Shown: positions 1-48,882 of the stretch, piece by piece
Layout of the letters: every line of letters begins with the position of its first letter
Position numbering within the stretch: position 1 is the stretch's first letter
NCBI GenBank assembly: GCA_013695435.1
Contig: JACDAM010000297.1
Coordinates: forward strand, 1-48,882
Direction: 5' to 3'
Length of the DNA: 48,882 nucleotides
DNA from: Burkholderiales bacterium
Lineage (GTDB): Bacteria > Pseudomonadota > Gammaproteobacteria > Burkholderiales > JACMKV01
The notes under the pieces: model-generated
Told to the model about the DNA's origin: nothing
Databases searched by the model: none
Seen by the model: only the letters and a program-made list of their open reading frames with translations
Position numbers and translations under genes: made by a program

Positions 1-90
1 CATCGTGGCATGGCTAACCTGGTCAGGTCGGGAACGAAGCAGCCACGGCTATTAACCATGAGTGCCGCAGATCAGGCTCGCCTCCTTCGA
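1..90 (+). ncRNA. ffs: SRP RNA (4.5S RNA), 5' end cut by the window edge
   Basis: cctggtcaggtcgggaacgaagcagccacgg matches the conserved domain IV core of 4.5S RNA (E. coli ACCAGGUCAGGUCCGGAAGGAAGCAGCCAAGG). The 3' segment caggctcgcc would pair with a missing 5' end. ffs upstream of dnaX is a common arrangement. Confidence 0.75.
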
Positions 91-219
91 TCTATCTTTC
101 AAGTGCGTTTTTACGGCGCCACTTGTCGCTTCATTCCCCTTCTCGCACCGACTTGTTACAATTGCCGCCTTGGCTGCAGGATTCCCCGCTGCGTCCGCTA
201 TCTACGGTAAAATCCCAGC

Positions 220-1971
220 ATGTCCTATCAAGTACTCGCCCGCAAATACCGCCCCCGTAACTTTGAAACGCTGGTCGGCCAGGAACACGTCGTCCGCGCC
301 CTGTCGCACGCGTTGCAAACCGGTCGCCTGCACCATGCCTATCTGTTTACGGGTACGCGCGGCGTCGGCAAGACCACGCTGTCGCGGATCCTCGCCAAGT
401 CGCTCAACTGCATCGGCCCGGACGGCACCGGCGGCATCACCGCCACGCCCTGCGGCGTGTGCGACGCCTGCACCGCGATCGACGCCGGCCGCTTCGTCGA
501 CTATATAGAGATGGACGCGGCGTCGAACCGCGGCGTCGACGAAATGGCCCAGCTGCTCGAGCAGGCGGTGTACTCGCCGTCGAACGCGCGCTTCAAGGTC
601 TACATGATCGACGAGGTGCACATGCTGACCAACCACGCCTTCAACTCGATGCTCAAAACGCTGGAGGAGCCGCCCGAGCACGTCAAGTTCATTCTGGCGA
701 CGACCGATCCGCAGAAAATTCCGGTGACAGTGTTGTCGCGCTGCCTGCAGTTCAACCTCAAGCAGATTCCGCCCGCGCAAATCCGCGAACAGATGCAGTT
801 CATACTCGCGCGGGAAGATATCGCAGCCGAAGCGCCGGCGCTGCAACTGATTTCACGCGCGGCCCACGGCAGCATGCGCGATGCCTTGAGCCTACTCGAT
901 CAGGCGATCGCGCACGGCGGCGGCCGGGTGAGCGAAGCCGATGTCCGCGCCATGCTGGGCGCGATCGATCGGACGTATCTGTTCGGAATCCTGCAAGCGG
1001 TAGCCGCGGGCGATGGTCTGGCGCTGATCGATCATGCCGATCGCATGCAAAGTCGCAGCCTGTCGTTTGACGTCGCTTTGCAGGAGCTCGGCGCGCTGCT
1101 GCATCGGATCGCCCTGGCGCAGTCCGTGCCGGCGGCCATTGCCGATGACGATCTGGAGCGCGAGACGATTTTCGCGCTCGCCGCCGCAATAGCCAGCGAG
1201 GACGTGCAATTGCTGTATCAGATCGCACTGCAGGGACGCGACGATCTGCCGCTTGCGCCCGACGAGTACGCGGGCTTTACGATGACCTTGCTGCGCATGC
1301 TGGCTTTCATGCCGGCTGCTGAGGATCAGGCGCCGGCGCCGCAGCGCACGTCTGCGGAAATGACTGCTGTGCAAACGCCAGCCACAAAACCAGCCGGTGC
1401 GCCTGCTTCACCGCCTCCCGTCCGTCAAAGCTCCGAACGAAGCGCCGATAGCGCCGCGCCGCTTGCCGCACCGGAGCCCGCGCCCACCAGGTTCTCAGCG
1501 GGAGCGGTGCACGAACCACCCGCCGCGCGCGCCGTAGCGAGCCCGGTTGAGACCGGAGAGCGTAAAAACTTGCAAGCCGGCGACTGGGCGGCGATGATCG
1601 CCGGGATGAAATTGAACGGGATGGCGAAAATGCTCGCGCAGAACTGCGAGCTGGTCAGCCACGACGGCGCTAGCATGGAATTTCGCATCGCGCCGGCTAA
1701 CCGCGGTTACCTCGAGAAGCCCTATCGGGACAAGTTGAAAGCCGCGCTCGAACGCTATTTCGGCAAGACGTTGTGGCTGAATTTTGAGCTCGGAGACAGC
1801 GGTCGAATCACGCCTCTGGCAATCGAGAAACAGGAACGGGACGCCGATCAGGCGAGGGCCGAGGCCGCGATCGAAAGCGATCCTTTTGTTCGCGAACTGG
1901 TCCAGAATCTGGGCGGCCATGTCGTAAAAGGCAGCATACAACCGTTAAAGAAACGAGGAGACGACGAATGA
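220..1971 (+). CDS. dnaX: DNA polymerase III subunit gamma/tau
   Basis: 583-aa ORF. N-terminus [22 protein letters not shown]...[11 protein letters not shown] (Walker A) and CGVCDAC zinc module are typical DnaX. Followed by ybaB-recR. Confidence 0.95.
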
Positions 1972-2294
1972 TGAAAGGTGGATTGGGCGGCTTGATGAAG
2001 CAGGCGCAGCAGATGCAGGAAAACATGCAAAAAATGCAGGAGCAATTGGCGACCGTCGAGGTCGAAGGCCAAAGCGGCGCCGGCCTTGTGAAGGTGACGA
2101 TGACCTGCCGCTACGACGTCAAACGGGTCAGCATCGACAACAGCCTGTTGACCGACGACAAGGACATGCTCGAGGATCTGGTCGCGGCAGCAGTCAACGA
2201 CGCGGTGCGCAAGGTCGAAGCCACGACGCAGGAAAAAATGAGCGGATTCACCGCCGGCATGGGCCTGCCGCCAGGAATGAAGCTGCCGTTTTGA
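1968..2294 (+). CDS. ybaB: YbaB/EbfC family nucleoid-associated protein
   Basis: 108 aa, [18 protein letters not shown]... Start overlaps the dnaX stop (ATGATGA). Canonical dnaX-ybaB-recR synteny. Confidence 0.9.
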
Positions 2295-2406
2295 CCGCAC
2301 AATCGACGCTGGCCGGCGCGATCCACACTTCGAAATACCGGTTCGACTATCCCATGCCTTGCAAACAGGCGAGGGAGCGCAGCGGAAGGGGTGGACAATC
2401 GCGCTA

Positions 2407-3003
2407 GTGAATACCCCTTCGAGTCTCGAAGAACTGATCGAATCCTTGCGTTGCCTGCCCGGTGTCGGTCCGAAATCGGCGCAGCGCATGGCTTATCATC
2501 TGCTGCAGCGCGACCAGCGCGGTGCGACCCGGCTTGCAGCCGCGCTGAGCCGCTCTGTCGAGCTAATCCAGCATTGTCAGAAGTGCAACAGTTTTACCGA
2601 GCATGATGTGTGCGGGTTGTGTCGCTCCGCGAAGCGCGACGCGAGCATGTTATGCGTGGTGGAAACGCCGGCCGACTTGCTGATGATGGAGCAGGCGCAG
2701 TGCTATCACGGCCTATATTTCGTATTGATGGGACGCCTTTCGCCGCTCGACGGCATCGGCCCGAAAGACATCCATCTCGATCGGCTGCTGCAGCGCGCGA
2801 CCGATGGCGTGGTGACGGAGACGATACTGGCGACCAATTTTACGGTCGAGGGGGAGGCGACCAGCCATTATATTGCCGACCTTTTGCGCGCGCGCAGCAT
2901 CAAAACGACGCGAATCGCGCGCGGATTGCCAGTCGGCGGCGAACTCGAACACGTCGATAGCGGCACACTGGCGCAGGCTGTCATCGAACGCCATACCGTA
3001 TAG
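2407..3003 (+). CDS. recR: recombination protein RecR
   Basis: [27 protein letters not shown] helix-hairpin-helix, C4 zinc finger CQKC...CGLC and Toprim region. The ORF track starts at 2359, but the GTG at 2407 gives the usual RecR length. Confidence 0.9.
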
Positions 3004-3043
3004 ATTCGCGTCTCGCGAGCCGAACCCGATTAGGTTTTCCGCC

Positions 3044-3967
3044 ATGGCGATGACGAAAACGGTTGCCGAATCCCGGAGCCCGCCTACCCAGAAGCTGCAC
3101 AAGCTGCTTGCGCAGGCTGGTCTCGGATCACGGCGCGAGATGGAGACGCTGATTGCGGCGGGCCGCGTGTCGGTGAACGGAAAACCGGCCGGCGTCGGCG
3201 AACGTGTCAGCGGTGAGGACACCGTCCGCGTCGACAAGCGCATCGTCCGGTTCAAATCGGCGCACCGGCTGCCGCGCGTGCTGCTGTATCACAAGCCCGA
3301 AAACGAAATCGTCAGCCGCGACGATCCGGAAGGGCGTGCGAGCGTCTTCGACAATCTGCCGCCGATCCGCGGCGCGAAGTGGATCGCGATTGGCCGGCTC
3401 GATTACAACAGTTGCGGTTTGCTGATGTTTACGACCAGCGGCGAACTGGCCAACCTGTTCATGCATCCTCGCTTCGAGGTCGAGCGCGAGTATGCGGTTC
3501 GCATACTCGGCGAACTGACGCCCGAGCATTTTCGGCAACTGCTCGGCGGCGTGCAGCTCGAAGACGGCGAAGCGAAATTCGCATCGCTGTTCGAGCAGGG
3601 CGGCGAGGCGACGAATCGCTGGTATCACGTCGTATTGCAGGAAGGGCGCAAGCGCCTCGTGCGGCGCATGTTCGAAGCGCTCGGCTTTACCGTCAGCCGA
3701 TTGATGCGGGTGCGCTTCGGGCCGGTGGTGCTGCCGCCGCGTTTGAAACGCTGTGCCTTGCGGGAGCTCGAAACGCAAGAGGTTCAGGAGCTGCTGGTGT
3801 GGGCCGGCATGCGTACGACGAATTCGGGAACCAAGTCGAAGGCAGAAGCGCGAACGGAAGCGCGGCCCACCGGGGCCTCGCCGATATTCGCGCCGTCCGG
3901 TCGGGAGCAACGGCTGATTGCAAAGCCGACACGCGGCCGTCCGCAAGCAGGGCGGCGTTCGCGTTGA
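3044..3967 (+). CDS. rluB: 23S rRNA pseudouridine synthase B (RsuA/RluB family)
   Basis: S4 domain (KLHKLLAQAGLGSRREMETLIAAGRVSVNG), catalytic GRLDYNSCGLL motif, basic C-terminal tail. The ATG at 3044 (MAMTKT) is preferred over the ORF-track start at 2873, which overlaps recR. Confidence 0.85.
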   Translation: MAMTKTVAESRSPPTQKLHKLLAQAGLGSRREMETLIAAGRVSVNGKPAGVGERVSGEDTVRVDKRIVRFKSAHRLPRVLLYHKPENEIVSRDDPEGRASVFDNLPPIRGAKWIAIGRLDYNSCGLLMFTTSGELANLFMHPRFEVEREYAVRILGELTPEHFRQLLGGVQLEDGEAKFASLFEQGGEATNRWYHVVLQEGRKRLVRRMFEALGFTVSRLMRVRFGPVVLPPRLKRCALRELETQEVQELLVWAGMRTTNSGTKSKAEARTEARPTGASPIFAPSGREQRLIAKPTRGRPQAGRRSR

Positions 3968-4062
3968 AAGCAGGCTCTGATCAAGTTCTCCATTCATGGT
4001 TTCTCTCGCTTTTTTACGGGGAGGAAGATCGAGGGGGTTAGATGATGCCAGGCGCGATGCAG

Positions 4063-4115
4063 CGTCCCCACCCCAGCCCTCCCCAGCAAGTGGGGAGGAA
4101 GCAACCCGAATTCAC
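4063..4115 (+). repeat. REP-like hairpin element, copy 1 (ccctcccc-agcaagt-ggggagg)
   Basis: Intergenic. Related to copies at 42623-42665, 42673-42725 (reverse orientation) and 46121-46167. Confidence 0.6.
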
Positions 4116-4197
4116 TTTGTCGCCGGCGCCACTGCCGCTGGATCGCACCTTGAACCATGGGCTCGATGGCTCAAGCGGCTTATGATGGCGTTTTGAA

Positions 4198-4773
4198 ATG
4201 GAGAGAGACGCAATGTCGCACGCGCCGCCACACTCTGAAGTAATGCAGCCATCAGCCTGGATATTGCGCTGGGCGCATCTGATCCCGAGCGGCGGCCGCG
4301 TGCTCGATCTCGCCACGGGCAGCGGACGAAACGCCCGCCATTTAGCCGGCTTGGGCTACGACGTCGAAGCGGTTGATCGCGATGCCGAAACGCTGGCGCT
4401 GCTGCGCGGTATCAGCAACATCAACGCGCGCGTTGCCGATCTTGAACAGGGCGACTGGCCTTATGCGAGCGAGGAATTCGGCGGCATCGTCGTGACCAAT
4501 TATCTGTATCGCCCGCTGTTTCCGGCGCTGCTTGCCGCTCTCGCGCACAGCGGCATGCTGATTTACGAAACATTTTCGCTCGGCAATGAGAATTTCGGCA
4601 AGCCGAGCAATCCGGATTTTTTGCTGCGAACCGGCGAGCTGCTCGAAGTCGTGCGCGGCAAATTGCGCGTTATCGCGTACGAGGATGTGTTTGAAGGCGG
4701 CCCCCGGCCGGCCATGATGCAGCGGATATGCGCGGTGCGGCCGGCTGCCGATCCGGTCGATGAGCGGCGTTGA
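4198..4773 (+). CDS. class I SAM-dependent methyltransferase (TehB-like)
   Basis: 191 aa. SAM motif I VLDLATGSGRNARHLAGLGYDVEAVD. Confidence 0.75.
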   Translation: MERDAMSHAPPHSEVMQPSAWILRWAHLIPSGGRVLDLATGSGRNARHLAGLGYDVEAVDRDAETLALLRGISNINARVADLEQGDWPYASEEFGGIVVTNYLYRPLFPALLAALAHSGMLIYETFSLGNENFGKPSNPDFLLRTGELLEVVRGKLRVIAYEDVFEGGPRPAMMQRICAVRPAADPVDERR

Positions 4774-4836
4774 CGATTCCGCCATTGGTTGCGTCTGGCA
4801 TTAATAGTAGACTGAGCCCTTTTTTACGAGCCGCGA

Positions 4837-5775
4837 ATGATTACAGGCAGTCTGGTTGCGATAGTGACCCCGATGCACGAGGGCGGTGCGCTCGATCTCG
4901 AACGATTGCGCGGCCTGGTCGATTTTCACGTTGCGCAACAGACCGATGGCATCGTCGTGGTGGGGACGACTGGCGAATCTCCCACCGTGGATTTCGACGA
5001 GCATTGTCTGCTCATCAAGGAAGTGGTCGGCCATGCCGCCGGCCGCATCCCGGTCATCGCGGGAACCGGCGCGAATTCGACGTCGGAAGCGATACAGTTG
5101 TCGCGCTTTGCCAAAGACGCCGGCGTCGATGCGACGCTGTCGGTCGTGCCGTATTACAACAAGCCGACGCAAGAAGGGCTTTACCGTCACTTCAAGGCAA
5201 TCGCCGAAGCGGTCGACGTGCCGATGATTCTGTACAACGTGCCGTCTCGCACGATTTGCGATATGCAGAACGAGACCGCGCTGCGCTTGTCTCAGGTTCC
5301 GAACATCGTCGGCATCAAGGATGCGACCGGCGATATCGGCCGCGGCGCCGATTTGCTGAGCAAGGCGCCGAAAAATTTCGCGGTTTATGGCGGCGACGAC
5401 GCCAGCGTCATGAGTTTGATGTTGATGGGAGGCCACGGCGTGATCTCGGTGACCGCCAACGTCGCGCCCCGCTTGATGCACGACATGTGCGTGGCGGCAC
5501 GCGCGAGGCATGTTGAAAAAGCATGCGCGATCAATAACAAGCTTTTGGGTTTGCACCAGTTTTTGTTTGTCGAGGCGAATCCGATACCCGTAAAATGGGC
5601 ATTACGACAGATGGGACTGATAGCGGCTGGAATCCGCTTGCCATTGACTCCGTTATCGGCGCCGCATCACGAAATCGTCAGAGAGGCAATGCGCCAAGCC
5701 GGGGTTGCGATAACGGAAGCTTCAGTCAGCGCCTCTAATGCAAATCAATTTGAAGGCGAAACCAAGGTACGATAA
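4837..5775 (+). CDS. dapA: 4-hydroxy-tetrahydrodipicolinate synthase
   Basis: [17 protein letters not shown]...[12 protein letters not shown]...[13 protein letters not shown]...GIKDATGD. Followed by bamC as in many proteobacteria. Confidence 0.93.
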
Positions 5776-5823
5776 GAGCACGAAGATGCTCGACGTCATC
5801 GAGGAAACCTTGACGAGGAGAAT

Positions 5824-6963
5824 ATGAATATCCCTGCACGAAGCGCACTGCCGCTAGTCGTTGTGCTGTTGTCCGCATGCAGCTCGATCCCTTTCCTCGA
5901 CAACAAAATCGATTACAAATCGGCCGGCAAGCTGCCGCCGCTCGAAGTCCCGCCGGATCTGACCGCGCCCAAGGGCGACGATCGCTTTTCGGTGCCCGAC
6001 GTCAATCCGCAGGGTACGGCTACTTTCTCGGATTACAGCAAGGAGCGCGCGGCCAAACCCGAAGCCGGTTCGACCGATCTGCTGCCGGTGCGCGACAAGG
6101 TGCGCATCGAGCGCGCCGGAACGCAGCGCTGGATCGTTGTCCCGGGCACGCCGGAAGCGTTATGGCCGATCGTCAAGGACTTCTGGAAGGAGCTCGGTTT
6201 CGAAGTCAAAACAGAGACGCCGGAGGCCGGCATCATGGAAACCGACTGGGCGGAAAATCGCGCCAACATCCCCGAAACCGGTATCCGCAACTGGATCGGC
6301 AAAGTCATAGACAATCTCCATTCGACCTCCGAGCGCGATAAATTTCGCACGCGCATGGAGCGCGGCGCGGAGCCGGGGACGACCGAAATCTATATCAGCC
6401 ATCGCGGCATGACCGAGGTTTACACGACCACCGTACAGGAGTCGACCGCCTGGCAGCCGCGACCTGCCGACACCGAACTTGAAGCGGAAATGCTGCGTCG
6501 CTTGATGGTGCGCTTCGGCGTTGAGGACGAACGCGCAAAAACCCAGGTGGCTGCCATTCAGCAGGAAGACCGCGCGACTTTGTCCAAGGGGCAGGACGGC
6601 GTTTCCGGCCTGTCGGTCGCCGATGATTTCGATCGCGCGTGGCGCCGTGTCGGCCTGGCGCTCGACCGCGTTGGCTTCACAGTCGAAGACCGCGATCGTT
6701 CGAACGGGCTGTACTTTGTTCGCTACGTCGACCCACAGGAAGACAACCGCACCGCAAAGCCGACAGGCATGCTGTCGAAACTGATGTTCTGGCGCGACGA
6801 CGACAAGCCGAACAAGAACAACGCCGAACAGTACCGCATCCAGGTTGTCGATGGCGAAGCCGACTCCGGCAGCCGCGTTCAGATACTGACGAAAGACGGC
6901 AGCGCGGATCGCTCGAAAACCGCGAACAAAATTCTGAGCCTACTTTACGAACAATTGAAGTAG
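5824..6963 (+). CDS. bamC: outer membrane protein assembly factor BamC (NlpB) lipoprotein
   Basis: Lipobox LLSAC, 379 aa, directly downstream of dapA (conserved dapA-bamC pairing). Confidence 0.8.
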   Translation: MNIPARSALPLVVVLLSACSSIPFLDNKIDYKSAGKLPPLEVPPDLTAPKGDDRFSVPDVNPQGTATFSDYSKERAAKPEAGSTDLLPVRDKVRIERAGTQRWIVVPGTPEALWPIVKDFWKELGFEVKTETPEAGIMETDWAENRANIPETGIRNWIGKVIDNLHSTSERDKFRTRMERGAEPGTTEIYISHRGMTEVYTTTVQESTAWQPRPADTELEAEMLRRLMVRFGVEDERAKTQVAAIQQEDRATLSKGQDGVSGLSVADDFDRAWRRVGLALDRVGFTVEDRDRSNGLYFVRYVDPQEDNRTAKPTGMLSKLMFWRDDDKPNKNNAEQYRIQVVDGEADSGSRVQILTKDGSADRSKTANKILSLLYEQLK

Positions 6964-7087
6964 TGCGGAGCGAACCGGCGCGGGCAGGGAGCTTGCCGCT
7001 CACACGAGAGGTGGCGACGCAAGCCCTCATTTCCTATTGCGCCGCTTCCGGCCTCGTCTGCTGCATGTCACTTGTTGGCCCGCGCTG

Positions 7088-7855
7088 ATGCGCTTCGCTT
7101 CGCTGGGGAGCGGCAGTCAAGGCAACGCGCTTGTCGTCCAGGCTGGCCGCACCTGTGTTTTGCTCGATTGCGGATTTCGCGTCAAGGAAACATTCGCCAG
7201 ACTGGCTGCGCTTGGTCTGGCGCCAGACGATCTCGCAGCCATTGTGATCAGCCACGAGCACGACGATCATATCGCCGGCGCTATTCCGTTTGCGCGTAAA
7301 TACAATCTGCCGCTCTGGCTCACCTATGGCACGATGCGTGCGCTGAACGGCTTCTGCACGAGCCCGCCCCGCCTGTCCGTGATTGAAGGCCACCGCTGTT
7401 TCAGTATCGGCGATATTTCTATCGAGCCTTATCCGGTTCCGCATGACGCGCGCGAACCGGCGCAGTTCGTGTTCTCCGATGGCGCGAGAAAGCTTGGTGT
7501 CCTGACCGATAGCGGCTGCGCAACACGCCACATCGAAGCTGTTTTACGAAGTTGCGACGCGCTGGTGCTGGAATGCAATCACGATGGCGAGATGCTGCGC
7601 AATGGAATCTACCCGCCGCGGCTGAAGGCGAGAATATCCGGTCGCCTCGGTCATCTCGACAACGCCGATGCGGCGAGCCTGTTGAGCGCGCTCGATTGCA
7701 CGCGTTTACAGCACGTCGTGGCGGCACATGTCAGCCAGCAGAACAACACGCCGCAACTCGCTCGCGCCGCCCTCGGCGCCGTCTTGAATTGCGCCGATGA
7801 GTGGGTTACGGTCGCGGATCAGGTTTCAGGTTTTTCCTGGCTCCAAATTACCTAA
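7088..7855 (+). CDS. MBL-fold metallo-hydrolase
   Basis: MRFASLGSGSQGNA...LLDCGF...ISHEHDDHI (HxHxDH motif). ATG at 7088 preferred to the ORF-track start at 7037. Confidence 0.8.
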   Translation: MRFASLGSGSQGNALVVQAGRTCVLLDCGFRVKETFARLAALGLAPDDLAAIVISHEHDDHIAGAIPFARKYNLPLWLTYGTMRALNGFCTSPPRLSVIEGHRCFSIGDISIEPYPVPHDAREPAQFVFSDGARKLGVLTDSGCATRHIEAVLRSCDALVLECNHDGEMLRNGIYPPRLKARISGRLGHLDNADAASLLSALDCTRLQHVVAAHVSQQNNTPQLARAALGAVLNCADEWVTVADQVSGFSWLQIT

Positions 7856-7872
7856 GGAGCCTCTGATTAACC

Positions 7873-8111
7873 TATCCACCGCCGCTTTGCGACGAGAAGG
7901 CGGCAGATGCAAGGCGCGGGACGAAGGGCAGTGGTTGCTCCCACGACCGAGTCCCGCAACGCCGCAGATGGCGGCCTTCTCGTCGCAACCCGCATGGGCC
8001 GGCACTTATCCGGGCGCCTCGCTTTGTCGCGGGTCGCTTGTGTGGAATGACCACACAGCGCTCCCCGCTTCGCGCGATGCATCCCGGAGAGCGCCGGCGC
8101 GGGGGTGGATA
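7873..8111. other. unassigned ~240-nt structured intergenic element (candidate ncRNA or MITE-like element)
   Basis: Nested helices: closing stem 7873-7885/8099-8111 (12 of 13 bp), perfect 15-bp stem 7887-7901/7974-7988, 7-bp stem 7916-7922/7951-7957 inside it, and hairpin 8039-8045/8051-8057. No convincing coding frame. Confidence 0.4.
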
Positions 8112-8185
8112 AATTAAGTAGAGGTTCCTAAACCTGTCGCCGGCCGGTTGCGCTGCGACGCATCTCCGCACAACACTTCTCCGCA

Positions 8186-8221
8186 AAACCGAAAAGCCAG
8201 CGCTTGCCGGCTTTTCGGTTT
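8186..8221 (-). terminator. rho-independent terminator downstream of the small lipoprotein gene
   Basis: 13-bp perfect stem aaaccgaaaagcc/ggcttttcggttt with a 10-nt loop, U-rich on the minus strand, about 20 nt after the stop at 8242. Confidence 0.55.
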
Positions 8222-8241
8222 GCTTGCGACTGCTACCGCGC

Positions 8242-8466
8242 CTACTTTGGCGCGTCTTCCTTTTTCATCTCGCCAGCCGGAGGCGTGCTGCCAGCGGGTA
8301 TGTCCATGGCGCCGCCGGCGGGAGGCGTCATCGGGGCGGTGCCAGGAGCCGGGGCGGCCGGCGTAGGCGTCGCTGCCGGCGCATTGACGGTAGCGGTTTC
8401 GTCTTTCTTCGAACACGCGGTTATAGTGATTGCGAGGATGGCGATAGCGATAAGAGAGCGATTCAT
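8242..8466 (-). CDS. small Pro/Ala-rich lipoprotein
   Basis: 74 aa. Signal peptide plus lipobox (ITITAC), good SD (aaggaaataaaATG), terminator downstream. Confidence 0.6.
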   Translation of the reverse strand: MNRSLIAIAILAITITACSKKDETATVNAPAATPTPAAPAPGTAPMTPPAGGAMDIPAGSTPPAGEMKKEDAPK

Positions 8467-8500
8467 TTTATTTCCTTATGGGGATTGATAGGGGCAAAAC

Positions 8501-8529
8501 GAACTACGCACGAACTACGGCAGGACTAC
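8501..8529. promoter_or_regulatory. three phased heptamer direct repeats (GAACTAC, GAACTAC, GGACTAC; 11-bp spacing)
   Basis: Repeats start at 8501, 8512 and 8523, 35-63 nt upstream of the lipoprotein start codon. Helical phasing resembles winged-helix response-regulator sites. Confidence 0.3.
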
Positions 8530-8690
8530 AAACTAAATGCTGTTAGCAGAATAAACGGCAAAAAGCGGCTATCGCGGTTCAGCAATTGAACGGGATGGAA
8601 CGACGCTGCACCACCGAGCAGGCCGCTTCACCTCAATGCGCAAGCGCGATACCAGAGTTTTCCAGATTTAACGTATTTTGTCACTTCTTG

Positions 8691-9194
8691 TCAGAGACCG
8701 AGCGTCGAGGCTGTAGCGGCAGGAATGGATGCTTGCCAGATGTCCTCAAAGCGCTGCACCAGGATGCGCGCATCGGCGATATGATCGAACGCAAGTTCGC
8801 CGCGCAAGCTGTCGTAGTGAAAACGGTGCGCGAAATGGTTCTCGTCGGCCACTGCGAACGGGTCGTACAGATGTTTTGCCTCACTGCTTGTTTCATGAAT
8901 GAATACGCGGTCGTTGAATTCCCGCAGCAGCATCATCAGTCTGGGACAGCGGCTTGTTACCGGCTGCGCATCGTGCAAAACCAGATACAGTTGATTTGCA
9001 GAGTTTGCACGCAAAAACGCCCGCAATAGTTCATAGCGCTTGACGCTGTTGTAGCCCACGCTCGGGCTTCGATCGAAAATGCGCACAGCGCGCCGGGCGG
9101 CTGAAATCACGGCGTCGATAGCGTTTTCGTACGCCGAAAGGGTGTCGATCCGCTGTCGGCCGCCGAACGCAGGATTATTCGTCGTTTGATTCAT
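8691..9194 (-). CDS. hypothetical protein, probably co-transcribed with roxA
   Basis: 167-aa ORF starting 3 nt after the roxA stop. No family recognised by eye. Confidence 0.6.
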   Translation of the reverse strand: MNQTTNNPAFGGRQRIDTLSAYENAIDAVISAARRAVRIFDRSPSVGYNSVKRYELLRAFLRANSANQLYLVLHDAQPVTSRCPRLMMLLREFNDRVFIHETSSEAKHLYDPFAVADENHFAHRFHYDSLRGELAFDHIADARILVQRFEDIWQASIPAATASTLGL

Positions 9195-9197
9195 CCG

Positions 9198-10328
9198 TCA
9201 TATCCTCCCCGCGTGAATATAGCCTGCCCGGTACCATTGGTAAAGCAGTGCCTCGCCATCCCTCTCAAGAATCAGGGGAGGCGCAAGCTCGCGGCGATCG
9301 GCGAGTTGCCTGAGCGCCGCAAAGCCAAAACCCGGCTTGCCGCGTTCGCCGTTGATGTACAGGGCATCGGCATCGAACAGCATGCGGGTTTTCAGATCGA
9401 GATGGATGCCGTGCTGGCGAATCGCCGCCGCCCAGCGTTTTGATGGCATCGGCCGCAGCGGCGCTTCGAAAAAGACATCGTTGCCGGGTTCGGTCAGAAA
9501 CTGGCCGATAAATGCGAGGATGTCGTCGCTGCCCCACGAAATCGTTTCCAGCATCGCGCTGATCCTGCGCTGCATGTCGCGGCTGATGAGGGCTGGATGC
9601 CGCTGCGGCTTCAGGTCGGCATCCTGATACATGCCCGCGAACTCGAGCCGGTCGCGCAGAAAATCCAGGAAACCAACGCCGATTTCGGCGGCGCTCGGCG
9701 CATAAAAGCCGATCGAATACGTGATGCATTCATCGACGGCAATGCCGTCGTGGGCGTAATGCGGCGGCAGATACAGCATATCGCCGCAGTCGAGCAGCGA
9801 TTCTTGCTCGCTGCGAAAGTTTTTTAGAATCTTGAGCGGCAGCTCGTTTCGCAACGACAGATCCTGCTGCGCGCTGATGCGCCAGCGCCGCATTCCGGGC
9901 CCTTGCAGCAAAAACACGTCGTAGGAATCGAAATGCGGCCCGACGCCGCCGCCATCGCTGGCGTAGCTTGCCATCACGTCGTCGAGTCGCGCGGTCGGCA
10001 GAAAGCCGAATTCGAGGCGCAAGCTGCTGGCTTGCGGCAGAACGCGGTCCAGGCCATTGATGAGCAGTGTCCAGCCGCCCGGCGGAAGCCTCCGGAAATC
10101 GCGTTTGTCGAATGGCCCGCGCCGCAACTGCCAGCGCCCGCGCTCGCGTAGCACAAGGCGCGATTCGAGGTCATCGCGCGCGGAAAGCTCCATCAATACA
10201 TGGCGGTCGATGCCCTTCAGCCTTTCGGCTAAATCGGGTATGGCGTGGCGCACGAGCAGAGGTTTTTTTTGCCAATGCTCGCGCAGAAATTTCCGCGTCG
10301 AAAGTTTTCCGAGTAGCGTATCCTTCAT
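9198..10328 (-). CDS. roxA: cupin-4/JmjC ribosomal protein oxygenase (YcfD/RoxA-like)
   Basis: 376 aa. N-terminus FLREHWQKKPLLVRHAIP and HFDSYDVFLLQ (HxD) are typical of YcfD-type 2OG oxygenases. Confidence 0.8.
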   Translation of the reverse strand: MKDTLLGKLSTRKFLREHWQKKPLLVRHAIPDLAERLKGIDRHVLMELSARDDLESRLVLRERGRWQLRRGPFDKRDFRRLPPGGWTLLINGLDRVLPQASSLRLEFGFLPTARLDDVMASYASDGGGVGPHFDSYDVFLLQGPGMRRWRISAQQDLSLRNELPLKILKNFRSEQESLLDCGDMLYLPPHYAHDGIAVDECITYSIGFYAPSAAEIGVGFLDFLRDRLEFAGMYQDADLKPQRHPALISRDMQRRISAMLETISWGSDDILAFIGQFLTEPGNDVFFEAPLRPMPSKRWAAAIRQHGIHLDLKTRMLFDADALYINGERGKPGFGFAALRQLADRRELAPPLILERDGEALLYQWYRAGYIHAGRI

Positions 10329-10550
10329 CGATGGAATTTACGTTCGATGGTTAAAATGATGCGGCAACAAAAGCCTCGCGCCGGATTAAAATCGGTTAGA
10401 ATTTCCGCGAAACTTGGCGAAACTTCTTTTGCGTTGCAAGTCGAAAAATCAGATCCCCGTTTTCATCGCAGGCATTAGGCTTTTCATGTCTCTCATAGGC
10501 GTTTCGCTGGTTCCTGGTATGTCTCGTTGCGAGGTTTAGGCGGAGTATTT

Positions 10551-11030
10551 ATGCTGCAAGCAGGACAGCGTGCGCCCGAGGTCGATTTGCCGAACGCCGA
10601 TATGCAAATGGTCAGCCTGGCGAGCTTCAAAGGTAAACGTAACGTCGTGCTGTATTTCTATCCGAAAGACGATACGCCCGGTTGTACGATCCAGGCTATC
10701 GATTTCAGCGATCACGAAAGCGACTTTGCCGATTTCGATACGGTCGTGCTCGGCGTTTCCATGGACGATTGCTTGAGCCACGGCTCTTTCTCCGACAAGC
10801 ATGGTTTGAGCGTGCAATTGCTCGCTGACGCGGACGGCGAAATCTGCAGGCAGTTTGACGTATTGCATACCAAGGAAGCCGAGGGCAGGAAAAAAGTCTG
10901 CATCATGCGATCGACCTTCATCATCGATAAACACGGCGTGCTGCGCCATGCGCTGTACGGCGTCAGCGCCCGCGGGCACGCGGCTGAGATGCTGAGGCTG
11001 GTCAAAAAATTGAATAGTCATGGAAATTAA
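10551..11030 (+). CDS. bcp: peroxiredoxin Bcp (thiol peroxidase)
   Basis: GQRAPEVDLPN...VVLYFYPKDDTPGCT active-site motif. ATG at 10551 has an upstream aggcggag SD. Confidence 0.88.
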   Translation: MLQAGQRAPEVDLPNADMQMVSLASFKGKRNVVLYFYPKDDTPGCTIQAIDFSDHESDFADFDTVVLGVSMDDCLSHGSFSDKHGLSVQLLADADGEICRQFDVLHTKEAEGRKKVCIMRSTFIIDKHGVLRHALYGVSARGHAAEMLRLVKKLNSHGN

Positions 11031-11499
11031 AAAAGATACGGTTGTTTCGCTGGCGTACGAGATCTCGAACCTGGAAGGCGAAGTCGTCGAAAAAACCGAA
11101 AAGCCGATCAGCTATCTGCATGGCGGCTACGACGGGATTTTTCCGTTGGTCGAGGAAGCGCTGCACGGCCAGAAGTCCGGCTACGCGTGTCAGCTCAAGC
11201 TCGAGCCGGATGACGCATTCGGCGAGTACGACAGCGATCTCGTGCGGGTCGAGCCGCGCGCTCTTTTCCCGGATGATATCCAGATCGGCATGCAGTTTGA
11301 AGGCGGTGCGGAAGACTCGGACGACATGAGCCTGTATACGATCACCGATATTGCTGATGGCAAGGTCGTCGTCGATGGCAATCATCCGTTCGCCGGGCAG
11401 GTGCTCGTGTTTTCGTGCACGGTAGAAGACGTACGCCCTGCGACGCGTGAAGAACTGGCGCATGGCCACGTGCATGGCGGAGACGGACATGACCATTGA
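11020..11499 (+). CDS. slyD: FKBP-type peptidyl-prolyl isomerase SlyD
   Basis: MEIKKDTVVSLAYEI...YLHGG...VVDGNHPFAGQVLVF and a His-rich tail HGHVHGGDGHDH. Confidence 0.88.
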   Translation: MEIKKDTVVSLAYEISNLEGEVVEKTEKPISYLHGGYDGIFPLVEEALHGQKSGYACQLKLEPDDAFGEYDSDLVRVEPRALFPDDIQIGMQFEGGAEDSDDMSLYTITDIADGKVVVDGNHPFAGQVLVFSCTVEDVRPATREELAHGHVHGGDGHDH

Positions 11500-11587
11500 A
11501 GCGGGAGCCAGGAAGGAAGCAGGAGCCAGGAAGCAGGGGGGGCCGGATTCAGAGTACAGGATCGGAACCCTGACCTCTGAATGGCCG

Positions 11588-12370
11588 CTAGTCGATATGC
11601 GGCTCGATAATCCGCAGTAACTGGGCAAAAATCTTCGGAGTGCCGGCGATCAGATTGCCGCTCGCCATATAGCCCTCATCGCCTCTCAAGTCGCCGACCA
11701 ACCCTCCAGCCTCGGTAATCAGCAATGCGCCGGCGGCCATGTCCCACGGCGCCAGGTCGAATTCCCAGAATCCGTCGAGACGGCCCGCGGCGACATAAGC
11801 CAGATCCAGCGCAGCCGAACCAGGACGCCGCATCCCCGCTGTTTTACCAAGCAGTTCGCGAAAGATGGCAAGGTAGCGATCGACCCGCGTAAGCTCCCGA
11901 AACGGAAAACCCGTGCCGATCAGGCTTTCCTGCAGCCTGATGCGTTTGCTGACGCGAAGACGCTGGTCGTTGAGATAAGCGCCGGCGCCGCGGCTGGCCG
12001 TAAACAGATCGTTGCGGCCCGGATCGAACACGACCGCGTGCGTGAGCACACCCTGGTGAGCGAGTGCGATCGACACCGCATATTGCGGAAAGCCGTGCAG
12101 GAAATTGGTTGTGCCGTCGAGGGGATCGATGATCCACTGGTATTCCGAGTCGCCGGCCGCGCCGCTCTCTTCTGCTAGAATCGAATGCTTCGGGTAAGCC
12201 CGCAGCAGCATGTCGATGATGGCGCTTTCCGCTTCACGATCGACCTCCGAAACGAAATCGTTTGCCGCTTTGTGTTCGACAGTCAGGATGTCGAGATTGC
12301 GCGACGCACGGTTGATGATGCCGCCGGCGCGGCGCGCGGCTTTGACAGCCGTATTGAGCATGGGATGCAT
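11588..12370 (-). CDS. suhB: inositol monophosphatase family protein SuhB
   Basis: [16 protein letters not shown]...EESG...[12 protein letters not shown] motifs. Divergent from trmJ as in E. coli. Start at 12370 rather than the ORF-track 12538. Confidence 0.9.
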
Positions 12371-12440
12371 TGCAGGATCTGTCGTGCTGATGCCGGGGGG
12401 GCGTTGATACAGGTGAAAAAACGCGGATCGCCATTCTAAT

Positions 12441-13187
12441 ATGAATGGCGCCGATCTGCTCGACCGCGTCCGTGTGGTGTTATCGCATACCACGCATCCT
12501 GGCAACATCGGCGCGACCGCGCGCGCCATGAAAACCATGGGCGTGAGCCGGCTCTATCTGATCAATCCGAAAATTTTTCCGGCCGAGGAAGCCAATGCGC
12601 GCGCCGCTGGCGCTGAAGACCTGCTGTGCGCCGCGACGGTATGCGCCAGCCTCGATCAAGCGCTGGCCGGGACCGTCGTCGCGGTGGCCTGCAGCGGCCG
12701 CCATCGCGATCTGAGCCATCCGCAACTGACGCCGCCCGAAGCTGCTGCAACACTGATCGATTACGCGCATGATGGCGAGGTCGCTCTCGTATTCGGCACC
12801 GAGATATCGGGCCTGACGACAGCGGAGGTGATGAAATGCCGATGGTTGTCGCGGATTCCGGCCAACCCGGCGTACTCATCGCTAAATCTCGCCGCCGCCG
12901 TGCAGGTGATGGCGTATGAGATGCGGAACGCGGCTTTCGCGAAAGCAGAATCAGGACGGGCGTCACCGGCCGCACTGTCTGCCGGGTTGCGCAGCGGCGA
13001 GCCGGCGAGCTTCGACGAAATCGAAATGTTTTATCGACAGCTGGAACAAAAAATGATCGTGATCGGCTTTCTAGACCCCGCCAACCCGAAGCGGCTGATG
13101 CAGCGCATGCGCCGGCTGTTTGCGCGCAGCGGTCTGGAGAAGGAAGAAGTCAACATCCTGCGCGGCATATTGAGCGCGATCAAGTAG
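12441..13187 (+). CDS. trmJ: tRNA (cytidine/uridine-2'-O)-methyltransferase TrmJ
   Basis: SpoU/TrmH fold: [24 protein letters not shown]...[10 protein letters not shown]...[16 protein letters not shown]. Confidence 0.85.
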
Positions 13188-13237
13188 TCAACTACCATGT
13201 TGCTCCGAATTTTTTACTCAAGCGGATAGCGCAACCA

Positions 13238-13990
13238 ATGCTTGAAAGAATCAAGGAGGAAATCGCCGTCGTGTTCGACCGCGACCCCGCAGCGCGCTCG
13301 ACGCTCGAAGTCATCACGTGCTATCCGGGCTTTCACGCGCTGCTCGTGCACCGCGTATCGAGCCGCCTTTGGCTCTGGAATTTCAAGTTGCTTGCGCGCT
13401 TCGTCTCGCATATCGGCCGCGCCCTGACAGGCATCGAAATCCATCCGGGGGCGCGTATCGGCCGGCGTTTTTTCATCGACCACGGTATGGGCGTGGTCAT
13501 AGGCGAGACTGCAGAGATCGGCGACGACTGCACGCTTTATCACGGCGTAACGCTTGGCGGCACATCGTGGAACAGTGGCAAGCGCCATCCAACGCTCGGC
13601 CGCGGCGTCGTCATCGGCGCCGGCGCCAAGGTGCTGGGTCCGATTTTGATTGGCGAAGGCGCCCGTATCGGGTCGAACGCGGTGGTGGTAAAACCGGTTC
13701 CGGCGCGCGCGACAGCAGTCGGCATACCGGCGCGTATCATCGATGACGAGCAGGATGCGATGCGCGCCAAATCCGCCGAGAATATGGGATTCTCGGCCTA
13801 TGCGATCAGCAAGGACGTGAACGATCCGCTGGCCAAGGCGATTCACGGCCTGCTCGATCACAGCGTCAGCACCGACGCCCGCCTCGAACGCATTCTGGCG
13901 CAGCTCGAACGTTTAGGCGTGACTGTGGAAGACGATCGCGCCGTAGCCGACAAATTCGATCCGAACTATCTGAACAAGATTGTGGACTGA
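13238..13990 (+). CDS. cysE: serine O-acetyltransferase
   Basis: [22 protein letters not shown]...[28 protein letters not shown] hexapeptide repeats. Confidence 0.9.
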
Positions 13991-14011
13991 GACAACTCTG
14001 AATCGAATGCC

Positions 14012-15151
14012 ATGATCTATCTCGACTACAACGCGACGACGCCGCTGGATCCGAAAGTATTCGAGGCGATGACGCCGTATCTGCGCGAGCAGTATGGCAA
14101 CGCTTCGAGCCGGCATGGCCTCGGCACGGCCGCTCGCGCGGCGGTGAATCGGGCGCGCGAGCAAGTGGCGGCGGCGGTCAACGCGCAGCCGGCGCAGGTT
14201 GTGTTCACGAGCGGCGGCACCGAGGCGAACAATCTGTTCATCAAGGGCGCGGCAGGCTATCTTAAGCCGTCGCAGATCGTGATCAGCCCGGTCGAGCATC
14301 CAAGCGTTGCGCGCCCTGCGCACGAGTTGGCGCGCGCCGGCTGGAAGCCGCGCGTGCTCAAGGTCGATGACGCTGGAAAAATAGATGAAGCCGACGTTAC
14401 GCGCGCGCTGCAGGAGCCGACCGGGCTGATGTCGGCCATGCTCGTAAATAATGAAACCGGTGGGGTGCAAGACGTCGCTGCGATTGCCGAGCAGGCGCGC
14501 GCCCAGCGGGCCTGGATACATACCGACGCAGTGCAGGCCTTCGGCAAAATGGCGGTCGATTTCGGCGACCTAAACGTGCATGCGATGACGATATCGTCGC
14601 ACAAGATTTACGGGCCGAAAGGCGCGGCCGCGCTGGTCCTCGACAAGCGCATCGAACTGCAGGCGATCATCGTTGGCGGCGGGCACGAACGCGGATTGCG
14701 TTCGGGAACCGAAAATGTGCCCGCGATCGTCGGCTTCGGCGCGGCCTGCGAATTGGCGGTCGATCGCCTCACCCCTCTTGGGGTCAGGCTGGTCGCATTG
14801 CGCGAACGCCTCGAACGCCGCTTGCGCGGGCTGGAAGCGATGATTTTTGGCGCGGGCGCGGAACGCATTCCGAACACCAGTTATTTCGCGTTTCCGGGCA
14901 TCGACGGTGAAACACTGGTCGTGGAACTCGATCGAGCGGGCTTCGCGGTCGCCAGCGGCTCTGCCTGTTCGAGCACCAGCACCGAGCCGAGCCCGACGCT
15001 GCTCGCGATGGGCGTAGACCCCGCGCTGGCGCGCTGCGCGGTGCGCGTCAGTCTGGGCCGCGGCAACAACGCCAATCAGGTCGACCATTTTCTGAAAGCC
15101 CTGGAGGCGATCGTCAGGCAGATGAAACGCATGTCGTCGCTCGCGGTCTGA
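14012..15151 (+). CDS. cysteine desulfurase (NifS/IscS-like, group I)
   Basis: [11 protein letters not shown]..., PLP-lysine [10 protein letters not shown], catalytic loop SGSACSS. At 379 aa it lacks the IscS C-terminal tail. Confidence 0.88.
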
Positions 15152-15221
15152 TGCGGCAGGAAACACGATTCCACGCAAGCACGAACCCATTTATGAATTA
15201 TCAACGATAGAGGTTGCAGCA

Positions 15222-15542
15222 ATGATTACACTCACCGAAAACGCGGCACGGCACGTGCGAAACCAGCTATCGAAGCGTGGCAAGGGCGTCGGTCTGCGTC
15301 TGGCCGTGCGCACAGTCGGTTGTTCAGGGCTGGCGTATCAGGTCGATTTTGCCGACGTACCGGGGGTTGGCGACGTGCGGTTCGAAAACCACGGCGTTAC
15401 TGTATTCGTCGATCCGAAAAGCTTCGACGTTCTCGATGGCATGGAACTCGATTACGCGCGCGAGGGCTTGAAGGAAGGTTTCAAGTTCAACAATCCGAAC
15501 GTCAAAGCCGCGTGCGGATGCGGCGAAAGTTTCAGCGTTTAG
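15222..15542 (+). CDS. IscA/HesB/ErpA-family iron-sulfur cluster insertion protein
   Basis: 106 aa. [12 protein letters not shown]...GCSG...C-terminal CGCGESF motif. Confidence 0.85.
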
Positions 15543-15544
15543 GT

Positions 15545-16381
15545 TCAGTCAAACAAGTTCAGCACGCCGTCCAGCCCGGACTGGTTCAACGCATAGGTCG
15601 CGCGCTCGCGAACGACGGGTTTCGCGTGATAAGCGATGCTGATCCCCGCTTCGCCGAGCATCGGTATGTCGTTCGCGCCGTCACCGATCGCCATGATTCG
15701 ATCGCGCGTCAGTCCGAGATCGTTTCGTGCGCGTATCAACGCGGCAGCTTTACCGTTCGCGCCCAGAATCTGACCGAGTAATTTCCCGGTCAGTTTGCCA
15801 TTGCGGATTTCAAGCTGATTCGACGCGGTGAAATCGATGCCCAGCCGCATCTTCAGGCGTTCCGTAAAGAATGTGAAGCCGCCCGACACGAGCAGCGTCT
15901 TGATCCCGGCGCGCCGCATTGCCGCAAGCATCTGTTCCGCGCCCGGGCTCAAGCTCAGCCGCTCGTCATAGACGCGCTGTAATGCGCCTTCTTCCAAACC
16001 CCGCAGCAAGGCAACGCGCCGAGCCAGGCTTTCGGCGAAATCGACTTCGCCACGCATCGCCGCTGCGGTAATCGCGGCAACCTGCGGCTTCAGGCCATTT
16101 AAATCCGCAATCTCGTCTATGCACTCGATCGTGATCAGCGTCGAATCCATATCCATCGCCAGCAAGCCGATGTCAGCCAGGCGCGGATTTCCGCTAACGA
16201 ACGAGAAGTCGAGTTGCGCACGTGCGCAATAATCGGCGACGCCCGTTTCGCGCACTGCCCCGCGCAATCTGAAAGCTGAACCGGAAAGCCGTTCTATACT
16301 CGACGCGCCGCTAAGTTTCGCGACCGCTTTCGCATCAGCGAAAGTAATCGCAGGCGCTTGTATGACGAGGTCCATCGGCAT
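15545..16381 (-). CDS. serB: phosphoserine phosphatase SerB (HAD-IB)
   Basis: LLAMDMDSTLI (DxDST), VSGGF, GDGANDIPML motifs. 278 aa. Confidence 0.85.
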   Translation of the reverse strand: MPMDLVIQAPAITFADAKAVAKLSGASSIERLSGSAFRLRGAVRETGVADYCARAQLDFSFVSGNPRLADIGLLAMDMDSTLITIECIDEIADLNGLKPQVAAITAAAMRGEVDFAESLARRVALLRGLEEGALQRVYDERLSLSPGAEQMLAAMRRAGIKTLLVSGGFTFFTERLKMRLGIDFTASNQLEIRNGKLTGKLLGQILGANGKAAALIRARNDLGLTRDRIMAIGDGANDIPMLGEAGISIAYHAKPVVRERATYALNQSGLDGVLNLFD

Positions 16382-16391
16382 GCTGAAAATG

Positions 16392-16416
16392 AAACACCCC
16401 TCGACGAGGGGTGTTT
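16392..16416 (-). terminator. rho-independent terminator after psiF
   Basis: aaacacccctcg/cgaggggtgttt stem followed by a U-rich tract on the minus strand. Lies only 11 nt upstream of the serB ATG. Confidence 0.6.
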
Positions 16417-16429
16417 CGCGTGGCGTTGT

Positions 16430-16855
16430 TTAATTGGACAAGCAGGTTTTCATGAAAGCCTTGCGCTCTTCGCCAGCAAGTTTTTTCTTCGCGGCATCGG
16501 CGTTGCAAGTTTTCATTTTGCTCTGCTGCGCCGTCATCTTGTTGTCGTCCGCAGCCTCGGCTTTGGCCGACAAACATTCCTTCATGAAAGCCTTGCGCTC
16601 ATCGCCGGCCAAGTTTTTTTCCTTGGCGTCGGCGTTGCAAGTCTTCATCTTGCTCTGCTGATCAGTCGTCTTTGCATCGGCTTTGGCGTCGCTTTTGGCG
16701 GCCAGACAGGTTTTCATGAAAGCCTTGCGCTCATCGCCTTTCATATCTGCCGCCTGCTCGTTGCAGGCCTTCATTTTCGTTTGTTGCGGCGTTTGAGCGT
16801 AGGCGCACGGCAGCGCAAAAATGGACAGCGCCAGAAAAAGCGCGGATTTGGTCAT
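16430..16855 (-). CDS. psiF: PsiF-repeat periplasmic protein (three repeats)
   Basis: Signal peptide, then three copies of KMK(A/T)CN..A....L.GDERKAFMK.CL. Confidence 0.8.
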   Translation of the reverse strand: MTKSALFLALSIFALPCAYAQTPQQTKMKACNEQAADMKGDERKAFMKTCLAAKSDAKADAKTTDQQSKMKTCNADAKEKNLAGDERKAFMKECLSAKAEAADDNKMTAQQSKMKTCNADAAKKKLAGEERKAFMKTCLSN

Positions 16856-16920
16856 CTCTTTCTCCTCTGGAGGGCGGGTGGAATGTCAGTTTAGCAGAGC
16901 AGTCGCCGGATACGCGACAG

Positions 16921-19900
16921 TCATTCGGTGGCCGCGGTGCTTTTCGGTGAAAGTGCGCGCAGCAAATCGCGGATGGCGGCGATGCGTTCGTTGACTTCGG
17001 GCAGCGACGCTTGCATCCTCAACCGGTCGGGCCCGCCGAAACTAAGATCTCGTCTGCGCTGCACGAGTTCGAGGACCCGCGCCGGATCGATCGGCGGGTT
17101 CGGAATGAATTGCAACCGCATGGAGTCCGACGCCGCATCGATGCGTGCGATGCCGAGCGGTTTGGCGAGAATGCGCAGTTTGTGGGTTTCGAGCAGGCAT
17201 TTGGCTGGTTCGGGTAAAAGGCCGAAGCGGTCGATCAGTTCTTCGTGCACTGTTTCAAGTTGCGCCAGCGTTGCGCAATTGGCGAGTCGCTTGTACAGCA
17301 CCAGGCGCTCGTGCACATCGTTGCAATAATCGGGCGGCAGCAACACCGGCGCATGCAGATTGATCTCGGTGGTGACCCCAAGCGGCGCCGACAGGTCGGG
17401 CTCGAGGCCAAGTTTCAGCGATTTGACCGCGCTGTTCAACATTTCGGCGTACAGATTGAAGCCGATTTCATGCATCTCGCCGCTTTGCGATTCGCCGAGG
17501 ACCTCGCCGGCCCCGCGGATTTCAAGGTCGTGCATTGCGAGATAAAAGCCGGCGCCGAGCTCTTCCATCGCCTGAATCGCCTCGAGTCGTTTGCGCGCTT
17601 GCGCGGTGATCTGCTGTTCATCGGGCGTCAGCAAATATGCGTAGGCCTGGTGATGCGAACGGCCAACGCGGCCGCGCAACTGGTGCAATTGCGCGAGCCC
17701 GAATTTGTCGGCGCGGTGCATGATAATCGTGTTCGCGGTCGGAATATCGATACCGGTTTCGATGATGGTGGTGCACAACAGTACGTTGAAACGCTGCTGA
17801 TAAAAATCGCGCATAACGAGCTCGAGTTCGCGCTCACGCATCTGGCCGTGCGCGACGCGAATGCGCGCTTCCGGCAGCAGTCTGGTCAAGCGCGCTTCAA
17901 CGTTGTTGATGGTGTCGATCTCGTTGTGCAAATAATAAATCTGACCGCCACGCTTCAACTCGCGCAGGGCCGCTTCGCGCACCAAGCCATCGCTGTAGTT
18001 GGCGACGAACGTTTTGATCGCAAGCCGGCGCTGCGGCGCAGTCGCTATAACCGAAAAATCGCGCAGACCCTCGAGCGCCATGGCGAGTGTGCGCGGAATC
18101 GGCGTCGCCGTCAGGGTCAATACGTCGACCTCAGCGCGCAACGCTTTCAACTGTTCTTTCTGGCGCACGCCGAAGCGGTGTTCCTCATCGATGATGACTA
18201 GGCCGAGGCGTGCGAACTTGACGTTTTTCTGGATCAGCTTGTGCGTGCCGATCGCAATATCGATCTTTCCGTCAGCCAGACCCATAAGCGCTGCCGTTTG
18301 TTCCTTCACCGAGCGAAAGCGGGATAACTCGACAATCCGGACCGGCCATTCGCTGAAGCGGTCGGAAAAATTCTGGAAATGCTGTTCGGCAAGCAGCGTC
18401 GTCGGCACCAGCACCGCGACCTGTTTGCCATCCATCATCGCGATGAACGCCGCGCGCAAAGCGACCTCGGTCTTGCCGAAGCCGACATCGCCGCAGATCA
18501 ACCGATCCATCGGTTTGCCGGCGCGCAGGTCGTCGATCACGGCCTGGATTGCAGCTGCCTGATCGGGCGTTTCCTCGAACGGGAAGGCTTCGGTAAACGC
18601 ATCGTAATTGTGCTGATTGACGGTGAATGCATGACCTACGCGCGCAGCGCGCTGCGCATACAGGTTCAACAGCTCGGCGGCGGTGTCGCGGATTTGTGCC
18701 GCGGCGCGGCGTTTCGCCTTGTCCCAGTGTCCGCTGCCGAGCCGATGCAGGGGCGCAGCCTCAGCCGGACCGCCGCTGTATCGGCTGATCAAATGGAGTT
18801 GCGCAACCGGCACGTAGAGCTTGTCGTTGCTTTCGTACTGCAGCGACAGGAACTCGGTCTCGCCTTCGCCGAGATTCATATTGGTCAAGCCGAGATAGCG
18901 GCCGATGCCGTGCTGTTCGTGTACGACCGGATCGCCGATTTTGACCTCGAACAAATCGCGCAACACGTTTTCGGTCGACACCCGGCGGACGCCGTCGCGA
19001 GCGCTTCGGGTGCGCGCCTGCCTTGCGTAAAGCTCGGTTTCGGTAATGAACGCCAAGCCGGCTTTCGGCAATGCAAAGCCATTTGCCAAAGGCGCTGCCG
19101 CAATCATCAAGCGCGCTTCGCTGCGCATGAATTCGTTATAGTCGGCAACGATTACCGGCTGCACGCCGTAGCTTCGCAGATAGTCGCTGAGCGTTTCGCG
19201 CCGACCCGCGCTTTCGGCAACCAGCAGCGCGCGGCCCTTGAATCCTGCGAGATAGGCCTTCAGATTGGCCAGAGGATCATCGGCGCGTCGCTCGACGGTC
19301 AATGTCGGCAATGCGGACGTCGCGTTCACCGAAGGACCGCTGGCCGCCGGCCTGGCCCCTTCCTCCGCCACTACGGAAGTATCAGCGTCGGCGGAGAATT
19401 CGATTCGCGCAAACGGTTTGATCGCGCTGAAGAATGCGTCGGTGGTCAGAAAAAGCTCGGTCGGCTGCAGGAGCGGACGGTCGCGATCGCCGCGCAGCAG
19501 TTCGTAACGCGAGCCCGTCTCCTTCCAGAAGTGCTCGGCTGCGCCCATCAGATCGCGGTGCAAGCATAACGTCGCATTGGCCGGCAGGTAATCGGTGACG
19601 CGATCGGTCTGCTCGAAAAACAGCGGCAAATAATATTCGATGCCGGGCGGCGCGAGGCCTTGGCTAACGTCCTTGTACATGCGGCTTTTCGACGGATCGC
19701 CTTCGAACTTCTCGCGGAAATTCAGCCGGAAACGCGTTTGCCCCGCATTGTCGAGCGGAAATTCGCGCGCCGGCAGCAGCCGGATTTCGTTGACGTTGTA
19801 GATGCTGCGCTGGGTATCGACGTCGAAAGTGCGTAGGGTTTCAATTTCGTCGTCGAGCAGATCGATGCGATACGGCAATGCGCTGCCCATCGGAAACAGA

Positions 19901-20424
19901 TCGATGAGACCGCCGCGGATGCTGTACTCGCCGGGCGAAACAACTTGCGTCACATGATTGTAGCCGGCAAGCGTCAACTGTTCGCGCAGTTTTTCAGGGG
20001 CCAGTTGCTCGCCGCGTTTCAGAAAGAAAGTGTAGGCCGCGAGGTATTCGCGCGGTGGCAGCCGGTAAAGCGCAGTCGTCAGCGGCACGATCAGCGCGTC
20101 GCATTCGCGTTGCATGATCTGATAGAGCGTCGCCAGCCGTTCGGAGACGAGATCCTGATGCGGCGAAAAACTGTCGTATGGCAGCGTTTCCCAGTCGGGC
20201 AGCAGATGTATTCGCAGTTTCGGCGCGAAAAACGGAATCTCGTCGAACAGGCGCTGGCCGTGCGCGGCGGTTTCGGTAATGACGACGAGCGGGGCGGATT
20301 GGTGCGCAAGTTCGGCGAGCGCGAGCGCGTCGCTGGAACCTGTGAAGCCAGAGTGGCGGCGGCGCGAGCCGGGAGGCGGAACGGGGAGCCGGAACAGCAT
20401 CGGACGAGCTGAAAAGGCGATCAT
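16921..20424 (-). CDS. mfd: transcription-repair coupling factor
   Basis: 1167 aa. UvrB-homology N-terminus, RNAP-interacting domain (VVHEQHGIGRY), superfamily-2 helicase motifs (GDVGFGKTEVA, DEEHRFG, QLHQLRGRVGRS), TRG motif. Confidence 0.95.
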   Translation of the reverse strand: MIAFSARPMLFRLPVPPPGSRRRHSGFTGSSDALALAELAHQSAPLVVITETAAHGQRLFDEIPFFAPKLRIHLLPDWETLPYDSFSPHQDLVSERLATLYQIMQRECDALIVPLTTALYRLPPREYLAAYTFFLKRGEQLAPEKLREQLTLAGYNHVTQVVSPGEYSIRGGLIDLFPMGSALPYRIDLLDDEIETLRTFDVDTQRSIYNVNEIRLLPAREFPLDNAGQTRFRLNFREKFEGDPSKSRMYKDVSQGLAPPGIEYYLPLFFEQTDRVTDYLPANATLCLHRDLMGAAEHFWKETGSRYELLRGDRDRPLLQPTELFLTTDAFFSAIKPFARIEFSADADTSVVAEEGARPAASGPSVNATSALPTLTVERRADDPLANLKAYLAGFKGRALLVAESAGRRETLSDYLRSYGVQPVIVADYNEFMRSEARLMIAAAPLANGFALPKAGLAFITETELYARQARTRSARDGVRRVSTENVLRDLFEVKIGDPVVHEQHGIGRYLGLTNMNLGEGETEFLSLQYESNDKLYVPVAQLHLISRYSGGPAEAAPLHRLGSGHWDKAKRRAAAQIRDTAAELLNLYAQRAARVGHAFTVNQHNYDAFTEAFPFEETPDQAAAIQAVIDDLRAGKPMDRLICGDVGFGKTEVALRAAFIAMMDGKQVAVLVPTTLLAEQHFQNFSDRFSEWPVRIVELSRFRSVKEQTAALMGLADGKIDIAIGTHKLIQKNVKFARLGLVIIDEEHRFGVRQKEQLKALRAEVDVLTLTATPIPRTLAMALEGLRDFSVIATAPQRRLAIKTFVANYSDGLVREAALRELKRGGQIYYLHNEIDTINNVEARLTRLLPEARIRVAHGQMRERELELVMRDFYQQRFNVLLCTTIIETGIDIPTANTIIMHRADKFGLAQLHQLRGRVGRSHHQAYAYLLTPDEQQITAQARKRLEAIQAMEELGAGFYLAMHDLEIRGAGEVLGESQSGEMHEIGFNLYAEMLNSAVKSLKLGLEPDLSAPLGVTTEINLHAPVLLPPDYCNDVHERLVLYKRLANCATLAQLETVHEELIDRFGLLPEPAKCLLETHKLRILAKPLGIARIDAASDSMRLQFIPNPPIDPARVLELVQRRRDLSFGGPDRLRMQASLPEVNERIAAIRDLLRALSPKSTAATE

Positions 20425-20718
20425 TATATTCCGCTCGCGCGCTCCGAGTCACGATCGTCCAGGGCGCAGGCGGGCAGGTCGATAAGGCGCGGCCCCGGCT
20501 AACGAGCGGCCGACTTTATCGCCGAGTATCAGTCATTCCGCAATCGAACCTCACCCCCGTGCGGTGGCCGGTTGCCGGCCAGGCGAGGGGGAAGGAACAC
20601 AATCGAACAGGTCCGAGTGGTGCAGAATCCTGTCCGCTCCACGATACAGGAGATGGAACGGCTTTTGCGGTTGTCCTTGCTCCGAAGATCATCCCGAACA
20701 ACAAGAGGGAGCAAACCA

Positions 20719-21249
20719 ATGAATTACTGGGAGCTGTTTATTGCCGGTACCGTCGTCGGGTACAGCGTGGCGTTGTTGTTGCAATTGCAGCATAGACGGC
20801 GTCATCGTAACGAGGAAAGACAAGTACGACGCGTCATCTCGGCTTATTTCAAAACACAGGGGCTGCAGGCGAATGTATCTTGCGTGCACAGCGCGCGCGG
20901 ATTTTTTACCCTGGTCGAATGCGATGCGTCGCGCAAAGCGCGATTCTCCGGGATACGTGAAGTTGCCCTCCTCGAGCACGTGAAGAAGGTCATCGACAAG
21001 GATTTGAATGGCGTGCATTGGCGCTTCCGTCTCAGTCCCGCGGCGGCAGCGGCAGCCGATGATTCGGTGGACGGCGAGATCCAGAACTACCCGGATGGGG
21101 CGGCGCCACCTAGACAAAAAGACGAGAACTTTGATGTCAACGTTATTTCCTGGGATAACTACGAGAGCGTGTTGCGCACCGGAGCCGACGCGCAAATGGA
21201 AGCGGGAGTTGACGCGAGGCACGCGCTTTCGTTCCGCATGTCTACGTAG
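20719..21249 (+). CDS. hypothetical membrane-anchored protein
   Basis: 176 aa from the ATG at 20719 (SD agaggga). One N-terminal TM helix (ELFIAGTVVGYSVALLL). No family recognised. Confidence 0.5.
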   Translation: MNYWELFIAGTVVGYSVALLLQLQHRRRHRNEERQVRRVISAYFKTQGLQANVSCVHSARGFFTLVECDASRKARFSGIREVALLEHVKKVIDKDLNGVHWRFRLSPAAAAAADDSVDGEIQNYPDGAAPPRQKDENFDVNVISWDNYESVLRTGADAQMEAGVDARHALSFRMST

Positions 21250-21297
21250 CGGGCGGCGCGGCGGGCCCGCGCCGAGCAAGCAGTTCGGGGAATACGG

Positions 21298-22593
21298 CTA
21301 GAGTCCGACAGTTTTCAGGCTCGCGACCAGTACCTGATCGACGCGGTTCTTGTCCATATCGACGACTTCGAAACGCCATCCACTCCAATCCGTGTAGTCG
21401 GCCTTTTTCGGCACGCGGCCGAGCCGCATCATCACAAACCCGCCAACTGTGTGATAGTTGCCGGATTCCTCATACGGTAGTTTGTCGAGATCGAACAGTT
21501 CTTTGAGTTTCTCGATCGACAGCATACCGTCGAGCAGCCATGAGCCATCTTCGCGCTGAACGGCCAGCGATTCCTCCGGCAAGTCACCGGAAGGAATATC
21601 GCCGATGATCGCTTCCATCACGTCGTTCAAGGTCACGAGCCCCTGCAAGTCGCCGTACTCGTCGACGATCAGCGCGATGTGGGTGCGCGTTTTCTTGAAC
21701 ATCTCGAGCAACTCCATCGCCGAAACCGAATCGGGCACATAAAGTGGCGGGCGCAGCGCGGCCGCCAGGTCCAGCGGTTTTCCAGCCAAGCTCGCGGCCA
21801 GCAGATCTTTGGAATGGACCACGCCAAGCACAGTATCCACGCCGCCCTTGCATACTGGAAAGCGTGAATGGACGCTGCCGATGATGTTCTCGCTAATGCG
21901 ATCGACGGAGTCCTCCAGATCGAGAAAAACGACGTCGAGTCGTGGCACCATGATCGCGCCGACTCTTAGCTCATCGAGACGAAAGATATTGCGCACCAAA
22001 TCCTGCTCGGCGCGCTCGAACACACCTGCTTCGGCGCCTTGTTCGATCAACACATGAATCTCTTCCTGCGTGACCGGCGGTTCCGTCGATGCCTTCGCGC
22101 CAATCACGCGAAGCACAAGCGAGGTCGATACGCTCAAAAAACTGACCAGCGGCGATGCGATTTTCGACAACATACGCATCGGCCGCGCAACCAGCGACGC
22201 GATCAACTCCGGATTCAACAACGCCAGTCGTTTGGGCGCGAGCTCGCCGAGAATCAGAGAAAAATAGGTGATGACCGCCACGACGATGGTCAAAGCTATC
22301 GCCTCACTGTGCTCGGCGAGGGCCGGAACGCGCGCGACATACACGGCGAGCTGTTGCGAAAACAAGGCGCCGCCAAACGCGCCACTCAGAATGCCGATCA
22401 GCGTGATGCCGATCTGTACCGTCGACAGGAAATTGCCGGGCTCATTGGCCAGATCGAGCGCAACCTTGGCGCGCGCGCGGCCTTCGTCGGCCAACTGCTG
22501 GAGGCGCGCTTTGCGCGCCGACACGATTGCCATTTCGGACATCGCGAAGACACCGTTCAGCGCGATCAGGGCGAGCACTATGACGATTTCCAT
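21298..22593 (-). CDS. CNNM/TlyC-family hemolysin-like protein (DUF21-CBS pair-CorC_HlyC)
   Basis: 431 aa. N-terminus LALIALNGVFAMSEMAIVSARKARL (DUF21), CBS pair, C-terminal CorC domain (FEVVDMDKNRVDQVLV). Confidence 0.88.
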   Translation of the reverse strand: MEIVIVLALIALNGVFAMSEMAIVSARKARLQQLADEGRARAKVALDLANEPGNFLSTVQIGITLIGILSGAFGGALFSQQLAVYVARVPALAEHSEAIALTIVVAVITYFSLILGELAPKRLALLNPELIASLVARPMRMLSKIASPLVSFLSVSTSLVLRVIGAKASTEPPVTQEEIHVLIEQGAEAGVFERAEQDLVRNIFRLDELRVGAIMVPRLDVVFLDLEDSVDRISENIIGSVHSRFPVCKGGVDTVLGVVHSKDLLAASLAGKPLDLAAALRPPLYVPDSVSAMELLEMFKKTRTHIALIVDEYGDLQGLVTLNDVMEAIIGDIPSGDLPEESLAVQREDGSWLLDGMLSIEKLKELFDLDKLPYEESGNYHTVGGFVMMRLGRVPKKADYTDWSGWRFEVVDMDKNRVDQVLVASLKTVGL

Positions 22594-22705
22594 GAAGTTT
22601 CCTGGTTATCACAAAGGCTATGCGGTTGCGCACAACGCCGTGCAAAAGCCTGTCGCCAGTATTTTGGATAGAGGTCTGATGACGCTGCGATCTGCGCGAA
22701 TGCAG

Positions 22706-23449
22706 TCAGGGCGGGGTTGGGGTGCGCAACTTGACGGGCGACTTGCTCTTGCGGCGGGCCAATAGATTCAGAACTTCGACCAGAACCGAAAACGCCATCG
22801 CGCCGTACAGATAGCCTTTGGGAATGTGGAAGCCCAGCCCATCGGCGATCAGCGACATGCCGATCAGCAGCAGGAAGCTCAACGCCAGCATTTTTACCGT
22901 CGGGTGGCGTTCGACGAACTCCGCCAGAGGGGCGGACGCGACCAGCATGATGACCATCGCCAGCACTACCGCCGTGATCATGATCCACAATTCGTCGACC
23001 ATGCCGACCGCGGTGATAACGGAATCCAGCGAGAACACGATGTCGATAATGCCGATCTGGAGTACCACCGCGGCGAAACCGGCGGTGGCGCGGGTCGCGT
23101 CATGCTCGGCCTCATCGCCTTCGAGGCTTCCATGAATTTCGTGCGTCGATTTGGCCAGAAGAAACAAGCCGCCCGCGATCAGGATCACATCGCGCCAGGA
23201 AATTCCCCTGCCCATGACGCTGAATATCGGCTCGGTGAGGCCGATAACCCAGGTCAGTGTGAACAGCAGCAGCAATCGTGTAGCGAGGGCGACCCCCAAA
23301 CCCATTTGGCGTGCGCGGGCGCGCTGCGCTTCGGGCAAACGATTGGCGAGGATCGCTATGAAAACGAGATTGTCGACGCCGAGCACGATTTCCAGCGTGG
23401 TCAACGTAGCCAGACTGATCCAGACAGCGGGGTCGGAAAGCCATTCCAT
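22706..23449 (-). CDS. TerC-family integral membrane protein
   Basis: LEIVLGVDNLVFIAILA and FSLDSVITAVGM repeated TerC motifs. 247 aa. Confidence 0.88.
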   Translation of the reverse strand: MEWLSDPAVWISLATLTTLEIVLGVDNLVFIAILANRLPEAQRARARQMGLGVALATRLLLLFTLTWVIGLTEPIFSVMGRGISWRDVILIAGGLFLLAKSTHEIHGSLEGDEAEHDATRATAGFAAVVLQIGIIDIVFSLDSVITAVGMVDELWIMITAVVLAMVIMLVASAPLAEFVERHPTVKMLALSFLLLIGMSLIADGLGFHIPKGYLYGAMAFSVLVEVLNLLARRKSKSPVKLRTPTPP

Positions 23450-23560
23450 GCGTTGCCGGGGAGGAAGTTGAGGGAAGCGATTATTCTACGCGACCATATC
23501 GCTTCGACAAAACAGCGACTTGCCTTGCCTGACACGGAACAATGACAGGATAATAACCGC

Positions 23561-24259
23561 ATGCCTGATTACTTTGCCCTGATTCCCGCTGCCGGTTCGA
23601 GCACGCGTATGGCCGCCGCTATGCCAAAGCAATATTTGCCGCTACTCGGAAAACCGATGCTGTATCACTCGATCTCACGCCTCTGCCAGCATCCGGCGAT
23701 TCACCGTTGCTATGTCGTGCTCGCACCCGAAGATGAATTATTCGGAAGGTATGATTGGAGTGAGTTCGCCGACAAACTGGCGCCGTTGTATTGTGGAGCA
23801 GAAACGCGTGCCGGCAGTGTGCTGAATGGTTTGACCGCCGCGCAGCACGAGATCGGCGACAGCGATTGGATTCTGGTGCACGATGGCGCACGTCCGTGTC
23901 TTGGCAAAGATCAGCTCGACAAGTTGATAAACGAGCTCGCCGCCGACAAGGTTGGCGGTCTGCTCGCGATGCCGGTTTCCGATACCGTCAAACGCGCCGA
24001 CACCGAGGCGCGAGTATTGCAGACGGAGCGCCGCGAAAGCCTGTGGCTCGCGCAGACGCCGCAAATGTTCCGCTACAAGATGCTGCTCGAAGCGCTGCAA
24101 TCCGTGAACGCAACCGTCGCGACCGACGAAGCGCGCGCCATCGAAAGTCTGGGCTTCAACCCCAAGTTGGTGGTAGGCGAAAGTCTGAACCTCAAAGTCA
24201 CCTATGCGCAGGACCTCGCGCTGGCCGAGCTGATTTTGCGCGCACGCGAATCGCAATGA
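23561..24259 (+). CDS. ispD: 2-C-methyl-D-erythritol 4-phosphate cytidylyltransferase
   Basis: [10 protein letters not shown]...PKQYL...VHDGARPC...DTVK. ispD-ispF pair. Confidence 0.93.
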
Positions 24260-24269
24260 AGATACTGAC

Positions 24270-24767
24270 GTGAGAGTCGGGCAGGGCTTCGATGTCCACC
24301 AATTGGTCGAGGGCCGCAAGCTGATGATTGGCGGCGTCGACATTCCTTATGCGAAGGGTCTGAAAGGCCATTCCGATGCCGATGTCCTGATACACGCGAT
24401 CTGCGATGCGCTGATCGGTGCGGCCGCGCTCGGAGATATCGGCATGCACTTTCCGGATACCGACCCGCGCTTTCGCGACGTAGACAGCCGCAAGCTGCTG
24501 CGCGACGTCGCGGCGCTGCTGGCGCGTGAGGGGTGGCGCGCAATCAACATCGATTCCAGCGTGATCGCCGAGGCGCCGCGGCTGGCGCCTTATATTCCCG
24601 CGATGCGCGAGAATATCGCCGCCGATCTTGGCCTTGCGATCGGTGACGTAAATGTCAAGGCGCGGACCAGCGAAAAGCTCGGCTACATCGGCCGCGGCGA
24701 GGGCATCGTCGTGCACGCGATCGCCTGCATAAAATGTCTGAGATCGGGCGACCGGACGACGAGCTGA
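24270..24767 (+). CDS. ispF: 2-C-methyl-D-erythritol 2,4-cyclodiphosphate synthase
   Basis: GTG start. [11 protein letters not shown]...[26 protein letters not shown]. Confidence 0.93.
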
Positions 24768-25309
24768 CGCCCGTCTCCCGTGCCCCTGGCGCTGTCAAGC
24801 GCGTGTTCTTCGCGCTTTGGCCGAATCGAGCGATGCGCATAGCACTCGCGGATATTTCCAGGCAAGCCCATACGCATTTCGGCGGACGTCCGACGCACGC
24901 GGAATCGCTGCACATGACGTTGGCATTTCTCGGCGCAGTCCCGGAAAAACGCATCGATGAACTGCGCGCAACGGCGGCTGAAGTCCGTTTTGCGCGCTTC
25001 GTGCTTGACCTCGACAGCATCGGTTGCTGGCGCCACAACCACATTGCCTGGATCGCGCCGCGCACCGCTCCACCTGAACTGAGCGATCTGGTCGCGCAGT
25101 TGGAAGCGCGGCTTGCGAGCAGCGGATTTTCTTTCGACCTGCGCCTTTTCGCGCCGCATGTGACGCTGGCCAGAAAAGCGGATTGCAAACCCGGATTATC
25201 GAACTTTGCTGCGCCTGGCTGGCAAGTTGACGAATTCGTGCTCGTGGAATCAGCTGCGGAGCACTTAGGCGGCACGTATCGGATCATTGGGCGCTGGCGC
25301 TGCGGTTGA
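24734..25309 (+). CDS. thpR: RNA 2',3'-cyclic phosphodiesterase (2H family, ThpR/LigT)
   Basis: Two HxT motifs (LHMTLAFLG and PHVTLAR). 191 aa. Start uncertain because it overlaps the ispF 3' end. Confidence 0.8.
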
Positions 25310-25405
25310 GCGGCGCGAAAGGCAGCCCGAAGCGCTCCCCGCAAGCGGCCGTCTTCACCGCTAACGCGTCCGCGCGCGGAGGGATGAAGTGGCGCTGCGG
25401 TAGGC

Positions 25406-26179
25406 TTAAATCCCCGCGTACCAGTTGTAGCCGTTATCTTCCCAGTAGCCGCCTTTGCCGCCGGCGATAGGCGCAAAGCTCTCGACCAGTTCGATGCGCA
25501 TGATGTATTTCGCCATTTTGTAGCCGAGCTGGCGTTCGACGCGCACCCGGATCGGCGCGCCATTGGCGATCGGCAGCGCTTGGTCGTTCAAGTCGTAGGC
25601 GAGAATGGTTTGCGGGTGATGCGCATCCTCAATGTCGATGCTTTCGTAGTATTTCGCGCCGTTGTCGTCCATCGGGTCGGCGCAATAGAAAACGGCGTAA
25701 CGCGCTTGCGGCATCACGCCGGCGATTTCGAGCAGTGCGCTCAGGGAAGCACCCTTCCATTTGCCGATCGCGCTCCAGCCTTCGACGCAATCGTGACGCG
25801 TGATTTGGGTGCGGTTCGGCAACTCACGCAGTTCGGCGAGGGAAAGCGCCATCGGCCGTTCGACCAGACCGGCTATTTCCAGTCGATAGTCGGCAAAATT
25901 GTTTTGCGCCAATGCCAGATATTGGGAATTTTTCGGAACCCGCGTGCCGTTGCTGCGGAATGTCGGAGACAGATCGGCTTCGCTGAACTCCTGCGCCATG
26001 GACGTGCGCGACGTGACGAGGTGCTGCGCTGCGCTGCTCAGCTTTTCGCTGCTGGCCAGAAAATTCGCGAACCATTCACTGCGCGACAAGCGATCGCAGC
26101 CGGCCAGAAGCAGTGTACCCGTGACACCCGCGGCTCGGGCCAGGAACTGGCGACGCGGCAAAAGAGAGATGGGCTTCAT
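25406..26179 (-). CDS. molybdopterin-dependent oxidoreductase (sulfite-oxidase fold, YedY/MsrP-like), Tat signal plus lipobox
   Basis: MKPISLLPRRQFLARAAGVTGTLLLAGC, then HDCVEGWSAIGKWKG (Mo-binding Cys region). The ATG at 26179 overlaps the upstream stop (ATGA). Confidence 0.8.
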   Translation of the reverse strand: MKPISLLPRRQFLARAAGVTGTLLLAGCDRLSRSEWFANFLASSEKLSSAAQHLVTSRTSMAQEFSEADLSPTFRSNGTRVPKNSQYLALAQNNFADYRLEIAGLVERPMALSLAELRELPNRTQITRHDCVEGWSAIGKWKGASLSALLEIAGVMPQARYAVFYCADPMDDNGAKYYESIDIEDAHHPQTILAYDLNDQALPIANGAPIRVRVERQLGYKMAKYIMRIELVESFAPIAGGKGGYWEDNGYNWYAGI

Positions 26180-27024
26180 GGCTTGTTCTCCCGGTTGGTT
26201 TCGGCTTCTATACGATAGCGCCCGGTGATCATCGAGCGCAGATTGTTCCAAAACCCGCTGATCACGACCTCGAAGACGTGGACCAGAACGAACAGGACCA
26301 GCGCCCAGGCGACGATAAAATGGATGGTGCGCGCCGATTGCCGGCCGCCGAACACATCGACCCAGCCCGGAATCACGGAGTTTAGCCACGGCGACATCGC
26401 CCAACCCATGAGGATGACGAGCGGCAGCAAAGCGAAGATCACGATCAGATAGCTGAGTTTTTGCAGAACGTTGTAGCGCGTCGCCGCTTCACCGCTCGGG
26501 TGACGCAATAGCAGATGATCCTTGAACGACTGGCCGATGCCGCGCCAATCGCGCCGGCTGGGCGCGAGATCGCGGGCCAGATGGCGGCTGATGACGGAAT
26601 ACAGAACGTAAACGAGACCGTTGATGACAAACACCCAGGCGAAGAACAAATGCCAGTGTCGCGCCATCGCCAGCCATTGCGCCGAGGGAACCGTGGCCCA
26701 AGTTGGAAAGCCGCGTCCGACCAGCTCGCCATCCTGATTTCGCGAGGCGCCGAACACGCCGGTCGTATTGAACTCGCGGCCGAAGATGCGAGTCACACCG
26801 ACGACGCTGCCGTTCGCGTTTTGTTCGGCTGTCATTTCGAGGATGGGCGGGCGCCCGGTGTACGACGACTTGCCCCAGTAAAGCGCCGGATGCGCGTTGA
26901 AAATCTGCAAGCCGCTCATCAACAGCAGCGTAGCCGCAATGACATTAATCCAGTGCATGGTGCGCACGGGCCAGGTGTGCCGGTCGATCCAGCGCGTGCC
27001 GCGTAAGTCTTGATCGCTTTGCAT
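26176..27024 (-). CDS. cytochrome b (b561 / Ni-hydrogenase-type) membrane subunit
   Basis: Probable start MQSDQ at 27024. HWINVIAATLLLMSGLQIF...HWHLFFAW...HFIVAW: His-bearing TM helices. Translationally coupled to the Mo-enzyme gene. Confidence 0.75.
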   Translation of the reverse strand: MQSDQDLRGTRWIDRHTWPVRTMHWINVIAATLLLMSGLQIFNAHPALYWGKSSYTGRPPILEMTAEQNANGSVVGVTRIFGREFNTTGVFGASRNQDGELVGRGFPTWATVPSAQWLAMARHWHLFFAWVFVINGLVYVLYSVISRHLARDLAPSRRDWRGIGQSFKDHLLLRHPSGEAATRYNVLQKLSYLIVIFALLPLVILMGWAMSPWLNSVIPGWVDVFGGRQSARTIHFIVAWALVLFVLVHVFEVVISGFWNNLRSMITGRYRIEAETNRENKP

Positions 27025-27130
27025 TCCGTGACAGGAATTCGTAACCTTGACTTTGGGTCGAATGGTGACACTCAGCCTTACAGCCCTGACAACTCTGCCG
27101 AACACGCCGTCAAATTCGCCAATACTCGCC

Positions 27131-27593
27131 ATGCTGAATCCGATTAAAGCATTTTTCGACAAATACATCGAGCCTGCATCCCGATGCGGGCCATTCCGAA
27201 CGGCGCCTGCAAATTGCGACCGCCGCCTTGCTGACCGAAGTGATGCGCATGGATTCCGAAATCAAGGATGATGAACGTCAGGTCATCGAGGCGGCCGTGC
27301 GCGAACGTTTCTTGCTGAACGACGAGCAGGCTGCCGAACTGACGATCGCCGCCGAGCAGCGCGGCCGCGACGCCACCGATTATTAGCAGTTCACCTCCGA
27401 GATCAACCGCGCCTTCGATCTCGCCGAACGCATCCGGCTCGTCGAGTGCCTGTGGCAGGTTGCGCTTGCCGATAGTCATCTCAGCCGGTACGAAGATCAT
27501 CTGATCCGGAAAATTTCCGATCTCCTGTACGTGCCGCATCGCGATTTCATTGCCGCAAAATTGAAGGCGCGCGAGACGATTCAAGCCTCCTGA
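27131..27593 (+). pseudogene. TerB-family tellurite-resistance-like protein, disrupted (1 frameshift and 1 in-frame TAG)
   Basis: MLNPIKAFFDKYIEPA runs in one frame. After the C-run near 27180-27182, LQIATAALLTEVMRMDSEIKDDERQVIEAAV...DATDY continues in another frame. TAG at 27384-27386 is followed in frame by QFTSEINRAFDL...YEDHLIRKISDLLYVPHRDFIAAKLKA, ending at 27593. Confidence 0.7.
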
Positions 27594-27622
27594 TTTCAAG
27601 CTTGCAGGAAGCTCTGCAATAT

Positions 27623-27724
27623 CCGTTCGTGGTGAGCTTGTCGAACCACGGATTTTGAAACAAATCTACACCAATGGCTTGTGTCTGTCTTTCGACAAGC
27701 TCAAGACAAGCTCAAGACGAACGG
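27623..27724. repeat. inverted-repeat element between terB remnant and envZ
   Basis: Arms ccgttcgtggtgagcttgtcgaa and ttcgacaagctcaag[acaagctcaag]acgaacgg match at 21 of 23 positions once an 11-nt tandem duplication is removed. It starts 6 nt after the envZ stop and probably acts as a terminator. Confidence 0.6.
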
Positions 27725-27729
27725 CAGAG

Positions 27730-29070
27730 TTATGCGGAGCTTTCCGGATGCTGATCGCTGGCGTGCGGTTCGCCGCGCAACGGTAATTCGACGCGCGCTT
27801 CGAGTCCGCCGCCGGCGCGCGCCAGCAGTTTGACGCTGCCTTCGTGCAATCTGGCGATACGGTCGACGATGGCGAGCCCGAGTCCGCTGCCGCCGCCGCT
27901 GCGCGCGCTATCCATGCGCGTAAACGGCTGCAGCATGCGGCCTGTTTCGCACTCGGGAATGCCAAGGCCGCGATCGAGCACAGCCAGGACCGCGTTGTCG
28001 CGATTGACCGCGGTGCGGATTTCTATCGCGCCGCCGCCGTGACGCAGCGCATTCTCGACCAGGTTGACCAGCAGGCGCTGTATCGCGAGTGGCTTCAGAG
28101 CCAGCGGTGGCAGGTCCGCAAGGTCGAGCACCATGGGTTTACCGATGCGCGCGTAACGCTCGCGCACGGCGCGCACGATCGCGTTCAGGTCGCATTCGGC
28201 TTCTGTTTCTTCCGCATTGCCGCGTGCGAAAGCCAGAAATTGATCGATGATCGCGTCGATTTCGTCGATATCCTGTGCCATCCCGGTTTTCAGCGATTCG
28301 CTTTCGTTCAGCATCTCGAGTTCCAGCCGCAACCTCGATAGGGGCGTGCGCAAGTCATGCGACACGCCGGCCAGCAGCAGCGCGCGGTCGGCTTCGAGCC
28401 GTTTCAGATCGTCTGTCATTTGATTGAAGCCGCGGCTGACGGCGCGAATTTCGGTCGATCCGGTTTCGGGCAGCGCGGGCGGCAGTTCGCCCTTGCCGAT
28501 TCTGGCCGCGGCATCGGTAAGGCGGCGTAGCGGCCGGTTGATACGGGACACGATCAGATACGCGCCGAAAATCGAAAACAACAGCACCAGCGCACCCCAG
28601 CTCAGCCACTGGGTCGGAAAGGCGCGCTCGGTGCGCGCGCGCGACAACACGATCCAGTATTCATCGCCTTCGATGTTGAAGCTGACCCACAGCGTCGTAC
28701 CGTCGTCTTCGCGCTGCACCAGCACTTGCGTGTCCATGCCAAGCTCGCTGCCCACTGCGTTCGCAGTCAATTGCAGAAACCTGCTATTCGGTGGATTCAC
28801 CATTATCTCGGCTGGCAAGCCGGTGTAGACGCGTATGCCTTCGCGTTCGGAAAGATCGAGCAAAAGCTCGCGCCGCTTGGAAGGCTCGGCGGTCAGCAGC
28901 GCGGCCCGCGTCAGATTGACCGTGCTGACAACCTGCACGGCGAGCTGTCTGGCGCGCGGCTCGCGCTCGAACAATCGCAGCATCTGAAACCACGCGAGTT
29001 GGCTGACGGTCAACAGCAGCGCGATCAGCAAAACGGTCCGCGTGAGCAGCGACTGCGGCAGCAGATTCAT
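27730..29070 (-). CDS. envZ: EnvZ-like osmosensor histidine kinase
   Basis: Two TM segments, HAMP, H-box LLAGVSHDLRTPLSRL, N/G boxes (NLVENALRHG, DRGLGIP, GGSGLGLAIV). Start MNLLPQS at 29070, 13 nt after the ompR stop. Confidence 0.85.
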   Translation of the reverse strand: MNLLPQSLLTRTVLLIALLLTVSQLAWFQMLRLFEREPRARQLAVQVVSTVNLTRAALLTAEPSKRRELLLDLSEREGIRVYTGLPAEIMVNPPNSRFLQLTANAVGSELGMDTQVLVQREDDGTTLWVSFNIEGDEYWIVLSRARTERAFPTQWLSWGALVLLFSIFGAYLIVSRINRPLRRLTDAAARIGKGELPPALPETGSTEIRAVSRGFNQMTDDLKRLEADRALLLAGVSHDLRTPLSRLRLELEMLNESESLKTGMAQDIDEIDAIIDQFLAFARGNAEETEAECDLNAIVRAVRERYARIGKPMVLDLADLPPLALKPLAIQRLLVNLVENALRHGGGAIEIRTAVNRDNAVLAVLDRGLGIPECETGRMLQPFTRMDSARSGGGSGLGLAIVDRIARLHEGSVKLLARAGGGLEARVELPLRGEPHASDQHPESSA

Positions 29071-29083
29071 GAGCAACGCCGCG

Positions 29084-29806
29084 CTAGGCGCGCTGTTCGC
29101 CATCGGGAACGAAGACATACCCAAAGCCCCATACCGTCTGAATGGTGCGCGGCTTGGCGGGGTCGTCTTCGACCAGCCGGCGCAGGCGGGAAATCTGCAC
29201 GTCGATACTGCGGTCGAACGGCTCATGACCGCGGCCGCGCGAGAGCTCCATCAGCTTGTCTCTCGAAAGCGGAATGCGTGGATTGGCAAGCAGCGTCTTC
29301 AGCAGCGCGAACTCGCCGGTCGTCAGCGCCACGGCTTCGCCGTTTTTCGTCAGTGTGCGCAGGGCGAGATCGAGCGTCAGCGCGCCAAAGCTTATCGCTG
29401 CTTCATGCTGCTCAGGGGCGCCCGGTGGCGCGACGTGGCGGCGCAAGACTGCATGTATGCGCGCAACCAGCTCGCGTGGATTGAACGGCTTGGCCAGATA
29501 ATCGTCGGCGCCGAGTTCGAGACCGACGATGCGATCGACCTCGTCGCCCTTCGCGGTCAGCATGATGATGGGCAGCGTATTGCCCGCACCGCGCAGCCGT
29601 CTGCACAAGGTCAGGCCATCTTCGCCGGGCAGCATCAGATCGAGCACCAGCAAGTGGAAATGCTCGCGTGCGAGCGCTTTGTCGAGGCCGGCGCCGTCGC
29701 CGACGGACTGCACGTTGAAGCCCTGATCGGCGAGGTAGCGATTTAGCAGATCGCGCAGCTTGATATCGTCATCGACGACGATGATTTTCGGCTTGTCGGT
29801 TTTCAC
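29084..29806 (-). CDS. ompR: OmpR-family response regulator
   Basis: KIIVVDDD...LLVLDLMLPGEDG...MLTAKG receiver domain and winged-helix C-terminus (IQTVWGFGYVF). Confidence 0.92.
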   Translation of the reverse strand: MKTDKPKIIVVDDDIKLRDLLNRYLADQGFNVQSVGDGAGLDKALAREHFHLLVLDLMLPGEDGLTLCRRLRGAGNTLPIIMLTAKGDEVDRIVGLELGADDYLAKPFNPRELVARIHAVLRRHVAPPGAPEQHEAAISFGALTLDLALRTLTKNGEAVALTTGEFALLKTLLANPRIPLSRDKLMELSRGRGHEPFDRSIDVQISRLRRLVEDDPAKPRTIQTVWGFGYVFVPDGEQRA

Positions 29807-29995
29807 GCCGCTATGCTAACGACAGCGGCGCGTGAATGAAAGCTGCCCTTGTAAGGCGAATGCGCAAGCGGGCAGGCGCGATACAAATTCTTACAATTAC
29901 GCCTGGCGCTGAAACACTCGCTTTACACGATCGCCTTAGCATAGCCATACCTTCCAAACCGAAGGCAACAGCAGGATAGATAGAAGGAGCGGGCT

Positions 29996-30313
29996 ATGAA
30001 ACGGATCATCGGTATTTCGGCGCTGGCGTTGAGTCTTTTCGCAGGATCCGCGTTCGCGGATGATGATGATCGCGGTTGGCGCGATGGGCCGCGTTTCAAG
30101 CATCATCAGCAACAAAACGAAAGACACCACTACGATAGGCAGCACTACAAACATCACTACAGGCATCGTGATAATCACGGTTATGATTACCGGCCGCGAG
30201 TCGAGCACCATCATTATTACCCGCGACCGCGCTATCATTCCCGGCACAGGGATTATGGGTATCGTGATAGCTATAATCAGCATTTCGACTTGTACTATCG
30301 GCTGCATTTCTAA
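29996..30313 (+). CDS. secreted His/Tyr/Arg-rich small protein
   Basis: 105 aa. Signal peptide MKRIIGISALALSLFAGSAFA, then DDDD. By my count the ~84-aa mature part has ~16 His, ~13 Tyr and ~15 Arg. SD agaaggag upstream. Confidence 0.6.
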   Translation: MKRIIGISALALSLFAGSAFADDDDRGWRDGPRFKHHQQQNERHHYDRQHYKHHYRHRDNHGYDYRPRVEHHHYYPRPRYHSRHRDYGYRDSYNQHFDLYYRLHF

Positions 30314-30337
30314 TCCGGACGCCGACAAGGAGAATAA

Positions 30338-30625
30338 ATGAAAAATTTGCTGGGCATTTTTCTGGTAAGCGCGATCATTGCCGCGACGCCGGCATGGGCT
30401 GATCACGAGCGCCGCGGCGGCGGCCGCGACGAAGATTCGCGGCCAACACCCCAGAAAAATCGCTCAGCGGCCGATGATCCCCGTCGCGGCGGGCGCGAGC
30501 TGCGCGATGTACGCGAACGCGAGCCGCGTCCGCATGGGCGGTTGACGCGCGACGAGCGCGAAGCCCTGCACCGCGATCTCGACGAAATCGGACGCGATAT
30601 CTATCCGCGCGGAAGAGGACGTTAA
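30338..30625 (+). CDS. secreted Arg/Asp/Glu-rich small protein
   Basis: 95 aa. Signal peptide ...ATPAWA. Charged mature region with an LTRDEREALHRDLDEIGRDIY segment. SD aaggag. 24 nt after the previous gene. Confidence 0.55.
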   Translation: MKNLLGIFLVSAIIAATPAWADHERRGGGRDEDSRPTPQKNRSAADDPRRGGRELRDVREREPRPHGRLTRDEREALHRDLDEIGRDIYPRGRGR

Positions 30626-30822
30626 TACGAGGCGCCGAGAAGGCGGGAAGCCTGATTCGGCCGCGTGGCTCTATTTGGATCTCGCATCAAACGCGGCAAA
30701 GCTAACGCTAGAATCGGTGCCGGGCCGACGAAGCGGTCGCGATATCGTACGCAGATTCTTCATCACGGCGGTACGGCGTACTAGGAGATCGCGCCGCCGC
30801 TGTTTCTGTCAGCCGGTCAAAT

Positions 30823-32200
30823 TCAATCTTGAGCCGAAGCGCCGGCAAGCGCGGCGTTCGATGACAGGTGACGGCGCCGACCCGTGACGCTTTTGCCGCC
30901 ACGTGCCGGTCTTTTGGTAATCATGGGCAACAACATCGCGACGAGCAGCATCAGGGCGATCGGCATTAGCGTTCCGCCGTATGATCCCGTCGTGTCCTTC
31001 ATATGGGCGGCAAATAGCGGCCCGACAATCCCGGCAAAACCCCATGCGCTGAGTATCATGCCGTAATTGGCGCCCATGCGGCGCGTACCGAAGTAATCGG
31101 CAGCGAACGACGGCATCGTGCCGAAACCGCCGCCGAAGCAGAGCAACACAACGGCGAATCCGATAGCAACCGACGTGAGGTCATGCAGCCCGCCGAGCAT
31201 GCCGAAGGCAATGGCCTGCAGGCTGAAAATCAGCGCGAAGGTTCGATTGCGTCCGATGCGGTCTGATATCGCGCCCCAGAAAAAACGGCCAAGCGCGTTG
31301 AACAATGCGACGAACCCGTAAGTCGCCGCGATCATGCCGGGAGCAAGTCCGGTCAATTCCTGCATGATGGGCACGGCATTGCTGATAATCAGGATGCCGG
31401 CAGTGACGTTCAGAAACAGCATCAGCCACAGCAGATAAAACTGCGGCGTGCGTAGCATCCGCGCCGTCGTATACGACCGGTTCCAGTTGAAGTCGGCGCC
31501 AACCGCTTCCGACTTCCGCCTGTATGCGGTCGGAGGGTTTTCCAGCATAAGGGCGCAGCTGCCGCCGATCAGTGCAAATGCGATCCCGGAAACGACGAAC
31601 ACGTTCATCAGCGCCGATACGTGTTCCTGCGCCAACGCAACTCCTGTCAAGCGCAGTGTTTCCGGCGCTGCTGCAAGCTCTGCCGCAGCCTGGGCGGCCG
31701 TCGCAAAGGACGGGATGTGTTGTAAGGTCAGGTTATAAACGACAGCGCCGAGACCAAAACCAGCGACGACCAAGGCCGCTGCCCAAACCGCGCTTGTCCG
31801 GGAACCATTTGGTGATGACCGTAACCGGTGTGACATATCCCATGCCGACGCCGAAGCCACCGATTACGCCATAGCTCAGATACATCCACCAGGCGCCGAA
31901 ATGCGCGGAGCCCAATCCTGCGAGACAGTTGCCGAGCGCCTATAGCATAACGCCTGTAAAGGCGACCTTACGCGGGCCGATCTTGTCGTGCCAGCGGCCT
32001 CCGACCATGGCGCCGAAGCTCAATGAAAAAAACGCCAGCGCGAAAGTCCATGTCGTCGTCATGTTCGACCAGCCGAAACCCCCGCTTAAAGGCTGGGTGA
32101 ACAGGCTCCACGAATAGATCGTGCCGAGCGTCATCATGGTAACCATGCCGCTCGCTGCGATGACCCAGCGGTTCCTTGCCGAAGCTGCCTTGCTTTGCAT
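30823..32200 (-). pseudogene. MFS transporter, oxalate/formate antiporter (OFA)-like, disrupted (in-frame TAG and 1 frameshift)
   Basis: MQSKAASARNRWVIAASGMV...GRWHDKIGPRKVAFTGVML, then TAG at 31940-31942, then in the same frame ALGNCLAGLGSAHFGAWWMYLSYGVIGGFGVGMGYVTPVTVITKWFPDKRGL. A frame change near the ccc run at about 31782-31784 leads to AAALVVAGFGLGAVVYN... through to 30823. Confidence 0.75.
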
Positions 32201-32472
32201 TTTGTCTCTCTCCCGGTGAATGCGCAGCCTGATCCGCAAGCGGCATGCCAAGGGCACGCAGAGATTACGAACAAGCATCGTTTTCCGGCGCCCGCACCAC
32301 GGGTTTGCGGGGTGCAGCGACGGATCACAGGGTCCGCAGACCCGCCGGCATCGCGGCAGCGCGCAAGAAATTTCAACACCCTTAACAGCGCCCCGCAATT
32401 TCCAGCCGGTGTGGTCCGCCACGTCGATTGCGCTGTTCAACGGTAAGATGCGGTTCTCGACATGGGAACCGC

Positions 32473-33489
32473 ATGCGTTATCTGAAACTGGTTTTTCTCA
32501 CGCTCGGGCTGCTGCTGCTCGGACTTGTTGTGCGCGACCTGAATGTGGACGAAGTGTTCGCGCAGATCGCCGAGGTCGGCGTCATTGGCATGACGTTCGT
32601 CGTGCTGTTTTATGCCCCGGTTTTCGCGGCCGATGCCGCGGGCTGGCAACTGATCCTGACGAGCGTGCCGCGCGATTTACGCTGGCTGGCGCGCCTGTTC
32701 AACATCCGGCTTGCGGGCGAGGCTTTCAACACGGTCACGCCGCTCGGTTCGATGGGGGGCGAGCCGCTGAAGGCGCTGCTGCTGAAATCGCGCTACGGCA
32801 TCGGCTATCGCGAATCCAGCGTTTCGCTGATCCTCGCCAAGACCATCATTCTGATCGCGCTGGTGCTGTTTCTCACCATCGGATTCTTGCTGCTGTTGCC
32901 TTCCGGGCGCGTGAGTTCAGCGTACAAGTTCATCGCCGGGGCCGGCCTCATCGCGCTGACGCTCAGCATCGCGGGGTGTTTCGTGATCCAGCGCCTGCGC
33001 CTGAGTTCGCGCCTGGGTTCATGGCTGGGCCGCATATTCGGTGCGCGCGTTACCGGGCGTCTGCAACGCCTGATCCTTTTGATTCACGATATCGATGAAC
33101 GCCTCGTTCATTTTTACACCGAACATCGCGCGCGTTCCGTGGCGGCATTCCTGCTCGCGCTGCTCAGCTGGATCGGCGGCGTGATCGAGGTTTATGTCGT
33201 CATGTGGCTGCTTGGTTATCCGGTAACGTTCAATGAGGCGTGGATCATTGAAGCGCTGGTTCAACTGGTGCGCGCCGGCACCTTCTTCATCCCGGCAAGC
33301 ATAGGCGCGCAGGAAGGAACACTGGTGATGGTCTGCTCGGCGATGACCGGGAATCCGGCTGTCGGCTTGGCGCTGTCGGTGATTCGCCGTGTGCGCGAGG
33401 TGGTCTGGATCGCCGCGGGGATCGCGGTGTGGTGGATTTATTCGCTGAATCGAACCAATCCAAAAGAATCGGAACGCGAAGTCGTGTGA
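32473..33489 (+). CDS. UPF0104 / lysyl-phosphatidylglycerol-synthase-TM-region (MprF flippase-like) membrane protein
   Basis: About 338 aa and polytopic. RLAGEAFNTVTPLGSMGGEPLKALLL and FIPASIGAQEG motifs are characteristic of this family. Convergent with the phosphonate operon. Confidence 0.75.
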   Translation: MRYLKLVFLTLGLLLLGLVVRDLNVDEVFAQIAEVGVIGMTFVVLFYAPVFAADAAGWQLILTSVPRDLRWLARLFNIRLAGEAFNTVTPLGSMGGEPLKALLLKSRYGIGYRESSVSLILAKTIILIALVLFLTIGFLLLLPSGRVSSAYKFIAGAGLIALTLSIAGCFVIQRLRLSSRLGSWLGRIFGARVTGRLQRLILLIHDIDERLVHFYTEHRARSVAAFLLALLSWIGGVIEVYVVMWLLGYPVTFNEAWIIEALVQLVRAGTFFIPASIGAQEGTLVMVCSAMTGNPAVGLALSVIRRVREVVWIAAGIAVWWIYSLNRTNPKESEREVV

Positions 33490-33606
33490 TGCAGCACGGC
33501 GCGATGCGCGCTCGAATCGTTCAGATCGTTTTGTCGCCCCTCGTTTTCGAGGAGGTGCGACGCGGCGGGCAGTGGCCGGTCGCCGTTTCGATAATTCAAT
33601 ACAGGT

Positions 33607-34200
33607 TCATTCCGCCCGCCGCAACTGCAAGAACTGCCAGCCGACGATCACTGCCGCAAGCGGTGCGCCGACCGCGGCGGCTGTCAAAAAAGCCATCAGC
33701 CCGTCGAGCAGCGTGACCACCGGCAGCAGATAAAGAATATCCTCGGCTTCGAGTCCGCCGAAGCGTGGCTGACGCGTCGCTGTCTTGCCGTGGCGATTTT
33801 CGATTTCGTTGCGCATGTAAAAAATCGCCGACACTGCGGCACCGGCGACGATGCCGGCCGGCAATACCCACGCGCCGGCGCCTGACCGCATCAGCCCGAT
33901 CGCAATGCTTATGAACAGCAACACATGGAGCAGCGCGTCGCTCGCGAGATCGTAAATATGCCCGGTTCGGCTCATCTTGCCGGTCAGTCTTGCCAACTCA
34001 CCGTCGGTATGGTCGAGCAGATTCGATGCCGCGAACAAAAGCGCGCCGAGAGCAGCCAATCCTCCCGTTGCAAAAGCAGCGATCGCGGCAAGCCCGACAA
34101 CGAGCCTGAGTGTTGTCAGGTGATTCGGCGTGACCCACGTTCCGGAGAGCGGACGCACCATCCACAGCGCAAAACGGGCGTCCCAGGGTTTGCTGTTCAT
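33607..34200 (-). CDS. CDP-alcohol phosphatidyltransferase family protein
   Basis: 197 aa and multi-TM. Perfect signature DGELAR-LTGKMSRT-G-HIY-D-LAS-D (DGx2ARx8Gx3Dx3D). ATGA overlap with the upstream transaminase gene. Confidence 0.85.
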   Translation of the reverse strand: MNSKPWDARFALWMVRPLSGTWVTPNHLTTLRLVVGLAAIAAFATGGLAALGALLFAASNLLDHTDGELARLTGKMSRTGHIYDLASDALLHVLLFISIAIGLMRSGAGAWVLPAGIVAGAAVSAIFYMRNEIENRHGKTATRQPRFGGLEAEDILYLLPVVTLLDGLMAFLTAAAVGAPLAAVIVGWQFLQLRRAE

Positions 34201-35288
34201 GCGCCTGCCATTCCCGCAACTTGCCTGACCGCATCAAGCAGGCGCTCGACATCGCTTTCGCCGATTTCGCCCATCGTCGAAATGCGGAACAGGGTTTTTG
34301 CCAGCGCCGCCTGGCCGGCATAGATCACGAAGCCGCGCTGTTTGAGGCCGTCGTGCAGCGCGGTGTAATCGACGCCGCGCGGCAGAGTGAATGCGTTCAG
34401 CACGACCGAGGCTTCATCCTGCGGCAGCAGCGGTTCGATGGAAAGCGCCAAGAGGCCTTCGCGTACGCGGCCGAGCAAAGCCGCATAACATTCGCGGCGC
34501 TTTTGCCAGCCGCCTTGTTCATCGAATTCGACGAGCGCTTCGCGCAGCGCATAAAACGCCGGGATCGCAGGTGTGAACGGCGTGCTCGCCGCATCCTGCT
34601 CGCGACAATGCGTCGCGAGGTCGAGATACAGACTGCGCCGCGCGGCGGCGGGGAGGGCGGCGCGCTTGACGACGACGAACGATGCGCCAGGCGCTCCGTG
34701 CAGGCATTTGTTCGCGGTAGCTGCGCAAGCCGTTATGCCTAACGCATCGAAATCAATCTCCTCCGCCCCGAAGCTGCTGACAGCGTCGACAAGCAGCGCG
34801 ACGGCGCGCGACTTGCACAGCGCTCCGATTTCATCCAGACGATTGAGCCTGCCCGTCGTCGTCTCGTGATGGACGATGGCGATGTGCGTAATCCGCCGAT
34901 TTTCCGCAACAGCGGCTTCGATACACGCTTCGATGCGATCGACATCAAGCGGCGCCAGCCATGGGTGTTGCAGCGAGACGTGATCCAGATGGTAAACCCT
35001 GGCCATCGCGCTCATGCGCTCACCATAAACGCCGTTTTCGAGAATCAGCAAGCGGCCGTTTTCGGGAACGAGACTGCTGATCATGGCTTCGACGGCGGCG
35101 GTGCCTGAGCCTGTGAGCAGGACCGCGGCCCATTGCGCGGGCGCGAGATCGTAGACCCGCAATAGCCGGGCGCGAATGTCCTGCTGAAGCACGGCGAATT
35201 CTGGCTCGCGATGACAAAGGTCAGGACTGGTCAGCGCGTTTCTGACGCGCTGACCGAGATTGACGGGACCGGGGTTGAGCAGAATCAC
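34197..35288 (-). CDS. aepZ: 2-aminoethylphosphonate:pyruvate aminotransferase (AEP transaminase, PhnW/AepZ-like)
   Basis: MILLNPGPVNL...class V aminotransferase. PLP lysine in ATANKCLHGAPG. Position after ppd. Confidence 0.85.
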   Translation of the reverse strand: MILLNPGPVNLGQRVRNALTSPDLCHREPEFAVLQQDIRARLLRVYDLAPAQWAAVLLTGSGTAAVEAMISSLVPENGRLLILENGVYGERMSAMARVYHLDHVSLQHPWLAPLDVDRIEACIEAAVAENRRITHIAIVHHETTTGRLNRLDEIGALCKSRAVALLVDAVSSFGAEEIDFDALGITACAATANKCLHGAPGASFVVVKRAALPAAARRSLYLDLATHCREQDAASTPFTPAIPAFYALREALVEFDEQGGWQKRRECYAALLGRVREGLLALSIEPLLPQDEASVVLNAFTLPRGVDYTALHDGLKQRGFVIYAGQAALAKTLFRISTMGEIGESDVERLLDAVRQVAGMAGA

Positions 35289-35307
35289 GATGGCTTTGTC
35301 GATGAAT

Positions 35308-36468
35308 TCAGTGTGTCGATGAAAAGCTGCTTCCGATATGTTTCATCAGGCGCTCCAGAACTTCTGCCGGCGATAGGCCTGGCCGCGGCAACTGGTTCAG
35401 AGTGCCGGTGCGAATCTTTAAATGCGCGAAGTGCGGCCGCTTGCTGGCCGGCGCTGCGAACAATTCATCTATCAACTCGACGCCATCGCCGCCCAGCGCA
35501 ATGCCGTAACCGCATGCCGCGGCAATTGCGGCAAAAGATATGTTGCCGGAGACGGTAGCCTGGCCGCCGGTCGAATCGTGTGCTTCGTTGTCGAGCACGA
35601 AATGGATCAGATTGCCGCCGCCATACGCGCCGATGGTCGCAAGATTGCCCATACGCATCAGCGCGGCGCCGTCGCCGTCGATGACGACGATCCTGAGATC
35701 GGGGCGGGCAAGCGACAAACCCAGCGCGATCGATGACGCGCAGCCCATAGAGCCGACGATGTAGAGATGGTTCGCGCGATCGGCGAGCGCGTACAACTCG
35801 CGCCCGGTGTAGCCGGTGGTGGCGATGACAACGCTGCCAGTTTCGGGTGTGTGCTGCAGCACACACTGCAAAACCTGACTGCGCGAGACGCGTTGCGCGC
35901 CGCGCATGTTTTCCATGCAGGATACGTTTGTCGACGTACGCGGGACCTGCTGATGTTCGAGTGCGTGCGGCGCGACGCTGCCTTTGGCCATGACGAGCGC
36001 ATAGGGGCGATGCTCGCGCTCCATGTAGTCGCTCGCGCGTTTCAGCGCCGCGGCGATCCCGCCGGGTTCGGTTGGGAAGGCTTCCCATGGCACTTGCATG
36101 GTGTCGAACAGGTCCCCAGTAATGCGGCCCATCAGTTCGTGTTGCGGTTCGTCGTGCACTTCGGGCGCGCCGCGGTGGGTGCAAATCAGCAGCAGCGGAA
36201 TGCGGAACACCCAGGTCAGCGAGGTCAACGGGCTGACCGCATTGCCGAGACCGGAATTCTGGATCATGACGACGGCGCGCTGCCCGCCGATGGCCGCGCC
36301 GGCGGCAGCGGCAATGGCGTCGCCCTCGTTAGCCGATGAAATATAGGTAAGCCTGGGATCGCCGATCACGTAATTGATGAACGGCGTCAGAAACGAGCAC
36401 GGGACGCCCGCATACCACGCGAAACCGCGGCCGCGCGCGGCTTCGACAAAATCCTTTGCTTCAATCAT
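35308..36468 (-). CDS. aepY: phosphonopyruvate decarboxylase (Ppd/AepY)
   Basis: 386 aa. FAWYAGVPCSFLTPFINY N-terminus typical of Ppd. TPP motif VIDGDGAALMRMGNL...VLDNE. Confidence 0.88.
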   Translation of the reverse strand: MIEAKDFVEAARGRGFAWYAGVPCSFLTPFINYVIGDPRLTYISSANEGDAIAAAAGAAIGGQRAVVMIQNSGLGNAVSPLTSLTWVFRIPLLLICTHRGAPEVHDEPQHELMGRITGDLFDTMQVPWEAFPTEPGGIAAALKRASDYMEREHRPYALVMAKGSVAPHALEHQQVPRTSTNVSCMENMRGAQRVSRSQVLQCVLQHTPETGSVVIATTGYTGRELYALADRANHLYIVGSMGCASSIALGLSLARPDLRIVVIDGDGAALMRMGNLATIGAYGGGNLIHFVLDNEAHDSTGGQATVSGNISFAAIAAACGYGIALGGDGVELIDELFAAPASKRPHFAHLKIRTGTLNQLPRPGLSPAEVLERLMKHIGSSFSSTH

Positions 36469-36563
36469 CGCTTATGCACCTGAAGAGATATCTGGATGAC
36501 CTCTGACCCGTTCGCACCGAGCTCGCCGAAGGGTGAAGCTCAAGCCCATGGATCGCGTGGGAT

Positions 36564-38237
36564 CTATCCGCGCCCCTGCGCGAAATCGCCGGCATTATCC
36601 AGATCTTCTAGCGCGTTCACGTCGAGCCAGTGGCCGTGGATATACAGCACCCGGATCGGATGGCCGTTGGCGACGATCCGATTGAGCAGCGTGCGCATCG
36701 ACAACTGCGCGAAATCATCGCGCAGCTCCAGTTCCGCAAGCGCTTCGAGCAACCATTGTCGTCCCGCGCCGCGCACGCGCAGCATGCCGATCCAGCGTCC
36801 GTTCGCCTCTCCCAATTCGCCGTCTCTATCGGGTGAAATGGCGAACAGTTGCACGTTTTGCGCGAGCATGGCGCGATTGTCGGCTGCTGTGCAGTAAGCG
36901 TAATCGGGCGCCCCGGTGGCGGGCCGTCCGGCGCTCGCCGCTTCGCCGAAAGCGGAATCGACGATGACCACCAGTTCTTCTTCGCTGTCGAGCAAATCGC
37001 GCAGAATGTAGCCGCGAAACAGCAGATCGCCGTACAGGATGACATTGTCGCTGTCAGTTTCGAGCCACGGTTGCGCGCACACCAGCGAGGCCAGCTCGCC
37101 GGTCCGCGCATGTTCGCGATTGATCACGAGATTGATGCCGGTCACGTCGATCGAATCGGCGCGATAACCGGCGACGACGGTGATGTCGTTGATGCCCTGT
37201 TTCTTCAGTTCATCGACTTGCCGGCGCAGGATCGGCTTGCCTGCGATCGGCAGCATAACCTTGGGCCGCGTCTCGGTCAGGGTATGCAGTTCCTGGCCGC
37301 GGCTTGCCGCAAGAATCACGGCGCGGGTTTCCACGCGGTCGCGGCCGATGTAGCGCCGCTCGGCTGCCGCCAGTTCGGCCGCTCCCTGCAAGCGGAAAAT
37401 TTCCTCGACCGGGGCGATGCGGTCTTCGACCTCGACCAGGGATTGCGCGTCGTGCACGGCTCGCGCGACGTTTTGCATCGCGTCGACCGCGGCGCGCACC
37501 ATATGATTCGCCCAGATCACGAGGCTGACTCGGGCCTGGCGGTAGACGTCGGTGGGCGTGCTGTAGTATTTGGTCGGCACGATCACGAGCGGCGCGCGCT
37601 GCGCCCATTCTTTTGCGAACGCAACGATCTCGTCGGCGCGCGCCAGCTTGCTGTGGATCAGGATCGCATCGGCCCCGGCTTCGCGATACGCCGCGGCGCG
37701 TTTCAGCGCCTCGGCCATGCCCCAGCCGGCGATCAGCGCTTCGACGCGCGCGATCACGCAAAAATCAGCGTCGCTCTGGCAGTCCTTGCCGGCCTTGATC
37801 TTGCCGCAGAATTCATCGGCCGTCGCCAGCGGTTGGCGCTCGCCGGAAAGAAAGCTGTTGGTTTTCGGAAACAACTTGTCTTCGATGCAGACGCCGGCTA
37901 TGCCGCGCTGCTCGAGTTTTTTGATCAGCCGGCGCAGATTGTTGAAGTTGCCGTAGCCGGTATCACCATCGAGCAGGATCGGTATCTCTGTTGCGTCCGA
38001 CATGAATTCGAGCATGTCGACGATTTGCGTCCAGCTCGCCTCATTACTGTCGCGCACGCCGAATTGCGCCGACAGCGCGAGACCGCTGGCCCAGATTCCG
38101 GCGAACCCAGCTTCCTGCACGATGCGCGCGCTGACGCCATTGTGCGCCTCCATGATGAATTCAATCCCGGCGGAGTTCAGCAGTCGGCGCAGTTGGGCCG
38201 GCCGGGACAGATGGCCGACGATCTCCGGTTTATTCAT
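36564..38237 (-). CDS. aepX: phosphoenolpyruvate phosphomutase fused to a C-terminal nucleotidyltransferase domain (PepM::PntC-like)
   Basis: 557 aa. The N-terminal isocitrate-lyase/PEP-mutase fold carries the diagnostic [10 protein letters not shown] (EDKx5NS) motif. The C-terminal half [32 protein letters not shown]...VVAGYRAD is an NTP-transferase fold. Confidence 0.9.
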
Positions 38238-38979
38238 ATGTCATGATCCGTGGCAGGATTTCGCGCTCGGCGCGTTCGACGTCGTCGGGAAAATCGATTT
38301 CGATCCACGGCAGTCCGGTGATGTCCTCGAAACCGAACGCTTGCGGCTGCGCGAACAGCAGATCGCGGATCGCGTCTTCGAACGGTGCATCTTCACATCC
38401 GGCCGCAGCGTAGCGTTCGGTGCATTCCGCCAGCGCAGCCGCTGTCTCGGCCGCGAAGCGAAAAAAGCCGACCGATTCGCCGGCAAAATCACAGGCGATG
38501 TCGGCTCGCGGCTGTTTGCTGAATTCGACCGGCTGTCCTTCGCGCACGCACAGCTTGACGGGCTCGTCGCCGGGCTCGAAATTGCGATCGATCAGGAAAC
38601 AATTGGCGATGGGCGTATCGGCGAGCCGTTGCAGAATCGGCAAAGCATAGAGCACATCGGCATCCATCAGCAGGATGTCTTCGCCCTGGCGCAATTCGGC
38701 CGCCGCCGCTTTCAGGCTCAAAACGCTGCCGCGCTGATATTCGAGATTCACAACAAGGCGTATCGATAAAGAAAGCCCGCCCGCTGGTAACGCCGCCAGC
38801 GCCGCCCGAACGACGTCTGCCTGATACCCGATAACCAGCACCACCTCGCCGACGCCAACCCGCTGCAGCGATGCGATATGACGTTCGATCAGCGTTTTAC
38901 CGGCAAAGCGCAGCAGGCTTTTCGGGTAATCCAGACCGAGCCTTTCGCCCACGCCCGCGGCCATGATGATCGCTTTCAT
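38230..38979 (-). CDS. stand-alone sugar-phosphate/phosphobase nucleotidyltransferase (LicC-like fold)
   Basis: 249 aa. [15 protein letters not shown] (GxGxR) motif. 8-nt overlap with the downstream PEP mutase gene. Confidence 0.8.
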
Positions 38980-39018
38980 TGCCGGGTTTTCATCGCGGCT
39001 AGAGCAAGGTCCTTGCCA

Positions 39019-39718
39019 TCAGGCGCCTTTGCGTCGTTGAAAAACGCTGCCCAGACCAAAATACGCGATCGAGTCCTTCATGTTGGAAACGAAGCGCCAC
39101 CATGGCGACATGCCCGGATCGGTTACGTATTCCAGCGTGAGCACGACGCGCTGCTGATTGGCGCCGATCGGCGTCAGGCGGTGATGCAGCTTGTCGCCGA
39201 ACAGCACGAGCATGCCGGGCGCGGTCGCGAGCTGTCGCGTCTTGCCCGCGTTTTCCGCCCCCCGCGGCTGCTGGCAGCCGGTATTCGAGCCTGCTGTCCG
39301 AGCGATCGACAAGTCCGATCAGCACGGAGAAACGCTTGCCCTGGTAATACGAGCTGTCGTAGTGCCAGCCGATGTGATCGCCTTCTTCTGTGTAGTAATA
39401 CAGCGCATAGGTATGCGGATCGGCGGGCGGACACGGCAGGAGCTTGCGACCGGTGATCCGATCCAGATATTCCGCGAGCGCCGGCTGGCGATACAGCTCG
39501 CCGAACGATGGCGCCAGCCGATCGAGTTCGAAGCGGCTGATGCTGCCGCCTTTTTTATGTCTGGGAATGTAATTGCGATGAACCGCCGATTCGAGCCGCG
39601 GCAGTTCGGCCAGCAGGCGCTGCAACAGCGGCGCCGGCACAAAATCGGGCACGACAAGAAAGTCGCCTTGCGATCGAAACGACTCCGCGAGTTTCAAGAT
39701 ATCGATATCGGCGAACAT
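39019..39718 (-). pseudogene. 2OG-Fe(II) oxygenase (prolyl-4-hydroxylase-like), frameshifted in a C6/G6 run
   Basis: The N-terminal frame has GDHIGWHYDSSYY (HxD). After the run at 39258-39263 the protein continues in another frame: ENAGKTRQLATAPGMLVLFGDKLHHRLTP...RVVLTLEY (distal His and Arg). First gene of the phosphonate operon. Confidence 0.65.
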
Positions 39719-40022
39719 GGTGCGTTTATCCGGTTTAAGGAGAGGAACGAATCGGAAGCGTGCGGACGTTGAAAGATGCGCGTGTGATCATTGTAAACAG
39801 GCCTTTGACTGCGTTCGGCCGATTCTGGTTTGCTTGCACGCAGAGATCGAAGCGCGTGCTTGTCACAATATTTTAACGTGCCCGGAGGCTTTGCGTCATT
39901 CGGCCCTGGCGGGCGATGTAATTGTTAACTGTTCGTGACGCCGCCGTGATGTTGATTTTCCATACTGGGATCGTGATTTTTCGAAAAACAAACGTTCAAC
40001 CGCGAAGCGAAGGAGAGCCATC

Positions 40023-40331
40023 ATGAACCGCGATGAAATGATCAAAAAGCTGGTCAGCTATTCAGTCGAAACCGCGTTACGCAATCCGCAAGCCGAATGG
40101 ACGCGCCGGATTCTCGTGAAGGGGTTCGACGGATTCCATCGTATGCCCCCGAAAAAACTGGAACGCGAGCTGCAATTGCGCGGCCTGATCGGTTACGACG
40201 AACCAGACGATGTCTGCGAAGATTGCGCCGAATGCGACGAGAGCGATCTGATGGTGCTGCCGGGCGGTATGGTCGGCCCGAAGTGCTACACGGATAGCAG
40301 GCTGTCAGGCGAGCTTGCCGCGACGCAATGA
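40023..40331 (+). CDS. hypothetical small acidic Cys-containing protein
   Basis: 102 aa, strong SD (gaaggagagccatcATG), DDVCEDCAECDESD cluster. No family recognised. Confidence 0.5.
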   Translation: MNRDEMIKKLVSYSVETALRNPQAEWTRRILVKGFDGFHRMPPKKLERELQLRGLIGYDEPDDVCEDCAECDESDLMVLPGGMVGPKCYTDSRLSGELAATQ

Positions 40332-40438
40332 GTTGTGATAAAACTTTGAAACTCGCGTGATAAGCTGGTGAACCAGTTCGAACAAACTGGTTATGAGCGC
40401 GATGAAGCGTTCGTCAATCAACTCCAGGAGAAACAAAA

Positions 40439-40738
40439 ATGCTCAAATTATCCCGAATGGCAATGATGTCGGCCGTGATTGCATCGTCGCTGGTCGGCGC
40501 TTCGATCGCCACCGCCCAGGACGTGATGTTCGCCACCGGCGGTTACGCGCGCGGCGGCAAGGGCTTGCGCACGATGAAAGTGATGAAAGCGATGGACAAG
40601 GACGCCGACCATTTCGTGACGATGGACGAGTTCATGGCGATGAACGAAACGGTTTTCAAAAAGATGGATAAAAACAGCGACGGCAAAATCAGCGTCGAGG
40701 AATGGCTCGACAAGCAGCGTAAATCGGACGGCGGCTAA
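40439..40738 (+). CDS. periplasmic EF-hand calcium-binding protein
   Basis: Signal peptide and two EF loops: DKDADHFVTMDE and the canonical DKNSDGKISVEE. Confidence 0.75.
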   Translation: MLKLSRMAMMSAVIASSLVGASIATAQDVMFATGGYARGGKGLRTMKVMKAMDKDADHFVTMDEFMAMNETVFKKMDKNSDGKISVEEWLDKQRKSDGG

Positions 40739-40801
40739 TGAGCGAACCTTACTTGAGCAGTCATCGGAACAGCCGATAATCGTCCCGCAGCGAATGCACC
40801 G

Positions 40802-40835
40802 GCAAAGGCGGCCCTTCTGGGCCGCTTTGCTTTTC
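40802..40835 (+). terminator. rho-independent terminator after the EF-hand gene
   Basis: gcaaaggcggccc-ttct-gggccgctttgc followed by tttt. Confidence 0.6.
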
Positions 40836-40992
40836 ACGGCCCTGCTCCACGCATCTTTGCGCCGCATCGCCCGCCAAAATCTAGCGCAGTGCGGGGGCGC
40901 GAAGGGATAGGGCGCGTCGCACGCCATGAGCAAGGCAGCGCGCGGTGTCAATCGCTTCACGCCTCCAGCTGGTTACATAAAGGAGCGAAATC

Positions 40993-41887
40993 ATGATTCA
41001 TCACATCAAATTTTCCGTCAAAGCGGCGCTGCTGTCGGCGCTCATGGCGAACAGCCATGCGCAAACGGTCGACAAAAAGCGCTGACCCTCGGTGGCGCGA
41101 ACCGTGTAATCGCCGCCGCGATAGCCGAAGCCAAACGCCTGAACGCGCCGGGCGCCGCCATTGCCGTCGTCGATGACGGCGGCAATCTGGTTGCCGTCGA
41201 GCGCCTCGATGACACGTTTGCGGCCGGCGCCAACATTTCCATCGGCAAGGCGCGCACCGCGGCGCTGTTCAAAAAGCCGACCAAAGCATTCGAAGACACA
41301 ATCAACAAAGGCCGCACGACCATGGTCACCGTCCTGGGCGATGTGCAGGGATTCACGCCGCTCTAAGGCGGCATTCCTTTGACCGTCGATGGCCAGGTCA
41401 TCGGCGGCATCGGCGCTCAGAGCGCGCAGCAGGACGAAGAACTCGCGCTCGCCGGCGCGGCTGCTTTGCAAAGAGGTGTGGCAGGGCCGGCAGGTGCGGG
41501 CAAAACGCCGGCCGCGGTCACGTATTTCGGCAACGATAAAGTCGCCGCCGGTTTCCGCACCGATGCCTCGCTGCTCGCAACGGGCGCCTACAAAGTGAAC
41601 ACAAGTCGTCGCGACAAGCCGGGGCTCGCCGAAGTGCACGCGCATGAGACCGATATCTTCCACTTTCTCGAAGGCTCGGCAGTGATAGTCACCGGCGGCG
41701 AAGTCGTCGATGCGAAAATTACGGCGGTTGGCGAAACGCGCGGCAGCGAAATCGCTGGCGGGCAGTCGCAGCGGGTCGCGAAAGGCGATGTACTCGTCCT
41801 TCCCGAAGGCGTGCCGCACTGGTTCAAGAAATCGATGGGCCAGTGCTTTATTACGTCGTCAAATCTATTTCAGGAGGTGAAAAATGA
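40993..41887 (+). pseudogene. GlcG/HbpS-like (DUF336) heme-binding domain fused to a cupin domain, disrupted (2 frameshifts and an in-frame TAA)
   Basis: MIHHIKFSVKAALLSALMANSHAQTVDKK, then a shift in the A5 run at 41074-41078, then ALTLGGANRVIAAAIAEAKRLNAPGAAIAVVDDGGNLVAVERLD...FTPL. TAA at 41364-41366 is followed by GGIPLTVDGQVIGGIG...cupin (EVHAHETDIFHFLEGSAVIV...VLPEGVPHWFK). A shift near 41826-41831 leads to IDGPVLYYVVKSISGGEK and the stop. Confidence 0.65.
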
Positions 41888-42491
41888 AAGCCTGGTTGCA
41901 CGTGCTTTGCGCAATTGGCGCAGGATTTGTGCTGTCGGCCGCGGCGGGCGCCGAGGAACCCGTATTTCCGCATGCGCCCAAAGCAGCGATCGATCTGGCG
42001 ACTGTCGATGGCGTTGCGCTGTTGAACGGCGAATGGCGCTACAGCGACACCAGAATCGTCGAAGCGAGTTTCAAAAGCGCCGGCGCCGACGGCCAGCCCA
42101 CCGGGCGAACGGTCAAGAATTACGACTACGAACCGCGCTCCGGCGGTAGAGATTACGACGACCCGCATTGGGAAATCATCGCGGCCGACAGCCTGAGCAA
42201 AAGGCGCGGCAATGGCCGGCTCGGCTTCAACTGGTATCGGATCAATCTGACCGTGCCCGCACGCGTCGGCGATTTTGTAACGGCAGGTTCGACCGCGGTG
42301 TTCGAAACCGCGCTCGACGATTACTCCGAAATCTGGGTCGATGGCGAATATTGTCGCCGCAAGGCACCATCATCACGCCGCGCCATCCGCACAATCTCGC
42401 GTGGGGCGATGCCGACGGCAAGACGCTTTATCTGACCGCGCAATCGGGTCTGTACCGGATGCGCTTGAACATCGAAGGAGTGCGGCCATGA
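41884..42491 (+). pseudogene. remnant of a secreted SMP-30/gluconolactonase-family protein (internal deletion with frame change)
   Basis: Signal peptide and N-terminal domain up to ...DDYSEIWVDGE. Around 42350 the frame changes and joins directly to the extreme C-terminus GTIITPRHPHNLAWGDADGKTLYLTAQSGLYRMRLNIEGVRP. The beta-propeller body is missing. Confidence 0.5.
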
Positions 42492-42622
42492 AGTCTGGTT
42501 TGTTTTTTCGAGCGGGTGATCAGGTTGTCGTTCGGCCGCCGGCTACGCCACCCGGGAAGCTTTGACCGGGTTTTGCGAAAGCCCGCGCGAGCGTTGGGAT
42601 AAACAACAACCCGGATAGCTTC

Positions 42623-42665
42623 GGATTACTCCCTTCCACTTGCCGGGAGGGCCGGGGTGGGCGCG
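42623..42665 (-). repeat. REP-like hairpin element, copy 2a
   Basis: ctcccttccacttgccgggagggccggggtggg is the reverse-orientation relative of the 4063-4115 copy. Confidence 0.5.
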
Positions 42666-42672
42666 ATCCGGG

Positions 42673-42725
42673 ATCACTCGGTTTGCTCCCTCCCCACTTG
42701 CTTGGGGAAGGCCGGGCGGGGAAGC
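42673..42725 (-). repeat. REP-like hairpin element, copy 2b
   Basis: cactcggtttgctccctccccacttgcttggggaaggccgggcgggg aligns closely with the reverse complement of copy 1 (gaattcgggttgcttcctccccacttgctggggagggctggggtgggg). Confidence 0.6.
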
Positions 42726-42874
42726 GGCTAACGCAACCCAATTTCCACCCGCCATCGAATAATGTAAACAGGCCCGGAAAGCACGCTCGGAAATGACCAT
42801 CATCCGCATCGTTTTTCTTGTCGCGACAAAACTGTTACATCCGCTTGAACAGGACGTGAATTCGCTCTCCCACA

Positions 42875-43120
42875 ATGAAATCAACATTGATGGGAGTCGC
42901 GATGAATCAGTTCAAGCTCTTAACGAGTCTCGCCGCAGCTGCGGTCATAGCGGCGTTCAGTCATCTGTCCGCCGCGGAAGTCGCCAGCCCGGCCCCGGAG
43001 CCATGCGGCTTGACGCGCGCTTTGCGAACTATCCAATGGGTCGAGTTGGTGAAAAAACAATCGTCCGGTCGCGATGCGATGGCTGCGTTCGAGCAAATGT
43101 TTCGGCAGGGCGGTGATTAG
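42875..43120 (+). CDS. hypothetical small secreted protein
   Basis: 81-aa ORF, or 72 aa from MNQFKLL at 42902, with a signal-peptide-like N-terminus. No SD or family support. Confidence 0.35.
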   Translation: MKSTLMGVAMNQFKLLTSLAAAAVIAAFSHLSAAEVASPAPEPCGLTRALRTIQWVELVKKQSSGRDAMAAFEQMFRQGGD

Positions 43121-43210
43121 AAGGCTGCTGAAAAACGTAGCGAGCACCAGCCACAAGAAGTGGCAAATCGGAATCGCCGCTTGCTCGGAAATGACAGGAT
43201 CAGCGAACCC

Positions 43211-45487
43211 TCAGCGGGTTTCCAGAGGTAAACCGAACGAAAACGTGGTACCCGTCAGCGGCGCGCTTTCGACCTTGATTTCGCTGTGGTGCAGATCGCA
43301 GATGCGCTTGACGATGGCGAGCCCCAGACCGGCGCCTGCCGGCTCCGTGCCCCTGGCCTTATCGACCTTGTAAAAACGCTCGAAAATATGCGCGACATCC
43401 TTGGCCGGAATGCCGCTGCCGGTATCGCTGACCCGCACCATTACGTGTTGTTCATGCCGCGCAACCGAAACCGTCACGATGCCGCCGGTGCCCGTGTGTT
43501 TCAACGCGTTATCGAGCAGGTTATCGATGGCGCGCTCGAGCAGGCCGATATCCGCGCGCACCAGACCGACCTCCTCGATATCGGCGCGCAGGGTAACGCC
43601 CTTGCTTTCGGCCGCGAGCGAAAATTTTTGCACGACGTCTTGCGCCAGATCGCCAAGCTGGGCCGGTTCGGGATCGATTTCATAGCCGGAAAAATCGAGC
43701 TTGGCGAGCTCGAACAGTTCCGAGATCAACGCGCCGAGAGTCTCGCTCTGCTTGACGGCAATCTGCAGATAGTTGCGGCGCGTCTCCGCAACCAGGTCGT
43801 CGCCTTTCATGAGCAGCGTTTCCAGATAACCGCGAACCGCGGCAAGCGGCGTGCGCAAATCGTGCGAGACATTGGCGATCAGATCGCGGCGCAAATACAC
43901 GTTCTCCTCACTGAGCTTGTTCTTCAGCGCTTCGATTTCCTCATAAGCCTGGACGTTGGCGATGGCGAGCGCGATCTGACTGGCGACCTCCTGCAGAAAC
44001 TCGAAATCGCTTTGCGAAAACTGGTCTGTCGACTTGCTGCCGATACCGAGGATGCCTATCGTCTTGTCGCCGGCGACCAGGGGTAACGCGCAGTGCGAGC
44101 GGATACCGGCTTTGAGCAGACCCTCATCGAACGAATAGCAGCGCTCGTTTTGGAGATCGTTGCGCAACAGCGCCCGCTGGAAATCGAAAGGAATGTTGCC
44201 GCGCCTGCCGCGCACATCGAGCAAATGGCCGACGACAAGCTGATCGGGCGAGAACGAGCCGTCGAGCGCGTAAACGCGCAGATCGTCGATCGCCGGCTCG
44301 TAGATCGCAATCGCCGCCCGATCATGGGAAATCACGCGTTTCAAGGCCTCGCGCAGCGCGTGCAACAAATCCGATAGCTTGAGGCTTGTGATGATGGAAT
44401 TGTTGAGCTGCAGAAGCGCGAGCTGGCGTTCCTGGGCTTTCAGCCGTTCGAGTTCGGCGCCGGCGCGCGCGGCAAAAGTCTGGATGACCGACAGTTCGCG
44501 CGGCAGCGATTGCATCGGACGGGTGTCGAGGACCACGAGGTGCCCGATGACCTGCATGGCGTGATCGAGCAGCGGCAATCCGAAATAGCTTTCGGCTTCG
44601 AGATCGACGAGATCGTGGTCTTCCGGAAACTGCGCCTGCAGCCGATCCGGAAAAAACGCGGTCTTGCCTTCGAGCACTACGCGGCACGGCGTTGCGGCGA
44701 CATCGTATTCGAAGTTTACCCCGAAGCCATCCCCTTTCCAGAAAGCGCGGCTTTTTGCACGCTGCCGCCGCTCGCCCTGGCACTCCGCGACAAATACATA
44801 GCGGACGTCGATCGCCTGCGCGAGATTCCGCACCAGCGATTTGAAAAATTCGCCGTCCGTGACCGACACTGTGCCGGCAGCGATTGCAAGCAGCATCCGC
44901 TCCGATTGTTTGCGCTCGATGAACTGGCCGATCTCGGCGCCGATCACGTCGAAAACCTTGAGCAGATCGGCGTCGGGCGAACGCTTGTCGAAGCTGAGAA
45001 TACCATTACGCCGAGAACATCGGCGCCGATCCGGATCGGAAAACCGAAGGCCGGCGTTCAGTCCGGCTTGGCCGCGATCGGGGCGCGGAAAATTGTCGTC
45101 GGCGCGCACGTCTTCGATCCACATCGCTTTGCCGTGAGCCCAGACTCGGCCTGGCAAGCCAATGCCGCGCGCGAAGCTTCGCCCTCTGCTCGCCACGGTG
45201 AATTCGGCCGCCGAAACCGAAGGCGCATGCCAGCCGTCTTCGCAGCGCAGCAACTGCGCGGCGCGATCGACCAGCCAGATCTCGCCCGTCGCCCAGCCGA
45301 GATTTTCGCAAACGGCCTGCAAAATCCGCGGCGCTGCTTCGTTCAGGGACGACGCTTCGGCGAGAACGCGCGCGACCGCGTATTGCGCGGCGAGCCGGCG
45401 CTCGGTGCGCGTCGTCATGTTGTCGATGATGCGATAAGGTTCGCGGCCTACGATGCTCTTGCCGTCATCGGAAACACGGGCTTCCAT
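43211..45487 (-). CDS. multi-GAF sensor histidine kinase (orphan, no adjacent response regulator)
   Basis: About 758 aa from MEARVSDD (SD ggag). Several GAF-like regions, H-box ANVSHDLRTPLAAV, N/G boxes (DNLLDNALKHT, DTGSGIP, GAGLGLAIV). One GAF strand appears scrambled by compensating indels (see findings). Confidence 0.85.
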   Translation of the reverse strand: MEARVSDDGKSIVGREPYRIIDNMTTRTERRLAAQYAVARVLAEASSLNEAAPRILQAVCENLGWATGEIWLVDRAAQLLRCEDGWHAPSVSAAEFTVASRGRSFARGIGLPGRVWAHGKAMWIEDVRADDNFPRPDRGQAGLNAGLRFSDPDRRRCSRRNGILSFDKRSPDADLLKVFDVIGAEIGQFIERKQSERMLLAIAAGTVSVTDGEFFKSLVRNLAQAIDVRYVFVAECQGERRQRAKSRAFWKGDGFGVNFEYDVAATPCRVVLEGKTAFFPDRLQAQFPEDHDLVDLEAESYFGLPLLDHAMQVIGHLVVLDTRPMQSLPRELSVIQTFAARAGAELERLKAQERQLALLQLNNSIITSLKLSDLLHALREALKRVISHDRAAIAIYEPAIDDLRVYALDGSFSPDQLVVGHLLDVRGRRGNIPFDFQRALLRNDLQNERCYSFDEGLLKAGIRSHCALPLVAGDKTIGILGIGSKSTDQFSQSDFEFLQEVASQIALAIANVQAYEEIEALKNKLSEENVYLRRDLIANVSHDLRTPLAAVRGYLETLLMKGDDLVAETRRNYLQIAVKQSETLGALISELFELAKLDFSGYEIDPEPAQLGDLAQDVVQKFSLAAESKGVTLRADIEEVGLVRADIGLLERAIDNLLDNALKHTGTGGIVTVSVARHEQHVMVRVSDTGSGIPAKDVAHIFERFYKVDKARGTEPAGAGLGLAIVKRICDLHHSEIKVESAPLTGTTFSFGLPLETR

Positions 45488-45782
45488 TGTTCGACTCCGC
45501 GGGCGAGCTAGCTGATTATGATGCTCTTTACGACGCTGGCGAGTGTCCTCCACAGTACATAGGCCACATCGAAAATAATAGCTGTTATTCCCGCGTGGAT
45601 TCAACGCGAGGCAGCAGGCTGCGGAGAAATTCCGAACCTTCAAAGCAAACGGGTTCCCTTGGCCGCCCTGTGATGAAACTTTTAACTCGTCGCGAGATTT
45701 GCGTGATTTTCGCTGCGCACACTCGCATCACAGATCGGCGACGCCGTCTGTTCTTCCCTCAAACCACGGAAAGGAATTCGTC

Positions 45783-46070
45783 ATGAACCAATCAGATCGC
45801 ATCATCCGCTCTGCAATCGCCAGCTTGCTCGCGCTGGGTGTCGTCGGCAATGCCGGGCACGCCGTGGCCGCCAAAGGCGACAACGAAAAATGCGCGGGCA
45901 TCGTCAAGGCCGGCAAGAACGACTGCGGTACCAGCTACAGCTCGTGCGCCGGATCGGCCAAGGTCGATAACGACAAGGAAGCCTGGGTTTATCTCCCCAA
46001 AGGCACGTGCGAAAAAATCGTCGGCGCGAGCATCACGACTTCCGCGCATGCGAAGCCCGGCGGTAAGTAA
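45783..46070 (+). CDS. bufA: DUF2282-family RiPP precursor (BufA1/GigA-like bufferin precursor)
   Basis: 95 aa. Sec signal peptide ...GHAVAA. Mature region has 4 Cys in the family pattern EKCAGIVKAGKNDCGT..SSCAGSAK...PKGTCEKI. Followed by DUF692 and DUF2063 genes. Confidence 0.8.
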   Translation: MNQSDRIIRSAIASLLALGVVGNAGHAVAAKGDNEKCAGIVKAGKNDCGTSYSSCAGSAKVDNDKEAWVYLPKGTCEKIVGASITTSAHAKPGGK

Positions 46071-46120
46071 GGCGCGCAGCAACGCTACCCATCGCCAGGT
46101 AGTGCGACGTGCTTAGGTCG

Positions 46121-46167
46121 TCACCCCCATCCCGGCCTTCCCCCGTCCAGGGGGAAGGAGTACAGCG
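46121..46167 (+). repeat. REP-like hairpin element, copy 3 (between bufA and bufB)
   Basis: cacccccatcccggccttcccccgtccagggggaagg. Perfect 9-bp stem 46136-46144/46150-46158 with a 5-nt loop. Same orientation and family as copy 1. Confidence 0.6.
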
Positions 46168-46222
46168 TTTCCGCGTCGAGCTAGAAGGGGTATCGCGCTC
46201 CGCCGTCGGGTGGGAAGGGGTA

Positions 46223-47062
46223 ATGCATTCGACCAGCAACGGGATTCCCCCGCGCGCCGGGATTGGGTTGCGCGCACCGCATTACCGCGAATTGCTCGAA
46301 CGTCTGCCCGATATCGGCTGGCTCGAAGTCCACAGTGAAAACTATTTCGGCGGCGGCCAGCCGCTGCATTTTCTCGAACGCGCGCGCCGGCATTATCCAC
46401 TGAGCTTGCACGGCGTCGGTCTGTCGCTCGGTTCGACCGACAAGTTGTCGCACGAACATTTGAACCTGCTCAAATGGCTGATCGTGCGTATCGAGCCGGC
46501 GATGGTTTCCGAGCATCTGTGCTGGGGCTCGATCGGCGGGCGTCATCTGAACGACCTGCTGCCTTTGCCGTACACCGAAGAAGCGCTCGCTCTGGTCTGC
46601 TCGCACGTTGGCGAAACGCAGGATTTTCTGGCGCGCCAAATCTTTGTCGAAAACGTTTCGAGCTATTTGCAGTTCACGCATTCGACCTTGCCGGAATGGG
46701 AGTTCGTGCGCGAAGTCGCGGCGCGCACCGACTGCGGCATTTTGCTCGACGTCAACAACATCTATGTGAATTCGATCAATCATGGTTTCGACGCGTCGCG
46801 TTATCTGCGCGGCATTCCGCGCGCGGTCGTCGGCGAGATCCATCTGGCCGGCTTCGATGCCGGAGCCGATTGCCTGATCGATACACACGCGAAGCCGGTC
46901 GCCGATGCCGTGTGGTCGCTGTATCGGGAAGCGGTCGCACGCTTCGGACCGACGCCGACCTTGATCGAATGGGATGCCGATATTCCCGCGCTCGACGTGC
47001 TGCTCGCGGAAGCGCGCAAAGCGGATTCATCAATGGAGGCGCGCTATGCACTCGCTTCGTGA
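46223..47062 (+). CDS. bufB: DUF692-family multinuclear non-heme iron oxidase (MNIO, BufB/MbnB-like)
   Basis: 279 aa from the ATG at 46223. The ORF-track start at 46109 reads through the REP element. GIGLRAPHY...WLEVHSENYF...LSLHGVGLSLGS...EHLCW...LLDVNNIYVN...IHLAG motifs of UPF0276/DUF692. Confidence 0.88.
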   Translation: MHSTSNGIPPRAGIGLRAPHYRELLERLPDIGWLEVHSENYFGGGQPLHFLERARRHYPLSLHGVGLSLGSTDKLSHEHLNLLKWLIVRIEPAMVSEHLCWGSIGGRHLNDLLPLPYTEEALALVCSHVGETQDFLARQIFVENVSSYLQFTHSTLPEWEFVREVAARTDCGILLDVNNIYVNSINHGFDASRYLRGIPRAVVGEIHLAGFDAGADCLIDTHAKPVADAVWSLYREAVARFGPTPTLIEWDADIPALDVLLAEARKADSSMEARYALAS

Positions 47063-47823
47063 TCAGCAGCGCACATTCGCCGCCAGCCTGCTGGCGTCCG
47101 CGCATTGCGACGCCATCCTCGCCCGCCCGGGCATGGACGCGGACGCGCGGCTCGGCATCTATCGCAACAACGTATTCAGCAATTATCGCGAGGCGCTGCG
47201 CGCGGTTTATCCGGTCATCGAGCGCCTCGTCGGCAGCGAGTTCTTCCGCCATGCGGCCAATCGCTTCATCGCAACGCACGAATCGGTGAACGGCTACCTG
47301 CATCGTTTCGGCGAAGGCTTCGCCGATTTCCTGCAAGGTTTTCCGGGCGCCGAACACCTCGTTTTCCTGAGCGATACCGCGCATCTGGAATGGCTGATTC
47401 ACGAATCGTTTCATGCCGCGGACCATGCGCCGTTAGCGCTGCGGCGCCTGGCGGAAATCGGCCCGGGAGCAGTACGGCGCCCTGCGCTTCGAGATGCATC
47501 CGGCTTGCCGCCTGTTCGCATCGCCGTATCCGGTGCATCGCATCTGGCAGACAAATCAGCCGGAAGAACGCGGTGACGACCACGTCGATCTGGCCAGCGG
47601 CGGTGTCACGCTGCTGGTGCACCGCCGCGATTTCACTGTGGCGCTCGAACCGCTGGAAAAAAACGATTTCGCGTTGCTCAGCCTGATCGCCGCCGGGCAG
47701 CGTCTTGTGCTCGCCTGCGACCACGTGCTGCAAAGCGAGCCGGCATTTGACGCTGCGGTGTTTTTGCAGCGGCGCGTAATGGATGGGACGTTGGTGGATT
47801 TTCGCGTAGCGGGTTTTCGTTAA
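47046..47823 (+). pseudogene. bufC: DUF2063-family partner protein (BufC-like), frameshifted
   Basis: MHSLRDQQRTFAASLL...LGIYRNNVFSNYREALRAVYPVIERLVG (the DUF2063 signature). A 1-nt frame change at the G-run near 47465-47467 leads to EQYGALRFEMHPACRLFASPYPVHRIW... ending at 47823. Confidence 0.75.
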
Positions 47824-47834
47824 AGGAGATAACG

Positions 47835-48331
47835 ATGGAATTAGCGGCAAACAGAACGCAGACAATCAAGCGCGGTATCGGCTTTATCGATCGCTTCCGG
47901 CTTGCAACGCGCGTGCTCGAAGGGCTCAGCACCGTCCTCGATCTCGCGCTTCGCGTGTGGGTGGCGAACGTATTTTGGAAATCGGGACTGACCAAGATCG
48001 CGAGCTGGGATACGACGCTCGCGCTGATCGAAAACGAATATACCGTTCCTCTGCTGCCGCCGGAACTCGCGGCCGTGCGCGGCGCCGGCGCCGAAATATT
48101 TTGCCCGTGCTGCTGGTGCTGGTGCTGGGGCTGGGCTCGCGATTTGCTGCATTTGCGCTGTTCGTGTTCAACATCATCGCCGTGATCTCGTATCCCGATC
48201 TGTCGGAAGCCGGACGTACCGAACATTTTTACTGGGGCTTTTTGCTGCTTGTCACCTTGTTCCACGGGCCGGGCAAGCTGTCGATCGATCATCTGATCAG
48301 CCGCAAATTTTCAACGCGAGGCGCCGTATGA
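47835..48331 (+). pseudogene. DoxX-family membrane protein, frameshifted
   Basis: SD aaggag. ...ALRVWVANVFWKSGLTKIASWD...AAVRGAGAEI, then a frame change in the T-run at 48099-48102, then LPVLLVLVLGLGSRFAAFALFVFNIIAV...LLLVTLFHGPGKLSID. Confidence 0.7.
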
Positions 48332-48882
48332 ACGCCCCCGTCATCTGCGCGCCGTGCGAAAACCGGCTGCATCAAACCAGCATCCGCGAAACCACGCTCG
48401 ATGGACAACGCGCGATCGTCACCGGCGCCAATTCGGGTATCGGTGAGTCGATTGCGCGCGGCCTGGCCGAGGCCGGCACCGCGGTGGTCCTGAATTACGT
48501 GACCGGCGCCGAGCGCGCCGACGAGATCGTCGCCGACATCATCGCGGCCGGCGGCAAGGCGTCGCCGTCAAGGCCGACGTCAGCAACGAGTCGGAAGTGC
48601 AAGCGATGTTCCGCCGCACCTGCGCCGAATTCGGCAGCGTCGACATTCTGGTTGCCAACGCCGGCCTGCAGCAGGATGCCCCGCTGCACGAAATGACGCT
48701 GACGCAATGGAACAAGGTCATCGCGGTCAACCTGACCGGCCAGTTCCTGTGCGCGCGCGAAGCCCTGCGCGAATTTCTGCGGCGCGGCGTGCTGCGCGAC
48801 ATCTCGTGCTCGGCAGGCAAGATCATCTGCTTGTCGTCCGTGCATGACACGATTCCGTGGGCTGGGCACGTGAACTATGCGG
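48328..48882 (+). pseudogene. short-chain dehydrogenase/reductase (glucose-1-dehydrogenase-like), frameshifted and 3' end outside the window
   Basis: AIVTGANSGIGESIA (TGxxxGIG)...AAGGKA, then a 1-nt frame change near 48559-48562, then AVKADVSNESEVQAMF...DILVANAG...LSSVHDTIPWAGHVNYA. Confidence 0.7.

Follow-up and report, generated by a model that had tools for sequence, protein, structure and literature searches.

The window, a 48,882-nucleotide stretch of a Burkholderiales contig, carries a seven-gene cluster for the synthesis of 2-aminoethylphosphonate (AEP) and its activation with CMP. The cluster probably attaches AEP to a membrane lipid and is best explained as a set of genes for the biosynthesis of a membrane lipid whose head group is a phosphonate; CMP-AEP-dependent phosphonylation of such a lipid is, with some reserve, the function to be expected of it. 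Diacylglycerol specifically is a more tentative proposal for the acceptor, and the neighbourhoods of related clusters point to hopanoids at least as strongly. This hopanoid link is what the comparison adds to the published predictions.

The cluster type has already been named, as the ‘Group 1 phosphonolipid’ pepM neighbourhoods (Yu et al. 2013) and as the ‘Burkholderiales_CDP-OH’ gene cluster families (Li and Horsman 2022, PMC8942020), and the same cluster has been drawn for a lichen Nostoc (Gagunashvili and Andresson 2018, PMC5987646). The phosphonolipid idea, put forward in an earlier sequence-only reading of this DNA, is thus not new, since both the seven-gene core and a diacylglycerol-based pathway are in print as predictions; the core has been predicted repeatedly and never characterised. 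As of 2022 the lipid-transfer step was undemonstrated, in agreement with the sequence-only reading, and no phosphonolipid had been isolated from any bearer of the cluster type (Li and Horsman 2022, PMC8942020). No later characterisation was found in the literature searched.

Table 1 Features of the phosphonate cluster, with positions in the window
Feature	Position	Strand	Family match or predicted role
UPF0104 / LPG_synthase_TM membrane protein, stand-alone, HpnL-like	32473..33489	+	PF03706 match; candidate translocator of lipid product
CDP-alcohol phosphotransferase, 197 aa, final operon gene	33607..34200	-	PF01066
2-Aminoethylphosphonate:pyruvate aminotransferase (AEPT)	34197..35288	-	TIGR03301; phosphonoacetaldehyde to AEP
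Phosphonopyruvate decarboxylase (Ppd)	35308..36468	-	TIGR03297; phosphonopyruvate to phosphonoacetaldehyde
PEP mutase-nucleotidyltransferase fusion, 557 aa	36564..38237	-	TIGR02320 + PF12804
PEP mutase (PepM) domain, about residues 1-297 of fusion	37347..38237	-	TIGR02320; PEP to phosphonopyruvate
LicC/PntC-type nucleotidyltransferase (NT) domain, about residues 298-557 of fusion	36564..37346	-	PF12804; predicted phosphonate cytidylyltransferase
PntC-like nucleotidyltransferase NT2, stand-alone, second cytidylyltransferase	38230..38979	-	PF12804 (NTP_transf_3)
HalD/BesD-family 2OG-Fe(II) oxygenase, HxD (hydroxylase) type, pseudogene	39028..39718	-	two-frame match to orthologue

Predicted synthesis and activation of 2-aminoethylphosphonate

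All seven genes were read where the sequence-only reading had placed them, six on the minus strand with the UPF0104 gene convergent to them, and the curated models agree with its assignments, the intactness of the oxygenase aside. Both overlaps that it described are present in the letters: ATGA at 34197-34200, between AEPT and the transferase start, and the 8-nt ATGAATAA at 38230-38237, between NT2 and the PepM start.

In profile searches the three enzymes of AEP synthesis all exceed their curated cut-offs. The PepM domain, in which the 10-residue motif noted in the sequence-only reading is present, matches TIGR02320 over residues 16-286 with 396.6 bits (cut-off 319.55), Ppd matches TIGR03297 with 439.7 bits (cut-off 312.5) and AEPT matches TIGR03301 (PhnW-AepZ) with 385.8 bits (cut-off 360.8). 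On these equivalog-level assignments the PepM domain would convert PEP to phosphonopyruvate, which Ppd would decarboxylate, pulling the unfavourable equilibrium, and AEPT would transaminate the resulting phosphonoacetaldehyde to AEP.

Activation is predicted by homology to characterised enzymes, with one or both of the LicC/PntC-type nucleotidyltransferases forming CMP-AEP from CTP and AEP. CMP-AEP has been shown to be the product of PntC enzymes, and PntC-type domains occur as fusions in about 60% of Ppm proteins (Rice et al. 2019, PMC6697681). The fused NT domain matches PF12804 (NTP_transf_3) over residues 306-427 with 54.4 bits, and among solved structures it is closest to LicC (1jyk, E 1.1e-12), with PntC (6pd1) at E 8e-6. 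NT2 matches PF12804 with 60.1 bits and can be aligned from end to end (2-247) with Treponema denticola PntC (6pd1) and with the IPCT domain (2xme/4mnd). Both domains share the fold of LicC and of the characterised PntC proteins Tde1415 and Ari1348 (Rice et al. 2019, PMC6697681), although their identity to these is low (E 4e-6 to 1e-12) and this cluster has two paralogues, 29% identical to each other, whereas the characterised systems have one.

The transferase and its UPF0104 partner

The CDP-alcohol phosphotransferase matches PF01066 (CDP-OH_P_transf) with 52.2 bits (cut-off 22) and has a perfect superfamily signature, D63x2D66G67x2A70R71x8G80x3D84x3D88, which is invariant in 15 homologues. 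Its AF2 model (pLDDT 88.3, pTM 0.83) consists of an N-terminal helix and six TM helices, and the best Foldseek matches to this model are AF2299 (TMq 0.79), IPCT-DIPPS and PIPS. AF2299 and IPCT-DIPPS also lead the profile comparison. Judged by family chemistry and gene context, the transferase would join the hydroxyl of a membrane-embedded alcohol to the phosphonate phosphorus of CMP-AEP, releasing CMP and leaving R-O-P(O)(O-)-CH2CH2NH3+. This proposal is of the same reaction type as the ciliate (Tetrahymena) route, in which CMP-AEP and diacylglycerol give a phosphonolipid. Every family assignment in the cluster is compatible with the order of steps given by the sequence-only reading, from PEP through phosphonopyruvate, phosphonoacetaldehyde, AEP and CMP-AEP to transfer.

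The eukaryotic Kennedy-type enzymes CEPT1 and CHPT1 share the superfamily signature and the proposed type of reaction, in which a lipid alcohol receives a CMP-activated head group and CMP is released. They differ in size, with about 10 TM helices and 380-400 aa against six and 197 aa in the window transferase, and match it weakly (profile E 6e-4, Foldseek E 7.5e-3), and the identity of their acceptor is not transferable to it. AF2299 (4o6m), the DIPPS of Archaeoglobus IPCT-DIPPS (PDB 4mnd) and PIPS, the nearest solved relatives, use soluble phospho-alcohol acceptors or CDP-diacylglycerol donors, while the analogous reaction of a CDP-alcohol with diacylglycerol belongs to the more distant CEPT1/CHPT1; both observations count against lipid phosphonylation. 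Since NT2 aligns with the IPCT domain, NT2 and the transferase resemble a split unit that activates with CTP and then transfers; however, the substrates of DIPPS are soluble inositol phosphates, the identity is about 20%, and cytidylyltransferase and transferase are encoded separately in the window, four genes apart.

The UPF0104 gene lies 117 nt from the transferase stop. Its product matches PF03706 (LPG_synthase_TM) with 99.5 bits (cut-off 33.4) and the flippase-like model TIGR00374 with 59.9 bits (cut-off 43.2). The PF03706 match, which spans almost the whole protein, bears out the earlier comparison with the flippase domain of MprF at the level of the profile, whereas a sequence search found no solved structure by which the fold itself could be compared. 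MprF differs in having a C-terminal aminoacyl-PG synthase domain. UPF0104 relatives also sit at the hpnL position of hopanoid clusters, yet the score against TIGR03476 (HpnL) is 144.5 bits, below the cut-off of 195.65. By family chemistry and context this MprF-N-terminal-like protein would shift the zwitterionic lipid to the outer leaflet.

The pairing of the two genes, noted in the sequence-only reading, is conserved in several lineages. Orthologues of the UPF0104 protein adjoin the transferase in 13 loci (L001, L016, L066, L077, L081, L082, L084, L085, L087, L092 and L094-L096), and in several proteobacterial lineages they remain beside it where the other cluster genes are rearranged. In L092 the two form an operon with an MsbA-like ABC exporter, without the other cluster genes. 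Such a pattern fits a lipid product that needs to be moved. The Nostocales loci lack the UPF0104 gene, so not every cluster requires it.

The 2OG-Fe oxygenase

The sequence-only reading missed a lesion in the oxygenase gene and gave the enzyme no role. The ORF at 38999-39718 belongs to a pseudogene, in which a run of six Gs (G6, 39258-39263) carries a +1 frameshift. Roughly residues 1-150 match the family in the frame 39754-39275, and the reading frame is a different one for the C-terminal third, which includes the distal His (DKLHHRLTP) and is encoded at 39255-39028; the intact L066 orthologue aligns with the two through aa 2-167 and aa 173-249, respectively. Intact 232-aa orthologues (P0121, P0122) are 89% identical to a G5 reconstruction. 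An independent, 99.8%-identical assembly (L093) shares both the G6 run and the 239-aa product.

The intact enzyme is predicted in the literature to make 1-hydroxy-AEP by C1 hydroxylation of AEP, and in intact relatives this HalD-family 2OG/Fe hydroxylase would convert the head group accordingly. Five Nostocales loci carry an unrelated PhnY*-like dioxygenase in its place, which supports a role for it in phosphonate hydroxylation. Given the frameshift, the head group in the window organism should be plain AEP.

Nature of the acceptor

Diacylglycerol, the acceptor that the sequence-only reading named as an example, is a published prediction made by analogy with the Kennedy pathway, and the neighbourhoods of the relatives favour hopanoids at least as strongly. 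The same chemistry could attach (hydroxy)AEP to bacteriohopanetetrol or one of its derivatives through a hydroxyl of the side chain, with the UPF0104/HpnL-like protein flipping and HpnN exporting a phosphono-hopanoid in place of a glycerolipid, a possibility that we rate as somewhat unlikely. Hopanoid genes adjoin or enclose the transferase in several arrangements (hpnG-hpnN-X-hpnA, hpnL-like, hpnH, hpnI/K, shc), and hpn genes lie near it in eight of 15 lineages (clusters at 80% identity, over the available flank). In gammaproteobacterial lineages the transferase is the X of hpnG(PNP_UDP_1)-hpnN-X-hpnA, with start/stop overlaps, HpnN there scoring 1000 bits against TIGR03480 (cut-off 752) and HpnA 519 bits against TIGR03466 (cut-off 368). 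The entire phosphonate module lies between SQS_PSY/HpnG/HpnN/HpnA and dxs/HpnH(rSAM+DUF3463)/GT2/MlaC-like genes in L087, L094, L095 and L096, three of these four loci having been reached through PepM and chosen solely by sequence length. The Mycetohabitans cluster abuts dxs, an MMPL transporter, ispH, hpnH, hpnA, shc and hpnD, and the transferase of 14 Nostocales loci is immediately preceded, on its own strand, by hpnI (338 bits, cut-off 310) and/or hpnK (288 bits, cut-off 233). The UPF0104 partner is moreover a relative of HpnL, which like HpnA is without an assigned function in the literature; a survey of Acetobacteraceae linked terpenoid genes to PepM, and a survey of hopanoids found PEP phosphomutase among the functions correlated with SHC. 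These neighbourhoods suggest that the acceptor may be a bacteriohopanepolyol instead of diacylglycerol.

However, the window contains no hpn gene, none occurs within 15-20 kb in its sister MAGs (L001, L085), Burkholderia cenocepacia or Cupriavidus, and co-location could stem from co-regulated envelope remodelling or shared export, without a covalent link. Extensive lipidomics of BHPs has yielded no report of a hopanoid that contains phosphorus; this is absence of evidence, since a lipid of that kind could escape the derivatisation and APCI methods in common use.

A non-lipid product, in which CMP-AEP decorates a glycan or forms a soluble phosphonodiester comparable to di-inositol phosphate and the membrane proteins serve export, is improbable. 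Most characterised bacterial AEP is on glycans, as in Bacteroides fragilis PS B (Rice et al. 2019, PMC6697681), and DIPPS is a 6-TM enzyme with two soluble substrates whose fusion with IPCT the NT2-transferase pair resembles; yet ORF and profile annotation of the core found no glycosyltransferase, LicD-type transferase or polysaccharide export gene, and the partners that are conserved (UPF0104, HpnN and, in L092, the MsbA-like exporter) relate to lipids. A reversed polarity is more improbable still: CDP-diacylglycerol as donor to the C1 hydroxyl of 1-hydroxy-2-AEP, giving phosphatidyl-hydroxyAEP with a free phosphonate in the manner of PgsA, PssA or PIPS, would explain the hydroxylase in the conserved core and suits the phosphate-bearing alcohol acceptors of the closest characterised relatives by profile and fold (archaetidylinositol-phosphate synthase, PIPS, DIPPS), but it leaves two cytidylyltransferases, conserved in every cluster, without a role, several Nostocales clusters retain the transferase with no oxygenase or mere remnants of one, and the window combines a dead oxygenase with an intact transferase in an otherwise intact operon.

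Distribution of the cluster

The same gene set recurs in varied order in B. cenocepacia, Cupriavidus, Mycetohabitans, gammaproteobacterial MAGs and Nostocales. [quoted passage not shown] The Burkholderiaceae order, on one strand, is transferase, oxygenase, UPF0104, NT, PepM, Ppd and AEPT, whereas in the window the transferase comes last, after AEPT, and UPF0104 is convergent.

Several close homologues of the transferase have no PepM within 10 kb, an observation that counts against lipid phosphonylation.

Compared with the B. cenocepacia and Cupriavidus clusters, the window PepM is 63% and the transferase 51-53% identical, and the window UPF0104 protein is only about 29% identical to that of Burkholderia. 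Among the transferases, those of the gammaproteobacterial MAGs and Nostoc (55-67%) resemble that of the window more closely than the Burkholderia one does.

The cluster and its known relatives

The phosphonate cluster is a member of a known, uncharacterised kind, here rearranged and without a working hydroxylase. Its six minus-strand ORFs and one convergent plus-strand ORF are present where the sequence-only reading had placed them, and profile-HMM searches score the PEP mutase (PepM), phosphonopyruvate decarboxylase (Ppd), 2-aminoethylphosphonate (AEP) transaminase (AEPT), CDP-alcohol phosphotransferase (the transferase) and UPF0104 protein above the cut-offs of their models. Both overlaps are seen in the sequence, ATGA at 34197-34200 and ATGAATAA at 38230-38237, and the proposed UPF0104 start, the ATG at 32473, agrees with the HpnL profile, which begins at residue 16 of the longest ORF. 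The observation as a whole is confirmed with one correction, which concerns the oxygenase, and its interpretation is in part supported. A catabolic role in PhnW-type AEP degradation is ruled out by the presence of PepM and Ppd and by a transaminase whose best score is to the biosynthetic PhnW-AepZ model. Scanning the cluster for promoters and terminators gave no transcript-end signal exceeding the shuffled expectation, an Rfam scan found no regulatory RNA near it, the sole match being the SRP RNA at the window edge, and no record of the window's own PepM fusion protein was found in the assembly index.

Features of the window, with profile matches where available
Feature	Position	Strand	Evidence
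Small SRP RNA, 3' part	1-85	+	RF00169 53.5 bits
EnvZ/OmpR-like two-component pair	27730-29806	-	
His/Tyr/Arg/Asp-rich signal-peptide protein	29996-30313	+	
Arg/Asp/Glu-rich signal-peptide protein	30338-30625	+	
MFS transporter pseudogene	30823-32250	-	
LPG_synthase_TM protein (UPF0104)	32473-33489	+	PF03706 99.5 bits (cut-off 33.4)
CDP-alcohol phosphotransferase	33607-34200	-	PF01066 52.2 bits (cut-off 22)
AEP aminotransferase (AEPT)	34197-35288	-	TIGR03301 385.8 bits (cut-off 360.8)
Phosphonopyruvate decarboxylase (Ppd)	35308-36468	-	TIGR03297 439.7 bits (cut-off 312.5)
PEP mutase fused to nucleotidyltransferase	36564-38237	-	TIGR02320 396.6 bits (cut-off 319.55); EDKxxxxxNS motif; PF12804 (NTP_transf_3) residues 306-427
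NTP_transf_3 protein (NT2)	38230-38979	-	PF12804 60.1 bits
2OG-Fe oxygenase, frameshifted ORF	38999-39718	-	
EF-hand protein	40439-40738	+	
123-aa ORF, DUF692 protein, DUF2063 protein	45699-47576	+	DUF692 360 bits

Among the pepM neighbourhoods of sequenced bacteria such clusters form the most abundant class, the 'Burkholderiales_CDP-OH' group, which accounts for 318 of 882 (36%) and for which 1-hydroxy-AEP is the predicted head group; a phosphonolipid has been characterised from none of the groups surveyed (Li and Horsman 2022; PMC8942020). The same survey equates this class with what Yu et al. (2013) named Group 1 phosphonolipids. The same cluster, including hpnL, has been drawn for a lichen Nostoc, with a pathway via CMP and diacylglycerol adapted from Yu et al. 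(Gagunashvili and Andresson 2018; PMC5987646). Experimental characterisation of this cluster type was not found in the literature searched to mid-2026. The phosphonolipid hypothesis put forward from the sequence is therefore sound but not novel, as it arrives independently at a prediction already in print.

The canonical core, with all genes on one strand in the order transferase, oxygenase, UPF0104, nucleotidyltransferase, PepM-nucleotidyltransferase fusion, Ppd and AEPT, was confirmed in B. cenocepacia, Cupriavidus sp. P-10 and Mycetohabitans rhizoxinica, and the pair of transferase and LPG_synthase_TM protein is also found in these cores. The window has the PepM fusion of Group 1 or Burkholderiales_CDP-OH clusters, adjacent Ppd and AEPT genes, a second stand-alone PntC-type nucleotidyltransferase (NT2) and the 'phospholipid biosynthesis' pair as PF01066 and PF03706 proteins, both over the gathering score, but lacks their functional 2OG/Fe(II) oxygenase.

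The broken oxygenase

The oxygenase ORF described from the sequence is present and orthologous, but it is frameshifted rather than intact, and its family match is confined to the first ~150 residues. The C-terminal third, including LVLFGDKLHHRLTP with the distal iron-binding His, lies in a different frame (ORF 39019-39312). Against the intact orthologue of the gammaproteobacterial locus L066, to which the oxygenase is 58% identical, residues 2-167 correspond to 39754-39275 and residues 173-249 to 39255-39028, and a run of six G (39258-39263, coding strand) lies between the two pieces. When one G is removed from this run, the resulting 232-aa oxygenase shares 89% identity along its entire length with two intact database proteins of 232 aa (P0121 and P0122).

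Over 6.17 kb the window and a metagenome assembly of separate origin (L093, ENA ERZ27252430) share 99.82% identity and differ by 8 mismatches and 3 gaps; L093 contains the same G6 run and, save one residue, the same 239-aa frameshifted product. The shared run rules out a sequencing error as the sole cause of the frameshift, and because L093 carries both run and product the lesion appears to be inherited in the population. There is a small chance that a systematic homopolymer error common to both assemblies lies behind the run; the gene is most probably a genuine pseudogene.

The WHYD motif read from the sequence is H-x-D, as in hydroxylases, and not H-x-G/A, which rules out a halogenase reading of the match to the HalD/BesD family. 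In five Nostocales loci (L038 at 10624-11385, L051, L065, L070 and L073) an unrelated, non-orthologous PhnY*-like dioxygenase takes the position of the HalD-family gene between transferase and NT2; its score of 208 bits for methylphosphonate hydroxylase is under the cut-off of that model. This replacement supports phosphonate hydroxylation as the role of the cluster oxygenase. In further Nostocales loci the oxygenase is absent or reduced to remnants, and together with the window pseudogene they show that the hydroxylation step is optional. The window is a natural variant in which the hydroxylase is dead and the rest of the operon intact, which shows hydroxylation to be dispensable and predicts un-hydroxylated AEP as the head group in the source organism.

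The transferase, the nucleotidyltransferases and the UPF0104 protein

The 197-aa transferase carries the complete CDP-alcohol phosphotransferase signature (D63-x2-D66-G67-x2-A70-R71-x8-G80-x3-D84-x3-D88), which is located on TM2-TM3 and whose eight residues are invariant among 15 homologues. Its AF2 model (pLDDT 88.3, pTM 0.83) has an N-terminal interfacial helix and the six TM helices of the core fold. In Foldseek searches AF2299 is the best match (TMq 0.79, E 3e-6), with further matches to IPCT-DIPPS, PIPS and PgsA1 and weaker ones to CEPT1 and CHPT1, and a profile search ranks the relatives in the same way. None of the equivalog models was reached, the best being archaetidylinositol-phosphate synthase with 54 bits (cut-off 180). 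The donor and acceptor of the transferase are beyond what homology can tell.

Alignments of NT2 to 6pd1 (PntC domain) and to IPCT extend over its full length; NT2 is 29% identical to the fused nucleotidyltransferase domain, the closest relative of which is LicC. NT2 and the transferase look like a split version of IPCT-DIPPS. PntC enzymes make CMP-AEP and owe their preference for AEP over phosphocholine to a steric gate, and fused nucleotidyltransferases are found on ~60% of PEP mutase (Ppm) proteins (Rice et al. 2019; PMC6697681).

The UPF0104 protein is linked to the MprF-type flippase domain by PF03706, which covers residues 24-325 of the 353-aa ORF (E 3e-28), and also matches TIGR00374 with 59.9 bits (cut-off 43.2). 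The kinship with the MprF flippase domain stated in the sequence-only reading is one at the level of the Pfam profile, and a sequence search of solved structures gave no match. Lipid translocation is predicted from family and context. On the HpnL model TIGR03476 the protein scores 144.5 bits, below the cut-off of 195.65, and the 48.9-kb window contains no hopanoid (hpn) gene, although UPF0104 orthologues of L066, L087 and L094-L096 do sit in hpn clusters.

Neighbourhood comparison bears out the transferase and its flippase-like partner as a real and recurring pair in Proteobacteria, though not a universal one. The two genes are adjacent and convergent in the window lineage, UPF0104 lies near the transferase and convergent after hpnA in gammaproteobacterial loci (L016, L066, L077, L087 and L094-L096), and in Burkholderiaceae it is located within the operon. 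In L086 it is found four genes upstream of the transferase, and in L092 the operon consists of UPF0104, transferase and an MsbA-like ABC exporter. No UPF0104 gene was found by the family HMM within 10 kb in the Nostocales loci.

Association with hopanoid genes

The link to hopanoid genes is the unexpected result of the comparison. In Chromatiales-like MAGs hpnN (1000 bits, cut-off 752) and hpnA (519 bits, cut-off 368) lie on either side of the transferase, which is translationally coupled between them and is followed by the UPF0104 gene and the phosphonate genes. The phosphonate module lies inside a hopanoid cluster in all four of L087 and L094-L096, the last three being PepM-anchored loci selected solely for long contigs (SQS_PSY > HpnG-like > HpnN > transferase > HpnA-like < UPF0104 > oxygenase > NT > PepM-NT > Ppd > AEPT < dxs > HpnH-like (rSAM + DUF3463) > GT2 > MlaC-like > MlaA; hpnN is missing from L094). 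The Mycetohabitans cluster adjoins dxs, an MMPL transporter, ispH, hpnH, hpnA, shc and hpnD (RefSeq annotation). In 14 Nostocales loci hpnI and/or hpnK (over their cut-offs) are directly upstream of the transferase on the same strand, and one Nostocales locus has hpnH and hpnA downstream as well.

When transferases are grouped into lineages at 80% identity, 8 of the 15 have hopanoid genes in the flank examined, 9 have PepM and 9 UPF0104. The arrangement hpnN-transferase-hpnA is kept in L002, L086, L089 and L091, where PepM is not found within 10 kb, and hopanoid genes are not found near the cluster in the window lineage, B. cenocepacia and Cupriavidus. The only literature pointers found to a phosphonate-hopanoid link were a single sentence raising the possibility of a 'terpene-phosphonate' in an Acetobacteraceae survey and a table entry, undiscussed there, in a hopanoid survey that correlates PEP phosphomutase with SHC. 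In two recent hopanoid surveys hpnA and hpnL are without established function.

Several neighbouring genes were seen in these loci. In several unrelated lineages (Mycetohabitans and gammaproteobacterial contigs) a dxs (DXP synthase) gene directly follows AEPT, as in L016 (18589), L082 (22362-24266), L087 (18308-20203) and L094-L096, and this second dxs copy seems to be tied to the hopanoid and phosphonate supercluster. L089, which has hpnG-hpnN-transferase-hpnA and no PepM, encodes a carbamoyltransferase with small SxtJ-like and DUF5989 genes after hpnA (11641-14072, minus strand), which may be a further set for hopanoid side-chain tailoring. In 45 of 65 Nostocales loci (e.g. L007 at 7829-9496, L005, L009 and L010) the transferase is preceded by a 555-aa B12-binding radical SAM/DUF4070 protein, whose best NCBIfam match is weak, to the PhpK P-methyltransferase family, with HpnJ and HpnR far under cut-off; it could be HpnP-like or else a phosphonate-modifying methyltransferase.

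Proposed pathway and acceptor

By family assignment, PEP would be converted via phosphonopyruvate and phosphonoacetaldehyde to AEP, and the PntC/LicC-type domains would, like their characterised homologues, form CMP-AEP from CTP and AEP. Family chemistry and context suggest that the transferase would then move the aminoethylphosphonyl group onto a membrane alcohol with release of CMP, and that the product would be translocated by UPF0104. This lipid-phosphonylation scheme is considered probable. The identity of the acceptor is a more tentative matter, for which diacylglycerol and a bacteriohopanepolyol are both possible candidates and nearly level, diacylglycerol being slightly ahead.

A hopanoid acceptor would give the transferase subfamily and its HpnL-like partner a role in hopanoid tailoring, in which AEP or its 1-hydroxy form is placed on the side chain of bacteriohopanetetrol to give undetected phosphono-hopanoids, and the window cluster would represent a relocated copy, now away from the hpn genes. 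This reading, which is less likely than not, would if true amount to a new lipid class, provide a first function for the long-orphaned hpnL and perhaps hpnA, explain why phosphonate genes are nested within hopanoid clusters and add a new family of geochemical biomarkers.

The remaining weight is spread over other lipid alcohols such as ceramide, a glycan or soluble product, reversed polarity, or none of these. With reversed polarity CDP-DAG would be the donor and hydroxyAEP the acceptor, against which stand the optional hydroxylation in the Nostocales loci and the window and the two conserved cytidylyltransferases that would be left jobless. In L086 (1-4943) an AMP-binding (acyl-ACP-synthetase-like) enzyme, an SDR/epimerase, an acyl carrier protein and a class I/II aminotransferase (Spt-like) are encoded directly upstream of UPF0104 and of the operon that holds the transferase with hpn genes, with no PepM within 10 kb; this set looks like an amino-lipid or sphingolipid-type module.

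Carriers of this cluster type range from Burkholderia pathogens and fungal endosymbionts to lichen Nostoc and soil methanotroph-like Gammaproteobacteria, yet no one has so far observed its product. Because a head group with a C-P bond would withstand phospholipases and phosphatases, it could be important for persistence within hosts and for the cycling of phosphorus.

Surroundings of the cluster

The window comes from the chromosome of an uncultured Burkholderiales member, and the cluster is flanked by housekeeping and regulatory genes. Its nearest named relative, 'Burkholderiales bacterium JTS-RE189' (L001), has a transferase that is 86% and a UPF0104 protein that is 87% identical, in the same AEPT > transferase < UPF0104 layout, and a 3-kb contig (L085, GCA_030154765.1) is 99.9% identical to the window. 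Beside UPF0104 lies the MFS transporter pseudogene (lactate or oxalate/formate type), which is interrupted by an in-frame stop after ...FTGVML and, further on, by a frameshift; it is missing from the same position in L001 and fragmented in L085 too.

The SRP RNA, of the bacterial small type, is truncated by the window edge and lies upstream of dnaX. The EnvZ/OmpR-like pair adjoins the two small signal-peptide proteins, the first of which is extremely rich in the residues listed in the table; neither has a Pfam or NCBIfam match, and both could be periplasmic metal-binding proteins. Beyond the operon, a secreted-looking ORF is followed by a DUF692 protein of the MbnB/TglH/ChrH family and a DUF2063 protein, a layout typical for RiPP-like or metal-binding peptide loci. 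The EF-hand protein upstream of the operon has 99 aa and is called in L093 (246-544) as two genes of 51 and 47 aa, so this gene must contain one or more of the three indels that separate the window from L093.

Follow-up and report, generated by a model that had tools for sequence, protein, structure and literature searches.

The window analysed here is a 48,882-nt stretch of DNA from an uncultured Burkholderiales bacterium, in which a bufferin (buf) operon and an SDR gene form five co-directional reading units on the plus strand, beyond a divergent kinase gene, as read from the ORF listing and the sequence. Families were assigned by Pfam and NCBIfam profile searches of the ORFs. An initial annotation had described a Buf1/gig-type operon with the order bufA-bufB-bufC-bufD, and the profiles recovered all four families at the coordinates given below; the profile check that it proposed places the precursor in DUF2282 (PF10048) and the 279-aa protein in DUF692 (PF05114). 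For comparison, a BufB scan with one representative genome per species yielded 80 loci. The closest of these from another species, L007, comes from a Burkholderiales MAG with a BufB identity of 92%, and its bufC (262 aa), bufD (172 aa) and SDR (286 aa) genes are all uninterrupted, as are those of the next locus used here, L008 (BufB identity 77%). Two further loci, L001 (GCA_051005035.1) and L002 (GCA_030856645.1), belong to the same species as the window.

Precursor and oxidase genes

The bufA gene (45783–46070, plus strand) is intact and encodes a 95-aa Buf1-type precursor that matches PF10048 (DUF2282/BufA1) at 82 bits. Its four cysteines, at positions 37, 48, 55 and 76, are conserved, and all 13 of the columns that show at least 95% conservation in 64 homologues are kept. 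Read by inspection, the N-terminus looks like a Sec-type signal peptide, with an n-region (MNQSDRIIRS), an h-region and an AVA↓A motif that gives a predicted cleavage after AVA29. An identical BufA protein is encoded on six other contigs, drawn from four NCBI assemblies and one Logan run. Elsewhere in the comparison set, the bufA gene of L036 carries a genuine nonsense codon. The spacer between bufA and bufB holds a 9-bp hairpin at 46136–46158; a scan for promoters and terminators, together with folding of this spacer, gave nothing over the shuffled background (z = -1.34).

The bufB gene (46223–47062, plus strand) encodes the 279-aa MNIO (DUF692) maturase and is intact in the window strain. 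The protein scores 384.5 bits against the MNIO_BufB equivalog NF050167 (cutoff 310) and 361 bits against PF05114, and keeps all 83 columns with at least 95% conservation in 80 homologues. The initial annotation regarded both precursor and oxidase as intact, which stands for the window strain with every conserved column kept but, as regards the oxidase, not for its sister strains: in L001 and L002 the substitution C46841T changes BufB His207, a residue without variation in all 80 homologues, to Tyr (H207Y). This histidine lies within an HxAG motif and aligns with the metal-site His seen in the DUF692 structure 3BWW and in MbnB structures. Judging by the motif order DxxN ... H ... DxH ... E, it is probably the counterpart of MbnB His192 and an iron ligand. 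In MbnB, His192 is a ligand of Fe2, and its replacement reduces iron content and activity (PMC9060507). The natural H207Y variant flags a residue expected to be essential and may in this way help bufferin researchers.

Frame changes in the accessory genes and their surroundings

The start of bufC (47046–47823, plus strand), the DUF2063/HvfC-BufC partner gene, overlaps the end of bufB, and the gene is a pseudogene. Lesions were placed by DNA alignment with the intact orthologous operon of L007, which locates one extra base within CCCGGG at 47462–47467, after codon 140, in agreement with the frame change that the initial annotation had put at about 47465. The first bufC ORF (47046–47576) matches PF09836 (DUF2063) and yields a product of 140 native and 36 out-of-frame residues (176 aa), while 47494–47823 gives a weak match to the C-terminal part of HvfC. 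When one base is removed, bufC runs to its full length of 258 aa and matches HvfC in a single stretch (profile positions 2–216 of 237). The break falls between the N-terminal DUF2063 domain (Pfam, residues 7–96) and a C-terminal RRE-like part, so the truncated BufC is without the RRE-like domain. A split bufC was seen in 0 of 77 other species-level loci; in-frame stops that at first seemed to interrupt bufC and bufD in other loci were HSP overshoots beyond the natural ends of the genes.

The next gene, bufD (47835–48331, plus strand), is likewise a pseudogene, and its ORFs at 47835–48185 and 47957–48331 match profiles as the two halves of a DoxX/HvfX protein. A frame change had been noted at about 48099, and the L007 alignment bears this out with a base missing at 48098–48103, after codon 88; adding one base gives a full-length protein of 165 aa. 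A second change in bufD, an in-frame duplication of 6 nt (CTGGTG), lies at about 48106–48116. In L002 the deletion is present and the duplication is absent. The SDR gene (48328–48882, plus strand; adh_short, glucose-1-dehydrogenase-like) overlaps bufD in an ATGA and is translationally coupled to it. It is a pseudogene through a 1-nt deletion at 48561/48562, after codon 78, which L002 shares; a one-base correction restores the reading frame, and the contig end cuts the gene.

Damage continues on the other side of the operon. The kinase gene (43211–45487, minus strand) encodes a GAF-GAF-GAF-HisKA-HATPase histidine kinase by its Pfam domains, 758 aa as called in L001, with an ORF that extends as far as a TTG at 45643. 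At about 44993–45050, a compensated double frameshift puts some 18 residues of the first GAF domain out of frame while the ORF stays open. The alternative frame gives the canonical FGFPIRIGADVLGVMVFSA, and restoring it raises the GAF_2 score from 39.8 to 67.3 bits and the GAF score from 19.1 to 34.8 bits. The kinase region shows no indel differences between the window and L001 or L003. Further upstream, a frameshift close to a G6 run at about 39265 breaks a HalD-like 2OG oxygenase gene, and a TAA nonsense codon at 41364–41366 interrupts an HbpS/GlcG-like gene within the motif P-L-x-G-G-I-P-L. At 41884–42491, an unrelated N-terminal ORF is joined to a short out-of-frame tail ending DGKTLYLTA...LYRMRL, which we take to resemble gluconolactonase and which found no match in Pfam. 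The kinase lesion and those at 39–42.5 kb are common to L001 and L003. The final 10 kb of the contig thus makes up an accessory region where lesions disable or damage at least seven genes. The initial annotation had reported two frameshifted genes, and both are so, but the damage also extends to the SDR gene, the first GAF domain of the kinase and the three genes at 39–42.5 kb. Likewise, the nearby regulator that it named as the only one, a divergent orphan GAF kinase, is there but is itself damaged.

Whether the frame changes meant a dead pathway or assembly errors had been left open. On the sequence comparisons, the lesions appear to be genuine mutations rather than assembly errors, in light of identical indels in independent assemblies, the lack of an intact allele from the same species and unbroken housekeeping genes. 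The sister contigs share 99.6–99.9% identity with the window, and because SNPs set them apart from it they represent independent strains and assemblies. L001 has the same bufC insertion, and L002 the same bufC, bufD and SDR indels. When about 15 billion proteins (about 5.8 billion protein clusters) were searched with the repaired BufC, no intact form exceeded 83% identity, and the protein at 83% belongs to the L007 species, where bufC, bufD and the next gene are intact. Within the window species, the records of BufC hold only the 176-aa truncated product, from three assemblies (one being the window's own contig), and a contig-end fragment from a fourth. A contig index returned matches to the precursor and to the 96-aa C-terminal BufC ORF, and no record of the exact window BufB, the 176-aa BufC fragment or the 124-aa DoxX fragment, which can be attributed to strain SNPs. 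JGI metagenome contigs scanned with the corrected BufC contained no relatives.

The rest of the window bears on the quality of the assembly. In a codon-usage Viterbi map of reading frames across the whole window, about 35 genes of the first 39 kb are free of frame switches, each of the ten ORFs tested there matches its Pfam profile over the full length, and DnaX, DapA, a BamC-like protein, a SerB-like protein and a 1167-aa ORF are all full length. A candidate compensated frameshift in dnaX at 1363–1482 is in reality a Pro/Ala-rich low-complexity linker, and same-frame neighbours in the first 39 kb that might have been split genes are all separate and full length. Since the first 39 kb is free of frame changes, a generally error-prone assembly is excluded.

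Sequencing or assembly errors over a true locus that is an ordinary intact bufferin operon are therefore very unlikely. It is true that three of the lesions are single-base indels beside short runs (CCCGGG, TTTT and GCG/TCG), which are typical places for consensus errors, and that indels appear frequent relative to substitutions. However, the runs at the lesion sites are only 3–4 bases long, the separately deposited assemblies that share the indels were named differently by their submitters, and a Logan assembly of another run has the same lesions in the kinase and at 41–42 kb. An altogether different reading, in which the accessory genes would be controlled at these sites by phase-variable switches or by programmed recoding (ribosomal frameshifting or transcriptional slippage), could draw on the fact that three consecutive genes have exactly one frame change each. 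This is rejected, and we give it next to no weight, because the lesion sites contain no slippery heptamer and no long homopolymer, the shifts run in opposite directions (one nucleotide extra in bufC, one missing in bufD and SDR), and the sites are not conserved, with L007, L008 and 77 other loci in frame; nor is there length polymorphism at these sites among the strains. As a set of genuine pseudogenising mutations, the locus offers a clean example of apparent assembly errors that turn out to be real.

State and history of the pathway

Bufferin clusters are widely viewed as copper-defence systems. In functional relatives, BufB and BufC jointly turn cysteines of a Sec-exported precursor into 5-thiooxazoles, and these chelate periplasmic copper. 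In Caulobacter, the modified bufferin acts as a periplasmic chelator of Cu(I) and Cu(II), BufC1 is required for modification both in vivo and in vitro, and DoxX is dispensable (PMC11626156). The initial annotation had supposed that the DUF2063 partner is necessary for substrate recognition by the MNIO. Because BufC is needed for modification and bufC is broken, we consider the locus, with good confidence, to be a Buf1-type cluster recently inactivated by genuine mutations and its pathway to be most likely dead. This loss of function is most likely by analogy with the published Caulobacter genetics, and on the same grounds BufA is predicted here to be without the Cys-to-5-thiooxazole modification, given the broken bufC. 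In the sequence of events that we propose, independent 1-nt indels have broken bufC, bufD and SDR in the window species, giving a recent inactivation, and bufA and bufB, which are still pristine in the window strain, would simply have escaped such hits so far.

Survival of these two genes calls for no special explanation. Three random disruptive hits in 2.96 kb would all miss the 1.13 kb of bufA and bufB with a probability of about 0.24, and for this reason their intactness needs no selection. The repaired proteins deviate from homologue-invariant columns at Y107F in BufC, at P33T, F65I and L88I in BufD and at A51T in SDR. Deviations at conserved columns thus number 0 of 96 in BufA and BufB versus about 5 of about 120 in the broken genes, a marginal contrast ((121/217)^5, or about 0.05) that weighs against the preferred reading in so far as it hints that BufA and BufB may have been constrained longer than the broken genes. 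Within the population, SNPs from bufB to bufD are about two nonsynonymous to one synonymous, and with this ratio and the H207Y change in sister strains, bufB seems unprotected in the population. We infer neutral decay of the whole locus.

The substitution rates sit less easily with decay. Relative to L007, dN/dS is 0.10–0.22 for bufB, bufC, bufD and SDR, at a dS of about 0.4, and with L008 as the outgroup the window branch has no excess of amino-acid changes compared with that of L007. As a means of dating or proving the decay, dN/dS carries no signal (omega 0.10–0.22). Because dN/dS is low and the branch shows no excess, purifying selection acted on bufB, bufC, bufD and SDR through almost the whole period after the window and L007 species separated. 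The inactivations are evidently recent, yet older than the 0.3–0.4% divergence of the sampled strains. Separately, the small indels in the 10 kb look many given that substitutions are not in excess, and the ratio of indels to substitutions seems to be above that of ordinary neutral decay, a further point against the preferred reading.

We also considered whether the pathway still works here, with BufA and BufB relying on a BufC from another locus of the same genome, on a BufC split into two fragments or on partner-independent activity of the MNIO, and with DoxX and SDR dispensable. Several points would fit such a reading: BufA and BufB keep all of their conserved residues, Caulobacter does not need DoxX (PMC11626156), many genomes have several buf loci (PMC12452194), and the bufC break falls between domains, where translation of a C-terminal fragment could begin at an ATG (47494). 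However, that ATG is not preceded by a Shine-Dalgarno-like sequence and the first bufC ORF reads past it, so translational coupling at 47494 is unlikely. The necessity of BufC1 in vivo and in vitro also stands against a working pathway, as do the loss of the invariant histidine in two sister strains, which indicates that bufB is not preserved in the population, the decay of the entire 10-kb neighbourhood and the fact that the survival of bufA and bufB is explicable without selection. We therefore hold a working pathway to be improbable, and trans-complementation, a split BufC and partner-independent activity remain improbable even when taken jointly. The narrower proposal that bufA and bufB are themselves functional after losing bufC, bufD and SDR in cis, with a partner elsewhere, a two-piece BufC or none, is a long shot; if it were true, the window strain would be a natural minimal bufferin system. 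On the preferred reading of an inactivated cluster, the locus indicates that bufferin clusters can be lost through point inactivation in a free-living Burkholderiales lineage, a result of little import beyond annotation.

Regulation and comparison with known systems

An ECF sigma factor and its NrsF anti-sigma factor are frequent in Buf1 clusters and do not define them, and DoxX is a frequent part of the core that is not essential for modification. The initial annotation saw no ECF sigma/anti-sigma pair by the operon. Consistent with this, an RpoE-seeded search (phmmer and hmmsearch) found no ECF sigma-like ORF anywhere in the 48.9-kb window, versus 23 of 80 related loci. The SDR gene is intact directly 3′ of bufD in L007, L008, L011, L012, L014–L017, L019 and L024, at 70–81% identity and with no ECF sigma factor. 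The SDR carriers seen are all MAGs, and in some of them (Accumulibacter, Methylotenera) the order is bufB-bufC-bufA-bufD-SDR. PAS/GAF sensors and two-component systems are frequent neighbours of SDR-coupled loci. At L011 and L060, a PAS-GAF protein and an OmpR-type response regulator with a HAMP kinase are beside or inside the locus. Clusters with an SDR gene coupled to doxX and no ECF sigma factor may form a five-gene subtype, so far unrecognised, whose regulation differs. Dehydrogenase or kinase partners go unmentioned in a genomic survey of MNIO clusters (PMC12452194).

Among known MNIO systems, the methanobactin cluster MbnABC shares with the window BufB the MNIO fold and the order of metal-ligand motifs, such that BufB H63, H98, E143, D176, N179, H207, D220, H222 and E249 parallel MbnB His54, His90, Glu133, Asp163, Asn166, His192, Asp208, His210 and Glu239. 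BufB is nonetheless distant from MbnB (51 bits versus a cutoff of 325), and the methanobactin system differs in having another partner protein, another precursor type and no Sec-exported precursor. The Hvf system of Haemophilus influenzae (HvfA oxazolin precursor, HvfB MNIO, HvfC and the DoxX protein HvfX; PMC11252979) has a homologous MNIO/DUF2063/DoxX trio, and the window proteins match the HvfB, HvfC and HvfX models. These matches fall under the equivalog cutoffs, however, at 235 versus 360 for HvfB, 73.6 versus 142 for HvfC (corrected protein) and 46 versus 80 for HvfX, and the window precursor is of the DUF2282 type, in contrast to the EGKCG-repeat precursor of Hvf. For both reasons we rejected an HvfB/HvfC/HvfX oxazolin system as the identity of the locus.

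The gig (gold-induced genes) operon of Cupriavidus metallidurans, which like the window host belongs to Burkholderiales, and gig-like operons are of the same four-gene kind according to the bufferin papers, a likeness drawn here from the literature description. The buf1ABCD operon of Caulobacter vibrioides (Leprevost et al., PNAS 2024, PMC11626156) agrees with the window in its four families and in their order, and in both the precursor is a DUF2282 protein with a Sec signal and four cysteines. Unlike the Caulobacter operon, the window has a frameshifted bufC and bufD, no SigF/NrsF (ECF sigma/anti-sigma) nearby, an SDR gene coupled to bufD and a GAF histidine kinase gene divergent from bufA. 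Set beside these systems, the locus is a new, though unexceptional, representative of the known Buf1 bufferin family, and one that has most likely decayed recently.

Clustered lesions among the accessory genes

Within 10 kb of accessory genes (window positions 39000-48882) we counted at least eight small indels and one nonsense codon, and neither small indels nor nonsense codons were detected in 39 kb of housekeeping genes. The indel-to-substitution ratio across 39000-48882 is high, and no excess of substitutions was detectable on the window lineage. One of the broken genes encodes a HalD-like 2OG-Fe(II) oxygenase (38999-39718, minus strand), adjoins a phosphonate-type PEP-mutase/nucleotidyltransferase cluster and carries a frameshift close to a G6 run (about 39265), its first frame reaching only position 126 of the 228 in the profile; the frameshift is also present in L001, one of the contigs from the same species or sister strains. 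The nonsense codon is a TAA at 41364-41366 in an HbpS/GlcG-like gene (40926-41470), whose frame runs on past it into a cupin domain. Further along, a 183-aa ORF (41884-42435, within 41884-42491) switches reading frame at about 42352 and passes into a short tail that resembles a gluconolactonase, with no Pfam match. Both the HbpS/GlcG-like nonsense codon and the 42352 frame change are common to L001 and a second such contig, L003. The same region encodes a small secreted EF-hand protein of 99 aa with a signal peptide (40439-40738), 5 kb upstream of bufA; bufferin-like precursors fused to EF-hand are mentioned in PMC12452194.

Variation in and between bufA and bufB

The bufA-bufB spacer contains a 9-bp GC-rich hairpin, CCTTCCCCC-GTCCA-GGGGGAAGG (46136-46158), which could serve as a stabiliser of the precursor transcript or as an attenuator. 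Indel polymorphisms are found just upstream of it, at 46121-46128, in the sister contigs L001 and L005, and the fold of the spacer as a whole is not significant (z = -1.34). Within bufB, codon 207 (window 46841; L001 9591; L002 2293) encodes Tyr instead of His in the sister strains L001 and L002, while His is kept in the window and in L004, another sister strain. His207 is invariant in 80/80 homologues and, judging from sequence, is probably the counterpart of MbnB His192, an Fe2 ligand. Elsewhere, in the bufA of a Gammaproteobacteria MAG (L036, 3056-3310), an in-frame stop replaces the conserved Glu that precedes the first Cys (APKM*KCFG); L036 bufA is another natural bufferin pseudogene.

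Sensor kinases beside the buf genes

The divergent GAF histidine kinase gene upstream of bufA (43211-45487, minus strand) carries a compensated double frameshift at 44993-45050, also common to L001 and L003, by which a stretch of about 18 residues in the first GAF domain is read out of frame with the ORF staying open; once the alternative frame was restored, the GAF_2 score rose from 39.8 to 67.3 bits. GAF or kinase HSPs occur at 23 of the 80 related loci. PAS-GAF proteins and pairs of OmpR-type response regulator and HAMP kinase are encoded next to buf genes (L011, 2510-5723; L060, 4472-6014 and 7609-9424), and the kinase cores of these neighbours share 44-49% identity with the window kinase; this gene neighbourhood suggests control in this clade by a two-component system rather than by an ECF sigma factor. 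In Paraburkholderia, sensor or two-component genes are placed between bufC and bufA.

Gene order and a dehydrogenase gene behind bufD

Seven related loci (L010-L012, L014-L016, L019), with hosts including Accumulibacter, Methylotenera and other Betaproteobacteria, have the order bufB-bufC-bufA-bufD(-SDR), in which the precursor gene follows the partner gene. A glucose-1-dehydrogenase-like SDR gene stands directly after bufD in the window (48328-48882) and in the closest other-species loci, L007 (2075-2935) and L008 (8060-8878), and in both the window and L007 it overlaps bufD by ATGA. An SDR gene in this position is found in the closest species-level relatives, about 10 in all, at 70-81% identity (L007, L008, L011, L012, L014-L017, L019, L024), and none of these SDR-bearing loci has an ECF sigma gene. 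The MNIO cluster survey (PMC12452194) makes no mention of dehydrogenases, and a bufferin cluster with a bufD-coupled SDR may be an undescribed five-gene subtype.
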